Assembly: GCA_910577295.1 (NCBI GenBank)
Contig: CAJTLS010000015.1
Span: forward strand, 823-64,822
From: an uncultured Eubacterium sp.
GTDB lineage: Bacteria > Bacillota > Clostridia > Lachnospirales > Lachnospiraceae
Length of the DNA stretch: 64,000 bases
Direction of reading: 5' to 3'
Part shown: positions 1 through 64,000 of the stretch, one piece after another
Layout: each line of letters begins with the position of its first letter
Position numbering within the stretch: position 1 is the first letter of the stretch
The notes under the pieces: model-generated
Database searches by the model: none
What the model was told of the DNA's origin: nothing
What the model saw: the letters and a program-made list of their open reading frames with translations, nothing else
Translations under genes and position numbers: made by a program

Positions 1-35
1 TAAAAATTATACTGGATTTGTTTTGAAAGGCTTAG

Positions 36-71
36 ATACCCCGTAACAGAATTTTGTTGCGGGGTATTTTT
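36..71 (+). terminator. Rho-independent terminator-like hairpin
   Basis: ATACCCCG(36-43) pairs with CGGGGTAT(60-67) and is followed by a T-run. Confidence 0.45.
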
Positions 72-273
72 AGGACTAATAATCTATAATGATTTACAGT
101 ATATAAATGGTATAAGTTATAAAAAATGGTTGTGTTGTTTTACTATAGTAAAAATGTTATACTTTATGCTACATTTAAATTTTGGGAAAGGAGATTTCTA
201 TAATGTCTTTTGCAGATGATTTAAGAAAAAAACAGAACAGAGTAGTTATGTTTCTCCTCAGCAACAGAATTAT

Positions 274-612
274 ATGAATAAAGAGAGAGAGTTACGAAGT
301 TCTGTAAGAGAAATTAAGGAACGTGGACTTGATGGTATGATTTCAAGAATTAAAGCAGCCTGTGAAGAACAAGCTTCATACGGAAGAAATAATGCTAAAA
401 TTCGTTTTGGTGTAGGTTGGAGTGATGGATATTCTCGTTTGGCATCTGACTTATATTTTTATAAACCGGGTTCATACAAACCAGCAGGTTTGTTTTCAAA
501 AACGATATATGGTTTGTCGGCTAGTACTATATTAGACCAAGAATTAGGTCAATACTTAAAACAATATTTCTATTCTATTGGAATTAATAATATTAGTATA
601 GCTCCCGAATAA
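274..612 (+). CDS. Hypothetical protein; probably the 3' part of a longer gene (203-612) whose frame is broken at an A7 run
   Basis: 112-aa ORF. The strong SD plus ATG is at 203, in another frame. The 274 frame is open back to position 220. Confidence 0.5.
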   Translation: MNKERELRSSVREIKERGLDGMISRIKAACEEQASYGRNNAKIRFGVGWSDGYSRLASDLYFYKPGSYKPAGLFSKTIYGLSASTILDQELGQYLKQYFYSIGINNISIAPE

Positions 613-1247
613 GAATACGATCCATATAGGTCTAAATATTTTCTTACCGTTTATGTATCTTGGTAAGTACATATTATATTTATATTCCCAGTAGGCTAAT
701 ATGAGGAATATGATGAGCAGAATAAAAAGCATGAACGCTTAAAATGTGGTATTGATAGGATGAAATATTTTTTAAAAGTCCCTAAAAATTTTACAGACAG
801 TCTGACTTTGAAATCAGATTGTCTTTTTTTATACTCAATGCTATCTTAATAAAATTCGACGCAATTCCCAATAAATCCCATTTTTTATATTGTATACTAA
901 TTATTATAAGAAAATTTGAGAAACTCTGACATACATAATATTTATAAATGAAAAGAAATGACGATTAAGAAAATAATAAGCAGTTACCTGTTGAAAAAGC
1001 GAAATAATCTACATAAAAGTGCCGTAGCCAGAAAATGGGCTGCGGCACTTTTATTCTCGACATATTTCTTTTATTTTCAAACTATTTCCGCAAAAGAATT
1101 AAAAAAAATACAAGAGGATATATTTATTGTGATGAGAATAGTCCTTTTTTTGTTTCAACAGGGCAGAGATGTTTTGTATAAAAAGGCACGTTCTCCACCC
1201 TCCAATCTGAAATTTCAACAAAAAATTTCAGATTGGAGGAATTTATT

Positions 1248-1727
1248 ATGAACGGAAACCACCCGAAAAGGAGACGGGACAAATACAATCCTTACCATAT
1301 ATATGAACTGGAAGGGCATTATTATATTTCCTTTCAGGACGGGCAAGGTGTTTTGCAAGAATTTGAGATTACTCAAACGCTGTATGAGGCATTTGATGAA
1401 TTTGAATTAAGTGACATATCGTATCTACACAAATGGGACAAGTACATAGAGCACTCAGAGATATGGGAAACCACGTTAAATGAAAGGGCATTTTTACAAT
1501 CGGAAAGTGTAGAGGAAATCGTGCTGAAGAATATTTTAACAGAGGAATTACATAAAGCGATTCAGACGTTATCCCCAGTTCAAAGACGCAGGCTTATTTC
1601 ATATTTCTATGAGGGCATGACTTATGAGCAGATTGCAGAAAAGGAGGGATGTACCAAAATGCCAGTAAAGCGTTCGATTGACGCTGCTATTGGCAGATTG
1701 AAAAAAGAATTAAAAAAATTAAAATAG
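1248..1727 (+). CDS. Sigma-70 family (region 4 HTH) sigma-factor-like protein of a mobile element
   Basis: C-terminal LSPVQRRRLISYFYEGMTYEQIAEKEGCTKMPVKRSIDAAIGRLKK is a sigma-70 region-4 HTH. GGAGGA SD lies 7 nt upstream of the ATG at 1248. Confidence 0.75.
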   Translation: MNGNHPKRRRDKYNPYHIYELEGHYYISFQDGQGVLQEFEITQTLYEAFDEFELSDISYLHKWDKYIEHSEIWETTLNERAFLQSESVEEIVLKNILTEELHKAIQTLSPVQRRRLISYFYEGMTYEQIAEKEGCTKMPVKRSIDAAIGRLKKELKKLK

Positions 1728-1752
1728 TACGGCTACTTTTTTAAGATTTTGT

Positions 1753-1800
1753 GGGAAACAAGTGAGAGGGAGTTTATTCCCCCTCATCTGTTTCCTTTTT
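1753..1800 (+). terminator. Rho-independent terminator after the sigma-like gene
   Basis: GGGAAACAAGTGAGAGGG / CCCCCTCATCTGTTTCC stem followed by TTTTT. Confidence 0.6.
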
Positions 1801-1849
1801 ACATGGAAACAAATTGACCTTTGACAATTTCATAGACCATTCATCAGGC

Positions 1850-2330
1850 ACATTCCTGTTGTTATCGTGATGAGGTAAGCCACGTTAGCAGGTACGCCAT
1901 GAGCCGAAACAGACAAACGCAGCGAAATCCCACTTATACCAGAAAATGATTTGCGGTCTGCCTGCCTGTTTCGGGGAGCGGGAACTACCGGGTTATAACT
2001 GCCAGCTTGCTGCTGGCAGGGCGATAACAGACAGCAGGCATAATGATACTCCTGTCTAGTCATAAAGTCGAGCGTACAATGCGGACTCGATTCTGAAGAA
2101 CACGAAGTGTTCTTTGAAGAGTACATGGTACTCTTTTGAATGTTTCGCATTTATTGGCGTCGCAACAAATGAGGGCAGCTTCGGGTGATCCCCGGAGGGG
2201 TGCGATTCCCGTGGAGCTGGTCAGCAACCAGCCGTCTGATGACTTCCCAGTACAGATTGTACCAGCGTTTGAATAGACGCTGCCGCCGGGGTGTCGGGGA
2301 CAAATAGGCGCTACATACCTGAAAAACAGC
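1850..2330. ncRNA. Candidate large structured RNA, or a hairpin-rich ssDNA origin/oriT; family not recognised
   Basis: No credible ORF on either strand. Several perfect 6-9 bp stems are present (1904-1912/1966-1974, 1999-2019, 2096-2114, 2117-2135, 2216-2232). The segment is visibly more G+C-rich than its flanks. Confidence 0.3.
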
Positions 2331-2334
2331 ATTT

Positions 2335-2343
2335 TGCTATAAA
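2335..2343 (+). promoter_or_regulatory. Extended -10 promoter candidate for mazF
   Basis: TGcTATAAA lies about 50 nt upstream of the mazF ATG, and an AGGAAAGGAG SD follows. Confidence 0.35.
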
Positions 2344-2394
2344 ACAGGTTCATAAAAACAAAAGATTTGCTTTTAGAGGAAAGGAGTGTTTTTT

Positions 2395-2760
2395 ATGGGA
2401 AAAAGACATATACGGCGAGGGGATATTTTTCATGCAGACTTAAATCCCGTTGTAGGTTCAGAGCAGGGTGGTGTCCGACCTGTGCTGATTATTCAGAATG
2501 ATACTGGTAATTATTACAGTCCTACGGTGATTGTGGCAGCTATGTCTGGCAAGATAGAAAGTAAGGCAGACTTGCCAACACATTATAAAGTAGGAACATA
2601 TGCTGGCTTGAAAGAGGAATCTTTGGTTTTGCTGGAACAGATTCGCACGATTGATAAGCGTCGTCTGAATGATTATGTTGGACGATTGGAACAAAAAGAT
2701 ATGGAACAGGTTGACCGCTGTCTTGCAGTAAGCCTAAGTCTTGACTTAAAACATGTGTGA
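2395..2760 (+). CDS. mazF: PemK/MazF family endoribonuclease toxin
   Basis: RGDIFHADLNPVVGSEQGGVRPVLIIQND and TIDKRRL are hallmark PemK/MazF motifs. Size is about 121 aa. Confidence 0.85.
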   Translation: MGKRHIRRGDIFHADLNPVVGSEQGGVRPVLIIQNDTGNYYSPTVIVAAMSGKIESKADLPTHYKVGTYAGLKEESLVLLEQIRTIDKRRLNDYVGRLEQKDMEQVDRCLAVSLSLDLKHV

Positions 2761-2775
2761 AAGGGGTTGAATGAG

Positions 2776-2946
2776 ATGAAGTGTTCAGATATTCCTGTAT
2801 TGACAGAAGAGATCAATGGATGCCTTGTCACTTTGTCATTTTTGCCGGAACCAGCGGATGGTGTTGTAGAAAAAGTGAAATCCATTCTGTCAAATGCTTA
2901 TGATGAACGGGTGCAGCATGATTTGATGAAACTTGCCAGCCTGTAA
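2776..2946 (+). CDS. Small acidic TnpW-like transposon-encoded peptide (56 aa)
   Basis: Translated by hand as MKCSDIPVLTEEINGCLVTLSFLPEPADGVVEKVKSILSNAYDERVQHDLMKLASL. The pattern resembles TnpW peptides (recalled from memory). It lies 15 nt after the mazF stop and upstream of the recombinase. Confidence 0.5.
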   Translation: MKCSDIPVLTEEINGCLVTLSFLPEPADGVVEKVKSILSNAYDERVQHDLMKLASL

Positions 2947-3028
2947 TGTAATTAAAATGGCAAGTCTGGCGGGTATCACTATAAGTATCCTGACATAGTA
3001 CCATAGTGTAAATTCAGGATTCGCACAT

Positions 3029-3057
3029 TTGAGAATGATTGTGTTTCTTCCTATAAT
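3029..3057 (+). promoter_or_regulatory. Sigma-A type promoter upstream of the recombinase
   Basis: TTGAGA (3029-3034), a 17-bp spacer, then TATAAT (3052-3057). Confidence 0.5.
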
Positions 3058-3064
3058 AAAGATG

Positions 3065-3084
3065 ATTACTGGCTAGCCAGTAAT
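3065..3084. promoter_or_regulatory. Perfect 20-bp palindrome (candidate operator or 5' RNA hairpin)
   Basis: ATTACTGGCTAGCCAGTAAT is its own reverse complement. It starts about 8 nt after the TATAAT box. Confidence 0.45.
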
Positions 3085-3144
3085 GCACCTTGACAATTTT
3101 ATAGTGTATCCCGTAGAAATATAAGATTACGGGAGGAATAGCAA

Positions 3145-4758
3145 GTGAAAAGAGTTTACACATTATACAGGGTTTCTACAAAGAAACAAGTAAATAGCAG
3201 TGAGGATCATGCAAATGACATACCTATGCAGAGGGGAGCCTGCCATGATTTCATCAGGAATATGCAGGACTGGAAGATTATAAAAGAGTATGAGGAAAAA
3301 GGCGTATCCGGATTTAAGGTATCGGCAAAGAACCGGGATGCTATCCTTGATTTACAGGAGGCAGCACTAAATAAAGAATTTGACGTGTTGCTTGTATTTA
3401 TGTTTGACCGGATCGGGCGTATTGATGATGAAACCCCTTTTATTGTGGAATGGTTTGTTAAGACAGCAGGCGTAGAGGTCTGGAGTGTCAAAGAGGGGGA
3501 ACAGCGTTTTGAAACCCATGTTGACAAATTGACCAACTACATCCGTTTTTGGCAGGCTTCCGGTGAGAGTGAGAAAACATCTATTCGTATTAAGACCAGA
3601 ATGCAGCAGTTGAGGCTGGATGGTCTTTATACAGGTGGACCACTCCCGTATGGATACCGGACAGTGCCAAGCGGAATAAAAAACCGAAAAGGGCAGGAAC
3701 TGAAGAAATTTGAGATTGACATGGAGCAGTTTGTGGTGTATCGGAAGGTGGTTGAAAAAACAATCCATAGCGGTATTGGAAGTTATGTGATTGCACATGA
3801 ATTAAATGATCAGGGTTACAAAACAGCCAATGGTGGCAAATTTACCTGTATGGCAGTTACGAGGATGCTTTCAGCACCGTTGCCGAGAGGATATACAAAA
3901 GAGGGGGAAACCTCCGAGGCTTTGCAGAGGTTGAAAATTATCAATGAGGAAGAAGCAGAGCGCATTGATGAAATTCTAAAGCAAAGAGCAAATGTTGACG
4001 AGGAAAAACGCAGGATTGCCACAAAGACAAAAGGCGAAGCATTGTTGTCGGGAAATATATTCTGCGCTCATTGTGGCGGGAGGATTACGACCACTCATCA
4101 CAAAGACCATTATTTTCGTAAAGATGGTAGCGAATATTTGAAAGATGAACTGAAATACCGTTGTTATCATAAGGCTAACAAGCTGTGTGAGTGTGACGGA
4201 CAAACTAATTATATCGCTGCCAAAGTGGATGAAGCGGTCTGTCAGATTATGCGTCAGTTATTTGCTAATATGGCAGGTGCGCCGGAAAAAGAAAAGTATA
4301 AGGAAATCTTAAAAAGACAGCAGGCGGCACATAATGCGGGCAGGCGTAAAATCAGTCTGGCATTAGACAAAAATAGGAAACAGTTGGAGGTATTGCAGGA
4401 GGAAATCGGGAAAACGCTGTTGGGAGAAAGCCTTTATACGCCGGAAGACTTGAAAGAGGCAATTAACACGATCAAGACGAGGATTACTGAAGGCGAAGAA
4501 CAGTTGCAGAAACTGGATCATGATATGCTTCAGGAAAAAGAAATGACAGAAGCAGTCCTGCCAGCCTATAAACGGTTCAAGAGTTGGGCAGAGGAATTCG
4601 ACACCGCAAGTAAAGAGCAGAAGAAAATGATAGCTTGCCAGTTATTTGAACGTATCGAATTAGGGAAAGGCTATAAACTTACTTTGCAGATGAATATTAC
4701 TTACAAACAGTTCTGTTCTGAGTATGTTACGGTAAAAGAAATTCAGGGTATTGCCTGA
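3145..4758 (+). CDS. Large serine recombinase (resolvase/invertase N-terminal domain, recombinase domain, zinc ribbon, coiled coil)
   Basis: N-terminal YRVSTKKQ carries the catalytic Ser motif. Also present are DVLLVFMFDRIGR, the CAHCGG...C..C zinc ribbon and a long coiled-coil tail. GTG start with an SD. Confidence 0.9.
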   Translation: MKRVYTLYRVSTKKQVNSSEDHANDIPMQRGACHDFIRNMQDWKIIKEYEEKGVSGFKVSAKNRDAILDLQEAALNKEFDVLLVFMFDRIGRIDDETPFIVEWFVKTAGVEVWSVKEGEQRFETHVDKLTNYIRFWQASGESEKTSIRIKTRMQQLRLDGLYTGGPLPYGYRTVPSGIKNRKGQELKKFEIDMEQFVVYRKVVEKTIHSGIGSYVIAHELNDQGYKTANGGKFTCMAVTRMLSAPLPRGYTKEGETSEALQRLKIINEEEAERIDEILKQRANVDEEKRRIATKTKGEALLSGNIFCAHCGGRITTTHHKDHYFRKDGSEYLKDELKYRCYHKANKLCECDGQTNYIAAKVDEAVCQIMRQLFANMAGAPEKEKYKEILKRQQAAHNAGRRKISLALDKNRKQLEVLQEEIGKTLLGESLYTPEDLKEAINTIKTRITEGEEQLQKLDHDMLQEKEMTEAVLPAYKRFKSWAEEFDTASKEQKKMIACQLFERIELGKGYKLTLQMNITYKQFCSEYVTVKEIQGIA

Positions 4759-4920
4759 TAGAAAAAGGACATGTTACTGGTATGACTGAGCTTTTCACTG
4801 AGCTATTGGGTGAATGTTTTATGTATAGAATATTGAAAATGCGAAAGAAGTGCTTGCAATCTGTATTTCAATATGATAATATAAGTTCTGGTATTGAATA
4901 ATTGATAACCAGAAATAAAG

Positions 4921-5007
4921 TCCCCATCTTTCGGTGTGTATTCACACCAATGGTAGAGCCCACGGCTGTTAACCGTGTTGTTGTAGGTTCGAGTCCTACT
5001 CGGGGAG
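4921..5007 (+). pseudogene. tRNA-Asn(GTT)-derived sequence lacking a canonical D arm and 5' acceptor strand (probable att junction)
   Basis: Anticodon arm CACGG-CTGTTAA-CCGTG (anticodon at 4968-4970), T arm GTAGG-TTCGAGT-CCTAC and acceptor 3' strand TCGGGGA are intact. The upstream part does not fold as a D arm. Confidence 0.55.
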
Positions 5008-5009
5008 CT

Positions 5010-5061
5010 AAAAAATCCTGTAAACAAAGTAATGTATATTTCTTTGTTTACAGGATTTTTT
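5010..5061. terminator. Bidirectional terminator hairpin
   Basis: AAAAAATCCTGTAAACAAAG / CTTTGTTTACAGGATTTTTT forms a 20-bp perfect stem flanked by A/T runs. Confidence 0.7.
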
Positions 5062-5118
5062 ATTAAATACGCATTTTGAGAGAGAAAAGAAGGTGTTTTG
5101 ATAAAAATCTTTAGATAA

Positions 5119-5422
5119 ATGGATAGTTATACAATTAACAAGAATTATGTTGATAGATATACGCCTACAGTAACAAGTGAATTAGGATATTGTTATTGTA
5201 ATATTAATGGTGCACAAGGACAAGGGGCCTTATGGACTATGTTGGGCTGCCACGGTGGCTACAATTGGAAATTACAGAAAGGGAACAAACAATACAGCTA
5301 AAGAACTTGCCAATGCGATGAGGATTGGATATAATGATGGTGGCAAGGATGAGGATGATAGTGGGTTGTCCGTCATCCAATTTTGTGTTTTCGACTGCTT
5401 CAGACAATTTTACCTGAGGTAA
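5119..5422 (+). pseudogene. Frameshifted, truncated papain-like cysteine peptidase remnant
   Basis: Two overlapping frames read ...NGAQGQG and then PYGLCWAATVATIGNY, i.e. the Gln...Cys-Trp active-site pattern. The total length is too short for an enzyme. Confidence 0.4.
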
Positions 5423-5475
5423 GACAACACTTTTGCGCCTTGCATCATATAAATAGAAAAGGGAGGTTGGTTATA

Positions 5476-6123
5476 TTGAAAAATAGAAAGTTTGTAATCT
5501 CGCTTATGCTGTTGCTTTGTTTGTTTATGCAGTTTCCGTGTGCAGCGAAAGAAAAAGTTAGGTTAAATCACAAAAAATTGATTTTGAAAGTTGGGCAGAT
5601 AAAAAAAATCAAATTAAAAAATGCAAAAAAGGTTAAGTGGAGTAGTACCAACAAAAGAATTGCAAAAGTGGACAAGAAAGGGAGGATAACAGCAGAAAAA
5701 GTAGGAAATGTTGTAATAACGGCAAAAAGCGGTCGAAAAAGATATCGATGCAAGGTTAAGGTAACAATGAATACGAGAACATATAAGTCACATCAACTTG
5801 TAGTTAATAACGGTATTTTTACGCTAAAAACATACAAAAAAATCCGCAGTATAATACTATATGATGCGAGCGGCTCTCCTATGTATACTGTTACGTCTCC
5901 AAATGGGATTTATCGTATTTTTTTACTTTTGTCAGAACGAAAACTCATTCAGAATGGGGAGATATTTGATGGAGGACGTTCTATCTGTCTGAAATATTTT
6001 GATGGAAAAAGTTACAAATTTACAATAGGCAGAGATTTAATAGTTGGGGGAAAGGTCTATTCTATGGATAAACAAGTGGTAAATAGTGTTGTATCGATGA
6101 TAAAAAAATATAACAATCAATGA
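5476..6123 (+). CDS. Secreted protein with a lysine-rich Big_2 (bacterial Ig-like) domain
   Basis: TTG start after a GGGAGG SD. Signal peptide LKNRKFVISLMLLLCLFMQFPCAA. KVKWSSTNKRIAKVDKKGRITAEKVGNVVITAK is Big_2-like. Confidence 0.6.
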   Translation: MKNRKFVISLMLLLCLFMQFPCAAKEKVRLNHKKLILKVGQIKKIKLKNAKKVKWSSTNKRIAKVDKKGRITAEKVGNVVITAKSGRKRYRCKVKVTMNTRTYKSHQLVVNNGIFTLKTYKKIRSIILYDASGSPMYTVTSPNGIYRIFLLLSERKLIQNGEIFDGGRSICLKYFDGKSYKFTIGRDLIVGGKVYSMDKQVVNSVVSMIKKYNNQ

Positions 6124-6306
6124 AGGATAAGAGATGGAAATGGGGCTATCTTTCCTAATACTGATAAGGGGAAAGCAAAATGGTTTACTACTGAACTTTA
6201 AAATAACGGAACTGTTATTCCAAGTTTTGAGATAAAGTGGTTTTTTGTAACTTTTATGACAGTTCAGTTTTTTGAGTACCTCGTCCAAGCTATTAGTATA
6301 ATCCAA

Positions 6307-7155
6307 TCACAATCCAAAGTGTTCTGTGCGGTATCGCCCCGGTGAAATCCCCGCCTTTTTAGTAAAGCTGCGTATAAAATTGGCATAGTCATTAAATCCG
6401 GCGGTTGTGCAGGCGTTGGATACACTCATTCCCTCTTGCAGCGCCGATTTGGCAGCTTCAATTTTTTTGTCAAAAATATATTCACGAAGAGTCAGGCCTG
6501 TGTGAATTTTAAATTGTTTGCTCAGGTAATTACTACTATAATTAAGTTTTTCCGCAATATCCGAAAGAGTTATTGTATCTGTTAAATGAGCTTCTATATA
6601 TCGCATTGTCTGGATAACAATTTCCGGCATAATATTATTAAATTTTTCACCCTTGCAGGAAAGAAAACACTGATTTATCAAAACAAGAAGTCTTATAATA
6701 CACGTAGTGGCAAGTAAATCCTTTCCCCATACATCACGTTGCTGGTAGCGCAAAAAATCATCTGTATAAGTGACAAACTTTGTCAGTCTGGAGGGGGAAA
6801 TTTGAGTAATTAGGGAAGTATTTGAAGAAGCAGGATGAAAACATGTCAGGAGATTTGACTGATCGGAAGAGAGAGCATTCAGGCATTCGCCGTTAATATT
6901 GATAACGATACGCTCATATGGTGAGTTATCTAAAACAAGGCAGCGGTGGAGTTCATTTGGGCGAACTAAGACAAGCGTTCCCGGTGTAGGGATAAAGCAG
7001 TGCTGTTCTACATACATTTTCAGATTTCCTTTTATATACAGATAGATTTCATAGCTGTCTTCATGTCTGTGATAGGGAGGATTTGCTCCCGTAACAAAAT
7101 CAGCGAAAGTTCTGTGAAAGCATCCGATATTATTAATTAAATTAATGTCAATCAT
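6307..7155 (-). CDS. AraC family transcriptional regulator (cupin sensor domain plus HTH)
   Basis: The C-terminal ITLSDIAEKLNYSSNYLSKQFK...GFNDYANFIRSFTKKAGISPGRYR is an AraC HTH pair. The gene is divergent from the GH115 gene. Confidence 0.85.
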   Translation of the reverse strand: MIDINLINNIGCFHRTFADFVTGANPPYHRHEDSYEIYLYIKGNLKMYVEQHCFIPTPGTLVLVRPNELHRCLVLDNSPYERIVININGECLNALSSDQSNLLTCFHPASSNTSLITQISPSRLTKFVTYTDDFLRYQQRDVWGKDLLATTCIIRLLVLINQCFLSCKGEKFNNIMPEIVIQTMRYIEAHLTDTITLSDIAEKLNYSSNYLSKQFKIHTGLTLREYIFDKKIEAAKSALQEGMSVSNACTTAGFNDYANFIRSFTKKAGISPGRYRTEHFGL

Positions 7156-7268
7156 AAATCTGACTCCTTTATTGTCATCTGACGCAATATTTTGTATTGA
7201 ATATGCAAAGATTATATCATGAAATTATTGTACAATACAAATATAAATTTGAAAGGAGGACGATTTCT

Positions 7269-10200
7269 ATGAAGAAGAAAGTAACTGCTATTCTTCTCAT
7301 GATTTCGATGTTGTTGATTATGGGAAATGGATATGGAATGGGCTCCGTAAAAAGGACAGAGGCTGCCGGCACTACACTGGGAAATGAAAACGGATTCTTA
7401 TTAGCGGATAAGAACAAAACAGCTACTGTTTATGTGGACACGGACAGTGAGGAGGTCAGTACCGATGGCGAGCATAATTATTGTGGGTTAAAAATTATTG
7501 CTGATACTTTTGCTGACGATGTGGCGTCTGTTACGGGAAAGAGCTGTAAGGTAGTGACAGATACCAAAGATATGTCTGGCAATATCATTATTGCGGGAAC
7601 TATCGGACATAATAAGGTGATTGACGCACTGATTGAAAATGATACCATTGATAGTTCCAATCTTTACAAGGATGGAAAACTCAAATGGGATTGTTATCAG
7701 ATTCAGTTTGTGAGCGGGGAAGTATTGGCGAGTGTTGGATATTCCGGCGTAAGTAAAGCGCTTGTTATTACCGGCTCTAACAAAAGAGGCGTCATGTACG
7801 GCTTGTTCCACATCTCCGAGCGCATTGGCGTATCGGCATGGGTTTATATGGCAGACGCCGTACCGCATACATATGGTGCCGTTTATTTGGACAAAACACT
7901 TTTGGAGTTTAATAAACCGGACATGTATCTTGCCAAAGAGCCATCGGTTAAATACCGTGGATTTTTTATCAATGATGAATCCCCGTCGTTTACCGGCTGG
8001 GCTTATAGTAAGTTCGGCGGTCTCAATGAAAAGTGCTATAAAAATGTCCTCGAGCTTCTTATTCGCATGAAAGCAAACTATCTGTGGCCGGCAATGTGGG
8101 GGAATAGTTTTTCTGATGAGGGAAAAGAATTTAAACTTGCCAATGTCGTACTGGCAGATGCCTATGGCGTATGTATGGGAACTTCCCATCATGAAGCGTG
8201 CTGTCGGGCCGGTATTGAGTGGCAAAAAATATATAAAAAGTATGGTACAAGCAATGAGTGGAATTATGATACGAATAGTGAGGCAATTTATAAATTCTGG
8301 GAGGACGGCATTAAGCGCAACGGTAACTATGAGAGCACAATTACGCTGGGGATGCGTGGAGAAGGAGACAGCGCTCTTGGCGGTAGTGTTCAGCAAAATG
8401 TTGACCGTCTGAAGAGAATTATCACCGACCAACGAAAGATTATGGATGATTACATGGCGGAGAATCCTGATTCCAAAGCAAAGGATGCGCCGAAGGTTTA
8501 TATACCATATAGTGAAAATGAGGAGTTTTTCTATGGAACGGATGACGGGAAAATAAAAGGGCTTAACGTGTGGGAAGGTATGGATGACGTAACGGTCATA
8601 CTTACGGATGATAATTACGGCAATCTCCGCTCTATTCCGGAAGAAAAGATTCGAAACAGAAAAGCCGGCTGGGGACTGTATTATCATCTGGACGGACACG
8701 TAGGTACTGGCGCTTATGAGTGGGTAAGCTCTACCCAGTTAGAACATATCTGGGACCAGTTGACAATGGCGTATGATTATAATATAAGAGATATCTGGGT
8801 CGTTAATGTCGGGGATATCAAGCCGTTGGAAATGGAGCTGAACTATGCGATGGATCTTGCCTATGATATGGATAAGTGGGGCAGGGAGAATACGGCGGAG
8901 GAGTATCGTAAAACTTGGCTTCAAAACCAGTTGGGCGGCAGCGCCAACTGCAATGACAAAGCGGCAGAGGAGGCAGCGGAGTGTTTTGCCAATTTCCTTA
9001 AAATAAGTACTTATCGTAAACCGGAGTATGTAAAATCATCACTGTACAGTAATGAAAATTACAATGAGGCGCAAAGAGTACTTGCCCTGTGTGAGGAAAC
9101 GATAAAACAGGCAAATGATTGTTATAACAAGTATTTTAAGGGGAGCAAATGGGACGATGCTTACTACCAGCTCGTATACTATCAGGCAGTGGCAACGGCG
9201 AATGTTACGGAAATGCAAATATTTAAGTCGCTTCATGATTTGTATGGGAAACAAAAGAGTTCTCTGGCTAATGTATATGCCGGATTAATTGATAAGTGTG
9301 TGGCATACGATAAGGAATTAACGAATTATTATAATAAAACGATGTCGGGTGGCAAGTGGAAGAAAATGATGTCGTCTCCGCACGTAGGGTTTGTCACATG
9401 GAATTCAGACGGCTGGAGTTATCCGAAAGCGGCGCCGGTAACATTGGAAAACGGTAAAAAAATGCTGGTGTCACCGGATGGGGATAAAAACGCTTACCAG
9501 ACGGGAAGCGCGGTGCTTCCTGCCTTTGCGGATACCGTCAGGGAACGGCATTGCGTTACCATGGGCAACGGCGGCAATGAGGAATATTCCTATACGGTAG
9601 AGAGTCCGGAGGATTGGATACAGATTACTGATAAAAACGGCGACAGGAAGATAAGCGGCGGCACTGTTAAGACAGCAGAATACTTTTATGTATCCGTTGA
9701 CTGGGATAAGGTAAAGGAAAATAAAACCGGCACGGTAATTATTAAGGGCAATGGTCAAGAGGTTACGCTAACTGTCTCCGCTGTGTGTACAGCGTTTCGG
9801 GATACTGTGCCAAAGACACATGTGGAGAGCAACGACGTAGTAACCATTGACGCCAATGAATACGTGAATAATGTAAGTGTGGAGGGGGTTACATGGAAAG
9901 AAATTAAGGGATATGGAAGATATAAGAGCGCCATGAAGATGCTTCCCTCTACAGTGTCATTTACAAAACCTACGGGAAAAACGCATACAGTTAAGGTAGG
10001 GAATAATATAAGAACGGTAACGGAGTATGAGGAAAACTCGAATGCTCCATATCTGGAATATCAGTTTTATATAGACGAGGATGACGATTACATATTTACC
10101 TTATATACAACGACAACAAATAACATATTTAAACCGTCTGACTGGGGATATGTGCCGGTAGAACTCTTTTACGGAATAGCAGTAGACAGCGGGCGCATAC

Positions 10201-10907
10201 AGAATATTAATTCCCTTCCTGACGGCAAATATATTTCCTATGCCGCAGATGGAGATAATAAATGGAAGAACGGAATTATGGATAATATTCATATTTCTAC
10301 CTCTTCGGAGACATTGGAAAAAGGCGTGCATACAGTTCGGATATATGGCATGCATGCCGGACTTGGAGTAGAACGTCTTGTCATCAGCAACAAAAAAATC
10401 AAATCCAGTTATCTGGGGCCGGATAAGACTTATTACATAGTGGATAGTAATAGTACGCCGAAACAAAAGGCGGGGCTTCATTACGAGGCGTTTGCGCCGG
10501 AAGAAGGAAATACTCAGCCGGTACCGACTGTTTCACCGTCGCCAAATGATCCGAATGCTGGAAATAACGGAAATAATGTGGTGACACCTCCGAAAACCGT
10601 TAAGGAGGATAATACCGTATCGGCAAAGGCAAAAATAGTGAAAGGAAAAACATATACCTATAAAAAGAATAAATATAAGGTTACAAAATTAACGAAAAAG
10701 GGCGGAAATGTCAAGTATATGTTGCCGGTTAAAAAATCGGTAAAGAGTATAAAAATACCTGCGAAGATTAAGCTCAAAGGAAAGACTTTTAAGGTGACGG
10801 CGATTCACAAAAAAGCCTTTAAAAAGTGCAAGAAACTGAAAAAAATAACAACTTCTAAGGCATTGAGAAGGAAATACAAAAAGCTGATAAGAAAAAGTAT
10901 TCGATAA
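7269..10907 (+). CDS. Secreted glycoside hydrolase family 115-like (alpha-glucuronidase type) with a Pro-rich linker and a lysine-rich C-terminal module
   Basis: KYRGFFINDE, YLWPAMWGN and MGTSHHE motifs. Signal peptide MKKKVTAILLMISMLLIMG. The linker PVPTVSPSPNDPN precedes a K-rich tail. Confidence 0.8.
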   Translation: MKKKVTAILLMISMLLIMGNGYGMGSVKRTEAAGTTLGNENGFLLADKNKTATVYVDTDSEEVSTDGEHNYCGLKIIADTFADDVASVTGKSCKVVTDTKDMSGNIIIAGTIGHNKVIDALIENDTIDSSNLYKDGKLKWDCYQIQFVSGEVLASVGYSGVSKALVITGSNKRGVMYGLFHISERIGVSAWVYMADAVPHTYGAVYLDKTLLEFNKPDMYLAKEPSVKYRGFFINDESPSFTGWAYSKFGGLNEKCYKNVLELLIRMKANYLWPAMWGNSFSDEGKEFKLANVVLADAYGVCMGTSHHEACCRAGIEWQKIYKKYGTSNEWNYDTNSEAIYKFWEDGIKRNGNYESTITLGMRGEGDSALGGSVQQNVDRLKRIITDQRKIMDDYMAENPDSKAKDAPKVYIPYSENEEFFYGTDDGKIKGLNVWEGMDDVTVILTDDNYGNLRSIPEEKIRNRKAGWGLYYHLDGHVGTGAYEWVSSTQLEHIWDQLTMAYDYNIRDIWVVNVGDIKPLEMELNYAMDLAYDMDKWGRENTAEEYRKTWLQNQLGGSANCNDKAAEEAAECFANFLKISTYRKPEYVKSSLYSNENYNEAQRVLALCEETIKQANDCYNKYFKGSKWDDAYYQLVYYQAVATANVTEMQIFKSLHDLYGKQKSSLANVYAGLIDKCVAYDKELTNYYNKTMSGGKWKKMMSSPHVGFVTWNSDGWSYPKAAPVTLENGKKMLVSPDGDKNAYQTGSAVLPAFADTVRERHCVTMGNGGNEEYSYTVESPEDWIQITDKNGDRKISGGTVKTAEYFYVSVDWDKVKENKTGTVIIKGNGQEVTLTVSAVCTAFRDTVPKTHVESNDVVTIDANEYVNNVSVEGVTWKEIKGYGRYKSAMKMLPSTVSFTKPTGKTHTVKVGNNIRTVTEYEENSNAPYLEYQFYIDEDDDYIFTLYTTTTNNIFKPSDWGYVPVELFYGIAVDSGRIQNINSLPDGKYISYAADGDNKWKNGIMDNIHISTSSETLEKGVHTVRIYGMHAGLGVERLVISNKKIKSSYLGPDKTYYIVDSNSTPKQKAGLHYEAFAPEEGNTQPVPTVSPSPNDPNAGNNGNNVVTPPKTVKEDNTVSAKAKIVKGKTYTYKKNKYKVTKLTKKGGNVKYMLPVKKSVKSIKIPAKIKLKGKTFKVTAIHKKAFKKCKKLKKITTSKALRRKYKKLIRKSIR

Positions 10908-11387
10908 CCCCTTTTGATAGCCGTTGTCAGGCTAAGGGAAAAAGTTGCTAAAGAGGAGGGAACTAGGTATTTATGATGACAGGAATGAATTGGAAACTTT
11001 TCTGTTATCTGTTACCGGCACATCAGGTACGGTTTTTGCGGCAACAAACATGGTGTTTAACGCAAAATACACGTTACGCGTACGGATATTGAGGATGCCA
11101 AGAGGCATGTTGTAAATGTAGCGGATGGTTTAGATGCTGGTATCACCGTGGTATGTTATCGGGGAAAACGGAGACATTTGGAGTAGATACGCAGCTCTTG
11201 GGTGATAATCTTGGTGTGCGGATTACGAATGCTTCACGCAAAAAAATGTAATCGCAATTTGGGCAGCCTATGATGCCTCAGATGCAATGGGCGGTTAATG
11301 ACTATAAATCTTTGTTGTTCTTATGGGATAAGGAAACACTTAATCCATATTCATCGGAAATTCCGATTAAGTAAAATTGTCTGACAC

Positions 11388-11425
11388 AGGGGAGGCTGTA
11401 GCGCATGTGCATTATAGCCTCCCCT
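11388..11425 (+). terminator. Terminator-like hairpin ending a decayed region
   Basis: AGGGGAGGCT / AGCCTCCCCT stem. Confidence 0.4.
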
Positions 11426-11552
11426 TATTAGATGTAGAGTTGTCTTTTATTGCTATATTTTGCAGAATGCCTATTTATTAATTGCAATTTGCTATCAAAA
11501 GTGCTACAGTATTCATGTCAAAATATATGGTAACCAGATGGAGGCGGTTGAA

Positions 11553-11723
11553 ATGGGACAGTCTACAATTAGTGTACGCTTGGATGATACCATTAAAAAA
11601 CAGTTTGACAGCCTGCGAGCAGAGTTTGGAATATCTGCGTCCACAGCTTTTAACATTTATGCACGGATAGTTGTAAGGCAGAAAAAATCCCTTTTAGAGA
11701 GCTACAAAGCCGGAACCGCTTAG
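11553..11723 (+). CDS. RelB/DinJ family antitoxin, orphan and possibly C-terminally altered
   Basis: MGQSTISVRLDDTIKKQFDSLRAEFGISASTAFNIYARIVVRQKK is the DinJ ribbon-helix-helix pattern. No toxin ORF follows. Confidence 0.55.
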   Translation: MGQSTISVRLDDTIKKQFDSLRAEFGISASTAFNIYARIVVRQKKSLLESYKAGTA

Positions 11724-11809
11724 GGAATTCAGTGTGGATGAACGAGGTGTAAACGTATACCAGAGTAAGGAACATTATGACGATAAATAACCTATAAGGA
11801 GTTCAGGCG

Positions 11810-12535
11810 GTGATAAAGATGCTTTCGGTAGCAGTGTGTGATGACGAAATGTTAGTTTGTTGTAATTTGGCAAAGGACATCAGAGAGATTTTGGGAGAGG
11901 CAGGTATTCCCTTTATTGTGCGCCAGTTTTCAAGCGGCAGGGACTTGATAAATGCTATAGAGAATTTTGATATTATTTTTCTGGACATCATGATGTGTGG
12001 GATGGATGGTATGGAAACGGCACAGTTTTTGAGGGATAAGTCGTTTGACAAAATACTTGTTTTTATATCGGCAAGCAGAGATTATGTTTTCGAAGCATAT
12101 GATGTGGAGGCATTTCAATATTTGGTAAAACCGGTCGGTTATTCCAAATTACAGAGAGTTTTGCATAAGGCGGTAAAAAAGCTGGAAAACCAATCGCAGG
12201 ATTTTATCATTATCCGTCAGGACAGGACAAGGAAAAAGCTGTTATTGAGAGAACTATATTATTTTGAAATTAGGGGTAGAATTATTTCCGCACATAGCGC
12301 GGAAGGTATCTTTGACTATTATGAGCAGATGCGAACTTTGGAAGAAGAACTGATTGGGAAAGGTTTTTTTAGGTGCCACAAGAGTTTTCTTATAAACTTA
12401 AAATATGTAGACAGCTATAACAGGCAGGAAATTTTCCTTGACACCGGAGAAAAGATACCGATAGCAAAAAGAAGATATGAGGCCTTTTGTCAGGAAATTC
12501 TGGAATATATGAAGAAAAGCGGGGACTGTATATGA
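11810..12535 (+). CDS. LytTR family response regulator (REC plus LytTR DNA-binding domain)
   Basis: VAVCDDE...FLDIMMCGMDG receiver motifs and a C-terminal FFRCHKSFLINLKYV LytTR motif. Confidence 0.85.
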   Translation: MIKMLSVAVCDDEMLVCCNLAKDIREILGEAGIPFIVRQFSSGRDLINAIENFDIIFLDIMMCGMDGMETAQFLRDKSFDKILVFISASRDYVFEAYDVEAFQYLVKPVGYSKLQRVLHKAVKKLENQSQDFIIIRQDRTRKKLLLRELYYFEIRGRIISAHSAEGIFDYYEQMRTLEEELIGKGFFRCHKSFLINLKYVDSYNRQEIFLDTGEKIPIAKRRYEAFCQEILEYMKKSGDCI

Positions 12536-13881
12536 GAGGAGATTTAATCGTATTCCTGTTTTTCTATATGGGATACATATTATCGCTATGTAAGTTTTGC
12601 GAAAAATATTTGAATCGCTTTCAAATGAATAAAAAGATTTTTATTATTCTTTTGCTTGTAATGGAAATAGGAGTTAATTTTGATGGGGGCGCTGGCGCGC
12701 CTTATATTTTGCGGGCAATGATAAGCCACATATTATTTGTCAGTTTATTTTTTATTGCCTTTTCTGATTATGTAATGAAAAAAGTCTTTGTGGCAATGAT
12801 TGTAATTGCCACAAAGACTTTTGTGTGGAACTTCGGGTGCTCCCTTTTTTCCTGCATTGCGTTGATTTGTAGCGATTTATTTGCGGGTAGACAGGCAGCG
12901 TACATGGATTTGTGGCTGGACGTTATAATTGGAGCGGTCGCTTATTTTCCGGTTATTCTAGTACAAAACTGTTTGCGGAAAAGACTGGATTCCGTATTGG
13001 AATCTAAAATAAGAAGTTGGTATCTTATGACGTCTGCCTTTCTTATAGGAATTGTTGCTGTTGTAGATATTGTGAATTGGGGAGCAAGTAATGGGATTAT
13101 GGTAGTATCAAACGCCGGTGGGACAGCGCAAGGAGATGTTTATTATAATCAGATTTTTAGCCACATTTCCATCTGTCTTTTGACGGTTCTGGCAGCTTGT
13201 ATGGCAGGTGGTTTTGTATTTTTTATGAATAAGGTTTATGTCGAGCAGCGGCAGAAAGAGCAGTATAACGCACAAATTGGGTTCTGGCAAATGCTCAACG
13301 AACAACATATGCAGATGGAACGGTTACGGCATGATATGAAAAATCACGTGCTTGCTTTGTACGGCTTATGGGAAAAGAAAGAATTTGATAAGGTGGGAAA
13401 TTATTTGCAAAAGATGATGGAAAAAGGAAATATTGGTTGTGAGGATGAGGTGACAGGTAATCGAGCGGTAGATGCTTTATTGTACAATAAAAGAAAAAAG
13501 GCGGAGGAGCTTTCCGTCCGCTGGATGGCAGATATACAGATTCCTGAAAAATGTATGATTGATGAATTTGACTTATGTGTACTCTTCGGGAATCTTCTTG
13601 ACAATGCGATAAAAGCCTGTGCGGAAATGGCAGATGAGAAATATCGTTTTGTGGAAATTCAGTCGCAGCAGGTAAAGAGATGTCTGCTTCTTGTTATGAA
13701 AAACGGGGCGGCTTTGAAAAATACAAAGGAGATAAGGCAGGGAATCGGGTTTTTCAATGTCAGTGAAACAATAAGAAAATATGATGGCACTGTCAGCATA
13801 AAAGTAGAAAATCAGGTGTTTGAAATTTCTGTTCTTATTCCCATGAATGACAACGGATATAACATGAAAAAGACCGTTTAA
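12532..13881 (+). CDS. AgrC-like (HPK10) multi-pass membrane sensor histidine kinase
   Basis: ATGA overlap with the regulator stop. Multiple N-terminal TM segments, H-box RHDMKNH, and N-box FGNLLDNAIKA. Confidence 0.8.
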   Translation: MRGDLIVFLFFYMGYILSLCKFCEKYLNRFQMNKKIFIILLLVMEIGVNFDGGAGAPYILRAMISHILFVSLFFIAFSDYVMKKVFVAMIVIATKTFVWNFGCSLFSCIALICSDLFAGRQAAYMDLWLDVIIGAVAYFPVILVQNCLRKRLDSVLESKIRSWYLMTSAFLIGIVAVVDIVNWGASNGIMVVSNAGGTAQGDVYYNQIFSHISICLLTVLAACMAGGFVFFMNKVYVEQRQKEQYNAQIGFWQMLNEQHMQMERLRHDMKNHVLALYGLWEKKEFDKVGNYLQKMMEKGNIGCEDEVTGNRAVDALLYNKRKKAEELSVRWMADIQIPEKCMIDEFDLCVLFGNLLDNAIKACAEMADEKYRFVEIQSQQVKRCLLLVMKNGAALKNTKEIRQGIGFFNVSETIRKYDGTVSIKVENQVFEISVLIPMNDNGYNMKKTV

Positions 13882-13964
13882 TACGAAAATCTAAATCCGG
13901 ATACTCCGTCTGACGAAAAAGAAAATGAAAAGCTGCAATAGCAAAAAATTAATGGACGGAGGTA

Positions 13965-13988
13965 GTGTGAAAAATAAATTTTTCACAC
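13965..13988 (+). terminator. Hairpin after the kinase gene
   Basis: GTGTGAAAAAT / ATTTTTCACAC stem. Confidence 0.4.
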
Positions 13989-13989
13989 G

Positions 13990-14027
13990 GCAACTTTGTG
14001 TCTGCGCGCTGCTTGACACAAAGTTGC
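13990..14027. promoter_or_regulatory. Perfect 13-bp inverted repeat with a 12-bp spacer (candidate operator)
   Basis: GCAACTTTGTGTC (13990-14002) and GACACAAAGTTGC (14015-14027), 34 nt upstream of the ATG at 14061. Confidence 0.4.
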
Positions 14028-14060
14028 TTATGGCAAAAAGCAACGCAGAATGGAGGTACC

Positions 14061-14501
14061 ATGCATACAAAGACAATGGAAGGTTTAATTGGCGCGAAAA
14101 CAAATATCAACCACGTAAATACGCCGCTGCGGGTTTATAAGGAGGCTGAGCGCAGGGGTGATATCGGTACGATGGAGCGTGCCATGGGGTATGTTGGCGA
14201 TTTTTCAAAAAAGGCAGGGCAATATCAGGAAGAAACGGACGACGGTCTGAAAGAAGACGCAAAGGAAGCAAAAGAAAAAGAGAAACTGGAGCGTGAAAAG
14301 GCAATTGCAAAGCGCAGAAATGAACGTCAAGAAGCAGAAGAGAGAATGGAAGAAGATAAAGTGGCAAATACGGATACGGTAGAAATCAGCGACGAAGGGA
14401 AACGGTTGTTGAGAGAGGTCGGGATTCCGGTTGAAACAATGTGTGCGGAGATGGAAAAGCCGGATACGGGCAAAGAGATATTCGGAGTGGAAACACTGTA
14501 G
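14061..14501 (+). CDS. Hypothetical E/K-rich (coiled-coil-like) protein
   Basis: GGAGG SD plus ATG at 14061. Highly charged EAKEKEKLEREKAIAKRRNERQEAEERMEE segment. Confidence 0.5.
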   Translation: MHTKTMEGLIGAKTNINHVNTPLRVYKEAERRGDIGTMERAMGYVGDFSKKAGQYQEETDDGLKEDAKEAKEKEKLEREKAIAKRRNERQEAEERMEEDKVANTDTVEISDEGKRLLREVGIPVETMCAEMEKPDTGKEIFGVETL

Positions 14502-14557
14502 AGTGTTCTGCCAGAAGAAATGGACGTGCGGACTTTTATACGGGAAAGGAAAGAGGT

Positions 14558-16936
14558 TTGAAACAGGATAAGATTATTATCAAGGGAGCTTGTATTCATA
14601 ATTTGAAAGGGATTGATGTGACGATTCCCAAACAGAAACTTACCGTGATTACAGGGGTATCCGGCAGCGGTAAGTCGAGTCTTGCTTTTGATACCCTTTA
14701 TGAGGAGGGAAAGCGCCGGTATTTATTATTTTCAGGTACACAGTTTATGATAGACAGTGCCCCTTCTTTTGATGCAATCACCGGATTGTCGCCAACGGTA
14801 GCAGTCGAGCAGCGCACGATTCGTCAGGCGAATCCGCGGAGTACGGTTGGAACAAGGATGAAACTGAGTCCCATGCTGGCGGCATTATATGCCAATTATG
14901 GCAGACGTGACGAGAAATATGACGATGGGCTGCCGCTTGATGTTTCCATGTTTCAGAGAAATTCCGCAAAAGGTATGTGTGTCCGTTGTCTGGGGAAAGG
15001 AGTTGCGCATTTCTTAGATGAGGTTTCGCTGTTTGCGGACAAAGAGCAGAAGATTGTTGAGATAGCATGCGGGTTGGGAAAGCGGGCTGACACAAAGAAA
15101 CTGCTTGCGCCATTTTGTGAAAAGTATGGGATTGATATGTGGAATGACCGGATTTGCGATTTAACGAAAGAACAATTGCAATTCATAAAATATGGCGATG
15201 GCGGAAAATCGAAATTTTGCGGCTTTATTCCATGGATTACCATGCTGGCAAATGGAGTTCTTTCTACTTCAGGACGGATGGCGCACCTGCTTACGCAGGC
15301 GGGAATGATGAAAAAATGCGAATGCCCGAAATGCAATGGAACCGGACTGGGAGAGCAGGCATCGCATACATATTTTTGTGGAAAGACGATTGTGGAATTG
15401 GAAGATATGTACATCGGGGATTTGTATGAATTTTTAGCGTTACATGAGGAAAAGAATGCTTTGTTGCAGGAAATTACAGGCAGACTGGCATGTATGATAG
15501 AGGTGGGACTTCAGCATTTGGCGCTTTCCCGACCGTTGCCAACCTTGTCAGGGGGAGAAATACAGCGGCTCTTTTTGGCCGTGTATACGGTATCACAAAT
15601 GGACTCAATTATTTTTGTATTTGATGAGCCTACGATTGGACTGCACGAGTCGGAAAAGGAGAATCTCATACGCATTTTGCGCAAATTGGTGAATCAGGGT
15701 AACACGGTAGTTGTGGTCGAACATGATGAAAATTTTATGCGGGAAGCGGACTATCTCATTGAAATCGGCCCTGAAGCGGGAAGCAATGGCGGCCGGAAAG
15801 TTTTTGAGGGAGCATACGAAAAATTTTTGGAGTGCAATCAATCAAAAACAGCTCCCTATTTGTGTGGGACATCACTTCCGGTTAAGACATTATTTCGACC
15901 GCTGAAAGAACAAAAGTTATTGATTGAGAATGCGAGTGTACACAATTTGAAACATATAACGGCAGAAATCCCGCTTGGCGTCATGGTAGGTATCGCAGGG
16001 GTGTCGGGGAGCGGAAAGTCCAGTCTGATTCTGGATACGCTTGTTCCGCTGCTGAAAAGCTATTTGAAAAAGAATTGCATAATGGAGGAAGAAGAGGGAG
16101 TTCAGACATTCGGGACAGGAGAAGCGGTATTGCGCGGAGCAGAACAATTAAAGAAATGTTATGTTATCGGACAGATGCCGATTGGCCGCAGTCGGACATC
16201 GTGTCCGGCAACCTATACAGGAATTTTTGAGCGAATCCGTGACTTGTTTGCAGAAACAGAAGAGGCAAAAGCGCGCGGATATGGTGCTGGCATGTTTTCC
16301 CGAAACAGTCATGGCCGTTGTCTGAAATGCAGCGGCGACGGTGTCGTTCATTATCATGTAGGTTTTGGTAACTTTATTGATGTCGACTGCGAGGAATGTA
16401 ATGGCACGGGATATGTACAGGAAGCGCTGCAAATTAAGCTGGACGGAAAGAATATATGCAAGATTTTGGACATGAGTGTGGATGAGGCATATGATTTCTT
16501 TCGTGACAAAGAGGATGCTATTTGTCGGGTGCTGGAAATTCTGCAGAGGGTAGGGATGGGATATATAAAGCTGGGGCAGGCAACGCCGACGATTTCGGGT
16601 GGGGAGAGTCAGCGGATTAAGCTGGCAAAGGAGCTGGCGAAAGGAAAAATCTCGAAAGGGAAAGGGATGGAGGGCATACTTTACATACTGGATGAACCAA
16701 CGACGGGGCTGTCATTTTCCGATGAGGAAAAACTGCTGCTCCTTTTGAACGAGCTGGTTGAACTAGGGGCCTCTATCATTGTAACGGAACATGACCCTTT
16801 CATTTTATCCAATTGCGACTACATACTGGAAATGGGTGAGGGCGGCGGTAGTGATGGCGGTCGTCTGATTGCAAATGGTACACCTGCGGAATTGAAACAG
16901 AACAAAGATTCAATGATTGGAGCGTATTTGAAATGA
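14558..16936 (+). CDS. UvrA-like ABC ATPase paralogue lacking the UvrB-binding region
   Basis: Two Walker A sites (GVSGSGKSSL twice), ABC signatures LSGGEIQRL and ISGGESQRIKLA, and zinc-finger Cys pairs. It is about 792 aa versus about 940 aa for canonical UvrA. TTG start after an SD. Confidence 0.8.
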   Translation: MKQDKIIIKGACIHNLKGIDVTIPKQKLTVITGVSGSGKSSLAFDTLYEEGKRRYLLFSGTQFMIDSAPSFDAITGLSPTVAVEQRTIRQANPRSTVGTRMKLSPMLAALYANYGRRDEKYDDGLPLDVSMFQRNSAKGMCVRCLGKGVAHFLDEVSLFADKEQKIVEIACGLGKRADTKKLLAPFCEKYGIDMWNDRICDLTKEQLQFIKYGDGGKSKFCGFIPWITMLANGVLSTSGRMAHLLTQAGMMKKCECPKCNGTGLGEQASHTYFCGKTIVELEDMYIGDLYEFLALHEEKNALLQEITGRLACMIEVGLQHLALSRPLPTLSGGEIQRLFLAVYTVSQMDSIIFVFDEPTIGLHESEKENLIRILRKLVNQGNTVVVVEHDENFMREADYLIEIGPEAGSNGGRKVFEGAYEKFLECNQSKTAPYLCGTSLPVKTLFRPLKEQKLLIENASVHNLKHITAEIPLGVMVGIAGVSGSGKSSLILDTLVPLLKSYLKKNCIMEEEEGVQTFGTGEAVLRGAEQLKKCYVIGQMPIGRSRTSCPATYTGIFERIRDLFAETEEAKARGYGAGMFSRNSHGRCLKCSGDGVVHYHVGFGNFIDVDCEECNGTGYVQEALQIKLDGKNICKILDMSVDEAYDFFRDKEDAICRVLEILQRVGMGYIKLGQATPTISGGESQRIKLAKELAKGKISKGKGMEGILYILDEPTTGLSFSDEEKLLLLLNELVELGASIIVTEHDPFILSNCDYILEMGEGGGSDGGRLIANGTPAELKQNKDSMIGAYLK

Positions 16937-17862
16937 TGGAAGAAAGAAATATAGCAGAAGAGATAGATTGTTATATTGCCCAAAAGAGGTATCGTCTGAT
17001 TAATAGTGTAATTCTTTGGCAGGAGGGTGAGATTCTCGCAGAAAATTATTACAATGGCTTTACGAGTGAGAGCCGGAATGTTATGCGTTCCGTTATAAAA
17101 AGCATTTTATCGGCAGCTACAGGGATTGCGTGCAAACAAGGAAAACTTACCGATCTGGATACGCCGATAGCGACATATCTGACCCCGTTTCGTGAGGGGC
17201 GCAACCCAATGCATAGTATGATAACAGTTCGCCATCTGCTGACGATGACATCCGGCATTTACTGGAATGGGGGAGTTCATTATCATTGTCCGATGATGGA
17301 GCAATTGCGCCGATCGAAGGACTGGGTGTCCTATATTGCGGATTGTGCGGTAACGGATATCCCGGGCATGAAGTGGAATTATAAGGAATTTGATATGATT
17401 CTGCTGGCAGCTGTTTTAGAAAAGGCTTGTGGCGATTTATATGATTTTATCGAGCAGGAATTATATGTTCCGCTTGGGATTCGGAGCGGACGTTGGTTTC
17501 GGAGTCCTGACGGCGTTTATTACAGTGTGGCGGATAATGAGAAAAACGAGGCGCCGTCTAATTTGACAGCGAGGGAGATGCTGGCAATCGGACAGTTATA
17601 TTTAAATGGGGGAGTTTTTAACGGAAAGCGTATTTTGACGGAAGACTACATACAAGAATCAACGAAACCGCATATGGAGCCAAATTATGGTTATTTGTGG
17701 TGGTGCAGTCCGGATTGCTTTTCCGCCATGGGGTTTGGCGGGCAGAGAATTACGGTCTTTCCGGAAAAGCGAGTAGTCGCTGTTGTTCAGGCGACCCCGA
17801 CGCCGAGCGGGAAAGCTTACGACGATATGGTATTTGAGATTGTTGGCAGATTTTTTGGCTAG
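16933..17862 (+). CDS. Serine hydrolase of the beta-lactamase/PBP4* family
   Basis: S-x-x-K motif (SVIK) near the N-terminus and a beta-lactamase-family-like sequence. ATGA overlap with the uvrA-like stop. Confidence 0.75.
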   Translation: MMEERNIAEEIDCYIAQKRYRLINSVILWQEGEILAENYYNGFTSESRNVMRSVIKSILSAATGIACKQGKLTDLDTPIATYLTPFREGRNPMHSMITVRHLLTMTSGIYWNGGVHYHCPMMEQLRRSKDWVSYIADCAVTDIPGMKWNYKEFDMILLAAVLEKACGDLYDFIEQELYVPLGIRSGRWFRSPDGVYYSVADNEKNEAPSNLTAREMLAIGQLYLNGGVFNGKRILTEDYIQESTKPHMEPNYGYLWWCSPDCFSAMGFGGQRITVFPEKRVVAVVQATPTPSGKAYDDMVFEIVGRFFG

Positions 17863-17956
17863 CCTGACATTTCTCTGTACATTTATCCCTGATTATGCTA
17901 TTCTGTAAAAGAACAGAGGGATATTTTTTATCATATATAAAAAGGAGATGGGGACA

Positions 17957-18283
17957 ATGTCAGGAGTATGGCCAACCTATATGATAGTATATCTTTTGGG
18001 AACTGTATTTATGGTTGCAAATATGTTTCGGTGCCTGTGGAGTAAGCAGCTATTTAATCCGCCAAGCCTTGAGGAGAGCAAAGATGAAACCGACCGTATG
18101 AAAGTGCGCATTATTTACGGAGTAGCGCAAGGGGGAATGTTGATTATATATATTGTTTGTTTTATCAATTTCAAAAATCTGGCGGCTTCAATGATTGGAT
18201 TTGCAGCAGGCGTATTATTACCGATTGCGATTGTATTTCTGTTTAATATGTACTTAGAACGTGTAAGCAGGAAATTGTCATAA
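17957..18283 (+). CDS. Small membrane protein, hypothetical
   Basis: Three hydrophobic segments. AAGGAG SD 9 nt upstream of the ATG at 17957. Confidence 0.45.
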   Translation: MSGVWPTYMIVYLLGTVFMVANMFRCLWSKQLFNPPSLEESKDETDRMKVRIIYGVAQGGMLIIYIVCFINFKNLAASMIGFAAGVLLPIAIVFLFNMYLERVSRKLS

Positions 18284-18381
18284 TACCTTTTGTTTCAATA
18301 TGATAAAATATGTACTTGCATTTTTCTTATTGTTATGGTAACATAACTAATGTTGACGTGGTAAAAAGTATCCCGTATCGG

Positions 18382-18455
18382 GGACCTTTAGCTCAGTTGG
18401 TTAGAGCATCCGGCTCATAACCGGACGGTCCGGGGTTCGAGTCCCCGAGGGTCCA
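18382..18455 (+). tRNA. tRNA with CAT anticodon (Met or lysidine-modified Ile2)
   Basis: Hand-folded cloverleaf: acceptor GGACCTT/AGGGTCC, anticodon loop CTCATAA, T loop TTCGAGT. Confidence 0.9.
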
Positions 18456-18459
18456 TTTT

Positions 18460-18533
18460 GGCCTAGTGGCTCAGTTGGTTAGAGCGCCGCCCTGTCACGG
18501 CGGAGGTCGTGGGTTCGAGTCCCATCTGGGTCG
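18460..18533 (+). tRNA. tRNA-Asp (GTC)
   Basis: Anticodon arm CCGCC-CTGTCAC-GGCGG and T arm GTGGG-TTCGAGT-CCCAT. Confidence 0.9.
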
Positions 18534-18568
18534 TTCAGGAGGAAAGCTATTCCTCTTGTATGAAATAC

Positions 18569-18654
18569 GCTGGTGTGGCGGAACTGGCAGACGCCCAGGA
18601 CTTAAAATCCTGTGGGTAGTGACACCCGTACCGGTTCGATTCCGGTTACCAGCA
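18569..18654 (+). tRNA. tRNA-Leu (TAA), class II with a long variable arm
   Basis: Anticodon arm CAGGA-CTTAAAA-TCCTG, a long variable arm and T loop TTCGATT. Length 86 nt. Confidence 0.9.
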
Positions 18655-18826
18655 TAGTGAGGCTGCGTGTGAGAGCAGCCAGATAGAGAAAGTAATACGA
18701 TTTAACGAGGATGTCGTTAGGTGGTATTACTTTTTTCTTATCTTATTAAGAAAGTTCATCCATTGTGGAATAAAAATAGGAATGAATACCTATTCCCGTT
18801 GATACAATAGAAAAAAAGGCTTTTTT

Positions 18827-19960
18827 ATGGAAATTTATATTGTACAGACAGGGGATACAATAGATACCATTGCTGAAAACTATGGAGTGTCGGTTGAATC
18901 AATTTCCTATATTAATCAGATTCCGTTTCCATATGCACTGGCAATCGGTCAGGCTGTTTTGATTGACAGAGGGGACGAGACAGCGCCGACGAGAGAGGTG
19001 CAGGCGAACGGATATGCGTATCCGTATATCAGTCCTTGGGTGCTCTCGCAGACGCTGCCATATTTGAGTGCGCTCCTCGTCTTCTCTTATGGCTTTACAA
19101 CCGAGGGGGAGCTGCTTCCACCTGCGGTATCGGATGAGAATATGCGGGAAGCGGCTGCGCAGGCAGGGCGTGACAGTGTTTTGACATTGACGCCGTTTGG
19201 TCCGGATGGGCAGTTTAACAATAATCTGATTCATCAGATGTTAATCAGTTCTTCTGCCAGAGAGCGTCTGATGGATGAACTTTTGGCAACGATGCCGACG
19301 AAAGGGTTTGCCGGCGTCGATGTGGATTTTGAATATATTTTGGCAGAGGATAGGGATTTATTTACGTCTTTTGTGGCAGAGCTGCGCCGGAGAATGAATG
19401 AAAACGGATATCGCGTAAGTGTTGCGCTTGCGCCGAAAACATCCGCAAATCAATCGGGGCTATTATATGAGGGAAAAGATTATCGGGGACTTGGTGAGGC
19501 GGCGAACGAAGTGCTGCTGATGACGTATGAGTGGGGATACAAATATGGCCCCAATATGGCTGTGGCGCCAATCAATAAAGTGCGTCAGGTTGTGGAATAT
19601 GCATTGACAGAAATTCCGTCCGAAAAGATATTACTCGGCATACCAAATTATGGATATGATTGGATTCTGCCATTTATACGAGGGGAGAGCGAGGCGGTGA
19701 CAATAGGCAATGTTGAGGCTGTGCAAATCGCCATTGCCAATGATGCACAAATCCGTTTTGATGAACTATCGCAATCACCGTTTTTTAATTATGAAAGGGA
19801 TGGTGTTTTGCACGAAGTATGGTTTGAGGATGTGAGAAGTTTGCAGAGTAAATATAATTTATTGGAAGAATACAATTTGCGGGGAATAGGCGTGTGGCAG
19901 ATTATGCGTCTTCAGCGGGCTATGTGGCTGCTGCTGGAAAGCAGATTTACGATTCGCTAA
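18827..19960 (+). CDS. LysM plus GH18-like spore cortex-lytic type hydrolase (YaaH/SleL-like)
   Basis: N-terminal LysM (YIVQTGDTIDTIAENYGVSVESISYINQI) and the GH18 motif GVDVDFEY. Confidence 0.75.
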   Translation: MEIYIVQTGDTIDTIAENYGVSVESISYINQIPFPYALAIGQAVLIDRGDETAPTREVQANGYAYPYISPWVLSQTLPYLSALLVFSYGFTTEGELLPPAVSDENMREAAAQAGRDSVLTLTPFGPDGQFNNNLIHQMLISSSARERLMDELLATMPTKGFAGVDVDFEYILAEDRDLFTSFVAELRRRMNENGYRVSVALAPKTSANQSGLLYEGKDYRGLGEAANEVLLMTYEWGYKYGPNMAVAPINKVRQVVEYALTEIPSEKILLGIPNYGYDWILPFIRGESEAVTIGNVEAVQIAIANDAQIRFDELSQSPFFNYERDGVLHEVWFEDVRSLQSKYNLLEEYNLRGIGVWQIMRLQRAMWLLLESRFTIR

Positions 19961-19980
19961 CAGATAATGAAAAAATAAAC

Positions 19981-20021
19981 GGGGAACTGCGGACTTTGAA
20001 AGCTTTGTCGCGCAGTTCCCC
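19981..20021. terminator. Bidirectional terminator between convergent genes
   Basis: GGGGAACTGCG / CGCAGTTCCCC stem flanked by A- and T-runs. Confidence 0.65.
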
Positions 20022-20044
20022 ATTGGTTTTTCTATGAAAAATGG

Positions 20045-22039
20045 TTATTTTTCATTGCGATACTGGATTGGCGTCATGTCATATAATTTGCGGAATGTCC
20101 GGCTGAAATGCTCTACTGTCTGATAGCCGACGGAGAGAGCGATGTTTTCCACCGTCATATTTCCATTTTTGAGAAGCGTTCTCGCCTTTTTCATTCGTAT
20201 ATTCGTCAGATGTTCGCCAAATGTCTTTCCCGATTTTTCGCGGATATATTTGCTGATATACGGTTCGCTCAGATGAAACTGTGCCGCCATATCCGAAAGC
20301 GTTATCATCTGATAATTGGCCTGCATAAAATTAATCATGCCCATCAGGCGTTCGTCTTTACAGACCTCGTTTTTTTTTATATCCGGCAGCTTATTGACGC
20401 ATACGCAAAGTGCATGAATGGATGCCTTGATAATATCCTCGTCGATGCCAACGCCCCAGAAAATTTCACCGTTACAGGTGATATTGACATATGCGATTGC
20501 CTTTGAGGAAGAGCCTTGTGTGAGGGAATGTTCCTCATAATTTGACAATTGATAGCTAATGCCAAAGTATTGCTTAATCGTATTACTGACAGCGTCGAGA
20601 CGTCCGTTACCGTTGGCGTCTACTACTGTTTTTTTGTCGCCGCAGACAATCGTTGTCTCTGCCATAATGCCATCGACCTGTTTGAAATGGCACTCGCTAA
20701 TCTGGAAATACGGAGTAGGCGTAATATAATGCTCTTCAAAGATTTCATAAACCCATTGAGGGGAGAGCTCTTTGTGCTCTTCGTCGGACACATGCTTCAT
20801 CAGATAACCCACTTCTTCGCGCATGGCATCGGGAAGAGAAATGCCGAAGTTTTGCTTTAATATATAATTGACGCCGCCTTTTCCTGACTGGCTGTTAATG
20901 CGTATGACATCGCTGTCATACGTCCGTCCTACATCTTTCGGGTCAACCGGCAGATATGGTACGCTCCAAATGTTAAGCTTCTTATCTTCACGCCACTGCA
21001 TTCCCTTGGCAATCGCGTCCTGATGAGAGCCGGAAAAAGCGGTAAATACCAAATCCCCGGCGTATGGCTGCCGCTCATAAACATGCATACCCGTAAAGTT
21101 TTCGTAGTTGGCGCGGATTTTTGGCATATTGGAAAAATCTAATTCAGGGTCTACGCCATGTGTGAACATATTCATTGCCAGAGTGACGATATCTACATTT
21201 CCGGTGCGCTCGCCATTGCCAAACAGCGTTCCCTCAATGCGCTCTGCCCCGGCCAGTACACCGAGTTCGGCGGTGGCAACGCCGCTTCCACGGTCGTTGT
21301 GCGGGTGCAGGCAAAGCGTAACGGCGTCACGGTATTTCAAGTGCTTGTGAATGTATTCCACCTGTGTGGCAAAAACATGCGGCATGGCATTTTCAACCGT
21401 AGATGGAATATTGATAATCGCTTTGTTGTCAGCTGTTGGCTTCCATACATCCAGAACGGCGTTACAGACATCGACGGCATAATCCACTTCCGTACCCGGA
21501 AAACTTTCAGGACTGTACTGGAAAGAAAAACTTCCGTCCGTCTCGTCCGCTAATTCCTTTAAAAGGATGGCGCCGTCAACGGCAATCTGCTTAATCTCTT
21601 CTTTACTCTTTTTAAATACCTGCTCGCGCTGGGCTACTGATGTGGAATTGTACAGATGGATGACAGCGTGCGGCGCACCTTTTACCGCCTCAAAAGTTTT
21701 TTTGATGATGTGCTCGCGTGCCTGTGTCAGCACCTGAACCGTTACATCCTGCGGTATCATATCCCGCTCAATCAGCGTGCGCATAAATTCGTATTCCGTT
21801 TCGGACGCAGCGGGAAAGCCTACCTCTATTTCCTTAAACCCAATATCTACTAACATCTGGAAAAACTGAACTTTCTCTTCCAGTCCCATCGGCTCTATCA
21901 GAGCCTGATTCCCATCTCTTAAGTCAACCGAGCACCAAATCGGCGCCTTGTCAATCGTATCCTTTTTCACCCAGTCATAGGTGCATTCAGGCGGCATAAA
22001 ATATGCCTTTTCATACTTTTCAAAGTTTTTCATAATCAT
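20045..22039 (-). CDS. leuA: 2-isopropylmalate synthase (long form with LeuA regulatory domain) fused in frame to a C-terminal AraC-type HTH domain
   Basis: [19 protein letters not shown] and a LeuA dimer/regulatory region up to ...[10 protein letters not shown]. The last ~100 aa, [33 protein letters not shown]...[25 protein letters not shown], are an AraC HTH pair. Confidence 0.85.
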
Positions 22040-22044
22040 ACCTC

Positions 22045-22372
22045 CGTTTTTGCACAGTCTGTTGTGCGTTATAAAGATAATCGGTCTGAACGATAAAAAA
22101 ACTCCCGCTCCACAACCGATGCGGTTGTAGAGACGAAAGTATACTTTCGCGGTACCACTCTACTTCGTGTCATCAGACACGCTCTCGCAGGCACTGACAT
22201 GCCTTTCCCAAATAACGGTGGGGAACCGATGTGAACTACTGGGAAACACGCGGTTTCCGTTGGAACACATAGCTCAGAGGTGAGTTCGCGATATCTCTTC
22301 TGCTGCCTCGCACCAACCGACAACTCTCTGTGAGAAGATGAACCGTTACTATTCCTCGTCACTGCTTTTACT
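22045..22372 (-). promoter_or_regulatory. T-box riboswitch leader, Leu (CUC) specifier
   Basis: The minus strand reads AGAGUGGUACCGCG (T-box sequence, + coordinates 22148-22161), GAA-CUC-A in the specifier loop (CUC at 22282-22284), an AGAGA box, and a terminator stem plus U-run before leuA. Confidence 0.8.
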
Positions 22373-22483
22373 GTTTTTATATCATATCACAAAAGATGCG
22401 CTTTGGGAATGATTAAATTTAATCATTATTATTGATTTATTTTTTACATAAGTCAAATAGGGAAAACTTTCCAAAATAAATGC

Positions 22484-22512
22484 TTGACTTTTGATTTTTT
22501 ATGAAGTAATAT
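22484..22512 (+). promoter_or_regulatory. Promoter for tRNA-Arg
   Basis: TTGACT (22484-22489), a 17-bp spacer, then TAATAT (22507-22512). The tRNA starts at 22525. Confidence 0.5.
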
Positions 22513-22524
22513 AATACATGCGTT

Positions 22525-22598
22525 GTACGTGTAGCTCAGCTGGATAGAGCACTTGGCTACGGACCAAGGTGTCGGGGGTTCGAATCCTCTCACGTACG
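22525..22598 (+). tRNA. tRNA-Arg (ACG)
   Basis: Acceptor GTACGTG/CACGTAC, anticodon arm CTTGG-CTACGGA-CCAAG, T loop TTCGAAT. Confidence 0.9.
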
Positions 22599-22644
22599 GA
22601 TTAGCGACTGTCGTATACAAAGGCAGTCACATAAAAAAGAAAAT

Positions 22645-22681
22645 AAGCGAAACCGTTATAACTGTCTTATCGGTTTCGCTT
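22645..22681 (-). terminator. Terminator of the DtxR-family regulator gene
   Basis: AAGCGAAACCG / CGGTTTCGCTT stem overlapping the stop codon, with a T-run on the minus strand. Confidence 0.6.
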
Positions 22682-23054
22682 ATTTTCTTTTTTTCCATTC
22701 TCCCTTCAGTGCGAGGAAACTTTCTTCACTAATAATGTGCTCCATCTTGCAGGCGTCTTCCTCTGCAAGTTTATTTGATACGCCCAGAGAGATAAGATAT
22801 TGTGTCAGTACGTGATGTCGTTCATATACTTTTTCTGCAATCGCCTTGCCAGTTTCCGTTAAATAGATATAACCGGCGCCAGTTACGGTTATGTGTCCCT
22901 TTTCGCGCAGATTTTTCATGGCGACACTGACGCTTGATTTTTTAAAGTCCATCTCCGTGGCGATGTCGACAGCACGTACGACGGGTAGGGAATGGCTTAA
23001 AAGTAAAATTGTCTCTAAATAATCTTCTTCCGATTCGTTGTATTTCTTTTTCAC
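22680..23054 (-). CDS. DtxR/MntR family metal-dependent transcriptional repressor
   Basis: ESEEDYLETILLL...VRAVDIATEMDFKKSSVSVAMKNLREKGHI...YERHHVLTQYL matches the DtxR N-terminal HTH and dimerisation pattern. GTG start at 23054 is preferred over the longer ORF. Confidence 0.8.
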   Translation of the reverse strand: MKKKYNESEEDYLETILLLSHSLPVVRAVDIATEMDFKKSSVSVAMKNLREKGHITVTGAGYIYLTETGKAIAEKVYERHHVLTQYLISLGVSNKLAEEDACKMEHIISEESFLALKGEWKKRK

Positions 23055-23211
23055 AACCGGTATCCCCTTTCCGTTTCTTGCGGTGTGAGTCTTGCAATAA
23101 TTCTTACAAAAGTATAGCACGATTCGCATACAGACGCAAGAAATCAAATGTTCTTTCTGCCATCTTCTTATTATGGATAAAAAGCGTATGGCAATTTCCA
23201 GAGAAAGGGTG

Positions 23212-23262
23212 TTGACAATAAAAGTTAGTAGTGATAAACTATAGTTAGTTTTGTGAAACTAA
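23212..23262 (+). promoter_or_regulatory. feoA promoter with overlapping palindromic operator candidates
   Basis: TTGACA (23212-23217), a 17-bp spacer, then TAAACT (23235-23240). Palindrome AACTATAGTT (23237-23246) and inverted repeat TTAGTTT-TGTG-AAACTAA (23245-23262). Confidence 0.5.
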
Positions 23263-23325
23263 TAAAAATGATACTGTATTTTCAGGAAGTAGAGAATGAT
23301 TATTGGGAAAGGAGTGAAAGAAGAT

Positions 23326-23538
23326 ATGAATTTGACAGAGGCAAAGGACGGAGAAGAGTACATTGTAAAAGATATTGCCACGGAAGATGAAGAGTTGGAG
23401 GGGTTCCTGTTTTCCCTTGGTTGCTATAGCGGAGAACCGATTACGGTAATCTCTCACATTAAGGGAGGGTGTGTGGTTTCCATTAAGGATGCCAGATATA
23501 ACATTGATACTGATTTAGCAAAGGCTATTTCACTATAG
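23326..23538 (+). CDS. feoA: FeoA ferrous iron transport protein A
   Basis: 70-aa SH3-like FeoA pattern (LTEAKDGEEYIVKDI...GEPITVIS...GCVVSIKDARYNID), directly upstream of feoB. Confidence 0.85.
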   Translation: MNLTEAKDGEEYIVKDIATEDEELEGFLFSLGCYSGEPITVISHIKGGCVVSIKDARYNIDTDLAKAISL

Positions 23539-23612
23539 GGGCATTCGATATCTGCAGAAGAAAACTATAGTTTTTGAGCTGTGTTTTCCTGCACCATTTT
23601 TTTACACTGTGG

Positions 23613-23631
23613 TTAGTTTAGGCTAACTACA
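23613..23631. promoter_or_regulatory. DtxR/IdeR-like iron box candidate in the feoA-feoB spacer
   Basis: TTAGTTTAGGCTAACTACA matches 15 of 19 positions of the recalled consensus TTAGGTTAGGCTAACCTAA. Confidence 0.45.
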
Positions 23632-23674
23632 GTCGAATGCATCTAAACATAAATAAAAGTAAGGAGGATTTGAA

Positions 23675-25693
23675 ATGAGAATTGCATTGACAGGGAATCC
23701 GAACAGTGGGAAAACTACTATGTATAATGCTCTGACGGGAAGAAATGAAAAGGTCGGGAATTGGGCCGGTGTTACCGTAGAAAAGAAAGAGAGTCCGATT
23801 AAGAGGGGCTATTATAATGGGAAAGAAGAACTGATAGCAGTGGATTTGCCGGGAGCCTACTCCATGTCTCCGTTTACATCGGAGGAGAGTATCACCAGTG
23901 CCTATGTAAAGAATGAAAATCCTGACGTAATTATTAATATTGTAGATGCTACGAACTTGAGTCGTAGTCTGTTCTTTACTACGCAGCTTCTGGAACTTGG
24001 TATTCCGGTAGTTGTGGCACTGAATAAGAGCGATATCAACGAAAAGAAAGCTACGGAAATAAATGAAGAACTTTTGTCCGAAAAATTGGGCTGTCCGGTG
24101 ATGAAGACGGTATCGGTTTCTGTCGGTCATGCGGGATTAAAAGAAGTGGTGGCAAAGGCTGCCGCTCTCAAAGGAAGCGTTCAGAAAGCTCCTTATGATG
24201 AGGGAGAGATTGACTTACATGATAAGAATGAAGTTGAGATTGCCGACAGAAAGCGTTTTGATTTTGTGAAGTCAATTGTGGAGTCGGTTGAGAAACGTAA
24301 GGCGCTGTCAAAAGAGAAAAACGGACAGGATAGAGTTGATGCAGTATTGACACATCCGGTATCTGGATTGGCTATTTTTGCAGTAGTTATGTTTTTAGTA
24401 TTTCATATTTCGCAGTCGGAGGGGCCTCTCGGACTTGGCAAATTGCTGGAAGGCATATTTACCGAATGGATTGAAATTTTTCAGGGCTGGACAGCAGGTC
24501 TTGTCGAAGATGCCAACCCGTTTTTGCAGTCGCTTCTTGTGGATGGCGTTATCGGCGGTGTTGGCGCCGTTGTCGGTTTCCTGCCGCTTGTTATGGTTAT
24601 GTATTTCCTGATTGCTCTTTTGGAAGATTGCGGATACATGGCAAGAGCTACGGTAGTTCTCAACCCCATCCTCAAAAGAGTGGGTCTTTCCGGAAAGTCC
24701 GTAGTACCGATGATAATTGGAACCGGATGTGCTATTCCGGGCGTTATGGCATGTCGTACCATTCGCAGCGAGAGGGAGAGGAGAGCAACGGCAATGTTGA
24801 CACCGTTCATGCCATGTGGCGCAAAGTTACCTGTAATCGCATTATTTGTTGGAGCTTTTTTCCCCGATTCGTCGTGGGTGGGAACTCTCATGTACTTTGT
24901 CGGAATTATTCTGATTTTGCTGGGCGCTTTATTGGTAAAGGCCATTAGCGGCTATCGATACAGAAAATCATTCTTTATTATTGAACTTCCCGAATATAAG
25001 TTTCCGAATTTTAAGAGGGGAGTAATTTCCATGCTTGGTCGTGGTAGGGCATATATCGTAAAGGCGGGAACGATTATTCTTGTCTGTAATACGCTTGTAC
25101 AGATTATGCAATCGTTCAACTGGAAGCTGCAGGTGGTCGAAGAAGGCTTGGAAAATACTTCTATTCTGGCAACGATTGTTTCGCCGATTGCCTACCTGCT
25201 TGTGCCGATTGTCGGCGTAATTGCATGGCAGCTTGCGGCGGCAGCAGTAACTGGTTTTATAGCAAAAGAAAATGTAGTGGGAACGCTGGCGGTATGCTAT
25301 GGATTGAGCGCTTTTATTGATACGGAGGAGCTTTCATTGATTGGGGACGGAAATGTAGTTGCCTCCGCAATGGCGCTTTCCAAAGCGGCTGCGCTTGCCT
25401 ATTTGATGTTTAACTTATTTACGCCTCCTTGCTTTGCGGCGATTGGGGCAATGAATTCGGAAATGCAGAGCAAAAAGTGGTTATGGGGCGGCATTGCACT
25501 TCAGTTTGGAACGGGGTATACGATTGCGTTTCTTGTGTATCAGATCGGTACGTTTATTACAACGGGACATACGGGAGCAGGTTTTGTGGCGGGGCTGTCT
25601 GCAGTACTTATCATGGCTGCAATTGTCGGATTTCTGATTTATAGAACGAACAGGCGGTTTGAAGCTGAGTACAAATTAAAGAAAGCGGTATAA
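23675..25693 (+). CDS. feoB: FeoB ferrous iron transporter (G-domain plus permease)
   Basis: IALTGNPNSGKTT G1 motif, DLPG G3 motif, and a long polytopic C-terminal domain. Confidence 0.95.
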   Translation: MRIALTGNPNSGKTTMYNALTGRNEKVGNWAGVTVEKKESPIKRGYYNGKEELIAVDLPGAYSMSPFTSEESITSAYVKNENPDVIINIVDATNLSRSLFFTTQLLELGIPVVVALNKSDINEKKATEINEELLSEKLGCPVMKTVSVSVGHAGLKEVVAKAAALKGSVQKAPYDEGEIDLHDKNEVEIADRKRFDFVKSIVESVEKRKALSKEKNGQDRVDAVLTHPVSGLAIFAVVMFLVFHISQSEGPLGLGKLLEGIFTEWIEIFQGWTAGLVEDANPFLQSLLVDGVIGGVGAVVGFLPLVMVMYFLIALLEDCGYMARATVVLNPILKRVGLSGKSVVPMIIGTGCAIPGVMACRTIRSERERRATAMLTPFMPCGAKLPVIALFVGAFFPDSSWVGTLMYFVGIILILLGALLVKAISGYRYRKSFFIIELPEYKFPNFKRGVISMLGRGRAYIVKAGTIILVCNTLVQIMQSFNWKLQVVEEGLENTSILATIVSPIAYLLVPIVGVIAWQLAAAAVTGFIAKENVVGTLAVCYGLSAFIDTEELSLIGDGNVVASAMALSKAAALAYLMFNLFTPPCFAAIGAMNSEMQSKKWLWGGIALQFGTGYTIAFLVYQIGTFITTGHTGAGFVAGLSAVLIMAAIVGFLIYRTNRRFEAEYKLKKAV

Positions 25694-25724
25694 GGTATTT
25701 ATATCCGCCTGGAAAGGAGTGGCA

Positions 25725-25889
25725 ATGGTAAATTTAATAATTATAGGAATACTTCTGTTTTTAGCAGGCATGGCAGTACTTTATATAAGGAAAGAAAAGA
25801 GGAAAGGCGCCGGATGTATCGGATGTCCGCTGGGCGGCTGCTGTGCAGGGAAAGGATGTGGCGGCAAAAAGGAGAATGAGAAAGGATAG
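25725..25889 (+). CDS. FeoB-associated Cys-rich small membrane protein (54 aa)
   Basis: Hand-translated MVNLIIIGILLFLAGMAVLYIRKEKRKGAGCIGCPLGGCCAGKGCGGKKENEKG: one TM helix plus a Cys/Gly-rich tail, immediately after feoB. Confidence 0.7.
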   Translation: MVNLIIIGILLFLAGMAVLYIRKEKRKGAGCIGCPLGGCCAGKGCGGKKENEKG

Positions 25890-25991
25890 TCTGCAGCAAT
25901 AAATGGATTTTTGACACAAAGCTGATATAAACAACGGGTTGAATTAAGGGGAAAAATGTGATAGCATAGCCAATAGGAATTGGAGGAAATC

Positions 25992-27974
25992 ATGAAGACT
26001 AAAATTGGCACAATATGTGGCATGGGTGCAGTGGCGTGTGCAATGCTTACCAGTTTGTTTCAACCGGCATATTTGGGAAATCCCGACGTCAGCGAAGCCG
26101 CATCTACGATTTCGTACCGTATGATGAAAGGAGACAAAGTTAAAATAAAGACGATTGTCTCGAAAAGTAAGTTGTCAGCGGCTAAAAAGAAGAAAGTATC
26201 TTTGCTGACATGGAAATCAAAAAATAAGAAAATAGTAAAAATATCAAAGAAAAAATTGACTGCGCTGAAAGCAGGCAAGGCAAAAATAGTTGGTTATTGG
26301 AAGAAGAAAAAGAAGCGGAAGAAGTACATCACGCTTCGTATTACCGTTGTGGCTAAGCCAAAACTGACTCGTGCGACACAAAAGGGAAAGGTGAAAGGAC
26401 GGACGGTAGTTTCAAAAACGGCGATGGCGTGGTATGGCATTCCCTATGCGGCGACTACGGCAGGAGCGAACCGCTGGAGGGCTCCCCAGCCGCTGACGGC
26501 GTGGCAGGAGACGAGAGACGCAACAGTCATGCGGCAGAATGCAGTTACATACAGCAGTTCGGATGCCAGAGGCTATACTGGAACGGAAGATTGTCTGTAC
26601 GTCAATGTGTACCGCCCGTATACGCCGGATACGAAACTGCCCGTCTTAGTATTTTTGCATGGCGGCGGAAATGCATCGGGAACGGCTAATTTAGAATTTG
26701 GCAATATGGCAGCCGCGATGGGAGTTGTCATTGTTTCTGTCTCGCATCGCGTCGGTGCGTTTGGGTATATCAGCCATCCGGCGCTTAAAAATGGTACGGC
26801 AGAAGAAAACAGCGGTAATTTTACATTATTGGATATCCGCAGAGCGTTGTGCTGGGTGCGGGAAGACATTGCCGCATTTGGCGGAAATCCGCACAATGTG
26901 ACATTGTCGGGTTTTTCTGCCGGAGCAAGAAATGCGCTTATGTGTCTGATTTCGCCCTCGATGAAAGGGCTGTTTCACAGAGCCTTTATTCTGAGCGGCG
27001 GTTTCACTACCAGCACGCCGAAAGAAGGACAGGAGCAGGTAGAGAATCGTCTGGCAGCTTTGCTTGTGAGGCGGGGAACTTATAAGGATAAAGGAGAGGC
27101 GCTTGCCTATCTTCAGTCTGCTAAAGCGGCGGAGATAAACAAGTTTCTGAGAGGATTGACAACGGCGGAAGTTGCGTGGATTTATAAGGATTTTGATTTG
27201 AAAATGGAAGAGTTTCCGCAAGGTTATACCGATGGCGTAATATTACCGAAAGAGGGATTTGACGTGATTCGCAAAGGGAATTATAATCGTATGCCGATTT
27301 TGCTCGGTAGCGATATGACAGAATTTTCCTCTTTTGCAATGTCGGGAAGCCTTACGTCGGGAACGGCAGATTTGTCCGCCCTGTCCTCTGCACGACTGCT
27401 GGAATTGATGGAAAAAGGAGTCCGATATGGCAGTATGCTGCAATCGCATTTTTATGTGGAAAATACTGCGGCGGAATTATATGCAGATTTTGCCCATGGG
27501 GATATATTTGCATTTCGGAACCGTTGGGGAACATCCGATTCTGTGAGCGACGGTTTTTACAGCAAATTTGCAGGCGCTTATCACGGTCAGTCGAGGGATT
27601 TTCTGTTGGGGGATTATAAGCACCGTATGAAAGAGTATTCGCCTGCGGCTGTCTCTGCAAAAAACAAGGCGGGACGTCTGGCTTTGACCGACCAGATGCG
27701 CCGATATCTTAAAAATTTCATGGTAAAGGGAAATCCCAATGGCAAATCGCTTCCCGTGTGGAATGCATGGAATCCGTTTTGGGGCGCTAATAAAATCATG
27801 CATCTGAATGCCGGATTGAAAAAAGCGACCTCCGCCATGAGTACGGAGATGTACGATAGCAACAGTATTTTTGCCAGTGTCAGAAGTCAGACATCAAAGG
27901 AAGAGTATAGCGCTTTGACGACATCATTGTGGGAGGGATGTTTCTTTATGCCATCCGTTGTGCCTACATATTGA
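25992..27974 (+). CDS. Secreted type-B carboxylesterase with an N-terminal lysine-rich Ig-like module
   Basis: EDCLYVNVYRP, VLVFLHGGG and the nucleophile elbow GFSAGA. Signal peptide and K-rich Big_2-like segment at the N-terminus. Confidence 0.85.
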   Translation: MKTKIGTICGMGAVACAMLTSLFQPAYLGNPDVSEAASTISYRMMKGDKVKIKTIVSKSKLSAAKKKKVSLLTWKSKNKKIVKISKKKLTALKAGKAKIVGYWKKKKKRKKYITLRITVVAKPKLTRATQKGKVKGRTVVSKTAMAWYGIPYAATTAGANRWRAPQPLTAWQETRDATVMRQNAVTYSSSDARGYTGTEDCLYVNVYRPYTPDTKLPVLVFLHGGGNASGTANLEFGNMAAAMGVVIVSVSHRVGAFGYISHPALKNGTAEENSGNFTLLDIRRALCWVREDIAAFGGNPHNVTLSGFSAGARNALMCLISPSMKGLFHRAFILSGGFTTSTPKEGQEQVENRLAALLVRRGTYKDKGEALAYLQSAKAAEINKFLRGLTTAEVAWIYKDFDLKMEEFPQGYTDGVILPKEGFDVIRKGNYNRMPILLGSDMTEFSSFAMSGSLTSGTADLSALSSARLLELMEKGVRYGSMLQSHFYVENTAAELYADFAHGDIFAFRNRWGTSDSVSDGFYSKFAGAYHGQSRDFLLGDYKHRMKEYSPAAVSAKNKAGRLALTDQMRRYLKNFMVKGNPNGKSLPVWNAWNPFWGANKIMHLNAGLKKATSAMSTEMYDSNSIFASVRSQTSKEEYSALTTSLWEGCFFMPSVVPTY

Positions 27975-28037
27975 AAATCGTAACAGAAAAATACAAAAAA
28001 AGAGGAGGGGCAGGCTTATCAGTCTGACAGGAGAACT

Positions 28038-29450
28038 ATGATTTTTTCAACGTATCAATTTATTCTTGTTTTTTTGCCAATAACGTTTAGCGGTTATTTT
28101 GTGCTTCATCACTTGAAGATGCATTCTGCCGCAAAGTTATGGCTCGTGTTGGCATCCTTTTATTTTTATGCGCAGGGAAGTACGGACTTTTTTCCATTCT
28201 TTCTCGGAAGTGTAGTTGCCAATTATGTTATGGGCAGTACGCTTAGTAAATTGCAGGGCGCCGGGCATCGGATTGAGAGATGGTTTCTCCTTGCGGTTGG
28301 CGTTTTGGCAAACTGTGCCCTTCTCGGATATTACAAATATACCGATTTCTTTTTAGTGAATGTCAATCGTATTGCGGGAACGGATTTTGCTTTACAGCAT
28401 ATCGTACTGCCGATTGGTATTTCATTCTTCACGTTTCAGTTAATTGCTTTTCTGGTAGATTCTTTCCGTGGTGAGACAAAGACGTATGACGTCTTGGATT
28501 ACCTTTTGTTTATCACGTTCTTTCCGCAGTTGATTGTTGGCCCGATTGTGCATCACGCCGAGGTTGTGCCGCAATTTGAAAATCCGCAAAATGCAAAAAT
28601 CAATTGGAACAATGTCTCACTCGGATTGTTCATCTTTTCTATTGGATGTGCCAAAAAGATGCTTGTCGCCGACCCGCTGACAACGGATGCGCAGGCCTTT
28701 TTTGCTCGCATTAATGACCATTTGCCAATGCTGCAGTCGTGGTTCCATTCCATTGAGTATACGGTCTCGTATTATTTTGATTTGTCGGGCTACGCTGATA
28801 TGGCAATTGGTCTTGGATGTATGTTCAATATTGCCATTCCGCAAAATTTCAATTCCCCTTACAAGGCGAAAGATTTTCAGGAATACTGGCAGAGATGGCA
28901 TATGACATTATCCCGTTTTCTGGGAGCTTACATATTCCGCAACGTATTTAAGAAAGGGAGCAAATACCGCAATTATTATGTAGCGACGATGGTTACTTTC
29001 TTTGTTTCCGGTTTCTGGCATGGCGCCGGCTGGACATTTGTTGTGTGGGGAATTGTAAACGGCATTTTGGTATGTATTGCCTCTTACCGCAACCGGAAGG
29101 GAAAGAATACGCCGGTCTGGCTTGGTGTTCCGCTTACTTTCCTGCTGGCAGTACTCACCCGAATTTTGTTTGTTTCTGTGACATTCGATGATGCATGGCA
29201 GGTTTTGAAAGGTCTTGTTCGTGTCAACACATTACATATGGCCGAGATTAGCGCCTTTGTGACGGATAATTGGTATCCGGTAGTTCTGACGTTTGTCGGC
29301 TTGGGAATCTGTTTCTTCCTGCCGACGACGAAAACGCTTGCTGAAAAGTTTAAGACGGATTGGAAATGCCTGCTTTATGCGGCAGTTCTGCTGATTATTT
29401 GTATATGCAGTATGGATAAAGTAGTACAGTTTCTGTACTTCCAGTTTTGA
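28038..29450 (+). CDS. MBOAT family O-acyltransferase (AlgI/DltB-like)
   Basis: Polytopic membrane protein with the conserved FWHGAGW His motif and FWQRWHMTLS-type region (EYWQRWHMTLSRFL). Confidence 0.9.
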   Translation: MIFSTYQFILVFLPITFSGYFVLHHLKMHSAAKLWLVLASFYFYAQGSTDFFPFFLGSVVANYVMGSTLSKLQGAGHRIERWFLLAVGVLANCALLGYYKYTDFFLVNVNRIAGTDFALQHIVLPIGISFFTFQLIAFLVDSFRGETKTYDVLDYLLFITFFPQLIVGPIVHHAEVVPQFENPQNAKINWNNVSLGLFIFSIGCAKKMLVADPLTTDAQAFFARINDHLPMLQSWFHSIEYTVSYYFDLSGYADMAIGLGCMFNIAIPQNFNSPYKAKDFQEYWQRWHMTLSRFLGAYIFRNVFKKGSKYRNYYVATMVTFFVSGFWHGAGWTFVVWGIVNGILVCIASYRNRKGKNTPVWLGVPLTFLLAVLTRILFVSVTFDDAWQVLKGLVRVNTLHMAEISAFVTDNWYPVVLTFVGLGICFFLPTTKTLAEKFKTDWKCLLYAAVLLIICICSMDKVVQFLYFQF

Positions 29451-29474
29451 TAGAGGAGAAAGGGGAAGCTCGTT

Positions 29475-30671
29475 ATGATGAACGCAAAGAAATGGTCGTG
29501 TTGTTTTGTGGCGTTAATTGTTGCCTGTCTGATGGTAATTATGTCATTGAATTATTTTGTCGACCCTTACGGATATTTTGAGAGCCAGTCAGGAGAAGCA
29601 TATGGATTGGATTACTATGATTATCTTCGCGGACAGAAGGCAGAACATATTAAGCATTTCTCGGACGATTACGACGCCTATCTGGTTTGCGGCTCCAAGG
29701 GGAGTGCAGTTCGGCCGTCGAAACTGAAAGAACTTGATGGCTATGACTACTATAACTGCTGGGTGTTGTCGGGAAGTTTTAATGATTATGTGGCTTATGT
29801 AAAATATATTTGTGAAAATACCGACGCCAAAAAGATTATGCTGCAGATATCGACTTCTGAATTATTTGAGTTTAACCGTGAGGACTATGGTACGATTTAT
29901 GAATTACCGGCGGAAGTTACCGGAGAATCAAAAGCGCTGGAAACCCTTTCTTTTTTGATGAAGAATCCAAAGACTGCAGTGGAAGAGCTGACGGAGGACA
30001 AAGTTGTCCGTCCGAATAAGAAAACAGGCGAACGCGATTTACAGTATTATTATGATTTCCAAAAATCAAAGCTGACAAACGGTGAATATTTTAATTACAT
30101 GTTTGAGGGTTCTTATGTCTATTACAAATTTTTTCATAAGCAGTTGCGGGATATCGAAGAAAATAAGGAAGCGAGTCTGGATAGTCTGCGCGAAATCAAG
30201 GCGATTTGTGAGGAACATGGCGTAGAGCTGCAAGTGTATTTTGCCTCGATGTTTGCAGCGCAGATGATACAGTATGAAAATGAAGTCTTTTATGATTTCA
30301 TGGAAGAGGTTGTCATGCTTTTTGGTGATACATGGTGTTTTAATACTTATAATGATGTCGCTCTCTGTCCTTATAATTTTTATAATCCGGCGCATTTTTA
30401 CTATGAAGTCGGTGATTTGATGGTCGACACGATGGCCGGTAAGGAATGTCCTTTTGAGGGCTTTGGAGAGTTGCTGACGAGAAAGAATATCGGAACCGTG
30501 ATTGAGGAGCGGAGAAAATCTTATCAGGAGTGGAAAAAGTATTACGAGGAGAATTATTATCCGGCGTATGATTATAACGGTGTCCACTATGAAGCACATA
30601 ATACACTTCCTTTAAAAGGGTTTAATTCAGAGGCGAATTTGACGAAAAATCATGTTTTAGGAAAACAATGA
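29475..30671 (+). CDS. Membrane-anchored extracytoplasmic protein, probable MBOAT partner (DltD/AlgJ-like role; inference)
   Basis: N-terminal TM anchor followed by FVDPYGYF. Sits 24 nt downstream of the MBOAT gene. Function not established from the sequence. Confidence 0.4.
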   Translation: MMNAKKWSCCFVALIVACLMVIMSLNYFVDPYGYFESQSGEAYGLDYYDYLRGQKAEHIKHFSDDYDAYLVCGSKGSAVRPSKLKELDGYDYYNCWVLSGSFNDYVAYVKYICENTDAKKIMLQISTSELFEFNREDYGTIYELPAEVTGESKALETLSFLMKNPKTAVEELTEDKVVRPNKKTGERDLQYYYDFQKSKLTNGEYFNYMFEGSYVYYKFFHKQLRDIEENKEASLDSLREIKAICEEHGVELQVYFASMFAAQMIQYENEVFYDFMEEVVMLFGDTWCFNTYNDVALCPYNFYNPAHFYYEVGDLMVDTMAGKECPFEGFGELLTRKNIGTVIEERRKSYQEWKKYYEENYYPAYDYNGVHYEAHNTLPLKGFNSEANLTKNHVLGKQ

Positions 30672-30768
30672 TGTAGAATGAAAGCGAAATTATGCTTTTA
30701 TTGATTTCTTTTTCTTTTCTGTATGGTATAATGGAGAGTAATGTCGGAAGATTAGGAGGAGAAGGAGA

Positions 30769-33117
30769 TTGTTATATGCAGAGCCGCCAAAAAGCGCCGC
30801 TATTTATAAAGTGGAAAAGCAGGGAACAGCGTGGGTAATGTATTCGGAAAAGGGAATGCACCGCCTGTGTCCGATGAATGACAAAGTGATAAGAATTACT
30901 TATACGGAACGGGATACTTTCTCGGAGAGAGACAAGCCGGGCGTGACAGCGTTGCCGATTCATAGTGCGTGGGAATATAAGGAGGGAGAGGAAACGCTGC
31001 AGTTTTGTTCTCCTTTTCTGAAGTTAGAAGTCTGTCGGGCGAGCGCTTCTCTCGCTTATTACAGAGAGAATGGAGAATTACTCTTAAAGGAACGTGAGAA
31101 AGACAGTAAAGTAGTAGAGCAGTTTCAGTCATACCGACTGGATTCGGAGGAGACGTCTCAGGTCAAACAGATTGAGACGCCGGACGGAGTAAAAGAAATC
31201 GTTACGGATGCCGCCAGAGTGCCGGACGATTTGCTGTATCATACCCGTATGTATCTGGAGTGGCAGGAAAATGAGGCGCTTTACGGATTGGGGCAGCAGG
31301 AAGAGGGAATTTTGAATTTACGCGGACAGACGGTCTATGTACATCAGGCAAACCGCAAGATTGCCGTGCCGATGCTGTTGTCCTCCCTTGGTTACGGTAT
31401 TTTGATGGATACTTATAGTCCGATGATTTTTAACGATACAGTGAGCGGTTCTTATTTGTATACGGAAGCGGACGATGAACTGGATTTTTATTTTATTGCC
31501 GGAGACAATATGAACGATATTGTGAAGGAGTACCGCAAATTGACCGGTAAGGCGGCAATGCTGCCGAAGTGGGCGTTTGGCTATATGCAGTCGCAGGAGC
31601 GATATGAGACGGAAGAAGAAGTATTGCGTGTGGCAAATGAGTATCGGGAACGCGGGATTGGTCTCGATTGTATTGTCTTGGATTGGTGTTCATGGGAAGA
31701 TGGCAAGTGGGGGCAGAAGACTTTTGATGCCTCTCGTTTTCCTAATCCGAAAGCAATGATTGATAAGCTGCACGAGCAAAACATACATTTTATGTTGTCG
31801 ATTTGGCCGGTTATGAATAAGAGTACGGCAAATTATGCGGAAATGAAAGAGGCGGGAACGCTGCTGCCGGCCAGTGAGATTTATAACGCCTTAGATGAGA
31901 GTGCCAGAAAGTTGTATTGGGAACAGGTAAAGAGAGGCTTGCTTGGCGCCGGTATTGATGCTTGGTGGTGTGATTCGAGCGAGCCGATTACCGTGGAGTG
32001 GTCGCATACGGAAAGGATGGAGCCGGCGGTGATGTATGCGGAGTTTTGCAGAGAACTTCAGAATCATCTGCCGACGTGGGCGACAAACGCTTTTCCTCTG
32101 TACCATGCAAGAACAATTTATGACGGGCAAAGAGAGGATGTATGTGAAAAGCGTGTTTGTAATCTGACGAGAAGCGCCTATACGGGGCAGCAGCGCTACG
32201 GTACGATTTTGTGGTCGGGCGACGTCTCGGCGAGCTGGCAGACGTTGCGGGAGCAGATTGCCAGCGGCTTGAATTTTGTGGCCAGCGGCCTGCCTTATTG
32301 GACGACGGATATCGGAGCCTTTTTTGTCAAAAAGAGTACCTTTTGGTATTGGAACGGCGAGTACGATGACACGGTGAATGATGCCGGATATTTGGAGTTG
32401 TTTACAAGATGGTATCAGTGGGAAGCTTTTTTACCGATTTTCCGCGGGCATGGAACCGACTGCCGGAGAGAGCTGTGGTACTACGAGGGCGAGAATCAAA
32501 TGTTCTTTAATGCCATATTGGCGGCAAACCGTTTGCGCTACCGTCTGGTGCCTTACATATATTCACAGGCGGGGCGGGTATGGCTCGAAGATGAGTCTAT
32601 GATGAAGATGCTGGCGTTTGATTTTACAGAGGATACGAATGTACTTGATATTCGGGATGAATATTTGTTTGGCGATAGTTTCCTTGTATGCCCTGTCACT
32701 GAGCCGATGTACTATGAGGCAGGAAACGAGCGGCTCGAAGAGCGTTCCTATACCCGCAGGGTATATCTGCCAAAAGGGTGCGGCTGGTATGATTATTGGA
32801 CAAATGACTATTATCAGGGCGGGCAGTGGATGGAGGCAGAGGCGCCGATTGACAAAATACCATTATTTGTAAGGGCGGGAAGTATTATCCCTATGACTGA
32901 TTCGACCTCCCATATATCCGTGAAAGATGATATAACATGGACGGTTTATGCCGGGGAAGATTGTGAATATCTGCTCTATGAGGATGCCGGCGACGGCTAT
33001 GCTTATGAGAGGGGAGAATATAAACTGACAAAGTACGAATGGTCGGATGACAGACAGATTTTGACGGATGAGAATGGTGAGATTATCTCGTCAGTCAATG
33101 TGATACAGGCAGAATGA
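30769..33117 (+). CDS. Glycoside hydrolase family 31 (alpha-glucosidase/alpha-xylosidase type)
   Basis: KWAFGYMQSQERY, GIDAWWCDSSEP (nucleophile region) and ILWSGDVSASW. The start codon (TTG at 30769) is uncertain. Confidence 0.8.
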   Translation: MLYAEPPKSAAIYKVEKQGTAWVMYSEKGMHRLCPMNDKVIRITYTERDTFSERDKPGVTALPIHSAWEYKEGEETLQFCSPFLKLEVCRASASLAYYRENGELLLKEREKDSKVVEQFQSYRLDSEETSQVKQIETPDGVKEIVTDAARVPDDLLYHTRMYLEWQENEALYGLGQQEEGILNLRGQTVYVHQANRKIAVPMLLSSLGYGILMDTYSPMIFNDTVSGSYLYTEADDELDFYFIAGDNMNDIVKEYRKLTGKAAMLPKWAFGYMQSQERYETEEEVLRVANEYRERGIGLDCIVLDWCSWEDGKWGQKTFDASRFPNPKAMIDKLHEQNIHFMLSIWPVMNKSTANYAEMKEAGTLLPASEIYNALDESARKLYWEQVKRGLLGAGIDAWWCDSSEPITVEWSHTERMEPAVMYAEFCRELQNHLPTWATNAFPLYHARTIYDGQREDVCEKRVCNLTRSAYTGQQRYGTILWSGDVSASWQTLREQIASGLNFVASGLPYWTTDIGAFFVKKSTFWYWNGEYDDTVNDAGYLELFTRWYQWEAFLPIFRGHGTDCRRELWYYEGENQMFFNAILAANRLRYRLVPYIYSQAGRVWLEDESMMKMLAFDFTEDTNVLDIRDEYLFGDSFLVCPVTEPMYYEAGNERLEERSYTRRVYLPKGCGWYDYWTNDYYQGGQWMEAEAPIDKIPLFVRAGSIIPMTDSTSHISVKDDITWTVYAGEDCEYLLYEDAGDGYAYERGEYKLTKYEWSDDRQILTDENGEIISSVNVIQAE

Positions 33118-33135
33118 GAAGAGGAGGTTTATGTA

Positions 33136-35181
33136 GTGAGAGATACGATGCCAAAACAGGGAAGCCGGATGTTTGTTTATAATGCGGAAGAGAAAGCATT
33201 TGCTACCGCTTCACAGACGGATTGTCTTGTTATTGCGCCTGAAGATATGGATTGTTTTAACCGAATGCTGGAGGAAGCGGCGTCATTGAAACAGCCTGCG
33301 GCAAATTATGCAACGCTGCGGGCGCAAACGGAAGATGGCGGCTTTGCTAACTACTATGTAGGCGTGATTTGCGCGGCTCCCGGCAGCGACATCATTATTA
33401 CATTGACGGAAATTTCCGGCGTCTGTTTGAATTCGCAGAAGATAGATTCGCTTACCGGCCTTTTGAATCGCAATGGTTTGTCGGCGTGGGTTGATGAGCA
33501 TGAAGAAATTTTTACGGACATTGAAGATGAGAAATATATGGTCGTCTATTTTGATGTACAACGTTTTAAAGTTGTGAATGAAATGTATGGATTAGCCGAG
33601 GGCGACCGCTTACTGAAATATATCGGAGAGGTGGTTGCCGAAGCGGCAGGGGAAGATGGCGTTGGCTGTCACCTTGATTCCGACCGATTCGTAATTGTTG
33701 TCAAACGTCCTCCGGATAAGAGGGATTTATTTGTAGAGACGCTGTTAGATGAGATATTGGATTTTGATTTGCCGTTTGAAGTCAGTTGTAATGCGGGTAT
33801 TTATGTGACGACTAAAAATTTCCACTCGGCAGATACGCTTGTAGACCGCGCAATTATCGCGCAGTCTCTCGTGAAAGGAAGCTACACGAAGCGTTTTAAT
33901 TATTATACGGAAGAGCTGCGGAAGAATCTGCTTACCGAGCAGGAGATTATCGGCATGATGAGAGCCGGATTGCGGGACGAGCAGTTTGCCATTTATTATC
34001 AGCCGCAGTACGACCATGCCACCGGAATGCTCGTAGGGGCGGAAGCGCTTGTCCGCTGGCAGCATCCAGAAAAGGGCCTGATTTCTCCGGGACTTTTTAT
34101 TCCGGTATTTGAGAAAAACGGTTTTATTACCCAGCTTGATTTATATGTGTTTGAGAAAGTCTGCCAGTTTTTGCGTTTTTGTCTGGACGAGGGAATGGTC
34201 ATTGTGCCGATTTCCACAAACCTGACAAGACATGACTTTTTCTATCCGAATTTTATTGATACGTTGGAGGGAATCCGCAAAAAATATGATATTCCTCCGG
34301 AGTTTATCCGCTTGGAAATAACAGAATCCGTAGCGCTTGGCAACAGCCAGTTTATCAACGAGGCGATGGAGCGTCTGCACAGCTATGGCTATGTGGTAGA
34401 AATGGATGATTTTGGCAGCGGCTATTCTTCCCTGAACATTTTAAAAGATATTGATTTTGATATTATAAAGCTTGATATGCGCTTTCTTGAGAATGGGCAG
34501 GATGAGACTAACAGGGGCGGAACTATTTTAAGCTCCGTTGTAAGGATGGTGAACTGGCTTGGTGTTCCGGTAATCGCCGAGGGAGTGGAGACAGTCAGTC
34601 AGGCCAATTTCCTCAAAAGTATCGGCTGCAATTATATTCAGGGATTTTTATATTCCAAGCCGTTACCGGAAGACGAATACAAGCAGCATATCAGCATGAC
34701 GAACGTTGGGGTATCGATTCCGCAGAAGAAATTGTTAGATACACTGGACGCCGGCAATTTCTTTGCCAACGATTCGTTAGAGGAACTGATTTTTAATAAT
34801 TTTGTCGGTGGCGCCGCTATTTTTGACTACAGGGATGGCAAGCTCGAAATCGTGCGCGTCAATGAAAGTTATCTGGCTGAACTCGGTCTGGAACTTTCGG
34901 AGAAAGACGTTATGAGCCAAAGTCTGCTGGATGGGTTTGACGACGAGGGCAGAGAGAGCTATCTGGAAATGCTCGAGCGTGCGATAGAGACGGGAGCGGA
35001 ACAGGAATGTGAGACATGGCGGACGCTTACTTCTGCGGATGGCCGGGAAGAGCGGTTGTGTGTGCGCAGTAATGTCATCATGGTTGGGAAAAGTAAGGAT
35101 GCCTACCTGTTCTATGCAAGGATACGGAATATAACGTCGGAAATTGATGGTATTGCTGTTTTGCCGGATTTGAAAATGTAA
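33136..35181 (+). CDS. Degenerate-GGDEF plus EAL domain protein (probable c-di-GMP phosphodiesterase)
   Basis: LTGLLNRNG starts a GGDEF fold, but the signature position reads LDSDRF. The EAL domain is intact: EALVRW, EITES, DDFGSGYSSL, EGVET. Confidence 0.85.
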   Translation: MRDTMPKQGSRMFVYNAEEKAFATASQTDCLVIAPEDMDCFNRMLEEAASLKQPAANYATLRAQTEDGGFANYYVGVICAAPGSDIIITLTEISGVCLNSQKIDSLTGLLNRNGLSAWVDEHEEIFTDIEDEKYMVVYFDVQRFKVVNEMYGLAEGDRLLKYIGEVVAEAAGEDGVGCHLDSDRFVIVVKRPPDKRDLFVETLLDEILDFDLPFEVSCNAGIYVTTKNFHSADTLVDRAIIAQSLVKGSYTKRFNYYTEELRKNLLTEQEIIGMMRAGLRDEQFAIYYQPQYDHATGMLVGAEALVRWQHPEKGLISPGLFIPVFEKNGFITQLDLYVFEKVCQFLRFCLDEGMVIVPISTNLTRHDFFYPNFIDTLEGIRKKYDIPPEFIRLEITESVALGNSQFINEAMERLHSYGYVVEMDDFGSGYSSLNILKDIDFDIIKLDMRFLENGQDETNRGGTILSSVVRMVNWLGVPVIAEGVETVSQANFLKSIGCNYIQGFLYSKPLPEDEYKQHISMTNVGVSIPQKKLLDTLDAGNFFANDSLEELIFNNFVGGAAIFDYRDGKLEIVRVNESYLAELGLELSEKDVMSQSLLDGFDDEGRESYLEMLERAIETGAEQECETWRTLTSADGREERLCVRSNVIMVGKSKDAYLFYARIRNITSEIDGIAVLPDLKM

Positions 35182-35198
35182 ATAAAGGAAATGCTTTT

Positions 35199-35225
35199 GG
35201 GGATGCTTTGGCATCCTCTTTTTTC
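35199..35225 (+). terminator. Rho-independent terminator of the GGDEF/EAL gene
   Basis: GGGGATGC-TTTG-GCATCCTC followed by TTTTTT. Confidence 0.7.
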
Positions 35226-35269
35226 TTTATAGACTTCGGGCGTCAAAAGCCCCTTATCTCTTAATGTAT

Positions 35270-35432
35270 TGGCAATTGCACAAAAAACAATATCTTCGCA
35301 GCAGGATGCACGAACCATTTCACTGAGCCTCAAACGTGGAAATCGTGTTCAGCAAAGGCTTCCACGATTTCCTGAGTCTCAGCTCCATCGTGCATAATGC
35401 TGCTCACCTTATTGTTTTTTGTGCAATTGCCA
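35270..35432. repeat. 163-bp element bounded by perfect 23-bp inverted repeats, with imperfectly palindromic inner arms
   Basis: TGGCAATTGCACAAAAAACAATA (35270-35292) is the exact reverse complement of 35410-35432. Inner stem GGAAATCGTG (35338-35347) pairs with CACGATTTCC (35363-35372). Confidence 0.85.
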
Positions 35433-35536
35433 GTTCCCTTAATAATAAAGGACTTTTGAAACCTGAATATTTATAGAAAATTCAAATTACTCCATTTTTC
35501 AATTAAAAACAAGAATATTTTTCGAAAAAACAACTT

Positions 35537-35569
35537 TCTGTCGCAAAAAAGTATGTGTCTGTCGCAAAA
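35537..35569 (+). promoter_or_regulatory. 12-nt direct repeat with 21-bp phasing (LytTR-site-like architecture)
   Basis: TCTGTCGCAAAA occurs at 35537-35548 and 35558-35569, about 90 nt upstream of the ATG at 35657. Confidence 0.35.
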
Positions 35570-35656
35570 TCCCCATTTTTATTTCAAAATATGTTATTTT
35601 TTTGAAAGCAGTTTCATAGTAGCAGAATCAAATACACAAAGAAATGAGGGATACTT

Positions 35657-38600
35657 ATGAAAAAAACAGTTATCAGTGGGATTTTGGCAGTTTCTGTAGC
35701 CGCTTCTATATGTGTTACAGGTTCTTTTTACGGAAGTAATGAAAATATCAGTTTTGCTTCCTCGGAACAGATTCCGGCGTCAATCGTAAACACAGGGGAG
35801 CTCACTGCAAAGAGAACGGAGTTTGTCAAGCAGTTTTCCATGAGCGATGGCAGTTACACTGCAGTCACTTATTCCATGCCGGTTCATTATAAAAAATCAA
35901 AAGGCGGCAATTGGAAAGAGATTGATACAACCCTTGTCAAATCCGGCAAAAAGAATTACAAGACAAAAGCTACTGACCTTTCCATTCGGGTATCTAAAAA
36001 AGCTAATAAAAAATCGATAGTATCCATGAAACGGGGAAAGAGCCGTCTGTCACTTGCCCTCAAAGGCAAGAAAGTGCGGGCAGCCAAAGCAAAAGTCAGC
36101 AATCCGAAGAAATCCGTGCCGGCGGATGTTTTGAATCAGAATAAAGTCACCTATAAAAAAGTACTGAAAAATACGAATGTCTCCTATGATATTTTTCCGG
36201 AAAAAGTGCAGGAAATCGTCTCTGTAAATAAAAAACAGAAAAGAAAATCGTATTCCTTTCAAACCGGTACGGCATTGAAAGTAAAAGTTAAAGGTAAAAA
36301 AGTTTATTTTAAGAGTAAAAAGGGAAAGACAAAATTTACCCGCATGGGCACGAAAATAACCGATGCCAACGGAGTAACGACATCAAAAGTAAAGCTTTCC
36401 TACAACAAAAAGAAAAAGATATTAAAAGTAACGCCGGACAAAAAATGGTGGAACAGCAAAAAGAGAAAGTTTCCGTTGGAAATCCGCACAACCTATCTGA
36501 CTGACAAGCACCGTCGGGATGTGAAAGTAGGCGCTGCCTATGCCGGTTCGCCAAACAGTAACTACGGGTACGATAAGTCGTTGTTACTGCAGGCTAACAA
36601 ATGTGTGGCATTTACCAAAATGTCCACGCTGGCAGAATTAAAACAGCCAAACGTTCAGATACTGGACGCCTCACTGAATATTAAAAACGAAAAGACGATG
36701 AAACTCGGGGCAGGAAAGACATTTGACATTGGAGTACATAAGGTGAAACAGAACTGGAGCGTCAACGCGCTCACTTACAATAACCGGCCGGCCTATGAAG
36801 CTGCTGCTTCTGCCACAGTGGGGCTCCAGAAAGCGGGAAACTACCAGTGTGACGTGACCGGCATGGTAAAAGACTGGTATGCCGGAGAAGCCAGCTACGG
36901 CGTGGCGCTGGTGGCAGACAACGCCAACCGCGCCTATCAGGCAAAGATTGACCGCAATCCGTATTTTAGCGTACATTATGAAATCGTCGGCTTTGAGGGG
37001 GCCGTGGAATTAAAAGAGAACCAGCCGCTTACCCGCTCCGTTTTGCAGGCAGGGCAGGAAAACTATTATTACTTTGACGCCAAATCGGGCATTGCCTATG
37101 ATTTGTACACTACATCTGCGTTAGATACACAGGGAACGCTATATGATAGTGACAAAAAGCGTGTAGGTTTTGATGATAACAGTGGTCTGGGAAATAATTT
37201 CTCTTTCGTAAGGAGCTATGATGGCAGACGTTATTTGAAAGTTAATACAAAAGGAACAGCTACCGGAGAATATACCCTTACATTGAAAAAGCGGTTTGAT
37301 ATAGCGGAACCGACAGGTAAGATTGGACAGGATAGTTACATCATTAGCTGGAATCCGATTGAACATGCGAAACAATATGTTGTTACAATTTATGATACAA
37401 ATGGTAAAGTGGGCGAAGCGCTTACCGCTGATACTTCTTATGAGTATGTATATACTCCGGAAACGGTCGGAAAGACACTTGCTTTTACGGTGACACCGGA
37501 GGAAAGCGAGCATTTAATGGGAGAACCTTCACGCAAAATCTATAATAGAAACAATGCATCGGAGTGGAATTATGACACTCCGATGTCAGAGGGGAAAATC
37601 AACTTTGCTAGTGCAGTGTGTAAAGATAAAGTATATATTTTAGGTGGTGAAAATAGGGAAAATGGTATGGTTTGCAAAGATTTGGAAGTGTTTGATACAC
37701 AAAAGCAGACATGGAAAAAGGTTAGCGGGTATCCGGAACATATTGATGGTATCTGTAACGCGGCAATGGTAACGCTGGCTGACAAATTATATGTTATTGG
37801 TGGACAGACAAATACCGGAAGTACAGCTAAGACAATAAAGGAAGTTTATTGTTATGAGCCGGACAGCAACCGATGGGAAAAATTGGCAGATTTACCGGAG
37901 GGAAGAACGGGGGTGCCTGTGACCGTATGCGATGGTAAGATTTATGTTTTTGCCAAAGCAGGTACTACGGAGCAGGTAGATATTTATAACCCGTCTGAGA
38001 ACAAGTGGTCGTCAACGGCAAAAGCAGATACAAGTGTCAATTTGCAGGCGCAGACAATTGATGGCAAGATTTTTGTGTTGCGTGAGAAAGCTTCTGCTGA
38101 TGGTACGCTTCCTGCCAAAGTATATTGGGAGGAATATCTGCCGGAAAGCGGGGAATACGATAATGCAGGTTCAGAGCTGGCATTGACAGACGCAGACCGC
38201 TATCAATCAGGAACGGTAATCAACAGTAAAATATATATGGTCAATAATAATAGAACCAATCAGGTGATTTGTTATGATATTTATCTGGACACTTGGAATA
38301 AAGTTCCAGTTCTGAATTTGCAGAAAGAGTTTTCCCAAATACAGTCCGTGGGCAGCACACTGTATAATATAGGCGGTTATATGCAGGGATTTGGAATATT
38401 GGATGTATTGGAAGTCTATCCTGTAAAAAATTTGCAGATTACAAAACCGATGGATGTAAAACAGGGTGAATCTTATGAATTACAAGTCAATGCGGGGAAG
38501 TGCGAAGACAATACAGACTATCTTGTAACGGTACGGATTGACACAAAGATGCTGGCTTTTAGAAGAACATCTTCCTTTATGCAGAAGGAGGAAATGAAAA

Positions 38601-38773
38601 AGGGAAAAGATGGGGTTCAGTTAATGAGTTGTACGCCGGAAAAGGGTGTAATGGTATTAAAATTGCACAGCAAAATGGAAGCCGGCGTTACTTTTGAGGC
38701 ATATCAGTCTATTCCGGTAATGGGATTACAGGATGGAACAACGATAGCTACGATGGAAGTTGAGAAAAAATAA
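35657..38773 (+). CDS. Secreted DNRLRE-type (CBM96-like) domain plus Kelch-repeat protein
   Basis: Signal peptide. KQNWSVNALTYNNRP...CDVTGMVKDWYAGEASYGVALVADNAN is the DNRLRE-domain pattern. Repeated KVYILGG/KLYVIGG/KIYVF Kelch blades. K-rich N-terminal region. Confidence 0.7.
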   Translation: MKKTVISGILAVSVAASICVTGSFYGSNENISFASSEQIPASIVNTGELTAKRTEFVKQFSMSDGSYTAVTYSMPVHYKKSKGGNWKEIDTTLVKSGKKNYKTKATDLSIRVSKKANKKSIVSMKRGKSRLSLALKGKKVRAAKAKVSNPKKSVPADVLNQNKVTYKKVLKNTNVSYDIFPEKVQEIVSVNKKQKRKSYSFQTGTALKVKVKGKKVYFKSKKGKTKFTRMGTKITDANGVTTSKVKLSYNKKKKILKVTPDKKWWNSKKRKFPLEIRTTYLTDKHRRDVKVGAAYAGSPNSNYGYDKSLLLQANKCVAFTKMSTLAELKQPNVQILDASLNIKNEKTMKLGAGKTFDIGVHKVKQNWSVNALTYNNRPAYEAAASATVGLQKAGNYQCDVTGMVKDWYAGEASYGVALVADNANRAYQAKIDRNPYFSVHYEIVGFEGAVELKENQPLTRSVLQAGQENYYYFDAKSGIAYDLYTTSALDTQGTLYDSDKKRVGFDDNSGLGNNFSFVRSYDGRRYLKVNTKGTATGEYTLTLKKRFDIAEPTGKIGQDSYIISWNPIEHAKQYVVTIYDTNGKVGEALTADTSYEYVYTPETVGKTLAFTVTPEESEHLMGEPSRKIYNRNNASEWNYDTPMSEGKINFASAVCKDKVYILGGENRENGMVCKDLEVFDTQKQTWKKVSGYPEHIDGICNAAMVTLADKLYVIGGQTNTGSTAKTIKEVYCYEPDSNRWEKLADLPEGRTGVPVTVCDGKIYVFAKAGTTEQVDIYNPSENKWSSTAKADTSVNLQAQTIDGKIFVLREKASADGTLPAKVYWEEYLPESGEYDNAGSELALTDADRYQSGTVINSKIYMVNNNRTNQVICYDIYLDTWNKVPVLNLQKEFSQIQSVGSTLYNIGGYMQGFGILDVLEVYPVKNLQITKPMDVKQGESYELQVNAGKCEDNTDYLVTVRIDTKMLAFRRTSSFMQKEEMKKGKDGVQLMSCTPEKGVMVLKLHSKMEAGVTFEAYQSIPVMGLQDGTTIATMEVEKK

Positions 38774-38805
38774 AGGATAATGTTACAAAGGTAAGGGATG
38801 GCCCG

Positions 38806-39471
38806 ATGAAGAAACTAAGTATAAATTTTTTGACCCGAAAAAGATTATTTGTTATAGCAGTGATTATGTTACTAATCACTGCGGGAGTGTTCTTATGTAT
38901 TGTTTTTATGCAGAGAGCCGAGAGGAATTCAGCGCCAAAACAAAAAGCGGCATGGGAGCAGTTAAGTCCGGATGAGCAGAAGATTGCGGGGATTTATGCG
39001 CAATTGTATGATGTGCCGGAAGAAAAGGTTGCGAAACTAAAACTTGATATGAAAGACTGGAACAGCGTAAACAGCAGACTGGATACAGAATATTTTACGA
39101 TAAGCGAAACGGAAAAGTATCAGATGTCAGAGCAGGGATATTCTCTGGAAGATTTATACGAGGCAGAAACGCTGGCCAGAAAGACAGGAAAAAAGGCATC
39201 GGTGCTGGCAAAGGAAAAGGGGAAAGCAGCCGAGGGGAAAAAATGGTCTGAAATTTTGCCGGATAACCGAAAGGATAGTTTAGAGGAAAAACTGGGGTTG
39301 ACGAAAGCGCAGATAAAAATTCTGAAAAGGAAGAATTATAATCGGGATGAAAGAATTGATATTGCCTTACTTTGTTTTAACAGACAGGAAGCCTTTGAAA
39401 GCATTATGAAAAAGATAGAATCGGGACGAAGTATCAAAGTACTAAAGGAGGAGACAGCTTATGAGAAATAA
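38806..39471 (+). CDS. Single-pass membrane protein, hypothetical (RHS operon)
   Basis: N-terminal TM segment LFVIAVIMLLITAGVFLCIVF. The 3' end overlaps the RHS start by 11 nt. Confidence 0.55.
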   Translation: MKKLSINFLTRKRLFVIAVIMLLITAGVFLCIVFMQRAERNSAPKQKAAWEQLSPDEQKIAGIYAQLYDVPEEKVAKLKLDMKDWNSVNSRLDTEYFTISETEKYQMSEQGYSLEDLYEAETLARKTGKKASVLAKEKGKAAEGKKWSEILPDNRKDSLEEKLGLTKAQIKILKRKNYNRDERIDIALLCFNRQEAFESIMKKIESGRSIKVLKEETAYEK

Positions 39472-42400
39472 ATTATTAAAAGCTATGCTGGCGGTTCTGG
39501 GATTATTTGTCGGAATTTTAATAAATACAGGCAACTGCTATGCGGTAGATAATCAATATACGTCTGCTAAGGATGCCGTGTATGCAACTACATATAAAGA
39601 TATCTTTTATAATAAGACAGCAGGTTCTCCTTTAGAATATGAAGCAGAAAACGGGGTAGATAAAGCTACAGGACATCTGACACTGCAAAGAACAGATTTG
39701 GATTTACTTGGAACCGGTGGAATGGATTTTGCGCTGACCCGCTATTATGACAGCAATGAAGCAAACATCGGTCAGCCGTCGGTACAGCATGTCAAAAAAT
39801 TAGATGTAGACAATATGGAAATCAGTTTTCAGGGGGAAGATGGGAAAAAGCACACCTTTGTTGTATCGGTAGATATTTTTAATAATCATTCTGCGGCGCT
39901 CAAAGATATGTTTATTGACTATAAAGCAGGAGGCGATGTCAGAGAGGATACCGAGACAGATACACAAAAAACTCAGGTTATTGATAACCGTTCTTATAAT
40001 GTCTATGGAATCAGCAGTGGATGGTCATTTGATTTCCCTTGGATTGAAACGATGAGCATTAAAGAGGGAGCGGAGAGCAAGTGGTCTGCGAAGCCGATTT
40101 ATCTTCATTGGGGAAGCAAAGGTGCCATGGCAATTTCTACCAGTGAAAATAGTGGCAACAAAACTTATCGTATAACCGGATTAGACAATTATGGGTATTA
40201 TGACGTAAAATTGGAGGATTTTAATAAGACAGTAGATGGTGTGAAGTGTCGTTATTTACTTCGGGATAAGACCGGACTTCGCACATATTTTAATGCCGAC
40301 GGAGTAATTGTACTGCAAAGGGATGCCCATAATAATGCTATCCATTATTCTTATCGCGATAAAATATATTTTGATAAAATTATTGATTCCGTGGGCAGGG
40401 AGATTTGTTTTCACTATGGCGCGGAGAAAAACGGACAGCGTTTTTTGCAGCAAGTTACGGTGCAGGGAGAGAACGTGGACGGGGGAGTGTCCAAAAAGAC
40501 AATAAGCTACTCCCTTTCCGAAACTTCTTATAAACCAAAGAATGGCAAGAAAATATATGGAAGCAAATTGAATTGTGTTACGGTAGATGGAAGCAAAGAA
40601 GAATATACTTACCGGACGGTAGAAACATTTGTCAACACTTCCGGTTGGAGAATTGCGGCTCACCGTGCCGATACGAATCAGGCGTATTTGCTTAAGAGTG
40701 TTACCTGTGACGGCACGATAACAAACTATGAATATCGGGCGGGAACGATACGGGGAACAAAAGACGGTGTGGAAGGACAAAAAAGAGATGTTGCCACACA
40801 GTTTTATTATGTAACCCGTGAATATAAGCAGGACGCCAAAACAAATAAAAAGGCGGAAGGAATTAAGTATGACTATTTCCAGAAGCAGAAAGACAGGGAT
40901 AAGCTTGTATCTTATGCGGATGGTTTTGATGAAATTGACACACAGCAGTATGGAGAAGACGGGCTCCGTAATGTAACGGTTATCAGCAGCTATAACCCGA
41001 AAAAGCACAAAGATAATGGACGTTATTCGGATTATGTGTATAAAAAATCTTCGTTGGATTTTAGTACGCTGCATTTGAGCAGTAAGCCGAAAAAGAATGT
41101 CAGCCTGTATATTTATAATACGAAGAAAATGCTGACGGCGGAAATTGAAGATGGAAGCAGTAAGAGCGAAACCCTTTACAGCTATGACAAGGATGGGAAG
41201 GGGTCTCTTGTCGTACAGCAGACAGACAAATTTTATGGAAAGAACAGAAGTAAGAAACCAATTACGGATAAGCAGGGATTTACTTACGATACTTATCGCA
41301 ATCTTCTTACAAGGAAAAGTCCGAAAGCATATAAAGCGAAGTATGCAGGAAAGGAGCATTTGTTTACTGCTCATTACGCCTATTATCAAACCTCACAGGG
41401 ATATCCGGCAGAAGATAAACCGTTTTGTTTGTGTACTCTTATCAAAGACGAAGAATATCTGAATGGCAGCGATAAAGTGAAGTTAGTCAGTACAATTGCG
41501 GATAATGGCTTGGATTACAAAACGATATCGGAGGAGATAAAAGAGGGGAGCAGGGATTACCGTACAATATCAAAAACCGATTTCTCCTATGATACAAAAG
41601 GAAATGAGACAAAGGGGATTGTATATCCTTATTTTGACACGCAGGGATTGAAAGAGGTAATTGAAAATAATTATACCTATAATGCACAGGGACAGCAGAC
41701 GAAAAAGACAGTTACTTTGACATCCGCCAAAAATCCGGAGCAAAACCGCACTTATATGGAGGAAGAAGCCGTTTATGATTCTTTTGGAAATATTGTAAGT
41801 GAAACGAATCAGGATGACTATACTACAAAATATCAGTATGATGAAGAAACAGGAGAAACGAAACACAGTGTAGAGGGTGTTGGAACAGAATATGAATATT
41901 CACAAGATAAGATGATTTCCGGAGACGGTTTAAAGACAATGTCCGTAGACCAGTACAATCGGTGCATGGTGGAATTTTTGGATGCTTTTGGAAATACCGT
42001 TGTAGAAAAGGATGAGAAATCCGGCACATGGACGGAAAGTACTTATGATTATGGGGAGGAAACGCTGTCTTCTGATGAGGAAGAAGAGGGCAGCAGCCAG
42101 TTAGTAGAAGAAAGAGTATATAGTTTTGAGCCAGAAGGCGACAACTATATTAATCATGAGGATGGAACCAAAGCGCCAAATTATGATATCGGTGGAAAAG
42201 GGCAGAAAGTATTAAGTGGCAGCCGCTATATTTATGATGATTATGGAGAGGAGATTGTAAGCGCTTCCTTTTCAGGCGGTGCAATGGACGCGGCTCACTG
42301 TTCTGCATGGACAGTAACGAAAGAGACAGAGGATGTCACGGAGAATCAGATTGTTACCCGCACTTATATAAAGCAATTAAATCCCCAAAAGTATCAGCAG

Positions 42401-45400
42401 GAGATTGACAGGAACAATTATTATAATCAGTTTGATGGCAGTGTTCTTAGCGAAACAGTAGAAGAGACCGTGACAGATGAAGAAGGGAATGTTGTCTCTG
42501 AAAAGACTACTTATATCTGTGGAGAGGAAAAGTCGGAAACGGTCACTACCTATACTTGTGATGAGGCAGGGCAGGTTTCTTCTGAATATAGTAAGATACG
42601 GAAGTATGAAAACGGAACATGGCTTCCGGCAAAAGAAACACAGAGCAATTACCAATATGATTATCAGGGGAATGTTATACAGACAGAACTGCGCCAAAAG
42701 GAAGAAGGACAGGCTGAGTGGGCAACCCAGACTACCCGTGCGGAATTTGATGAACAGGGAAATCAGACAGCAGAATATAGTCCGCGTGGAGTAAAGGAAG
42801 GATATGCTTCTAAATATGAGTATGATATTCTCGGCAGAATGATTCGCGAAGAGATTCCATTGGAGAAAAAAGATGGTAAAATCGAATATCAGACAAAAAA
42901 GACAGAGTATGATAATTCGGACAATATTGTGGCGACGGAGGAACAGCAGACAGATACGAAATCCATCCGCACCGAATTTTCTTATGATAAACGTGGAAAT
43001 CTTATTTTAGTAAAGAACTGCTTGGAAAATGACACGGCACAATATACCCAGTATGTATATGACGCAGAGGGAAACAAAATCCGCCAGATTACCGGATTGA
43101 CCAGCCCGCTTGCCATATCGCTTGCGGAAGGAACGGGCGAAAATCCCTATAAGTATGCAGGCCATCAATATTCTGTCAACATCAGCGGTAAAAAGAAGTC
43201 TGATATTTACAGTGAATCAAAGTATGAGTATAATAAAAGAAATGAGCTGACTTCTTTTATTGATTCAGAAGGAAGAAAAGAATCTTATACTTATGATGAA
43301 TATGGAAACCTCACAGAAACAAAGGATAAAAACGGCAATACCATAACCGGAAAATTTGACTACCAAAACCGGTTGACAGAATCTGTTGCCAAAGAAAAGG
43401 AAACCGGAAAGAAAACGGTACATACATATCAATATGATAAATATGGCGAGTTGTCAAAGCAGGATAATACTTCTTTTGCATATGACAATGTTTCCGGTCA
43501 GGTCACAAAGGAGACAACTACCGCAGGCAAAGGAAGCAAAATTGAAAAATCGTATGCTTATGACAGTGACGATAACAGGACTTCTTTCTCCGTCAGTGTG
43601 GACGGTAAAACAGAGTTAGATTATCGCTATGAGTATGACGCTTTTTCCCGTCTCTCCAAAGTAAAGCAGGCAGAGCACGGCAACACACGACAAATAGCGG
43701 CTTATACTTATGATGAAGATGGCAATCTTTCCAGTCGGGAGGCCACGGAAGCAGGACTGAACAGTCAGTATACTTTTGATTATGCTAACCGTTTGACGAA
43801 AATGGATAACAAGACGGCCGATAAGAGCATTTCCTCTTATCAGTCCACTTACTTGAAAAACGGGCAGAAAGCGTCAGAAGAATCGCAAATATCAACAGAA
43901 ACAAAGGAGAGTGATAAGAAAAAGGCAGCCTATACTTATGATTTGTTAGGGCGGCTGACAAAAGAAACAAATTCCGGTCAGGAAAGTGTATCCTATACCT
44001 ATGATGCCCATAATAACCGTAAGGAAATGAAAGTGGGCAATCTTACGACGGCTTACCGGTATAATAAAAATGAAGAACTGCTTCGCTCCGATACATTGAA
44101 TACGGACACGAAACAGGATTCTGTCACACTGTATAAGAATGATTATAATGGGAATCAGTTGGCGAAAGTAACGAGACGGAATGTGCAGGAAGACGGCACC
44201 TATTTTGATTTGGATGTGTCGCTCGGAGATAACCGCATAAATGACAATGTAGTTTATCATTATAATGCGCTGAATCAGTTGACGGAGACGTTGACGCGGG
44301 ATAAGAAAGTTACCTACGAATATGACGCAGAGGGCTTACGGACTGCTAAGACTGTCAATGGTAAAAAGACCATCTATATATGGGATGGTGACCAACTGGC
44401 GTTGGAGGTAACAGAATCTGGCAAAGTGCTTCGCCGCTATGTCAGGGGCAGCAGCCTGATATACAGCGACGAGGGGGCCGGAACGAAAAAGCAGTATTAT
44501 GTTATGAACCCTCATGGCGATGTGGTGCAGTTACTCGATGAAAGTGGTAATGTGACTAAGTCCTATGAGTATGATTCCTTTGGCAATGAAGTAAAACCGG
44601 ATAAAAAGGATGATAATCCGTTCCGCTATGCCGGAGAATACTATGATAAGGAAACGGCTTCCATTTATCTTCGGGCGAGGTATTATCAGCCGCAGCTGGG
44701 GAGATTCCAGACGAGGGACACTTATACGGGTGAGGATGATGACCCGCTGACGCTGCATTTGTATACTTATTGTGGAAATGACGCGGTGAATCGTGTTGAT
44801 TCGAGTGGGCATTTCTTTGAAACATTATTGGATATCGCAAGCATTGGCTATAGTATGTACTCATTGATTACTGAACCATCGTGGGAAAACGCAGCTAATT
44901 TAGTTTGGGATGTAGCTGCTACAGTTGTTCCGGGAGTGCCGGGCTCCTATGTAGGAAAGGGCATCAAAGCAGTAAGCAAAGTAACAAAAAGTTCTAAAGC
45001 GGTACAAAAAGGTGTCAAGTATGCGAGTAAGGCTAAGAAAGCCATATCGGGTGCAAAGTCTGTAAAGAAAGTCAAAACTGCTGTTTCAAGCGCTAAAACC
45101 GTAGGGAAAAATCTTCTGAATAAGTCATCCCGTGCATTGAAAAAGCGTGTGAAGCTGACAGGGGAAAAGTTAGGAACACGTACTAAAAATGCGCTTAATA
45201 AGGCAGAAATTAATGTAAAAAAATTAACTAGTAAAAGAAAAGGTAGAAAAATAAAAAATGGAGGTAAAACAGGAGAGCGTGCATTAATAAAAAAATATGG
45301 GGGAGAATCTCAAAAGTATTTTAAAACTTCTTTAGGAGGCCGGTATATTGACCAGTTTGCCAGAGGAGTTGCACATGAGTCGAAAGTAGGTTATACCTCA

Positions 45401-45577
45401 TTAACAAAGAGTATTAGGCTTCAAATATTAAAAGATATTGAGTTAATTAATAATAGAGTGATAAAAAGTTCTCATTGGCATTTTTATAAAAGTCCGAAGA
45501 CAGGAAAAATTGGGGCATCAAAACCTTTGCGTGATTTTTTGGATAAGCATGGAATAAAGTATTCATACGGCGAGTGA
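39461..45577 (+). CDS. RHS/YD-repeat polymorphic toxin with signal peptide and a C-terminal PD-(D/E)xK nuclease-like toxin domain
   Basis: Dozens of YD repeats (YTYDAHNNR, YEYDAEGLRTAK...). RHS core end is PFRYAGEYYDKETASIYLRARYYQPQLGRFQTRD...NRVDSSGH. The C-terminal region reads GKTGERAL...RYIDQFARGVAHESKVGY. Confidence 0.9.
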   Translation: MRNKLLKAMLAVLGLFVGILINTGNCYAVDNQYTSAKDAVYATTYKDIFYNKTAGSPLEYEAENGVDKATGHLTLQRTDLDLLGTGGMDFALTRYYDSNEANIGQPSVQHVKKLDVDNMEISFQGEDGKKHTFVVSVDIFNNHSAALKDMFIDYKAGGDVREDTETDTQKTQVIDNRSYNVYGISSGWSFDFPWIETMSIKEGAESKWSAKPIYLHWGSKGAMAISTSENSGNKTYRITGLDNYGYYDVKLEDFNKTVDGVKCRYLLRDKTGLRTYFNADGVIVLQRDAHNNAIHYSYRDKIYFDKIIDSVGREICFHYGAEKNGQRFLQQVTVQGENVDGGVSKKTISYSLSETSYKPKNGKKIYGSKLNCVTVDGSKEEYTYRTVETFVNTSGWRIAAHRADTNQAYLLKSVTCDGTITNYEYRAGTIRGTKDGVEGQKRDVATQFYYVTREYKQDAKTNKKAEGIKYDYFQKQKDRDKLVSYADGFDEIDTQQYGEDGLRNVTVISSYNPKKHKDNGRYSDYVYKKSSLDFSTLHLSSKPKKNVSLYIYNTKKMLTAEIEDGSSKSETLYSYDKDGKGSLVVQQTDKFYGKNRSKKPITDKQGFTYDTYRNLLTRKSPKAYKAKYAGKEHLFTAHYAYYQTSQGYPAEDKPFCLCTLIKDEEYLNGSDKVKLVSTIADNGLDYKTISEEIKEGSRDYRTISKTDFSYDTKGNETKGIVYPYFDTQGLKEVIENNYTYNAQGQQTKKTVTLTSAKNPEQNRTYMEEEAVYDSFGNIVSETNQDDYTTKYQYDEETGETKHSVEGVGTEYEYSQDKMISGDGLKTMSVDQYNRCMVEFLDAFGNTVVEKDEKSGTWTESTYDYGEETLSSDEEEEGSSQLVEERVYSFEPEGDNYINHEDGTKAPNYDIGGKGQKVLSGSRYIYDDYGEEIVSASFSGGAMDAAHCSAWTVTKETEDVTENQIVTRTYIKQLNPQKYQQEIDRNNYYNQFDGSVLSETVEETVTDEEGNVVSEKTTYICGEEKSETVTTYTCDEAGQVSSEYSKIRKYENGTWLPAKETQSNYQYDYQGNVIQTELRQKEEGQAEWATQTTRAEFDEQGNQTAEYSPRGVKEGYASKYEYDILGRMIREEIPLEKKDGKIEYQTKKTEYDNSDNIVATEEQQTDTKSIRTEFSYDKRGNLILVKNCLENDTAQYTQYVYDAEGNKIRQITGLTSPLAISLAEGTGENPYKYAGHQYSVNISGKKKSDIYSESKYEYNKRNELTSFIDSEGRKESYTYDEYGNLTETKDKNGNTITGKFDYQNRLTESVAKEKETGKKTVHTYQYDKYGELSKQDNTSFAYDNVSGQVTKETTTAGKGSKIEKSYAYDSDDNRTSFSVSVDGKTELDYRYEYDAFSRLSKVKQAEHGNTRQIAAYTYDEDGNLSSREATEAGLNSQYTFDYANRLTKMDNKTADKSISSYQSTYLKNGQKASEESQISTETKESDKKKAAYTYDLLGRLTKETNSGQESVSYTYDAHNNRKEMKVGNLTTAYRYNKNEELLRSDTLNTDTKQDSVTLYKNDYNGNQLAKVTRRNVQEDGTYFDLDVSLGDNRINDNVVYHYNALNQLTETLTRDKKVTYEYDAEGLRTAKTVNGKKTIYIWDGDQLALEVTESGKVLRRYVRGSSLIYSDEGAGTKKQYYVMNPHGDVVQLLDESGNVTKSYEYDSFGNEVKPDKKDDNPFRYAGEYYDKETASIYLRARYYQPQLGRFQTRDTYTGEDDDPLTLHLYTYCGNDAVNRVDSSGHFFETLLDIASIGYSMYSLITEPSWENAANLVWDVAATVVPGVPGSYVGKGIKAVSKVTKSSKAVQKGVKYASKAKKAISGAKSVKKVKTAVSSAKTVGKNLLNKSSRALKKRVKLTGEKLGTRTKNALNKAEINVKKLTSKRKGRKIKNGGKTGERALIKKYGGESQKYFKTSLGGRYIDQFARGVAHESKVGYTSLTKSIRLQILKDIELINNRVIKSSHWHFYKSPKTGKIGASKPLRDFLDKHGIKYSYGE

Positions 45578-45624
45578 CGTATTTTGGAAATTAATAGATT
45601 CTAATTTAAGAAGAAAGAAGATGA

Positions 45625-46095
45625 TATTATGGATTACCCAATATTTGAATCGGAGGCACCAATTCAAAAAAATAGTTTTGACAATTTTACTAAGGAAGAA
45701 GTGGAATTATATTTCAACTGGTATACGGGGCATATTGATGAAAGAATAGAATATCTGCAAAAGTATATACAAAAGGATGATATTTTAATAAAATTGGATT
45801 TTTCGGTGGCATCTCTGATTTCGGTTTGGGAATGGTATGAAAAGAAAATTGTAGTGGAGCATTATACGAGAAGAGAATTAAAAAAGGAGGCGAAGAAATA
45901 TCCGGATTGGCTTCGTGAGGAGATACTATCGGATGATACAAAAATTAGTGTAAACACACTGGCAATTTGCGATGATTTGGCGATATATTTTGCAGAAGTT
46001 ATACGAAGAAATAATTTAGAGCATATATATTGGGGATATTATACGAAACCTAAAAACCGCATGTCGGTAAATGAACCCGTTCTATTAGGTTTTGT
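45625..46095 (+). repeat. Direct repeat copy 1 (471 bp)
   Basis: Near-identical to 48753-49223; only scattered substitutions were seen on reading. Confidence 0.9.
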
Positions 46096-46216
46096 TAAGG
46101 ATATGGAGATGAATCCAAGAAGAATTGTGTATAATTGTACGCTTTGCTCAACTGAAAAGAAGGATAAAGAGATGCTAATAAATTTATATTATACGTGGAT
46201 AAAATATATTGAATGA
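45629..46216 (+). CDS. Probable cognate immunity protein of the RHS C-terminal toxin
   Basis: First ORF, 51 nt downstream of the toxin stop, in an AT-rich module. Function inferred from position only. Confidence 0.5.
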   Translation: MDYPIFESEAPIQKNSFDNFTKEEVELYFNWYTGHIDERIEYLQKYIQKDDILIKLDFSVASLISVWEWYEKKIVVEHYTRRELKKEAKKYPDWLREEILSDDTKISVNTLAICDDLAIYFAEVIRRNNLEHIYWGYYTKPKNRMSVNEPVLLGFVKDMEMNPRRIVYNCTLCSTEKKDKEMLINLYYTWIKYIE

Positions 46217-46234
46217 AAAATAAGGAGCATAGTT

Positions 46235-46624
46235 TTGGACTTAAAAATAGAAGAAAGTTTTGTAAATAAATATATTAGTAAGAATAAGAGAAACAGAATA
46301 TATCATGAATTATCTAATACTAAAAAAAGAAAAAGAGCTATTGGAAGGTTTTGTCATAATGCAATGGAATGTATTGACAGTGAAATGATAAAGTATCGGG
46401 GGGAGGATTTTCAATATGGAATAGAGTTAATCAGTAATTCTAATGATAAAGAATGTTATTTAATTTCGTGGGATGATTCTATTGATGGATGTTTATACGA
46501 GCCATTAGAAGCTATTAATAAAATGGATAGCATTGGAATGCCTTCCATAGCAATTTTTTCTAATTTTTGTATTATAAAGACAGAACAGATTATGGGTGCA
46601 GCAGAAATATTTATTTTAGAGTAG
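46235..46624 (+). CDS. Hypothetical small protein in the immunity array
   Basis: TTG start after an AAGGAG SD. Shares the motif MECI..MIKY.G.DF with the ORF at 49233. Confidence 0.4.
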   Translation: MDLKIEESFVNKYISKNKRNRIYHELSNTKKRKRAIGRFCHNAMECIDSEMIKYRGEDFQYGIELISNSNDKECYLISWDDSIDGCLYEPLEAINKMDSIGMPSIAIFSNFCIIKTEQIMGAAEIFILE

Positions 46625-46799
46625 TCAATAATAGAAAAATGGGGTAAATAAGCAATGGAATCGGCATTGAGTAAAGGGAGCTTACAAGGAATTTAGTTTA
46701 ATAAAAGAGGATTTAAAGTGTAGAGATGAGCAAAATACTCTGATTTAAAAATCGAATTTAGTAGTTAGTTTCTATAAATTGAAAATATAGGATTTTACG

Positions 46800-47420
46800 T
46801 CATAGAAAAGCTAATGTAAGTTCCAAACTTACGCAAATAAAGGCGTTATGGAATGGTATTTCATCATGCGATTCGTTGACGGCTTTCAGTTTGTGATAGG
46901 ATTGGCCGGAACCACTGGTGATTGCGGTAACCACAACTGCCAGCAGGCTAATGTGGGTGAGCGTATTTAAGCTTATGACGAAGGATTGATTTTTTGTCCA
47001 CATCCGTTACTGTCCTATGTTTTTAAACTGGGAATTATATTGTTCACATTCTGTATGAAGAGAATACCTGTTTTTAAAATATTTGCCATCTTTTTCAATA
47101 GGAAGCCTTACATCATCCGGAATGGTTATGTGTTTTGTGTAGCCGCGATGCTTTTTTCCATTATAGAAGTTTTTATGATGGTATTGGCGGTCAACATCTT
47201 TAGATGACTTTAAAGGAGAGCAAAATGTTAATAAGATTTTTTCTTTATTCGAAAAATAAAAATGATGCGATAGACATTTTGAAGATTGTATAAGCTGTAT
47301 TATGAATTGCGTTGTTGAAAGGCGGGAGCAAAAGTTAGAACCATATTGGAAATTTACTGATATGTATGTTGTTGAGGAAACACTTAAATTTAATATTAAT
47401 ACATTAGAGAAAGAGGCCAA
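46800..47420 (-). pseudogene. Possible gene remnant interrupted by one in-frame stop
   Basis: ORFs 47007-47420 and 46800-47003 are in the same frame, separated only by the stop at 47004-47006. Family not recognised. Confidence 0.2.
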
Positions 47421-47425
47421 TATAT

Positions 47426-48022
47426 ATGCAAGAAATAAAAGATTTTAATGAGTATTATAATAATAACCCGCTTGCCCAAAGGGAGGAAGAGAGATTTAAT
47501 TTACTGGATGATGAGAAAAAAGAAAAGTTAAAAATTCTTGAAGAACTAGACTTAAAAGAGTATCAGTTAAAGGTAATAAAGCGAAAACGTGTGAAACCTC
47601 AAAAGGGGGATTTATTTGTAGTGTCACCAAAAGAAAATATGTATTTTTGGGGTGTTATAATAAATTCTGATGTTAAGGTTTGTGAAGAAGATGGGTTTAT
47701 GGTAGTTTTTATATTAAAGGACAGAGCAGAATCTCCCGCTGATACAAGTATTCCCAATAGTGTCACAAATTTATTAATAGAACCTGCTATTGTGGGAAAG
47801 TGGTATTGGAATAAGGGTTATTTTTATAATGTTGGAATAAGTATAGAAATTCCTGACAATGTGGATTATGGCTTTTATTCGGTTGGTAGAAGAAAATATG
47901 TAGATGAATATGGAAATACAATGAAAAAAGAACCGGAGTTAGTAGGGATATATGGGGCATGTACCAATCAGGGCATTGCATATGAAATTAATTATGAATT
48001 AATAGCGTCCGGATTAATTTGA
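47426..48022 (+). CDS. Hypothetical protein, immunity-protein-like (orphan)
   Basis: 198-aa cytoplasmic-looking ORF with an SD, located in the array downstream of the RHS toxin. Assignment is by context. Confidence 0.4.
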   Translation: MQEIKDFNEYYNNNPLAQREEERFNLLDDEKKEKLKILEELDLKEYQLKVIKRKRVKPQKGDLFVVSPKENMYFWGVIINSDVKVCEEDGFMVVFILKDRAESPADTSIPNSVTNLLIEPAIVGKWYWNKGYFYNVGISIEIPDNVDYGFYSVGRRKYVDEYGNTMKKEPELVGIYGACTNQGIAYEINYELIASGLI

Positions 48023-48092
48023 TGGTTCTCTGTCAGCAGATGATAAAGTTCGTGGGAAGCAAAAAGAGTTTGTGCACAATATGAGGTGGAAA

Positions 48093-48740
48093 ATGAGTAA
48101 AGAAAATGAAAAAATAATTATTAACTGTGTAAAAAAGATAGCTAAACAAAATCATTTTAAAACAATATCTAATTGTATATACAAAACGGATGGTAATTTG
48201 CTTATATATGCAGTGGTTTGGGCAACAGATAATCATACTATTGTTTTTCGGTGGTGTATCAAAACGATAGAGTTAGATGATATTTTTTGGGATATATTTG
48301 ATATGTCAGATAATAAAAATGAAAGATTTAGTTTGAGAATAGAGGGTGCATTTTGTTGTCCTTCGTATATCTTTGACGAGAAAGTATGTGAAGTGGAAAA
48401 TATGGAACTATTAGAAGAAATCGTGGACTCGTTTTTTCTTTCAGAAATGAAAAAAGTTGAAGAATATACAAATAATATTAAAGCGGAGTATGGTGATTTT
48501 TTATCATATATTATTAAAAGAGAAGACGCTTATGATTTAACAAAACTTTTGGCACATATTTTATTGGGAGAGTATGAATATGTATATAAAATTGTCAAAA
48601 GTGAATTAAAAAGAGGGGAAGATGGAGGATTTGGAAACAAAGGGAAAAATATATACCAATATATGGAGGAATATTGCCGCAGAAAAATACGAAATAAAAA
48701 AATAGGTTTCAGGAGTAAAATTAAGAATCTTAAGAAATAG
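48093..48740 (+). CDS. Hypothetical protein, immunity-protein-like (orphan)
   Basis: GAGGTGGA SD plus ATG at 48093. No signal peptide. Context only. Confidence 0.4.
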   Translation: MSKENEKIIINCVKKIAKQNHFKTISNCIYKTDGNLLIYAVVWATDNHTIVFRWCIKTIELDDIFWDIFDMSDNKNERFSLRIEGAFCCPSYIFDEKVCEVENMELLEEIVDSFFLSEMKKVEEYTNNIKAEYGDFLSYIIKREDAYDLTKLLAHILLGEYEYVYKIVKSELKRGEDGGFGNKGKNIYQYMEEYCRRKIRNKKIGFRSKIKNLKK

Positions 48741-48752
48741 ATGGAGAGAGAT

Positions 48753-49223
48753 TATTATGGATTACCCAATATTTGAATCGGAGGCACCAATTCAAAAAGA
48801 TAGTTTTGACAAGTTTACTAAGGAAGAAGTGGAATTATATTTCAACTGGTATACGGGGCATATTGATGAAAGAATAGAATATCTGCAAAAGTATATACAA
48901 AGGGATGATATTTTAATAAAACTGGATTTTTCGGTGGAATCCCTGATTCCGGTTTGGGAATGGTATGAAAAGAAAATTGTAGTGGAGCATTATACGAGAA
49001 GAGAATTAAAAAAGGAGGCGAAGAAATATCCGGATTGGCTTCGTGAGGAGATACTATCGGATGATACAAAAATTAGTGTAAACACACTGGCAATTTGCGA
49101 TGATTTGGCGATATATTTTGCAGAAGTTATACGAAGAAATAATTTAGAGCATATATATTGGGGATATTATACGAAACCTAAAAACCGCATGTCGGTAAAT
49201 GAACCCGTTCTATTAGGTTTTGT
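48753..49223 (+). repeat. Direct repeat copy 2 (471 bp)
   Basis: Near-identical to 45625-46095. The junction continues into a homologue of 46355 onward. Confidence 0.9.
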
Positions 49224-49257
49224 CATAATGCAATGGAGTGTATTGGCAAGCAAATGA
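48757..49257 (+). pseudogene. Second, C-terminally replaced copy of the 45629 immunity gene
   Basis: The first ~155 codons are near-identical to 45629-46095. The reading frame then runs into sequence homologous to 46355 onward and stops. Confidence 0.6.
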
Positions 49258-49280
49258 TAAAATATCAGGGGGCGGATTTT

Positions 49281-49724
49281 ATGGCAAAATTATTTGATAG
49301 GCAAAAGAAAAAATATATAGAACTTGTACTATGTGTCATCAATGACCCAGAGTGGTTATCTTATAAATTATCTGGTGGAGAAATATTTCCGGATAAGAGA
49401 ATTGAATTATTTCGATTAGATAATGAGGACTTATTTCTTCACGATTCTTATGAGAAAGAGGTTGAAATTATTATTGAAAATCTGCGAGGTATAAAGAAAG
49501 TGCACCCTTATGCTTTTCAACCAAAAGACGAGGGGGAATTTTTGCTTAAGGTTGACTATCAGGATGGCTTTGTATTAGTCAAATTAGTATTTCGGGTGAT
49601 AGATGAGATAGACGAAACAAAGGTGTGTAATAATATATTCGAAATTGAAACATCAGATGTTTTTCTGGAAGATTTTCTATACGATTTGGAAAAAGAGTAT
49701 AATAGTATAACCAATAGTCTTTAG
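49281..49724 (+). CDS. Hypothetical protein in the immunity array
   Basis: AGGGGG SD plus ATG at 49281 (MAKLFDRQKKKYIEL...). The upstream in-frame extension carries the shared MECI..MIKY motif. Confidence 0.4.
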   Translation: MAKLFDRQKKKYIELVLCVINDPEWLSYKLSGGEIFPDKRIELFRLDNEDLFLHDSYEKEVEIIIENLRGIKKVHPYAFQPKDEGEFLLKVDYQDGFVLVKLVFRVIDEIDETKVCNNIFEIETSDVFLEDFLYDLEKEYNSITNSL

Positions 49725-49761
49725 TTTAGAAATAATTTCCTTTTCCAGCCTTTTTATCAAA

Positions 49762-49790
49762 TTGACATTTACAAATCTTAATGATAAAAT
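49762..49790 (+). promoter_or_regulatory. Sigma-A promoter for the large surface protein gene
   Basis: TTGACA (49762-49767), a 17-bp spacer, then TAAAAT (49785-49790). Confidence 0.55.
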
Positions 49791-49836
49791 TACACAAAGA
49801 CAGAATTTCTTTGTAAGAAAGGGAAAAGGGTGATTT

Positions 49837-52800
49837 ATGAAAACTATAAAGGTAAAAAAGATAGCGAAGAGTTTACTTGCCTGCGGCTTGATTTTGCAGG
49901 GTTTCATTTTTGCACCTGCGGCCTATGCGGAGGGAACGGATGATATTGTTTCGGTGCGGACGGTGGACCGTGATATCATGGTAGGAACGACAGCAAATTC
50001 CCTCTATAGCAGTGACGAAATTATTAGCAAAATGGATTTGGATGCATCTTTGGCAAATCAGAGTTTTAATATGTCAACTACCGAGATTGACGCTACAGAT
50101 TTATCCAATTGGTATGTATATGACCATTACGACACGAAAGCATATGCAGATGAGGCGGCTTGGCAGGAGGCCACAGGATATAATAAAAATCTGCGGCCGC
50201 ATTTTACATATTCCGAAGCAGCTTCTAATGTTTTCTTTTCAACGCCGCTGACTGTTGAGGAGGCGTTGGAAAGGAATCAGAATACTGGAGGAACGGGAGG
50301 CAATGTTTACTATTTAAAAGAACATATTGTGGCAAGCAGCGAAAATGGTAATGCGGCCATGAAGTTTTATGGTTATGGAACTACCGGATGCACCGATTTT
50401 CTTTTCTATCCGGCGCAGGAGACGGGCACAAAGAAAGTAGAGTATACGATAAATGCAAAGGATGTTAAGACGCATTCACTTTCGCAGGCAGGATTTTTGT
50501 TTAACTGTGGAATAACAGAGGATAAGCTGAGTGGTTATGCCTTAGTGTTTTCGTTCATTTCCGGACTAGCGCAGGAGGGAGATGACCCGAGAAATATCTG
50601 TGCGGGCGGTATTCAGTCTGCCGTTATTTATAAGATTACGAATGGACCGGTGGCGTTGCTCCATGAAGACAGTTCGATGTTCTCTCCGATGAGTTCCTAT
50701 ATTACGCAATTGAAAAAGATAGATTTGTCTTCAATTTCATTTGACGGACATTTTGATGTTAGTAATATTGAGATGTTGATTACGAATAACTCCTTAAAAG
50801 TATATATGACGGAAGCAGGTGAGCAATCCGGAGATAATCCGGAAAGGAAGACACTGTTTGATTTTCAAAATCAGAATAGCGGAGAGGATACTTATTGTAA
50901 AGATTATACTCCGTCCGGTTTTGGTGGTTTCGGACCAATTGTTCCTTATCAATTTCACAATTGCCAATATACTTCGTCGTACGTGTATTCGAATTTGAAA
51001 ATGAGTATTTCGGAATCGGACTCCGTTCTTTCCGGTTTGAGTAATTGTGACTATACAAAGGCTACACAAAAGGACGGACAATATGTTGACAATAATAAAT
51101 ATTTTGTGTTAATCGGGGACAATACAGAAGGAGAAAATGGCTTCAAAGATTGTTTTAAGCGAGATTTTGATGATGTATATTTGGAGATGTTGAAAAATCA
51201 GAGTGTAATGCTCATAACGAATCTCAATATCGAAAATATGGAAGGTAATATTAACGGAACCAATTACAATCTAAAAGACTATTTAGGAGAAAATAACGTC
51301 GTTCAGATTCAGGGCAATACAGCAGAGGAACTGGCAGCAGAAATTGAGAGAGTGGTTGCAAATCAGCAATACTCCAAAGAAGAGGCTGAACAGGCAAAAG
51401 ATGCGTTAGATGAGGCGACAGGAACCGGACACGATGACCATGCGACGGCAAGGTGTTTTGTAAGTTATAACGGGTTACAGGTAGATAAAGTAAATGTGAC
51501 GCGTATGGGAGAAGATAGTATCGAATTGCTCATTGATGATTCTCTGTCGATTAACGTAACTAATCCGACCCATATGCTCCGTTATCCGGATGGAACGACG
51601 AAAGTTCTGCCGGATAATAAAATTACCATTCAGGGAATTGCTAACTGGCCGACAGGAGAGTATACTGTCATATCCGAGTATGCGGAAAAAGTGTCTGCCA
51701 GAACAGTCTTTTCTGTTGTCTCAGCCCAGAACAGTTATTTAAACGGAGTGGGCGCGGACGAGGGAGCAAAGGATGACCATCTGTCCTGTCTGGTGAATAC
51801 GATAGGCGTGAATCGGGTGGCTGGAAAAAAAGAATATAAAACAGCTTTGATAGCCGACGAGGGTTATCAACTTCCCCAAAATATAGTAGTAAAAACAGAT
51901 ACGCTGACAAAGGGAACAACTACGGATGCTAATGGCGTAGTTAGAGACAGTGAAGGGAATCCGGTAGAATTGAAAACTCTTGTTCGCAATAGAGATTATA
52001 CCTATGATTCTGCGACGGGTGAAATCGTAGTGGACAAAGACTGTATTACCGGAAATATATATTTGTACGCCAATACGGCGAAAGTCATCTATGACTTTAC
52101 TAATGTAACAGCAGGAACGAATCCGGTTACCAGTGTTTCTTCTTTTGATAATAAAGATTTGGAAGTGAGGCTTTCTGTTGATTCGATATTGGAAATGCCA
52201 AAAAGTGTTACGGTGTCGGCTGGGGAAGAGAGCTTTGAAATTGCGCAGGACGAGACGAAGAATGTAAAGGGTGGAGTCATTGCTTATTTGGGAAATAAGG
52301 TGCAGGTTTCGTCGTCGCTTTTAGGAAACAATATTACGATTAAGGCGTCTGCCGGAGTGTTCAAAGTACACTACATATCGAACCATGAATGTATAGCGGA
52401 GGGCGGAGAAACGGCGGATATCTTTTACGGAAAGGATTATGATAATATTATTACCGTAGCGAAAGGCTATACGGTTGTTGATGCCAGTGCGGCCCTTGGC
52501 TCGGAGACGGACGACGAGGGAAATCCGCTGAAGCGTCCGGAGAGTTTTACATTTGAGCCGGAGACCTGTGCTTTCCATGTAGATGGCGAAGAGATTCTAG
52601 ATGATATTTATATTACGGTACGGGCAAAGAGAAACAACGGTAAGGTAACGGCAAATGTCACGAATCTGGAATTTGATGGCGAGTCATTCTGCGTGCCGGA
52701 TACCGACTATACGGCGAAACTGACCGCTGAAAAAGGATATGCATTGCCGGAGCAGATTACTGTTACGGCAGATAATCAGGAGCTTTCCGCAGAAAGTTAT

Positions 52801-54480
52801 GAATACAGTCCGGAAACCGGAGAGATTCGCATTGACGGCAACTTCGTAAGAGGAGACATTGTAATTCAGGCGGCGGCAGAAAAGCAGATTTTCACCGTAA
52901 CGCCTGAAGTGAAGCATCTTGCATTTGAAGGTGATTTAGTTTGTGATATGCTGAACGATTATCTGGCAATATTAAAAGAAGAGCAGGGTTATGCGCTTCC
53001 GGAAACAATTCGCGTGACCGTGGATGGTGCGGATTTAGACGGCTTTAAGTATTCCAACGATACTGGAGAACTGCAGATTTCCAAGAGTATGTTGACTGGC
53101 AATGTAGTTATTACTGCGGAGGGCGTGGCAAAAGAATTTCCGGTACATACGGAACTGGGAAATCTGAATTACGAGGGAGCTGCTACGGGCAATATGGAGC
53201 AGGCCTATAAAGCAAAAATCAGGCCTTATGAAAACTATTCACTTCCGGCTCACATCTCAATCAAAGTTGGCGGTGAGGTACTGGCAAAGGATGCATATTC
53301 CTATGATTCCATCACCGGTGATATTGAGATTTTCAAAGGCCAGATTAAAGATGATGTTTTGATACAGGCGAATGCGGATAAGATAATTGTGCCGGCAAAG
53401 GAATATTATGTTTTGTATCGTCTGACAAATATGTCTGTCAGTGGAAGCGATAAAGCTGCTGACAATAAAGATTATATTGCCACGCTGCGTGCGAACGAGG
53501 GCTATTCACTACCGGCAGTCTTTTCTGTTACATCGGGAGATAAGCTGTTACGCCAGGGCGTTGATTATGGTTATAACGGTATTACGGGCGTCCTGACTAT
53601 TCCGGCAGAAAGTATTAGCGGCAATATTGTAGTTGAGGCAGCAGGAAATCCAGTGACAAAGGTGGAGCAGAAAAAACCGGATGTCAGTAAACTGGTAGTA
53701 GTTCCACCGAAGTATGAAAACTCATTTGATGGAAAAGTTATTGGTGTAAATACGGAAATGGAATATTCCGTGGATGGTGGGAAAAGTTGGACAAAATGTA
53801 AGGGTGAGCAGATTACGGGATTAGGAACCGGAAAGGTCAGCATTCGTTTTTACGCTACCGGAACAAAGAACAGCAGTCCGATTGCCAACATTGAATTGGA
53901 TTCTGCGACAATGGAATATTATATTCCGACAATCAGTATGTCAAAGCTGATGGGAAGAAATAAGAAATTCCAGTTGAAAATAAGGAATGTAAAAGGAGCG
54001 GCCGTAAAGGTTTCCAGTTCTAACCCATCGATAGTAAAAGTGAATAAAAAAGGCTTAATCACTTCCAAGAAAAAGACCGGTAAGGCGAAAGTCGTAGTGA
54101 CAATTATTAAAGGCAAACATATCGTCCAGTATGTCGCTAAAGTTAAGGTTGTCAAAAAGGTAAAGAAAAACTATAGTCTCAGCAAATTTAAGACATCCTA
54201 TAAAGCGCCGACGATTGCTCTTTACAAAAAACTTACCAAGGGAAAGAAATGGAAAGTGAAAATGACCCATACAAAGAATGCTAAGATTTCGTTCCGCAGT
54301 TCGAATAAAAGCGTTGCTACGGTATCGAAGTCCGGCGTAGTAAAGGCAAAACGTTCCGGAAATACCCGCATTATGATTACTGTTGCCAATGGCGGCGTTG
54401 TCGATAAGTATTATGTCGTATTGCGTGTATTCCAAAAAGGAGAGCGTTCGAATTTATCCTATCTGAAAGAAATAAAATAA
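49837..54480 (+). CDS. 1547-aa secreted surface protein with about seven ~85-aa tandem modules and two C-terminal lysine-rich Big_2 domains
   Basis: Signal peptide ending AYA. Repeated modules carry GY(A/S/Q)LP...TGE(I/L).I....(G)(N/D)(I/V)V(I/V). C-terminal SSSNPSIVKVNKKGLITSKKKTGKAKVVV and SSNKSVATVSKSGVVKAKRSGNTRIMI are Big_2-like. Confidence 0.75.
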   Translation: MKTIKVKKIAKSLLACGLILQGFIFAPAAYAEGTDDIVSVRTVDRDIMVGTTANSLYSSDEIISKMDLDASLANQSFNMSTTEIDATDLSNWYVYDHYDTKAYADEAAWQEATGYNKNLRPHFTYSEAASNVFFSTPLTVEEALERNQNTGGTGGNVYYLKEHIVASSENGNAAMKFYGYGTTGCTDFLFYPAQETGTKKVEYTINAKDVKTHSLSQAGFLFNCGITEDKLSGYALVFSFISGLAQEGDDPRNICAGGIQSAVIYKITNGPVALLHEDSSMFSPMSSYITQLKKIDLSSISFDGHFDVSNIEMLITNNSLKVYMTEAGEQSGDNPERKTLFDFQNQNSGEDTYCKDYTPSGFGGFGPIVPYQFHNCQYTSSYVYSNLKMSISESDSVLSGLSNCDYTKATQKDGQYVDNNKYFVLIGDNTEGENGFKDCFKRDFDDVYLEMLKNQSVMLITNLNIENMEGNINGTNYNLKDYLGENNVVQIQGNTAEELAAEIERVVANQQYSKEEAEQAKDALDEATGTGHDDHATARCFVSYNGLQVDKVNVTRMGEDSIELLIDDSLSINVTNPTHMLRYPDGTTKVLPDNKITIQGIANWPTGEYTVISEYAEKVSARTVFSVVSAQNSYLNGVGADEGAKDDHLSCLVNTIGVNRVAGKKEYKTALIADEGYQLPQNIVVKTDTLTKGTTTDANGVVRDSEGNPVELKTLVRNRDYTYDSATGEIVVDKDCITGNIYLYANTAKVIYDFTNVTAGTNPVTSVSSFDNKDLEVRLSVDSILEMPKSVTVSAGEESFEIAQDETKNVKGGVIAYLGNKVQVSSSLLGNNITIKASAGVFKVHYISNHECIAEGGETADIFYGKDYDNIITVAKGYTVVDASAALGSETDDEGNPLKRPESFTFEPETCAFHVDGEEILDDIYITVRAKRNNGKVTANVTNLEFDGESFCVPDTDYTAKLTAEKGYALPEQITVTADNQELSAESYEYSPETGEIRIDGNFVRGDIVIQAAAEKQIFTVTPEVKHLAFEGDLVCDMLNDYLAILKEEQGYALPETIRVTVDGADLDGFKYSNDTGELQISKSMLTGNVVITAEGVAKEFPVHTELGNLNYEGAATGNMEQAYKAKIRPYENYSLPAHISIKVGGEVLAKDAYSYDSITGDIEIFKGQIKDDVLIQANADKIIVPAKEYYVLYRLTNMSVSGSDKAADNKDYIATLRANEGYSLPAVFSVTSGDKLLRQGVDYGYNGITGVLTIPAESISGNIVVEAAGNPVTKVEQKKPDVSKLVVVPPKYENSFDGKVIGVNTEMEYSVDGGKSWTKCKGEQITGLGTGKVSIRFYATGTKNSSPIANIELDSATMEYYIPTISMSKLMGRNKKFQLKIRNVKGAAVKVSSSNPSIVKVNKKGLITSKKKTGKAKVVVTIIKGKHIVQYVAKVKVVKKVKKNYSLSKFKTSYKAPTIALYKKLTKGKKWKVKMTHTKNAKISFRSSNKSVATVSKSGVVKAKRSGNTRIMITVANGGVVDKYYVVLRVFQKGERSNLSYLKEIK

Positions 54481-54494
54481 TATGCAGCAGCTTG

Positions 54495-54530
54495 CAAAAG
54501 GCGCGCGCTTTGGCGGCGCCTTTTGTTGTT
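54495..54530 (+). terminator. Rho-independent terminator
   Basis: CAAAAGGCGC / GCGCCTTTTG stem followed by a T-rich run. Confidence 0.65.
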
Positions 54531-54606
54531 TATGCGGGAATATTTCATGTTTCAAATGTCAATGATATGAGATAAACAATACTATGTTTTCAGGATGGGG
54601 ATAATT

Positions 54607-54888
54607 ATGGCAGTCAACAAGAAACAGTTTATTAAACAAATGGCAAAGAACGGGCACACAACACAGCTTGCCTGCAGGGAATATTTGAATCTGGCCCTCG
54701 ATACCTTTTATGAGTTATTGCGGGATGGCAAAGAAATTAAGCTCTATGGTATTTTAAGCGCGGAATTAAAAACCATGCCGGAAAGGATGGCAAGAAATCC
54801 GCAAACAGGGAAAGAATGTATGGTGCCGGAGCATAAGCGGGTAAAGATAAAAATTAGCCAGACGTTTCGAGACAAATTGAATGATTAA
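54607..54888 (+). CDS. HU/IHF family DNA-binding protein
   Basis: KKQFIKQMA...ARNPQTGKECMVPEHKRVKIKISQTFRDKL matches the HU fold beta-arm pattern. Size is about 93 aa. Confidence 0.8.
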   Translation: MAVNKKQFIKQMAKNGHTTQLACREYLNLALDTFYELLRDGKEIKLYGILSAELKTMPERMARNPQTGKECMVPEHKRVKIKISQTFRDKLND

Positions 54889-54963
54889 GTCGATTTTCCG
54901 TAATGCTAAATATGAAAAGTGCATTGACGATTTAAGTCGAAAAAAGTATAATTATAGTAAAAA

Positions 54964-55276
54964 ATGGAGGAGGATTTACATACAATGGTGGAAGCTGCCT
55001 TTATTGATTTTTACGGAACGGTTGTTCATGAAGACGGTGAAGTGATTGAGAAAATATCACAGGAAATTTTGAGAACCGGAACCGCAAGAAACAAATCGGA
55101 AATCGCTTCCTATTGGTGGAATGTGGATTGGAGATTCATTAAGTAGTGATGTTCAGGGAGCTTCTTCTGTTGGCATCAATACAATATGGCTCAATCGAAA
55201 GGGACGGGAAATTCCGGAGGGAGTTATTGCCGTCAAAAATTTATTACAAGTATATGATACCGATTATTTTAACTAG
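54964..55276 (+). pseudogene. HAD-family hydrolase remnant with its central part deleted
   Basis: An N-terminal motif-I-like AAFIDFYGTVV fragment (frame 1) ends at 55146. The C-terminal DVQGASSVGINTIWLNRKG fragment (another frame) runs 55148-55276. Confidence 0.5.
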
Positions 55277-55301
55277 GTTTAAGAGAAAGAGGGGGAATTG
55301 G

Positions 55302-56024
55302 ATGTATTGTCAAAATTGCGGTAAACAAATGGAGGAAGGAGCGACATTTTGTTCGGAATGTGGTTCTTCTTTACAAAATCAAAACACTTATACGACATCG
55401 AACAGTTATACAAAATCAAATAGTTATGCAGCTTCTTTTGAAATGGATTCGCAGAAAAAGGGAACCGCCATTGCAGCGTTGGTGTTAGGAATTTTCGGAT
55501 TGTTGGCATGGATTATTCCGATTGTAGGCTTACCGATTGGGATTGTCGGCTTAGTGCTTGGAATCAAAGGAAGTAAGAAAAGCGGCAAAGGCATGGCGAT
55601 TGCGGGGATTGTTTTAAGTACTATTTGTCTCATTCTTACGATTATCAATGGGGCCATTGGCGCTTATCAGGGGTATAAAGGAGAGGCTTGGTTTCAACAG
55701 GAGAAGAATGAATTTACGCTTAGGGACGAAAAAGGAAATATTTTGATGTCAGGTGGAATTGAGGCAGTGGAGCTGAAATCTGTAGATTTGGGAAATGGTG
55801 AAAAACAATATTCAGCAGAGATTCGGTTTTCTGATTCCGCGGCGGAGAAATTTGCTCAAATAACGGCAGAACATATCGGAGAACAACTGGGAATATATAT
55901 TAATGATAACAGGGTTTCTAATCCGCGTGTACAGTCTGAGATTAAAGGCGGCGTCTGTCAAATATTTACAGAAAGTTACGAAGTCGCCAATCAAATGGTA
56001 CAATCGCTTCGAAAATGCATATAA
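55302..56024 (+). CDS. Zinc-ribbon membrane protein with an extracytoplasmic domain
   Basis: MYCQNCGKQMEEGATFCSECG zinc ribbon, two TM helices (DUF4190-like) and a C-terminal soluble domain. Confidence 0.6.
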   Translation: MYCQNCGKQMEEGATFCSECGSSLQNQNTYTTSNSYTKSNSYAASFEMDSQKKGTAIAALVLGIFGLLAWIIPIVGLPIGIVGLVLGIKGSKKSGKGMAIAGIVLSTICLILTIINGAIGAYQGYKGEAWFQQEKNEFTLRDEKGNILMSGGIEAVELKSVDLGNGEKQYSAEIRFSDSAAEKFAQITAEHIGEQLGIYINDNRVSNPRVQSEIKGGVCQIFTESYEVANQMVQSLRKCI

Positions 56025-56046
56025 GCGAGGACGGAGGAAGTTTTTT

Positions 56047-56817
56047 GTGAATGAGTTTGTAAAAAATTTAGAGCGAATCGAATTTGTCGTTACTATGGCT
56101 TGTACGGGAAAATGTAAACATTGCTCCCAAGGGAACCACGACTCTGTTTCCGAACATTTTCGTGCCGATGTGGCGGAAAAAGTGATATCCGATATATGCG
56201 GGAAATATAAAATTCAATCGCTAATGACTTTTGGTGGAGAGCCGCTGCTTTATCCAGAGGTCGTTTACCGGATACATAAAGCGGCAGCGGAGCAGGGAAT
56301 CGCAAAAAGGGATTTGATTACCAATGGTTTTTTTACGAAAGACAATAAGCGCATTAATGAAGTTGTTGAAATGCTTGCGGATAGCGGGCTCAATGGAATT
56401 TGTCTATCCATTGATGCCTTTCATCAGGAAACAATACCGTTAGAGCCTGTCAAATATTTTGCGGAGTGTGTGGCAAAAACTGACATGTCTATAAAGGTTC
56501 ATCCGGCATGGCTGGTTGATGAAACAGATAATAATCCATACAACGTAAGAACAAGGGAGATTATGAAAGAGTTTGATTATCTGAAAATTCCTGTTAGTTC
56601 GGGAAATGTAATTTTTCCGAGCGGAAATGCTGTCAAATATTTGGGTGAATATTTTGATGAGAATAAGGAATATACAAGCCCTTATGATGAGGATCCGAAA
56701 GATATCAGAGCAATTGGCTTTTTACCAAATGGCGATGTGTTAAATGGTAATGTATATCGGGATAATATAATCGACATTTTAAATGGGTATAGGCCATTAG
56801 ATTGCTATGGAGTATAG
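56047..56817 (+). CDS. Radical SAM domain protein
   Basis: CxxxCxxC cluster motif MACTGKCKHCSQ and a GGEPLL glycine-rich SAM motif. GTG start after a GGAGGA SD. Confidence 0.7.
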   Translation: MNEFVKNLERIEFVVTMACTGKCKHCSQGNHDSVSEHFRADVAEKVISDICGKYKIQSLMTFGGEPLLYPEVVYRIHKAAAEQGIAKRDLITNGFFTKDNKRINEVVEMLADSGLNGICLSIDAFHQETIPLEPVKYFAECVAKTDMSIKVHPAWLVDETDNNPYNVRTREIMKEFDYLKIPVSSGNVIFPSGNAVKYLGEYFDENKEYTSPYDEDPKDIRAIGFLPNGDVLNGNVYRDNIIDILNGYRPLDCYGV

Positions 56818-56933
56818 AGGAAAAAATGCAAATTTAATATATAAGTATGTTGTGGCTCATTGCAATGGCGAGAGAATACTTAGTGGTATTGACAACGATT
56901 CGAAAGAAATATTGAAAGGGAAAGGAGACTATC

Positions 56934-57386
56934 ATGGCATTTTGTTTTAAATGTGGAAATCAATTACAAGACGGAGCCGTATTTTGTTCCAATTGTGGAA
57001 CAAGAATTGATGGTGCGGCAAATACAAAATCAGAAGAGGAAGAAAAAGTTTTATTGGAAGGTTTATGCAATAGGATTAAAAGCAAGTTTAATGTTCAGAA
57101 CGGACATGGGTTGCTTACAAATAAAAGATTTATTTATAACAAACATAGTCTGGCAAAAATAGCAGCAATTGGTCTGCTTGTTAATTTTACAAAAGGTACC
57201 TATGATTTTGATATTAAACTTTCCGACATTAAAGAAGTAAAGGATGGCAGGCAGGGGGTAAGCAAAACTATCATTTTTGTGAATCGATATGGTGAAGAAT
57301 ACAACTTCTATATTAAGAACAGGCAGAAGTGGGTTATTGAACTAACAAATTTGTTAGGAAGAGAGAAAGTCCACTGCTCCTTATAG
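56934..57386 (+). CDS. Zinc-ribbon protein with a PH/GRAM-like C-terminal domain
   Basis: MAFCFKCGNQLQDGAVFCSNCG zinc ribbon; the remainder is soluble. Confidence 0.55.
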   Translation: MAFCFKCGNQLQDGAVFCSNCGTRIDGAANTKSEEEEKVLLEGLCNRIKSKFNVQNGHGLLTNKRFIYNKHSLAKIAAIGLLVNFTKGTYDFDIKLSDIKEVKDGRQGVSKTIIFVNRYGEEYNFYIKNRQKWVIELTNLLGREKVHCSL

Positions 57387-57419
57387 TTTGAATTCAAATT
57401 TTGAGTCAGGAATACGCAG

Positions 57420-57465
57420 ACCGCCGTTATGGAATTTCGCCATATGCGGCGGTTTCTAATTTTTC
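57420..57465 (+). terminator. Rho-independent terminator
   Basis: ACCGCCGTTATGG...CCATATGCGGCGGT stem followed by a T-rich run. Confidence 0.6.
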
Positions 57466-57639
57466 TGTATTGGCTATGTGTGTTTTGTAGGCAATCTGCT
57501 CCTGTGACTTAGTGGAGACAGACCATATCTGAGCAGAGGTATTTGCACTTTTATGCAAAAAACGTCAATGACTATTAATGATTAATGATGATTGACCGAT
57601 ATACAAATTGACAATATACAGCGAAAGGAAAGAAGCGGT

Positions 57640-58065
57640 ATGGCAAAGGAAGAAATTACAACGAGTGAATGGCAGATTATGGAAGTTCTGTGGGCCTGTG
57701 GCGAACCCCTGACATCTTCCGAGGTCTACAAAAGGATGAAAGGAAATGTGGAAATGTCAATGAGAATGGTGCGGGTGTTGATGAATCGCCTGAACCAAAA
57801 AGACATTCTCGGTTATACAGTGGATGAGCGCGATTCGAGGGTTTACCACTATTATGTGCAGAAGTCAAGAGAGGAATGCGTGAAAGAAAAGAGCAGGAAG
57901 TTCGTGGACAGCTACTTTTCCGGCAATGGGACAAATGCGATGGCAGCGCTGCTACATAGTTTTGCCCTGACGGATGAACAGATTGAGGAGCTGGAAGAGA
58001 TTTTAGAGAAAAGCCGCAACCGCAGCACAGAGTCTCCGAACAAAGAGGGTGGGCCCCATGCCTGA
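57640..58065 (+). CDS. BlaI/MecI/CopY family transcriptional repressor
   Basis: ITTSEWQIMEVLW...LTSSEVYKRM...VRVLMNRLNQKDIL is a winged-helix Penicillinase_R pattern. Confidence 0.8.
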   Translation: MAKEEITTSEWQIMEVLWACGEPLTSSEVYKRMKGNVEMSMRMVRVLMNRLNQKDILGYTVDERDSRVYHYYVQKSREECVKEKSRKFVDSYFSGNGTNAMAALLHSFALTDEQIEELEEILEKSRNRSTESPNKEGGPHA

Positions 58066-59305
58066 CTGGTCACAGATTGGCAGCCTCATGGATTTCTGTG
58101 CGGCGTATTACACGACTCAGCTTGTGCGGTGTGCGGTCATTTCCCTTTTGCTGGTCGCGATTGTGATGCTCTTCAGAAAGATACTTTTTTCAGGCCGGAC
58201 TTTTTTAAAGGGGCTGTTATGGTCATCATTCCTTCTTGTCCCGTATCTGGGACGACTAAAGCTGTTTTATGAAAATGAAGTCATGCTGAGAATAACATGG
58301 TGGATAACGCAGGGGACAATGACCTGCCTGTGGGCTGACCGCATTTATGTGGCAGGCATTTTTATATCGGCTATATGCATATTCGGAAAACGGCTCCGCC
58401 TCCGTAAGTCTGTTGCCGGTATGGAAAAGGTTTCGCTGGATAATATTCAGGTCAGTGTTCCGGACATGAATATTACGCCGTTTACGGTCGGAATGCTGAA
58501 ACCAAAGATTGTCATTCCCAAAGTCATATTTGAGAACTATGACAGGGATGAACTAGCGGCTGTTGTGCAGCATGAGCAGACGCATATTCGGTTAGGACAT
58601 TTGTGGTTTGGACTTGTATGGGATATTCTGCGGTGCCTTTTGTGGGTGAATCCGCTGCTGACAATCGTCCAGAAACAGTTCCGGGCAGATATGGAAGACA
58701 TTTGTGACAGGGTGTGCATACAAAATAGTGGGAGGACAGCGCACGAGTATGGTCTGGTGTTGCTGAAAACTCTGAAACTGCTGTGCTCCGGTTCGGAGAA
58801 TACGCCGACTGCCGTTACCTATGTCAGGGAAAAGGAATTTGCAGACATGAAAAGACGGATGGGTGGGATTGTTGGTTTTCGTCCGTACCGGAAAAGGATG
58901 TGTGCGGGTATGGCAGCGGCTGCCGTTCTGGTGATTGCGTCTATTTTGCTGGCGGTATATATCCATTCCTATGCCCGATATAGTGAGGATGAAAACATAC
59001 TGGTATATGAATATGCTGATGGTGAAGGGACTGTTATTGCAAACGGTAACGGCAGACTTCAACAGATGATTTCACATGATGACAGCTATGTTTACGTGGA
59101 CAGGGAGGCATTTGAAGCTTTTTGCGCGGCAAACAATGTAGCGGGAGATGTTTTCATAGTTTTTGGAGGTGTTGAAAAACTTCCCGGTTTTTCAAGTGGG
59201 GGAGAATCCTGCTTATATAAAACCGGTTCAGATGCTAGAGTAGTTCGGATTCCTTATGAAAAGAAGATGAATGGCTGGCTGGCGGCGTTGTTTAAAATAT
59301 TGTAA
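58058..59305 (+). CDS. BlaR1/MecR1-like M56 peptidase-family membrane sensor lacking a recognisable penicillin-binding domain
   Basis: HEQTHIRLGH (HExxH) between TM segments. Overlaps the blaI-like stop. The C-terminal domain is not transpeptidase-like. Confidence 0.75.
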   Translation: MPDWSQIGSLMDFCAAYYTTQLVRCAVISLLLVAIVMLFRKILFSGRTFLKGLLWSSFLLVPYLGRLKLFYENEVMLRITWWITQGTMTCLWADRIYVAGIFISAICIFGKRLRLRKSVAGMEKVSLDNIQVSVPDMNITPFTVGMLKPKIVIPKVIFENYDRDELAAVVQHEQTHIRLGHLWFGLVWDILRCLLWVNPLLTIVQKQFRADMEDICDRVCIQNSGRTAHEYGLVLLKTLKLLCSGSENTPTAVTYVREKEFADMKRRMGGIVGFRPYRKRMCAGMAAAAVLVIASILLAVYIHSYARYSEDENILVYEYADGEGTVIANGNGRLQQMISHDDSYVYVDREAFEAFCAANNVAGDVFIVFGGVEKLPGFSSGGESCLYKTGSDARVVRIPYEKKMNGWLAALFKIL

Positions 59306-59398
59306 GAGAAAAGGATTTCAAAAAATTATTAGGGAGGACAAATCCTCTGCTCCTGTAAGGGGCAGTCGCATTTTCTTTCGGAAAACAGGAGGATTATT

Positions 59399-60163
59399 AT
59401 GGCAATTATAGGAGTGAGCAATTACAACAGTGTTTATGAAAACACCTATGTTTCATCAAAAAAGGAAGAAACAAAAAAAACAGCGGCTGCGCAGAAAAGC
59501 GCTGGAACATTAAAGAAGAACAGCAATGAGGAATATCTTGATAATTTGCAGAAACAGTTTCCTAATATGAAGTTACAAGCTGGCTATGGGGTTAATACAA
59601 AAAATGATGGTAAAGTAGATGTTTTGAATATTAGCCCGAAACTTTTGGAGAAGATGCAGAATAATCCAAAGGCAGCAAAGGAATATACGCAGAGATTGAA
59701 AGATGTGGAAGCTGCACATAAGTATGTACATAGTTTTTTTGCAGCAACGGGAAGTACAGTTGTATGCCGCCATGCCTATTTAGATGAAAATGGAAATTAC
59801 AGTAATTTTACCGTTTCAGTAAGAAAAGATGAGTTAAACGAAAAACTCCGTAAAGAAGCACAGGAAAATGCCGAAAAGCAGATTGAAAAGAATCGTGAAA
59901 ATGCGCGTGAAAAATCCGAACAGCTTGCGGAGAAAAAGGAGGAAAAAGAAGAGGAAGCGAATGCGGATGAGAGCAAGACAGAACAGGCGGAGAAACTGCT
60001 GACAGGTAAATTAGAACAGGCAGAGGATGGGAAAGTATTGCTTGACAACGACGATATACAGAAAGTTATTGAAGCAGCAAGGGAACAGGAGGAAGGACAG
60101 GCAGTTAAAGAGCGCGGTAATAATGCGAATGCAACAGGTGCAAATGTGGATTTACAGATATAA
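59399..60163 (+). CDS. Hypothetical E/K-rich protein, paralogue of 63288-63944
   Basis: The shared N-terminus MAI.G....YN.VYE..Y and similar internal blocks. Strong SD. Confidence 0.55.
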   Translation: MAIIGVSNYNSVYENTYVSSKKEETKKTAAAQKSAGTLKKNSNEEYLDNLQKQFPNMKLQAGYGVNTKNDGKVDVLNISPKLLEKMQNNPKAAKEYTQRLKDVEAAHKYVHSFFAATGSTVVCRHAYLDENGNYSNFTVSVRKDELNEKLRKEAQENAEKQIEKNRENAREKSEQLAEKKEEKEEEANADESKTEQAEKLLTGKLEQAEDGKVLLDNDDIQKVIEAAREQEEGQAVKERGNNANATGANVDLQI

Positions 60164-60201
60164 GAAAGAAGTCATGCCGTTCATCAACTATTTAGGGAAA
60201 G

Positions 60202-60230
60202 AAGGACTATTTAGGTAGTCCTTTTTTCTT
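60202..60230 (+). terminator. Rho-independent terminator
   Basis: AAGGACTA / TAGTCCTT stem followed by TTTTT. Confidence 0.6.
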
Positions 60231-60286
60231 ACTTTATAGGAAAGACCGTCCTGCGCAGAGTAAGAATCAGCGAAGCTGATTCCTAG

Positions 60287-60330
60287 AGAACTTTAGTTCT
60301 TTAGTGTTTTTTAGATGGCTGCGCTTTTCA
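60287..60330 (+). repeat. Exact 44-bp repeat, copy 1 (core of a ~100-bp tandem unit)
   Basis: AGAACTTTAGTTCTTTAGTGTTTTTTAGATGGCTGCGCTTTTCA is identical to 60387-60430. Confidence 0.9.
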
Positions 60331-60386
60331 ACCGCCGCTTTTTTATATTATAGGAAAGTGCGCCCAGTGCGGAGCGAAAAACACGA

Positions 60387-60430
60387 AGAACTTTAGTTCT
60401 TTAGTGTTTTTTAGATGGCTGCGCTTTTCA
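60387..60430 (+). repeat. Exact 44-bp repeat, copy 2
   Basis: Identical to 60287-60330, offset by exactly 100 bp. Confidence 0.9.
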
Positions 60431-60574
60431 GTCAGCCATTTTTTATGGGAATAATAAGAGTAGTGTCGGGATGAAAAACAAAAAATCTGCGTTTCGCGCG
60501 GCTAAAATAACCATTCACGAAACAGGTGTTAGAGATTCCCCTTATTTTTCCGATAAGGTAGTTGAAGACGGGAG

Positions 60575-61303
60575 GTGGCAGATACGATAAAAATTGCAGT
60601 GTGTGATGATGAAAAAAATATAAGGTCTTATCTTGTTTCGCTAATCAAAAAGCAGGACAGAGAATGTAGTATTACGGAATATGCCTCTGCCGATGAGTAC
60701 CTGTCAGATGGCAGAGAGTATGATTTGGTATTTCTGGATATAGAGATGGAAAGCTCCCATACGGACATGGATGGCATGGGATTGGCAGGATATATCCGAA
60801 ACATGGAGGTTCGGAAACAGCCCATCATCATTTTTGTAACAGGATATGAAAAGTATGTTTATGACGCATTTGACGTCGGGGCGTTCCAGTATTTGGTAAA
60901 GCCTGTAGACGAACAAAAATTTGCCGAAGTGTTTGAGCGGGCAGTGAGAATAGTATCGGAGGCGGAACGGCGGAAGAAAAAACTTGTGCTCCGTTATGGC
61001 AGCGAGAGAAAGGTGATACCACTGAGTGACATTTATTATATGGAAAGCCGGAATCATACTATCGTTTTGTGCCTGAAAAGTGGAACTATGGAATACGCTG
61101 CAAAAATGGGTGATTTGGAGGAAGAACTGGCGGGGCAGTTTTACCGCATCCATCGAGGATACCTAATCAATCTTTTCCATGTGGAGGGATACAACAGGAC
61201 GGAAGTAAGGATGGCGAACGGAGATAAGTTGCTGCTTTCGAGATATAAATATGATGGGTTTGTGCAGGCGTACATGAATTACATTTCGGAGGAAAGTCTA
61301 TGA
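60575..61303 (+). CDS. LytTR family response regulator (second copy)
   Basis: IAVCDDE...FLDIEM receiver motifs and a C-terminal FYRIHRGYLINLFHV LytTR motif. Confidence 0.85.
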   Translation: MADTIKIAVCDDEKNIRSYLVSLIKKQDRECSITEYASADEYLSDGREYDLVFLDIEMESSHTDMDGMGLAGYIRNMEVRKQPIIIFVTGYEKYVYDAFDVGAFQYLVKPVDEQKFAEVFERAVRIVSEAERRKKKLVLRYGSERKVIPLSDIYYMESRNHTIVLCLKSGTMEYAAKMGDLEEELAGQFYRIHRGYLINLFHVEGYNRTEVRMANGDKLLLSRYKYDGFVQAYMNYISEESL

Positions 61304-62712
61304 GCCAGTCAACATTTCAAACAATAAGCAATATATTGGAAATTTGGAAAAATGTCATACAGTCCATCCTGTTCCTTGTTTTGTGGGCGGCGCTCTTTCA
61401 TAAAAAGAAAGAGAGAAAGGACGTTATTGCAGCAATCCTGTTTATTTTGGCAAATACAGGTATAGGATTTCTGCCATGTGCCTCATGGGTCAGGTATGCT
61501 GTTTCTGCTGCTGTCATAATAGGATATGGAGCGCTATGCTGTAAAAAGCAGATTAGTAAAGTGGTCTTTGCCGTGCCTGCCTTTTATAATCTTCATTGCC
61601 TGAGTTATTTAATTGCCAATAGCATTCATGTGGAGACGGTGAGGAGATTTGTCAAAGAGGTTGATACTTCGCAGGATGGCTATGTACAGCAGATGTATTA
61701 TGGTGCAACGGTAGGAATGTTTTTATTAGTCCTTTTTTATTCGGCATTATTAACAGCTATGGTGCTCCTTATTTGCAGATTAGTGAAAGGAATCGGAGTA
61801 ATGACATGGCAGGATGTGATATTGCTTTCCGTTCTCAATTTTGTAGGCAGTATGATAACAAATATTGTTGTAGAACTGTATGTAGTGCAAATTGGAGAAG
61901 GCGCCTTTGTTCTGTTTGATGAAAAGCGGGAACTATTGTGGAAATTGCCCGCGATAGCAGTTTTCATTTTTGCGGGGGAAGCTGCGCTCATCTATTTCTG
62001 GCAGAGATACCGCGTTCTGCTTGCCGCCAGACAGAAACATTTTGTAGAGGAGCAGCAGGTCAGGGCCATGAAGAGACGTCTGGAAGAGGCGGAAAATTTT
62101 TATGGCAGTATCCGCAAAGTACGGCATGAGATGAAGAACCATATGGCGAACATTAAAGGACTGGCAGGAGCCGGACAGTACGAGGAAATAGAGGACTATG
62201 TTCAGAAAATGGATGTAACCATGCAAAAATTAGAATATAAGTATGTGACGGGAAATGCGGTTACCGATGTTATTATCAATGATAAATGCCGCAGGGCAGA
62301 GAAATTAGGAATCCGGTTTGCTGCAGACTTCCGGTATGATGGGAAAATTCCTGTATTCGACTTGGGAATCATACTCAACAATCTTCTGGATAATGCCATA
62401 GAGGCTTGTGAGAAGCTAGAATCGGGAGAAAAATTTATACGCCTTACCCTGAAACGCAAGAAGCAGTTTTTATTATTGGAAGTAGAAAACAATTTTGACG
62501 GAACTGTTCCCATACAGACGGATGAAAACCTGATACCAATCACAACGAAGCCGAGCGCCCTGCCGGAAATTGTTACGGAGCATGGAATTGGGCTTGAAAA
62601 TGTGTGTGATGTGGCGGAGAGGTATTTTGGCGGTGTAAACATAAAAGTAAAAGGGAATGTGTTTCATGTGACAGTAATGCTGCAGCAGGGAGAGGGGGAA
62701 GAAATTGAGTAA
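61300..62712 (+). CDS. AgrC-like (HPK10) membrane sensor histidine kinase (second copy)
   Basis: ATGA overlap with the regulator. Multiple TM segments, H-box VRHEMKNH, N-box LNNLLDNAIEA and G-box EHGIGLENV. Confidence 0.8.
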   Translation: MSQSTFQTISNILEIWKNVIQSILFLVLWAALFHKKKERKDVIAAILFILANTGIGFLPCASWVRYAVSAAVIIGYGALCCKKQISKVVFAVPAFYNLHCLSYLIANSIHVETVRRFVKEVDTSQDGYVQQMYYGATVGMFLLVLFYSALLTAMVLLICRLVKGIGVMTWQDVILLSVLNFVGSMITNIVVELYVVQIGEGAFVLFDEKRELLWKLPAIAVFIFAGEAALIYFWQRYRVLLAARQKHFVEEQQVRAMKRRLEEAENFYGSIRKVRHEMKNHMANIKGLAGAGQYEEIEDYVQKMDVTMQKLEYKYVTGNAVTDVIINDKCRRAEKLGIRFAADFRYDGKIPVFDLGIILNNLLDNAIEACEKLESGEKFIRLTLKRKKQFLLLEVENNFDGTVPIQTDENLIPITTKPSALPEIVTEHGIGLENVCDVAERYFGGVNIKVKGNVFHVTVMLQQGEGEEIE

Positions 62713-62764
62713 ATGGCATCAAAGTGACTTTTATTAAATGAAGTGGAAAAACAGGGGGTAAAAA

Positions 62765-63274
62765 ATGGTTATCAGCGGAAACGGGCTTAAATTTTGTTAC
62801 AATATGACAACAGCGAAAAATACAAAAGATGTGAACGATATGGGGAAATTTGCATTAGAGAAGACAGGAAACACAAGGGAATTATCAGAGCCGGAAGAGA
62901 TGGAATTGTTCAAGAAAGAGTTTTACGAAGACCTTTCCAAGCTTACAGTACACAAGACATTGAACAATGTTGCAATTAATATTTCAGAAGCAGGATTTAA
63001 AGCGATGAAAGAGGAACCGCAGTATCGGGAAAAAATTCTTTCGCTGCTTCAAAGGGATTTGGGAAGTTCGGTTGCTCCGAGAAATTGTTCTGCAGTATTC
63101 ACGGTAGGGGCAACATTAAATGAGTACAGAGGGGATTCGTGGCCTGTAGGCAATGATTCAGAATTTTATGCCCATTCTCGGAGGAGCTTTTTTAAGAAGA
63201 TGGGTAATCAAAGAGACAGGCGCACAAAACTGCTGGAAGAATATATGCAAAAATGGAAAAATATAAAATTTTAA
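62765..63274 (+). CDS. Hypothetical protein
   Basis: 169-aa ORF with an AGGGGG SD. No recognised motif. Confidence 0.45.
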   Translation: MVISGNGLKFCYNMTTAKNTKDVNDMGKFALEKTGNTRELSEPEEMELFKKEFYEDLSKLTVHKTLNNVAINISEAGFKAMKEEPQYREKILSLLQRDLGSSVAPRNCSAVFTVGATLNEYRGDSWPVGNDSEFYAHSRRSFFKKMGNQRDRRTKLLEEYMQKWKNIKF

Positions 63275-63287
63275 GGGGGATGAAATT

Positions 63288-63944
63288 ATGGCAATTTCAG
63301 GACTTGGAGACAATTATAACAATGTGTACGAGAGTGACTATGCAGCACAGAAAACTGCGGCATCTAAAAAAGTGGAACCGAAAGCTGCCGTACCCGCACA
63401 GGCAGGAAAAGCAAAGGATGTCGGGGAAAAGGCAGTATCGGATTATTATTCTTATCTGCAGAAAAATTATGATGGTATGTCTAAGGGCAATGTGGCGGTA
63501 TCCGGCGGGTATTTGAAAAAATGTTCGGGAGATTCCCAAAAGGCGAAAGAGCTGGAGGATTTTCTGAAAAAGATACCAGAACTTGAAAGACAAGGATATG
63601 AGCAGCTTTCCGCACAAAACCGAGGCTTAGGCGGGACAGTGACTTATTATCAGCAGACCTGGTCAGTCGGCAGCGATGGCAGCATACAGAGTACCGTATA
63701 TTCGGTAACAGAAACAGGGATGACCAATGCGGAAAGAATGAAAAAGAACATGGACGAGCGGCTGGAGAAGCAGAAAGAGAAGAAAGCGGAAGCAGAAAAA
63801 GTAGAGGAGAAAAAAGAAGAGAAGGCGGAGCAGGAAATTACGGTTAAGTATGTAGAAGCAGAATCTGAGCTGGAAGCGAAGATGATGATGGAGAAAGAAA
63901 AGCCGGAAGATGTGTACTATCCTAAAGTTGATATGAATGTTTAG
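63288..63944 (+). CDS. Hypothetical E/K-rich protein, paralogue of 59399-60163
   Basis: N-terminal MAISGLGDNYNNVYESDY aligns with MAIIGVSNYNSVYENTY. Charged C-terminal tail. Confidence 0.55.
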   Translation: MAISGLGDNYNNVYESDYAAQKTAASKKVEPKAAVPAQAGKAKDVGEKAVSDYYSYLQKNYDGMSKGNVAVSGGYLKKCSGDSQKAKELEDFLKKIPELERQGYEQLSAQNRGLGGTVTYYQQTWSVGSDGSIQSTVYSVTETGMTNAERMKKNMDERLEKQKEKKAEAEKVEEKKEEKAEQEITVKYVEAESELEAKMMMEKEKPEDVYYPKVDMNV

Positions 63945-64000
63945 AATTAAAAAGGTTAATGAAAATGGATATAAATAATCTGCAAAGAACACTGCCGTAT

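Follow-up and report, generated by a model that had tools for sequence, protein, structure and literature searches.

A conserved structured RNA upstream of mazF in a clostridial mobile element, probably a member of the canT antitermination RNA family

A genuine and conserved structured RNA, about 490 nt long, is encoded on the + strand at positions 1819-2310 of the window, the whole 64,000-nt stretch of contig CAJTLS010000015.1 (uncultured Eubacterium sp.) that was analysed here. This RNA (~450-490 nt) is probably a member of the canT family, built around the core that Rfam lists as the pemK RNA, and by homology it is likely to serve as a processive antiterminator. Both the equation of pemK with canT and a covariation-based structure for the RNA appear to be unreported in the literature searched.

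The RNA lies in a 667-bp gap between a gene encoding a sigma-70 region-4 protein, which is followed by a terminator-like hairpin (~1763-1800, just upstream of the RNA), and a PemK_toxin gene designated mazF, as the first-pass annotation had described. A DNA similarity search with this gap returned one short plasmid match and no phage match. The MazF of the window matches B. subtilis EndoA (PDB 4MDX; E = 5.6e-36). The RNA is oriented toward the right end of the element, while the left end, where an insulating terminator is expected, falls outside the window (Table 1).

When the composition of the region was analyzed, the G+C content over 1800-2300 was 0.47-0.54 versus 0.36-0.41 in both flanks, which confirms the enrichment noticed earlier. 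The five stems listed in the same annotation were all located where it had placed them: CCGAAACAG (1904-1912) with CTGTTTCGG (1966-1974), CTGCCAGC-TTGCT-GCTGGCAG (1999-2019), AAGAACAC-GAA-GTGTTCTT (2096-2114), AAGAGTAC-ATG-GTACTCTT (2117-2135) and GCTGGT-CAGCA-ACCAGC (2216-2232). The first two and the last are conserved covarying helices, but the two hairpins at 2096-2135 sit in a variable stretch inserted into the P1 loop. Folding of the + strand gave -163.2 kcal/mol with a z-score of -2.2, and 3 of 100 shuffled sequences were equally stable. A single sequence thus shows only a modest excess of structure, and the case for structure beyond chance is a comparative one. The minus strand folds with the better z-score (-4.9 vs -2.2), so the strand assignment rests on the counts of G-U and A-C pairs given below and not on folding energy.

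The block of ~490 nt (~1819-2310) is conserved across 35 non-redundant loci encoding MazF proteins only 50-62% identical to that of the window, and across the whole family the conserved, covarying RNA measures ~350-490 nt. Among MazF-anchored loci with enough upstream sequence, 82 of 84 carry the 5′ domain together with the 3′ domain, and the 5′ domain is also present in 46 of the 47 loci that were found by the core DNA pattern alone. The gene order is constant: a sigma-70 region-4 gene comes first, then the RNA, mazF where present, a small ORF and, at the element end, a recombinase. Upstream genes from other subtypes matched region 4 at or above the Pfam cut-off in three cases and below it in one. 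Downstream, either a serine recombinase or Xis plus a tyrosine integrase is found, the carriers being elements of both kinds from gut Clostridia. mazF follows the RNA in 41 of the 54 RNA loci identified independently of MazF; it is absent from the other 13, most of which lead straight into the small ORF and serine recombinase. The RNA is always co-oriented with the downstream genes and occupies the leader position.

Covariation was assessed on alignments made with L-INS-i (MAFFT), with consensus structures derived by RNAalifold. In the alignment of the 5′ domain (A2), 95.1% of cells were paired and compensatory changes occurred in 18 of 23 pairs; its covariation score of 0.588 was reached by none of 500 shuffles (mean 0.216), and the best slid register scored 0.125. 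The alignment of the 3′ domain (A3) behaved similarly, with 97.0% of cells paired, compensatory changes in 13 of 25 pairs and a score of 0.418 (shuffled mean 0.222, reached by 0 of 500; best slid register 0.158). Covariation among homologous elements, proposed as a check in the first-pass annotation, is therefore strong in both domains. G-U pairs far outnumbered A-C pairs (171 vs 14), and this assigns the RNA to the + strand. The earlier suggestion of a large structured RNA is thus borne out by conservation in dozens of diverged elements, by covariation and by strand-specific pairing.

Table 1 Features of the RNA and its surroundings in the window
Feature	Position	Strand	Basis or remark
Sigma-70 region-4 protein gene	1248-1727	+	Pfam Sigma70_r4_2, Sigma70_r4
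Whole conserved non-coding element (5′ domain, pemK core, 3′ pseudoknot module)	1819-2310	+	Comparative
5′ block CYTTGAMAA-N4-ATA ... AC, apparently unpaired	1819-1851	+	Columns invariant in A2
5′ domain, closed by H1 (1856-1863/2030-2037)	1856-2037	+	RNAalifold and pair counts
H2 1879-1881/2020-2022; H3 1891-1894/1986-1989; H4 1895-1897/1978-1980	Inside 5′ domain	+	RNAalifold
Long-range stem 1904-1912/1966-1974, variable part of 5′ domain	1904-1974	+	Alignment by eye
Hairpin H6 (CTGCCAGC hairpin)	1999-2019	+	Compensatory changes at 5/5 consensus pairs (2001-2005/2013-2017)
Rfam pemK core (RF02913)	2040-2214	+	cmscan; P2 and P3 covary
Single-stranded AUAAUGAUACU	2040-2050	+	Near-invariant, begins with AUA
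AUA homologous to the Tn916 canT(S3) mutation site	2040-2042	+	Mapping to L303 2323
P1 2052-2055/2175-2178; P2 2179-2185/2191-2197; P3 2198-2200/2208-2210	pemK core	+	
Variable P1-loop insertion with 8-bp hairpins 2096-2114 and 2117-2135	2062-2175	+	Insertion in cmscan alignment
Hairpin P4 (GCTGGT hairpin)	2216-2232	+	Just 3′ of Rfam model
3′ pseudoknot module	2236-2310	+	2236-2248 pairs with 2288-2297
Variable hairpins of 3′ module	2249-2283	+	
Stem S, closing the 19-nt loop	2284-2287/2307-2310	+	Covaries, fixed register
19-nt loop GGGGUGUCGGGGACAAAU-A	2288-2306	+	Contains pseudoknot strand 2288-2297
UACAU between RNA and mazF ribosome-binding site	2312-2316	+	Motif match
mazF/pemK gene	2395-2760	+	Pfam PemK_toxin, E = 4.6e-34
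56-aa ORF	2776-2946	+	Downstream of mazF, co-oriented with RNA
Large serine recombinase gene	3145-4758	+	Pfam match
Right end of element	~4771		Copies L002-L006 identical through 4770, differing from 4771 on
Overlapping minus-strand ORFs	1830-2150 (106 aa), 2060-2353 (97 aa)	-	None with Pfam match

At its 5′ end the element begins with a block that could form a single-stranded segment of the RNA or could be promoter-like; the active canT fragment of Tn916 starts exactly at TTGAAAAC, the homologous sequence. The conserved TTGACAA is followed by no acceptable -10 element at a spacing of 16-18 nt, and a search of 1800-1860 revealed no canonical sigma-70 promoter. Within the 5′ domain, compensatory changes were observed at all 8 pairs of H1 and all 4 pairs of H3. 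The long-range stem at 1904-1912/1966-1974 consists of different yet complementary sequences in six related loci (L043, L162, L070, L168, L109 and L221, by eye) and is missing from the shorter subtypes.

In the pemK core, the P1-loop insertion differs in length and sequence among relatives, with other hairpins in locus L090. The P1 pairing itself is kept through base changes in L012 and in Tn916 (by eye). RNAalifold proposed a pairing of UCC 2050-2052 with GGA 2298-2300, which we regard as doubtful given that it shows almost no covariation and is incompatible with the Rfam P1. Beyond the core, 98.2% of cells in P4 are paired and 5 of its 6 pairs carry compensatory changes. Stem S keeps a single constant register in all 27 loci with a matched loop, and its variants remain complementary (CGCC/GGCG, AGCATTTT/AAAATGCT, TATGTGC/GCACATA, GTATCG/CGATAC and CCGTGA/TCACGG). 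The pseudoknot pairs between this loop and the upstream strand are 92-96% paired, with variation that is mostly one-sided. Many unpaired bases of the RNA are also conserved.

The first-pass annotation could not match the segment to RNase P, tmRNA, group II intron domain V or a T-box and had pointed to ornate RNAs such as ROOL and GOLLD. When positions 1600-3200 were searched with cmscan using permissive filters, no match to ROOL, GOLLD, HEARO or raiA was obtained at E ≤ 10, but the pemK RNA was detected on the + strand with 53.6 bits against a gathering score of 34.8, over model positions 1-61; it was the only significant family at that threshold. With its 61 consensus positions, the Rfam model covers only the core of the window RNA; it is typed "Cis-reg". 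Its gathering score was passed by 19 of 20 diverse related loci. The motif comes from a screen that yielded 224 candidates (Weinberg et al. 2017, PMC5737381), where pemK goes unmentioned in the main text, and no function is assigned to it in the literature found for the motif. The window resembles the published motif in matching the full model and in adjoining a co-oriented downstream pemK/mazF gene. It differs in that the RNA of the window family is ~350-490 nt long and also occurs without pemK (13 of 54 loci), its constant partners being the sigma-r4 gene upstream and the recombinase downstream rather than pemK.

The link to function comes from Tn916, in which canT was described as a conjugation-associated antitermination RNA that lets RNA polymerase pass terminators after the element has excised (Wirachman & Grossman 2024, PMC11658703). 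According to that study, canT is cis-acting, orientation-specific and processive, requires sense transcription from an upstream promoter, and is active on heterologous terminators, including three in series in a foreign host, with no other Tn916 gene needed. The canT fragment of 452 bp runs from +126 to +577, counted from the orf8 stop; a deletion of 162 nt (+229 to +390) inactivates it, and the S3 mutation (ATA to TGC, 283 nt after the orf8 stop; PMC11658703 Methods) abolishes antitermination.

We mapped these features on the Tn916 copy of pCF10 (locus L303). The canT fragment corresponds to L303 2166-2617, within which Rfam pemK was detected at 2323-2423 on the + strand (55.0 bits, E = 6.4e-9). 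Profiles built from the two domains also found their counterparts by nhmmer, the 5′-domain profile matching over its full length at 2161-2335 (E = 1.3e-9) and the 3′-domain profile at 2322-2430 (E = 3.6e-21). The inactivating deletion equals L303 2269-2430 and takes out the entire pemK core. S3 falls on L303 2323-2325, where the pemK consensus begins, and these three bases are equivalent to 2040-2042 of the window. Of the unpaired segments, S3 destroys the most conserved one, which lies next to the helix that closes the 5′ domain.

Besides the 5′ domain, the core, the Rfam pemK match and the AUA hit by S3, the two RNAs have in common a similar size (~450 nt), a spurious opposite-strand ORF lying over them (orf5 in Tn916), and their position after a sigma-like regulatory gene and before the recombination genes, facing the element end. 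The sigma-like gene of the window occupies the slot held by orf7 in Tn916. BLASTP detected no similarity between its product and Orf7 (E = 36), so this synteny is one of domain type and position only. The differences are also clear: the window RNA has a large P1-loop insertion (2062-2175), the Tn916 RNA lacks the 3′ pseudoknot module (2236-2310 in the window), which could add to or change the function, and no orf8 homologue separates the sigma-like gene from the RNA in the window. Downstream, the window carries mazF, the 56-aa ORF and the serine recombinase, whereas Tn916, which has no mazF, carries xis-int.

Given this homology, from which we infer antitermination by the window copy, the RNA would be transcribed as the leader of a rightward transcript running through mazF, the small ORF and the serine recombinase to the right end. 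Once folded, it would act in cis on its own polymerase and make it resistant to intrinsic terminators, that is, bring about processive antitermination. After excision and circularisation of the element, the transcript would then cross the joint, pass the insulating terminators and reach the genes at the element's opposite end.

Another reading, which we consider unlikely, is that of a conditional cis-regulatory leader, similar to a riboswitch or a protein-binding attenuator, that senses a signal and switches mazF or the recombinase locally without modifying the polymerase processively. The "Cis-reg" type given by Rfam would fit such a leader, as would the complex pseudoknotted architecture with its many conserved unpaired bases. 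In several subtypes a terminator-like hairpin stands 3′ of the RNA, in some of them a strong intrinsic terminator directly 3′, which is also compatible with a conditional attenuator, and in subtype B the sequences near the ribosome-binding site seem capable of alternative pairings (by eye). The spacer from the RNA to the following gene, however, is not conserved between subtypes, and no intrinsic terminator was found between the RNA and mazF in the window. The activity of the Tn916 homologue on heterologous terminators, in series, in a foreign host and with no other gene of the element speaks for processive antitermination and not for a dedicated switch. A conserved upstream ORF after ACAAAU was also considered and rejected, as its ATG is present in some subtypes and absent from the window and several others (by eye).

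That the RNA might instead counteract the downstream-encoded, MazE-less MazF as an antitoxin or a decoy, in the manner of type III systems, seems to us very improbable. Most loci have no MazE-like ORF in the interval from the RNA to mazF, the order of structured RNA, sometimes a terminator, and toxin resembles toxIN, and many subtypes conserve a UACAU site in their leader. The likeness to ToxI and its relatives consists in a non-coding RNA upstream of an endoribonuclease toxin gene, sometimes with a terminator between them. In contrast to those RNAs, tandem repeats, the hallmark of type III, are absent: Tandem Repeats Finder reported no repeat in 1728-2394, the sole array being an A-rich one at 1703-1724. 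The toxin of the window is also an EndoA-type MazF and not ToxN, and the family RNA occurs without the toxin gene, as in the 13 loci lacking mazF noted above and in Tn916. About one third of the RNA-less MazF loci with enough upstream sequence are likewise without an obvious MazE, and in some of them alr abuts mazF. The lack of MazE is therefore not diagnostic, and together with the RNA loci devoid of mazF this led us to reject the idea that the RNA replaces MazE as the antitoxin.

The first-pass annotation had raised a single-stranded DNA element (oriT or a single-strand origin, with hairpins acting in DNA) as an alternative. The segment, part of a mobile element, is dense in hairpins, and covariation alone cannot separate an RNA from single-stranded DNA of the same strand; nevertheless, the leader position and constant co-orientation with the downstream genes, the great abundance of G-U pairs and the properties of the Tn916 homologue, which works in one orientation, on a transcript made in the sense direction, and is mapped apart from oriT916 and sso916 (PMC11658703), are indirect evidence that makes this extremely unlikely. 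There is next to no chance that the segment is a decayed protein gene or encodes a real small minus-strand protein, since the two ORFs on the minus strand (106 and 97 aa) match no Pfam family, their frames are not conserved (stop-free lengths of 51-131 aa in homologues, with short, fragmentary tblastn matches and no full-length alignment), no gene is called at this position on the related contigs shown, and the analogous orf5 of Tn916, on the strand opposite canT, was shown to be dispensable; the earlier view that the segment holds no plausible coding frame is thereby upheld.

UACAU is the cleavage motif of EndoA-type MazF toxins. Of 33 non-redundant loci, 21 have a single TACAT in the tail that separates the RNA from mazF and one more has two copies, while the 33 structured bodies together contain only 8 occurrences. 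It is conceivable, though we would not count on it, that pemK and canT form one widespread class of antiterminator RNAs (~350-500 nt) at the recombinase end of integrative elements of Bacillota, with a 3′ pseudoknot in the clostridial forms, that the antiterminated transcript delivers a MazE-less toxin of the EndoA type, and that UACAU is a point of self-cleavage or autoregulation. If so, a growth-arrest toxin would be tied to excision and transfer without a protein antitoxin.

With membership in the canT family, the orphan Rfam entry RF02913, described in 2017, would gain an experiment-backed function in processive antitermination, and by homology the mechanism would extend past Tn916 to serine-recombinase and tyrosine-integrase elements of gut Clostridia. 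The present analysis supplies what was previously lacking, namely a covariation-supported secondary structure, domain boundaries and a list of invariant single-stranded segments, through which the S3 mutant becomes interpretable. put (phage HK022) and EAR (B. subtilis eps operon) are much smaller RNAs, and these two and conAn2 (pLS20) resemble the window RNA by analogy of its proposed mechanism and not by membership. Positions 1600-3200 match no other Rfam family at E ≤ 10. In put, EAR and conAn2, a nascent RNA acting in cis makes RNA polymerase resistant to terminators over long operons (PMC11658703). For annotation, spurious minus-strand ORFs can be removed from elements carrying this RNA family. 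Some of the contigs with the RNA are catalogued as viral.

Between the sigma-like gene and mazF, the first-pass annotation had described a G+C-rich segment packed with short stems. All the stems it listed were present in the window sequence where it had placed them, and the segment has a G+C content of 0.47-0.54 against 0.36-0.41 in its flanks. A cmscan search against Rfam 15 matched the pemK RNA (RF02913) at 2040-2214 on the + strand with 53.6 bits (gathering score 34.8), covering the full 61-position model, and nothing else in the region reached significance. The match enlarges the loop of the first pemK stem by about 110 nt, and the two adjacent 8-bp hairpins noticed earlier lie within this insertion. 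The suggested comparison with ROOL, GOLLD, HEARO and raiA was negative: neither these nor other large RNAs were matched in 1600-3200, even at E <= 10.

To delimit the RNA, about 240 loci were gathered via MazF relatives (species genomes, metagenomes and IMG/VR), and 54 further loci by searching solely with a DNA pattern for the RNA core. The core lies 170-450 nt 5' of mazF in about 80 of the MazF loci. When 20 diverse related loci were tested, 19 reached the pemK gathering score, which identifies the related loci as genuine family members. The segment is kept among homologous elements: in 35 non-redundant, diverged loci, with MazF proteins 50-62% identical to that of the window, the conserved block is the equivalent of window 1819-2310. 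It starts with CYTTGAMAA-N4-ATA directly after the terminator of the upstream gene; at its other end stands a hairpin with the loop sequence GGGGUGUCGRGGACAAAU. Where enough upstream sequence was available, 5' domain and core occurred together in 82 of 84 MazF-anchored and 46 of 47 pattern-anchored loci. Judged from sequence conservation, the RNA extends far beyond the Rfam pemK model.

Coordinates of features in the window and of mapped canT fragments and mutations in Tn916 (L303, the copy on pCF10)
Feature	Position	Strand	Remark
sigma-like gene	1248-1727	+	Pfam Sigma70_r4/r4_2
mazF	2395-2760	+	Pfam PemK_toxin
two overlapping ORFs	1830-2150 and 2060-2353	minus	no Pfam match
CYTTGAMAA-N4-ATA, first copy	1819-1834	+	start of RNA block
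CYTTGAMAA-N4-ATA, second copy	3088-3103	+	upstream of recombinase gene
5'-domain closing helix	1856-1863 with 2030-2037	+	RNAalifold, 5'-domain alignment
5'-domain inner helices	1879-1881/2020-2022, 1891-1894/1986-1989, 1895-1897/1978-1980	+	RNAalifold, 5'-domain alignment
5'-domain hairpin	1999-2019	+	RNAalifold, 5'-domain alignment
loop-flanking stem	CGCC 2284-2287 with GGCG 2307-2310	+	fixed register in related loci
UACAU	2312-2316	+	between RNA and mazF ribosome-binding site
active 452-bp canT fragment	+126 to +577 = L303 2166-2617		starts at conserved TTGAAAAC
inactivating S3 substitution, ATA to TGC	+283 = L303 2323-2325		AUA opening pemK consensus AUAAUGAUACU
inactivating 162-nt deletion	+229 to +390 = L303 2269-2430		whole core removed

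Single-sequence folding was only modestly better than shuffles on the + strand (z = -2.2) and scored better on the minus strand (z = -4.9), so thermodynamics alone cannot tell whether the structure is real or which strand carries it. For the 5' domain, window 1816-2052 was aligned with 27 loci and RNAalifold predicted 23 pairs; 95.1% of cells were paired, compensatory changes were found in 18 of the 23 pairs, and the covariation score was 0.588 versus 0.216 for shuffles (0/500 reaching 0.588); slid registers did not exceed 0.125. The 3'-domain alignment gave 97.0% paired cells, compensatory changes in 13 of 25 pairs and a score of 0.418 versus 0.222 for shuffles (0/500 reaching 0.418), with slid registers at or below 0.158. 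Covariation above all 500 shuffles in both alignments upholds the earlier proposal of a large structured RNA. The stem 1904-1912/1966-1974 falls in a subtype-variable part, where other loci carry different complementary sequences at the same place (5'-domain alignment, by eye), and covariation is seen in 5 of the 6 pairs of the hairpin 2216-2232, which lies just past the Rfam model. A fixed-register stem of many sequences, always complementary, flanks the 19-nt loop in 27 of the 27 loci with the loop matched. Loop bases 2288-2297 pair with 2236-2248 to form a pseudoknot; support for these pairs is moderate, as changes mostly affect just one of the two partners. Across both alignments there are 171 G-U pairs versus 14 A-C pairs, which assigns the functional strand to +, as for the flanking genes.

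The 452-nt antiterminator canT lies in Tn916 between orf8 and xis, with the sigma-like orf7 upstream of orf8 (Wirachman & Grossman, PLoS Genet 2024, PMC11658703). It is cis-acting, orientation-specific and processive, it is active without other Tn916 genes and on heterologous terminators, even three in series, and the opposite-strand orf5 is dispensable for it; that paper contains no conservation or structure analysis and names neither Rfam nor pemK (PMC11658703). In L303, the Rfam pemK model matched 2323-2423 on the + strand (55.0 bits, E = 6.4e-9), the 5'-domain profile matched 2161-2335 at full length (E = 1.3e-9), and the 3'-domain profile matched 2322-2430 (E = 3.6e-21). The published canT coordinates (PMC11658703) were counted from the orf8 stop at L303 2040. 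Given the Rfam match, both profile matches and the mapped canT mutations, the window RNA is a homologue of canT, whose function has been defined by experiment. By eye, Tn916 keeps the closing helix H1 of the 5' domain (CGAUAAGAA with UUCUUAUCG) and has the inner helix H3 (1891-1894/1986-1989 in the window) changed compensatorily (CUAAC with GUUAG). Tn916 lacks the 3' pseudoknot module of the window RNA. The window sigma-like protein showed no BLASTP similarity to Tn916 Orf7.

The pemK RNA has been known since 2017 and canT since 2024, and the window RNA is a member of this kind whose element has both a serine recombinase and mazF. The literature searched appears not to have reported that the pemK motif is the core of canT, that the RNA extends over about 350-490 nt, or its covariation-supported architecture including the pseudoknot; the 2017 motif description may have been wider than the Rfam model. 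No paper besides PMC11658703 pairing canT with Tn916 was found in that literature.

Upstream of the RNA, most loci encode a protein of 140-200 aa with a C-terminal sigma-70 region-4 helix-turn-helix; in four further subtype representatives, region 4 was at or above the Pfam cut-off in three and below it in one. Downstream follow an optional mazF, a small variable ORF (SHOCT_2, DUF6870, Tn916-Xis-like or unassigned) and a large serine recombinase, replaced in some loci by a tyrosine integrase. Among the 54 RNA-pattern loci, mazF lies 228-723 nt downstream in 41 and is missing from 13; in at least 11 of the latter, the RNA is followed by a small ORF and serine recombinase gene(s), or directly by the recombinase. 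What stays constant around the RNA is thus the sigma-like gene on one side and the element's recombinase end on the other, rather than the toxin. Sibling copies diverge from the window's element at 4771, 13 nt after the recombinase stop codon, which means that RNA and operon point out of the element's right end.

By homology with Tn916, the RNA is probably the leader of a rightward transcript, and once folded would modify its transcribing polymerase so that intrinsic terminators are ignored; after excision and circularisation, transcription could then proceed past the joint and into the remainder of the element. Caveats are a terminator-like hairpin directly 5' of the RNA, the absence of a canonical promoter and the dissimilarity of the sigma-like protein to Orf7. 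A strong terminator directly 3' of the RNA in some subtypes fits a conditional attenuator too, and the extra 3' module could still be one; a riboswitch-like local attenuator is nevertheless an unlikely account of the RNA, fitting poorly with the heterologous, multi-terminator activity of its homologue canT. That the RNA serves as an antitoxin for MazF is very improbable: there are RNA loci without mazF, Tn916 contradicts it, and tandem repeats are absent. The ssDNA origin offered by the first-pass annotation as an alternative is hardly credible given the abundance of G-U pairs and the transcript function of the Tn916 homologue. Least plausible of all is a pseudogene or real ORF, as the minus-strand ORFs match no Pfam family, their frames are not conserved in homologues, and no gene was called in this gap on the related contigs examined, in agreement with the earlier reading of it as non-coding.

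Several further observations concern the surrounding sequence. The 64-kb window contains two copies of CYTTGAMAA-N4-ATA and no more, both on the + strand (chance expectation 0.10). The element's sigma-like protein may use the motif as a common promoter or operator; most other subtypes showed no recombinase-side copy. A 17-bp hairpin, CCTCCAATCTGAAATTT...AAATTTCAGATTGGAGG, at 1199-1239, immediately 5' of the sigma-like gene's ATG at 1248, overlaps a listed TTG start (1233) and what is likely that gene's ribosome-binding site; it could be a regulatory structure.

UACAU, the cleavage motif of EndoA-type MazF, occurs once between the RNA and the ribosome-binding site of mazF in 21 of 33 non-redundant loci and twice in one more; as the loci group into related subtypes, they are not independent. 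It often sits in a hairpin loop and is nearly absent from the structured body of the RNA; MazF might cleave its own leader there. Among the MazF loci that lack the RNA (L102, L055, L051, L033 and some 45 more), which come from Oscillospiraceae and other Clostridia, a MazE ORF could not be recognised upstream of many of the mazF genes, and in several the alanine racemase gene alr abuts mazF, an order that differs from alr-mazE-mazF in Bacillus.

Just 3' of mazF lies a 56-aa ORF without a Pfam family (2776-2946), whose conservation does not reach beyond the nearest relatives, L010 and L090 (55-61% identity); in other subtypes SHOCT_2, DUF6870 or Xis-like proteins take its place. In one subtype (L229, L232, L233, L237, L238, L278), a 60-73-aa Cys-rich ORF with the pattern C-x2-C ... 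C-x-x-H-x-C separates the RNA from mazF or from the small ORF; the one 71-aa version scanned had no Pfam match. Many IMG/VR contigs with RNA and recombinase (within L170-L302) are catalogued as viral; as integrative conjugative or mobilisable elements have a regulatory/recombination end that resembles this module, the viral label may be wrong for some of them. Copies L002-L006 are the same as the window as far as 4770 but not beyond, indicating different insertion sites. L001 diverges at 5003 (right) and 839 (left) and carries upstream an IS200-like Y1_Tnp gene absent from sibling copies. Outside the element, host features at 18382-18654, 22126-22371 and 22525-22598 comprise four tRNA genes and a T-box leader on the minus strand.

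Follow-up and report, generated by a model that had tools for sequence, protein, structure and literature searches.

The stretch of DNA analysed here (the window: 64,000 nucleotides from a contig of an uncultured Eubacterium species of the Lachnospiraceae) contains a 2-isopropylmalate synthase gene, leuA, whose reading frame runs on into the DNA-binding domain of an AraC-type regulator. The question raised by this locus is whether the joined gene is genuine and, if so, what a biosynthetic enzyme might do with such a domain.

The minus-strand open reading frame occupies positions 20045 to 22039 and translates into 664 residues, with no stop between the LeuA and helix-turn-helix (HTH) parts. This is the length originally predicted, and it holds for the reading frame; the protein itself probably begins at the second ATG, at 22033 (MKNFEKY...), and is thus 662 residues long. 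This start is preferred because a GGAGG sequence lies 7 nt upstream and because it agrees with the N termini of the orthologues. The gene is made up of the following parts:

20045 to 22033, minus strand: coding sequence of the LeuA–HTH fusion, with ATG at 22031–22033, Shine–Dalgarno sequence GGAGG at 22041–22045, and stop codon at 20045–20047
21113 to 21943, minus strand: catalytic TIM barrel (HMGL-like), from Pfam and the motif table
20387 to 20767, minus strand: LeuA_dimer allosteric and dimerisation domain with its ligand loop, the proposed effector sensor, from Pfam and the structure model
20354 to 20386, minus strand: linker of 11 residues containing a run of nine A at 20370–20378, marked by a dip in pLDDT
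20051 to 20353, minus strand: complete AraC/XylS-type DNA-binding domain with seven predicted helices and two HTH units, from Pfam and the structure model

Pfam recognises the HMGL-like domain at residues 33–309 (236 bits), IPMS_D2 at residues 329–395, and LeuA_dimer (PF08502) at residues 425–551 (87.9 bits), followed by HTH_18 at residues 584–662 (76.6 bits, against a cut-off of 33.6); HTH_AraC is also matched, with 45.4 bits against a cut-off of 26.6. The NCBIfam model for 2-isopropylmalate synthase, PRK03739, spans residues 7–550 of the protein and positions 3–550 of its own 550, scoring 795.5 bits with a curated cut-off of 455, and TIGR00970 scores 653 bits, which is under its equivalog cut-off of 697. 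The catalytic and metal-binding motifs DLRDGNQ, HPHNDRG (HxH), GERTGN, and SGSHQD are all intact. In the predicted structure, LeuA_dimer forms two beta-beta-beta-alpha units (pLDDT 81–91), the linker falls below a pLDDT of 50 at model residues 556–559, and the helices of the HTH part occupy model residues 561–661 (pLDDT 77–92); this model is a monomer with a pTM of 0.52 and is silent on the placement of the DNA-binding domain in a dimer. Matches of the HTH part among PDB sequences include the DNA-binding domains of YesN, GadX, SoxS, and XylR. The open reading frame is therefore a complete long-form 2-isopropylmalate synthase, barrel and regulatory domain included, joined by a short linker to a full AraC-type domain with both HTH units, just as had been read from the sequence alone. 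That reading also had no AraC-type sensor domain in the protein, and none was found by domain search; the module N-terminal to the HTH is LeuA with its allosteric domain, unlike any known type of AraC sensor. An internal start at MGMINF..., which would yield a free HTH protein, is unlikely: no Shine–Dalgarno sequence precedes it, and the methionine belongs to a first helix conserved among orthologues as M-[IM]-N-[FY].

The junction between the two parts invites suspicion, given that it holds the nine-A run, in which a gain or loss of one A would bring LeuA to a stop within a few codons. The length of this run does decide the frame, and one relative (G004) has ten A at the junction and a split gene; both facts speak for an artefact of assembly or of the homopolymer, or for a recent deletion chimera that lacks function. 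Against this, metagenome contigs assembled independently from four sequencing runs (two from mouse gut in 2014, one from manure in 2025, and one labelled organism from 2024) span positions 20250–20500 with no insertion or deletion and with the same run length. A metatranscriptome contig passes from beyond the stop codon through the HTH part and the junction into LeuA; its A run is three bases longer (A12), so the reading frame is kept. Nor do the orthologues consist of separate genes, as 12 species of the genus retain the full open reading frame in frame and free of stops, with differing junction codons, and eight of these 12 have no homopolymer at the junction at all. Hundreds of species bear the fusion, and the HTH part is under purifying selection. 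The fusion is thus real, the frameshift artefact is excluded, and an origin as artefact or dead chimera can be given a negligible probability.

The five Pfam domains are present in all of the best 120 protein clusters, one cluster of the fusion protein alone holds 960 member sequences on 666 contigs, and genomes of at least 571 species encode this type of HTH. Of the 80 best loci, all that are not cut by a contig end have the HTH fused to LeuA; 67 encode full-length proteins with intact catalytic motifs, and around four look interrupted. Carriers include Roseburia hominis, R. faecis, R. porci, Eubacterium ramulus, Agathobacter, and Butyrivibrio, and within the genus the fused and the ordinary LeuA are mutually exclusive, with a single genome (G023) possessing both. 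In the phylogenetic tree, every HTH-fused sequence falls on one side of a branch with 100/99 support, opposite 25 unfused LeuA sequences, and an old fusion of single origin is supported by this topology. The linker and HTH show dN values of 0.11–0.31, with dS saturated, which indicates purifying selection on this part of the protein. The original prediction had weighed an enzyme–regulator chimera, in which the allosteric domain of LeuA does the sensing, against a local deletion that joined leuA to a downstream araC-family gene. The second of these is left unsupported; the first gains support from the single origin, the purifying selection, the wide spread, and the retention of the regulatory domain in divergent relatives, which is described below.

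The enzyme part also appears to be needed by its host. The fusion is the only LeuA-like match in a genome that is 99.8% complete, in which leuB (as leuB-ilvD-ilvB) and leuCD lie on contigs other than that of the window (C7 and C20, respectively, as against C15); leuA therefore stands alone, as noted at the outset.

Information on what the regulatory part might do comes from the region upstream of the gene, where the following features were recognised, together with the terminator that follows it:

22431 to 22446, minus strand: distal operator unit TAAAAAATAAATCAAT, with the family consensus ATTAAA-N4-ATCAAT, starting 23 bp upstream of the proximal unit
22409 to 22426, no strand assigned: proximal operator unit, a perfect 18-bp palindrome ATGATTAAATTTAATCAT, overlapping the −35 element by one base
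22381 to 22409, minus strand: promoter, with −35 TTCCCA at 22404–22409, a 17-nt spacer, and an extended −10 of the form TG-n-TATGAT
22381 to 22389, minus strand: the extended −10, with TG at 22388–22389 and TATGAT at 22381–22386, from the promoter scan
22126 to 22371, minus strand: T-box leader matching the full model (Rfam RF00230), with specifier CUC (Leu) at 22282–22284
22095 to 22140, minus strand: T-box terminator, a hairpin at 22101–22140 followed by a U-run at 22095–22101 (RNA fold −24.9 kcal/mol, z = −7.2)
19970 to 20024, minus strand: intrinsic terminator after the gene, a hairpin at 19978–20024 followed by a U-run (RNA fold −28.1 kcal/mol, z = −7.2)

The T-box scores 129.2 bits against a gathering threshold of 93 (E = 3e-29) and reads GAA-CUC-A at the specifier, in agreement with the leucine T-box originally assigned to this leader. 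A similar arrangement precedes leucine biosynthesis in Bacillus subtilis, whose ilv-leu leader likewise combines a T-box, a CUC specifier, and a terminator/antiterminator; the T-box of the window differs in that it precedes a monocistronic leuA only and lies downstream of an operator-controlled promoter. As a general means of controlling the fused gene the T-box is ruled out, since it precedes no more than about a quarter of the fused genes (about 18 of 66), and it is a lineage-specific extra. The terminator at the other end of the gene also serves the convergent gene at 18827–19960.

More constant than the T-box is the candidate operator, which the original prediction had passed over. Immediately next to the −35 element of the fused gene's promoter stand two 16-bp repeats of the form ATTAAA-N4-ATCAWT at a spacing of 23 bp, and 68 of 69 fused genes have such an operator upstream. 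The distal unit has a high information content in the consensus of the 68 orthologous promoters and keeps a constant offset in 49 of 66 loci; the same consensus also preserves the extended −10, whose distance from the operator does not vary. Within the 2.7-Mb genome, the proximal palindrome is the single strong match (30.5 bits, with the next at 18 bits). Perfect matches occur in 11 fusion-bearing relatives, as against none of about 27 genomes that do not carry the fusion, and every one of them adjoins the fused gene; matches with zero or one mismatch are likewise restricted to fusion-bearing relatives, being absent even from same-genus genomes that do not carry the fusion, and all but two adjoin the fused gene. 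The two exceptions precede an oxidoreductase operon (in G015 and G018). Among eight named genomes, the strongest match adjoins the fused gene in six. Shared ancestry partly confounds this association between operator and fusion. The loci have no conserved neighbouring gene (the best family is present at 15 of 81), and the fused HTH is thus the operator's only constant partner. A conserved operator at the gene's own promoter points to autoregulation.

The predicted transcript start falls at the beginning of the T-box, near 22374, and stays provisional because a metatranscriptome contig reaches 22466, upstream of this position. An alternative promoter, TTGACT-17-AATAAT at 22428–22456, which would place the palindrome at the transcript start, was rejected for want of conservation across the 68 loci of the consensus. 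A palindrome-like match of 18 bits within the coding sequence, at 20321–20338, arises from the codons for MINFMQ and was treated as chance; it is not conserved as DNA.

In its layout the operator fits AraC-type sites: the two units have the same orientation, each is built of a pair of sub-sites some 10 bp from one another, and the proximal unit is in contact with the −35. The sites of the AraC/XylS activators (AraC, RhaS, XylS, and MelR) are alike in consisting of two units of about 16 bp set about two helical turns apart, and these proteins, too, carry a C-terminal two-HTH domain of about 100 residues, which in them follows an N-terminal dimerising, ligand-binding module. In the fusion, by contrast, that module would be a whole enzyme with its allosteric domain rather than a cupin or a periplasmic-binding-protein-like domain, and the candidate operator has a spacing of 23 bp, not 21 bp, with a palindromic proximal unit. 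A perfect 18-bp palindrome is commoner for simple dimeric HTH repressors than for AraC-type domains, and the operator could accordingly belong to an unlinked transcription factor of this kind, leaving the fused HTH with other specific targets or none. It is hard to reconcile this with the absence of sites with zero or one mismatch from same-genus genomes that do not carry the fusion, with the lack of a conserved neighbouring regulator gene, or with the AraC-like disposition of the two units beside the −35. Moreover, the genome holds no second strong site, so that only one gene would be left to a separate regulator, and precisely the one that bears an orphan HTH. An unlinked owner is thus considered improbable, and autoregulation by the fusion protein is preferred.

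If the protein regulates its own gene, the signal to which it responds has next to be considered. Long-form LeuA is a homodimer with paired regulatory domains, as solved for the enzyme of Mycobacterium tuberculosis (PDB 1SR9; leucine-bound form 3FIG). This enzyme is the best match to the fusion in both structure and sequence (43% identity over approximately 565 aligned columns), sharing its TIM barrel, its linker subdomains, and the C-terminal regulatory domain, which in the solved structure binds leucine and pairs in the dimer; the window protein adds the linker and AraC-type DNA-binding domain, about 110 residues in all, and its ligand loop differs from GNGP(I/L)DAF. Divergent relatives of the fusion bear on the same point. 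In these proteins, the DLRDGNQ, HxH, and GERTGN motifs are destroyed, or the whole barrel is gone, yet the regulatory domain (41%–58% identity) and the HTH (53%–65%) are retained; ordinary LeuA shows the opposite, with 56%–60% identity in the barrel and 28%–37% in the regulatory domain. The ligand loop of LeuA_dimer is retained even in relatives that are catalytically dead. That the regulatory domain and its loop are kept beside the HTH after loss of catalysis argues that the regulatory domain is the sensing module. No common neighbourhood surrounds the catalytically dead relatives (four loci were looked up, one of which yielded no DNA), and the AT-rich operator was not seen at those examined, with the exception of a related version before P0126.

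This same persistence of the regulatory domain weighs against a signal other than leucine, namely occupancy of the active site by substrate or product (2-ketoisovalerate, acetyl-CoA, or 2-isopropylmalate), as in classical trigger enzymes; the leucine bound by the regulatory domain in 3FIG does likewise. Such a signal would account for the intact catalytic domain of all 67 full-length proteins counted above and for the related site before an oxidoreductase operon of the pyruvate/2-ketoisovalerate family. It also has a eukaryotic parallel, 2-isopropylmalate, the product of LeuA, being the inducer of Leu3 in yeast. Autoregulation by active-site occupancy is held to be rather unlikely, albeit less so than an unlinked owner of the operator.

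The reading preferred here, to which a probability of roughly 0.6 is assigned, is that of an autoregulating, leucine-sensing trigger enzyme, in which an active LeuA, a leucine-binding domain, and an AraC-type domain acting on the protein's own promoter are combined. We infer that this domain binds the candidate operator, and likewise infer its effector and the sense in which it exerts control. Dimerisation of LeuA through paired regulatory domains would present two DNA-binding domains, as in the AraC dimer, and these may sit on the pair of 16-bp repeats that reach up to the −35, in which case the state of the enzyme would govern the transcription of leuA. Leucine on the regulatory domain is the most likely signal, and through this one sensor it would exert feedback on two levels, inhibiting catalysis and acting on transcription. 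The sites lie at about −36 to −76 and touch a weak −35, a position typical of AraC-family activators, and activation is thus tentatively favoured; it would occur at low leucine and be lost when leucine binds. In the lineage of the window, the leucine T-box downstream of the promoter adds a second check via uncharged tRNA-Leu. A scan of the window's genome found no operator before leuB-ilvD-ilvB or leuCD, and control of the pathway, if any, would thus be exerted only via leuA, perhaps together with the 2-oxoacid oxidoreductase operon.

A wider proposal, for which the odds are thought to be about even, is that enzyme, leucine sensor, and transcription factor of its own gene reside in one polypeptide, the allosteric domain of LeuA having been recruited by an AraC-type regulator for ligand sensing and dimerisation. 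The family would then preserve a series from active enzyme–regulator through dead full-length regulator to truncated LeuA_dimer plus HTH, and in the lineage of the window the regulon may include the operon for a ferredoxin oxidoreductase of the pyruvate/2-ketoisovalerate family, which could supply the substrate of LeuA.

Enzymes that are also transcription factors are known in PutA (proline dehydrogenase with a ribbon-helix-helix domain), BirA (biotin ligase with an HTH), and NadR, and Ada, a methyltransferase, provides a precedent for an AraC-type HTH on a catalytic protein. In systems of this type, the protein's own pathway or gene is controlled by metabolite state, and the LeuA–HTH architecture, the operator at its own gene, and the pseudoenzyme relatives fit this picture; the proposed LeuA–HTH system differs from them in enzyme and pathway, and in that the proposed signal enters via a pre-existing allosteric feedback domain. 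A search of the literature on this architecture found no described LeuA with a DNA-binding domain and no trigger enzyme of leucine biosynthesis.

Should the preferred reading be true, amino-acid feedback in these bacteria would run through a single protein whose one sensor acts on catalysis as well as on transcription; on the wider proposal, the sensor domain of a transcription factor would be seen to arise from the allosteric domain of an enzyme. The pseudoenzymes and truncated relatives offer a natural series for the change from enzyme to regulator, and the operator and the protein together could be used in Clostridia as a switch that responds to leucine. Lachnospiraceae that are major butyrate producers of the gut and rumen (Roseburia, Agathobacter, Butyrivibrio, and Eubacterium ramulus) have the fusion as their standard LeuA, and in the databases these proteins are named only "2-isopropylmalate synthase".

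On the minus strand of the window, an ORF joins LeuA in frame to an AraC-type helix-turn-helix (HTH) domain behind a leucine T-box, as the original prediction had it, and matches to Pfam, PRK03739 and Rfam bear out both parts of that description. PRK03739, the NCBIfam profile of 2-isopropylmalate synthase, aligns with residues 7–550 over almost its entire length (795 bits; cut-off 455). The features are:

20045..22039, minus strand: LeuA-HTH ORF, 664 aa
Residues 33–309: HMGL-like (Pfam)
Residues 329–395: IPMS_D2 (Pfam)
Residues 425–551: LeuA_dimer (Pfam)
Residues 584–662: HTH_18 (Pfam, 76.6 bits; cut-off 33.6)
20370–20378: A9 run at the LeuA/HTH junction
22126–22371: T-box (Rfam full match, 129 bits against 93; specifier GAA-CUC-A), its terminator folding at -24.9 kcal/mol (RNA fold)
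22381–22386: predicted -10, TATGAT
22404–22409: predicted -35, TTCCCA, whose first base is the palindrome's last
22409–22426: perfect palindrome ATGATTAAATTTAATCAT
22408–22446: operator element

A GGAGG lies 7 nt 5′ of the second ATG (22033) and orthologues begin with MKN..KY, so the protein is probably one of 662 aa starting there. A second strong terminator, besides that of the T-box, is predicted by RNA folding 3′ of the stop codon. The AlphaFold model (mean pLDDT 76) has four parts: a confident barrel, a low-confidence middle region (residues 321–386), the regulatory domain (440–547) and, after a dip in confidence at 556–559, a seven-helix domain (561–661). The closest PDB matches are Mycobacterium tuberculosis LeuA structures (3HPS, 3FIG, and 1SR9; 43% identity).

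One A more or fewer in the junction run brings LeuA to a stop within 4–8 codons, a sensitivity that made a test for artefact necessary. Independently assembled contigs from four public runs span 20250–20500 without an indel, and one metatranscriptome contig from a related strain runs from just past the stop codon through the HTH and the junction into LeuA, keeping frame with three extra bases (A12). The fused ORF is uninterrupted in twelve species of the genus; the A-run is common to only four of these loci (the window copy and three other species, all A9), and in the remaining eight, unrelated junction codons keep the identical frame. An artefactual origin of the fusion is thus excluded by the four-run contigs, the in-frame RNA contig, and the orthologues without the run. 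Run length is variable across the window and its relatives (A9, A12, and A10); the A10 case, in the assembly of relative G004, is frameshifted and splits the gene, which reflects either assembly error or real inactivation. RNA polymerase slippage on the long run could also yield some HTH-less LeuA.

The architecture is widespread. The best 120 protein clusters (81%–93% identity) all have the identical five domains in about 661–665 aa, and one cluster alone holds 960 member sequences from 666 contigs; public annotation labels the fused proteins only as "2-isopropylmalate synthase". A scan with the HTH-part alignment, taking one genome per species, found this HTH type in at least 571 species. 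The best 80 of these include Roseburia hominis, R. faecis, R. porci, Eubacterium ramulus, Agathobacter, Butyrivibrio, and Lachnobacterium, and among them the HTH is fused to LeuA at every locus not cut by a contig end; 67 loci are full-length (661–715 aa) with DLRDGNQ, HPHND, and GERTGN intact, and about four seem broken by a stop codon or frameshift. In comparisons with same-genus orthologues, dN is 0.04–0.15 for the LeuA part and 0.11–0.31 for linker plus HTH, with synonymous sites saturated; both parts are under purifying selection. A maximum-likelihood tree separates every HTH-fused sequence from 25 unfused long-form LeuA by a branch with 100/99 support, a topology that fits one origin of the fusion.

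The fusion is the sole LeuA-like sequence in the window's genome (99.8% complete), where leuB-ilvD-ilvB-serC-serA and leuC-leuD lie on contigs C7 and C20, respectively. Genomes of the genus have one form or the other, the fusion or an ordinary LeuA (564 aa, about 50% identity), and this exclusivity, together with the sole copy, points to the fused protein as the housekeeping synthase. Both forms occur only in G023 (L005, L015), which has a fused LeuA of 88% identity and an ordinary 571-aa LeuA of 49% identity; no operator match was found upstream of the latter.

An exhaustive search of representatives recovered divergent fused relatives at 37%–52% identity. P0121 retains the catalytic motifs; in P0126, P0128, P0133 (locus L101), P0218, and P0262, the DLRDGNQ, HxH, and GERTGN motifs are destroyed, and in P0214 and P0252 most of the barrel is gone, leaving essentially LeuA_dimer and HTH. 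Identity of these relatives to the window protein is 27%–44% in the barrel, 41%–58% in the regulatory domain, and 53%–65% in the HTH; for ordinary unfused LeuA, it is 56%–60% and 28%–37%, the HTH being absent. The 10-residue ligand loop of the regulatory domain is retained in every fused form. These identities and the retained loop argue that selection in the family acts on regulatory domain and HTH as a unit, which strengthens the original proposal that effector sensing is the role of the allosteric domain. By analogy, the effector would be leucine, the known ligand of the LeuA regulatory domain (3FIG). P0126 (L098) lies upstream of a sodium-pump-type decarboxylase operon, and its own promoter has a related operator, TGGATATATTAATCC; P0252 (L102) lies 23 nt after a pyruvate:ferredoxin oxidoreductase gene. 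In P0138, another LeuA relative (1116 aa), the catalytic part is normal and four LeuA_dimer repeats come after it.

Upstream of the fused genes (68 of 69) lies a shared element, ATTAAAAaAaATCAAT-AAAAa-TGATTAAATTTAATCATT. The 68-locus consensus comprises two ATTAAA-N4-ATCAWT units starting 23 bp apart and, at a fixed distance downstream, a conserved TG-extended -10; in the window, the predicted transcript start coincides with the T-box's first base. When the 2.7-Mb genome was scanned in full with a weight matrix, the operator was the sole strong site (30.5 bits against 18 for the next match). That runner-up to the palindrome, CTGCATAAAATTAATCAT (window 20321–20338), lies inside the fused gene, encodes MINFMQ at the start of the HTH domain, and is probably a chance match because the DNA there varies among orthologues. 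Across 41 relatives, matches of 0–1 mismatch are confined to fusion-bearing genomes and, save two sites in G015 and G018, all adjoin the fused gene; relatives without the fusion have 2-mismatch matches or none. In six of eight named genomes the best match is at the fused gene; the other two, whose operators are variants, have no match within 2 mismatches. As no conserved neighbour genes of the fused loci were found, the HTH encoded directly downstream is the operator's only constant partner, the classical signature of autoregulation.

We infer from sequence that the fused HTH binds this operator, and we infer the direction of control likewise. The operator resembles AraC, XylS, and RhaS sites: in both of its units a helical turn separates the two sub-sites, and the proximal unit touches a weak -35; this layout favours activation by the HTH at its own promoter, with repression the less likely direction. 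At eight of 48 T-box-less fused genes (R. faecis-like; L026–L030, L083, L090, and L095), a third, inverted distal unit, GTTGATATATTTTAAT, lies in the leader downstream of the -10, about 56 bp downstream of the proximal unit; this flanking of the promoter by units suggests that those species use looping or repression. A metatranscriptome contig from a related strain (22096–22466) covers the T-box leader and operator, reaching about 90 nt upstream of the predicted start, which could reflect DNA carry-over, an upstream promoter, or read-through.

In the proposed mechanism, the fused protein would sense leucine via its allosteric domain and control its own gene at the operator by the -35; this autoregulating, leucine-sensing model as a whole has, in our estimate, a probability of about 0.6. 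The earlier reading of an enzyme–regulator chimera gains support from the single origin, purifying selection, spread, and retained regulatory domain and HTH. None of the components is new by itself (long-form LeuA, AraC-type domain, T-box), and the principle has precedents in the trigger enzymes PutA, BirA, NadR, and Ada, each of which has a DNA-binding domain fused to it; a literature search found no description of a LeuA-HTH protein, its operator, or LeuA_dimer as a transcription-factor sensor.

A T-box separates promoter and start codon in only about 18 of the 66 fused genes; in Roseburia, Agathobacter, and Butyrivibrio a short leader takes its place. The T-box is thus a lineage-specific second layer, predicted to work in series with operator-type control at the window's gene. 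The window's genome has seven T-boxes, and apart from the fused gene's none is associated with a leucine or branched-chain gene. In one relative, a TwoAYGGAY RNA motif (Rfam RF01731, 89.7 bits; L082 3080–3243) lies about 0.8 kb upstream of the fused gene and is unconnected with the fusion.

The two exceptional sites in G015 and G018 are 1-mismatch palindrome copies that immediately precede the -35 of an operon for a por/vor-type 2-oxoacid:ferredoxin oxidoreductase, whose gamma subunit matches TIGR02175 (pyruvate/2-ketoisovalerate family). Their version of the element is ATGAATAAATTTAATCAT; the orthologous operon in the window's genome has a weaker site, ATGAAAAGATTTAATCAT, in the same place:

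Contig C13, about 59,960–60,010, outside the window: two-unit element just upstream of the -35 TTTACA

Among the loci compared (L099, L100, and L103–L112), the two-unit element stands at the oxidoreductase promoter in nine close fusion-bearing genomes; in ten genomes of the genus that lack the fusion, the promoter there is a different one, and four more distant fusion carriers have no two-unit element at it. The operon is a lead only as a candidate second target, the comparison being confounded by shared ancestry; it might supply 2-ketoisovalerate.

Follow-up and report, generated by a model that had tools for sequence, protein, structure and literature searches.

Does the pair of perfect inverted repeats that lies upstream of an RHS toxin operon in a mouse-gut Eubacterium form an invertible switch, or is it a structure of another kind, such as a MITE-like hairpin? 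Both readings had been offered in an initial annotation of the locus. We examined them in a 64,000-nt stretch of DNA (hereafter the window) and in other assemblies of the same species.

The inverted repeat and the palindrome around it

The left arm of the repeat (35270-35292, forward strand, TGGCAATTGCACAAAAAACAATA) is the exact reverse complement of the right arm (35410-35432, reverse strand), and the two are separated by a spacer of 117 nt. With up to three mismatches allowed, the 23-mer matched these two sites only in the 64-kb window and had no match in 100 shuffles, none being expected by chance; the perfect 23-bp inverted repeat around 117 bp described in the initial annotation is thus borne out. 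The 23-mer itself contains the palindromic GCAATTGC. In the L002 assembly the left arm carries a C-to-A variant, and the arms are thus not invariant.

The 23-mers had been taken for the outermost part of the structure, but complementarity continues outward from them as far as 35235 and 35467, giving 58-nt arms (35235-35292 and 35410-35467) that are 78% complementary and placing the 23-mers inside. As delimited by arm identity, RNA and DNA folds and the alignment of its halves, the complete imperfect palindrome, or foldback element, spans about 236 bp (35234-35469, no strand assigned) and has its centre near 35351. When the left half was aligned with the reverse complement of the right half, 86 of 127 columns were identical (about 68%), and the blocks GCAGCA..ATGCACGA, CTGAG.CTCA and GGAAATCGTG lined up with two 5-nt indels between. 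The 117-nt interior (35293-35409, no strand assigned) is indeed the degenerate palindrome with indels that had been recognized earlier, as its blocks appear in inverted order in this half-to-half alignment. The coding content of the palindrome is confined to short stop-to-stop frames. Its predicted RNA folds reach -104 kcal/mol (z -12) on one strand and -114 kcal/mol (z -13) on the other, and its DNA fold reaches -61 kcal/mol (z -11), so that a hairpin is strongly favoured.

Amid arms of about 68% identity, a perfect run of 22-23 bases is non-random (p ~0.007). The initial annotation had attributed this perfection to selection or gene conversion acting on the termini of the element; the non-randomness stands, but the 23 bp are internal rather than terminal and template-switch correction would explain them equally well. 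Directly outside the palindrome lies an exact 8-bp direct repeat, TTTATAGA, with copies on the forward strand at 35226-35233 (left) and 35470-35477 (right) that form a candidate target-site duplication. This repeat was noticed post hoc, and its p values (~0.008 by flank shuffling and ~0.002 against equally spaced 16-mer pairs across the window) are indicative only.

The palindrome is situated between the terminator of a GGDEF/EAL gene and the promoter region of the Kelch/RHS operon. The GGDEF/EAL gene, its left neighbour by ORF annotation (33136-35181, forward strand), has a predicted intrinsic terminator on the same strand, 5' of the palindrome, at 35199-35218 plus a T-run. The right neighbour, also by ORF annotation, is the CBM96/Kelch (DNRLRE-type) gene (35657-38773, forward strand), which is the first of the RHS operon and is followed by a 221-aa gene and then a 2038-aa RHS gene. 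The terminator and the operon ATG at 35657 are both located where the initial annotation had put them. An Rfam scan of 34900-35900 returned nothing overlapping 35234-35469 even at E <= 10; the three sub-threshold matches at this cutoff were chance matches, all outside the palindrome.

Downstream of 35530, the probable location of the Kelch/RHS promoter region, TGTCGCAAAA occurs as two direct repeats at 35539-35548 and 35560-35569, about 90-120 nt 5' of the Kelch ATG, and their spacing of 21 nt matches LytTR-type regulator boxes. The motif is similar to a Spo0A box (TGTCGAA) as well, and two pairs of a LytTR response regulator and a GHKL histidine kinase are encoded in the window (11810-13881 and 60575-62712).

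Long and short alleles of the locus

Contigs fetched by way of the GGDEF/EAL and Kelch proteins and the members of their 90% clusters yielded the locus in about 40 public assemblies, all belonging to the same mouse-gut Eubacterium/Lachnospiraceae species. Among 185,579 GTDB species genomes the 23-mer occurred in one, the mouse-gut MAG 'uncultured Eubacterium sp. MGBC165605' (L001), at the orthologous locus, where the right arm only was present. The long allele, with an intergenic region of 475 or 483 nt, was found in 14 full-length copies including the window, and five more long-type contigs stop inside or just short of the palindrome. In the short allele, found in 15 distinct contigs or assemblies, the intergenic region measures 320 or 328 nt and lacks exactly 155 bp, equivalent to window positions 35258-35412 (no strand assigned), which hold the left arm and the interior. 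The short allele is now present in roughly half of the strains sampled.

At the short-allele junction AAAAGCCCCTTAT is joined directly to TGTTTTTTGTGC. From the sequence and the allele alignment, the missing segment is bounded by the 6-bp direct repeat CCTTAT, with copies on the forward strand at 35252-35257 and 35407-35412, the latter overlapping the first 3 nt of the right arm; the register of the segment is ambiguous within this repeat. The short allele retains the right arm, both outer stems and both TTTATAGA copies, and its DNA fold (-8.7 kcal/mol, z -1.3) contains no significant hairpin. We rejected the long allele as an assembly artefact, as its halves have diverged and it was reproduced by SPAdes, MEGAHIT and Logan contigs. 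Creation of the short allele by an assembler was also rejected, since its junction k-mers are new sequence that is underivable from long-allele reads. Short-allele contigs encode full-length Kelch (1038 aa) and RHS (~2018 aa) proteins, and judging from this gene intactness the palindrome segment would be unnecessary for keeping the RHS operon intact.

The first 35 nt of the 155-bp segment repeat, in inverted form, a stretch beyond its right end, 23 of 23 core bases being identical, and the rest of the segment completes the symmetry with the outer stems common to both alleles. Because a one-step deletion explains this symmetry, whereas a foreign insertion would have to mirror its target, we take the long allele to be ancestral and the short allele to be the probable deletion product. 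Two candidate outgroups were set aside in assigning this polarity: the Kelch/RHS operons of L031-L035 (60-67% identity) have unalignable upstream regions without the palindrome, and L007 has a GGDEF gene relative (80% identical) but no RHS operon downstream.

The short allele occurs on three haplotypes (L009/L014, L017 and L001/L018-20), and L017, which is short, equals the long L010 at all 23 informative SNPs. When the indel was set against the SNP at 35230, 22 bp from the junction, all four combinations were present and the four-gamete test failed. The presence on three haplotypes and this violation with a SNP only 22 bp away point to a recurrent loss of the 155 bp; very short-tract recombination with a crossover inside the 22 bp, or an in-vitro product, would give the same pattern. 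By haplotype group, L001, L018-20 and L043-51 were fixed for the short allele and L021-26 were uniformly long. It is established that palindromes undergo repeated deletion at hairpin-associated short direct repeats (PMC3315005), and substrates of the same geometry are used to measure the slippage of polymerases in vitro (PMC13465473). Relative to the base of the main stem, the CCTTAT repeats are placed asymmetrically, unlike what the simplest slippage model prefers. The intergenic region is almost invariant across the population because the whole locus has very low diversity, with 23 parsimony-informative SNPs in 4 kb in a mosaic arrangement.

Several contigs end or depart from the window in this region. 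Five short-read contigs end at or near the palindrome (L002 at 35369, L027 at 35351, L028 at 35329, L029 at 35265 and L030 at 35302), one of them exactly at its centre, and assemblies appear to break repeatedly at the hairpin. L006 departs from the window 13 nt past the GGDEF/EAL stop, into a gene beginning MNATEQTHQQDLERLKSLRYMDD (L006 8050-8148), and eight Logan contigs with the Kelch gene (L036-L042 and L052) begin at window position 35541 or 35539, inside the first TGTCGCAAAA repeat. These contigs suggest a third allele class, in which about 35195-35540 (terminator, palindrome and AT-rich spacer) has been replaced in some strains by other, possibly repeated, DNA.

Variation was also seen within the operon. 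In L016 (5522-6157), an A6-to-A7 frameshift in the Kelch gene poly-A tract at about 36230-36236 results in 211-aa and 832-aa products; the 211-aa product (P0255) was recorded from 55 contigs and marks either a pseudogene lineage that is common or a site of slipped-strand variation. The RHS protein varies under the same Kelch protein, from 2038 aa in the window (39461-45577) to 2018 aa (with an Ntox17 toxin domain) or 2022 aa in L043-L052. Such differences in RHS length and domains between strains are typical RHS C-terminal toxin exchange, and immunity-like genes, such as Imm26 at 47426-48022, lie further downstream in the window. In L031-L033, where the Kelch protein is that of another species (66% identical), a 306-aa tyrosine recombinase (Phage_integrase) is encoded divergently at 2903-3823 on the reverse strand, 177 bp 5' of the Kelch gene at 4001. 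L031 and L032 differ in the genes beyond the recombinase and in called RHS length (1304 versus 2041 aa), which hints at a recombinase-linked rearrangement at that locus.

Orientation, promoter signals and competing explanations

If the locus were an inverton, a recombinase would flip 35293-35409 between the 23-bp repeats and so move a CATAAT promoter toward or away from the RHS operon. The perfect 23-bp repeats and 117-bp spacer fit known inverton sizes, in which a pair of inverted repeats encloses tens to hundreds of bp, and an operon follows downstream of the site; conservation is higher in the core than in the remainder, several contigs break inside the region, and the homologous Kelch/RHS operon of another species has a divergent tyrosine recombinase gene upstream. 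The orientation data argue otherwise. The interior had the orientation of the window in all 14 full-length and all four truncated long copies, and in none of the 18 was it inverted; as a comparison of independent assemblies, this count captures majority (consensus) states. Bona fide gut invertons commonly vary in majority orientation between samples, and the constant orientation is for this reason evidence against inversion: at the level that assemblies show, no inversion of the segment is seen. Moreover, the contig breaks miss the repeat boundaries, the interior is itself near-palindromic, and the 23-mers are not discrete recombination sites, as complementarity runs past them. No invertase-type gene was seen in the 64 kb in a scan that covered all but two (22680-23147 and 62765-63274) of the ORFs of at least 150 aa not nested in a larger gene; the sole recombinase found there was a 537-aa large serine recombinase with Resolvase, Recombinase and zinc-ribbon domains (3145-4758), 30 kb from the palindrome. 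A sigma-70 region-4 protein (1233-1727) precedes this gene, and the region is possibly the edge of an integrated element.

The promoter signals gave a similar picture. A consensus promoter scan of the kilobase around the palindrome returned two matches versus 2.2 expected by chance, with no operon-facing promoter within 35293-35409; one promoter-like match, TTGGCA-16-TATCTT (35269-35296), spans the left arm. The CATAAT of the initial annotation does occur at 35393-35398, but in the interior and not in the 23-bp right arm, and it is unpaired with any -35. We found it unsupported as an operon promoter, since the scan finds none and the operon is intact in strains without it. The operon is likewise intact in strains that miss one repeat and the whole interior. 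With no inverted copy among 18, no interior operon-facing promoter and an operon that is intact without the segment, the proposed invertible switch is unsupported by these assemblies and scans, and we regard an inverton as very unlikely. We infer that the palindrome has no regulatory role for the RHS operon. Very improbable, too, is a contingency locus for the RHS toxin operon, in which the 155 bp would be frequently lost and perhaps regained by hairpin-guided precise excision, or in which low-level inversion would be hidden from the consensus; under either version, strains of a gut Firmicute would toggle the layout of the DNA upstream of a contact-dependent toxin operon.

Three further explanations concern the segment, the short allele and the palindrome as a whole. 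The polarity would be reversed if the short allele were ancestral and the 155-bp segment a mobile hairpin element, for example of the IS200/IS605 palindrome-associated type. Elements of this type transpose in single-stranded form, enter 3' of TTAT without duplicating the target and leave by precise excision. The segment has the same boundaries on three haplotypes, it closes with a CCTTAT that also precedes it, which fits left and right cleavage sites of the same sequence, and it has a large hairpin plus a 9-nt 3' tail. We nonetheless consider such an origin unlikely: the left 35 nt mirror the external flank (23 of 23 bases), which is not expected of an incoming element, exact-pattern scans of the conspecific MAG and the 185,579 species genomes gave no other copy of the left arm, and JGI metagenomes gave only three unrelated chance matches, with none in IMG/VR, plasmids or phages. 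In addition, no called ORF matches any reading frame of the element, and the window encodes no HUH/Y1 transposase (TnpA/RAYT). The short allele might also be partly or wholly technical, if a polymerase jumped from CCTTAT to CCTTAT over the hairpin during library amplification and hairpin fragments were under-represented. An artefact would be expected to turn up on every haplotype background, as the short allele apparently does, the contigs that break inside the palindrome imply that it is hard to sequence or assemble, and in-vitro slippage on this type of substrate is documented (PMC13465473). However, the short form is the sole form in 15 assemblies from various assemblers and projects, the haplotype group of L001, L018-20 and L043-51 is fixed short while that of L021-26 is all long, and an assembler cannot make the junction k-mers out of long-allele reads; we give a technical origin a low probability.

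Finally, the palindrome could be a functional cis-element, either an inverted operator pair for a regulator of the RHS operon or a structured RNA, insulator or terminator. The perfect conservation of the 23-mer is non-random, its right copy is retained in both alleles, the intergenic region is nearly invariant in the population and both strands give a very stable RNA fold. This reading is nevertheless doubtful, and we hold it to be improbable, as no Rfam family matches even at E <= 10, the 23-mer is absent from the rest of the window, homologous operons of other species are without such a sequence and a proper terminator already stands upstream. Half of the strains have, moreover, lost one site and the hairpin, and the near-invariance reflects low diversity at the locus (23 informative SNPs in 4 kb).

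Origin of the palindrome and relation to known systems

We searched for further copies of the palindrome and found none within the 64-kb window. Exact-pattern scans of genome and metagenome collections, in which diverged copies may be missed, gave no copy of the left arm elsewhere in the conspecific MAG or in 185,579 species genomes; in JGI metagenomes the 23-mer, with one degenerate position, had three single-arm matches in unrelated coding DNA, which we judged to be chance, and in IMG/VR neither the 23-mer nor the central-hairpin pattern was found. Comparison of the palindrome with plasmids and phages (blastn, distant mode) returned no match, and its six-frame peptides, searched against 5.8 billion proteins or clusters in case further copies had been annotated with spurious ORFs, gave none at E <= 1. 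No parent or related insertion sequence was found, and no empty site (a single TTTATAGA without the palindrome) was present among the long, short and replaced-region alleles. An island att site was also rejected, as the rest of the window contains no repeat of any part of the palindrome.

The palindrome has several attributes of a MITE or foldback element, namely inverted-repeat halves, a length of 236 bp, non-coding sequence and an 8-bp repeat resembling a target-site duplication; dispersed copies or a related IS, and an empty site, were absent from the collections and alleles examined. The MITE-like hairpin of the initial annotation therefore survives in part: TTTATAGA flanks the full palindrome as a target-site duplication would, but the element is single-copy everywhere searched. 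The annotation had looked to further copies as a check, and the dozens of dispersed copies that would have marked a MITE are absent from these collections. Because neither a second copy nor a parent IS was found, the argument for a transposon origin comes from the 8-bp repeat and the foldback shape, and this origin is the weakest part of the overall explanation. Going by its sequence, the palindrome is most likely what remains of the one-off insertion of a small non-autonomous foldback (MITE-like) element.

The locus thus carries a single-copy 236-bp quasi-palindrome in one orientation, with a 155-bp presence/absence polymorphism on several haplotypes. The explanation that we favour, with moderate confidence, is that of an orphan foldback relic with a template-switched core and a recurrent slippage deletion, which is not a switch and has no regulatory role. 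A small non-autonomous foldback (MITE-like) element would have inserted with an 8-bp target duplication of TTTATAGA, and its halves would have diverged to about 68% identity with the exception of the 23-bp core. An intrastrand template switch (quasi-palindrome correction) most probably restored the match between the two core arms, since mutations of this template-switch kind are concentrated at quasi-palindromes (PMC7202029). A less likely source of the perfect match is selection on a binding site. The palindrome can fold into a very stable hairpin or cruciform, and because of this ability it would be genetically unstable. Hairpin-stimulated replication slippage, or microhomology repair, between the CCTTAT repeats would then delete the 155 bp, and do so recurrently.

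Of the known systems, the instability of quasi-palindromes and long palindromes (template switching, hairpin-stimulated deletion, SbcCD) shares with this locus an imperfect inverted repeat with a stable hairpin and one perfect stretch, as well as a deletion at 6-bp direct repeats that destroys the hairpin, here on several haplotypes (PMC7202029, PMC3315005, PMC13465473). Unlike an engineered substrate, the present case is a natural polymorphism in a gut Firmicute, in which the in-vivo event is putative and the direct repeats are asymmetric about the stem base. MITEs and foldback elements of the Correia, RUP and ERIC type are similar in size (about 236 bp here), in being non-coding, in their inverted-repeat halves and 8-bp flanking repeat, and in their intergenic location near a promoter region; our element differs in being single-copy in the collections searched, with no related IS and no empty site. 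Invertons such as fimS, the flgB and cwpV switches of Clostridioides difficile and the Bacteroides PS promoters also have repeats of about 20-30 bp around about 100-300 bp, upstream of an operon for a surface or secreted product (PMC11602134, PMC11892184). In contrast to these, the present locus shows no orientation variants, no internal promoter and no nearby invertase, and its interior is palindromic, with repeats embedded in a longer palindrome. IS200/IS605 palindrome-associated elements and REPINs resemble the segment in being hairpin-rich and non-coding, with seamless presence or absence beside TTAT, but here there is no copy family, no cognate Y1 transposase or RAYT was seen, and the left end of the segment mirrors the flank beyond it.

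The main value of this locus is as a worked negative, in which population data reveal a textbook-looking inverton candidate as the inner part of a longer unstable palindrome. Sites of this kind would be picked up by repeat-based inverton predictors, and the palindrome also marks a spot where short-read assemblies break. The precisely bounded, recurrent loss of 155 bp provides a clean natural case of hairpin-associated deletion in a gut commensal. If the alleles were to alter expression of the RHS operon, which is hypothetical, they would constitute a simple structural polymorphism affecting interbacterial antagonism.
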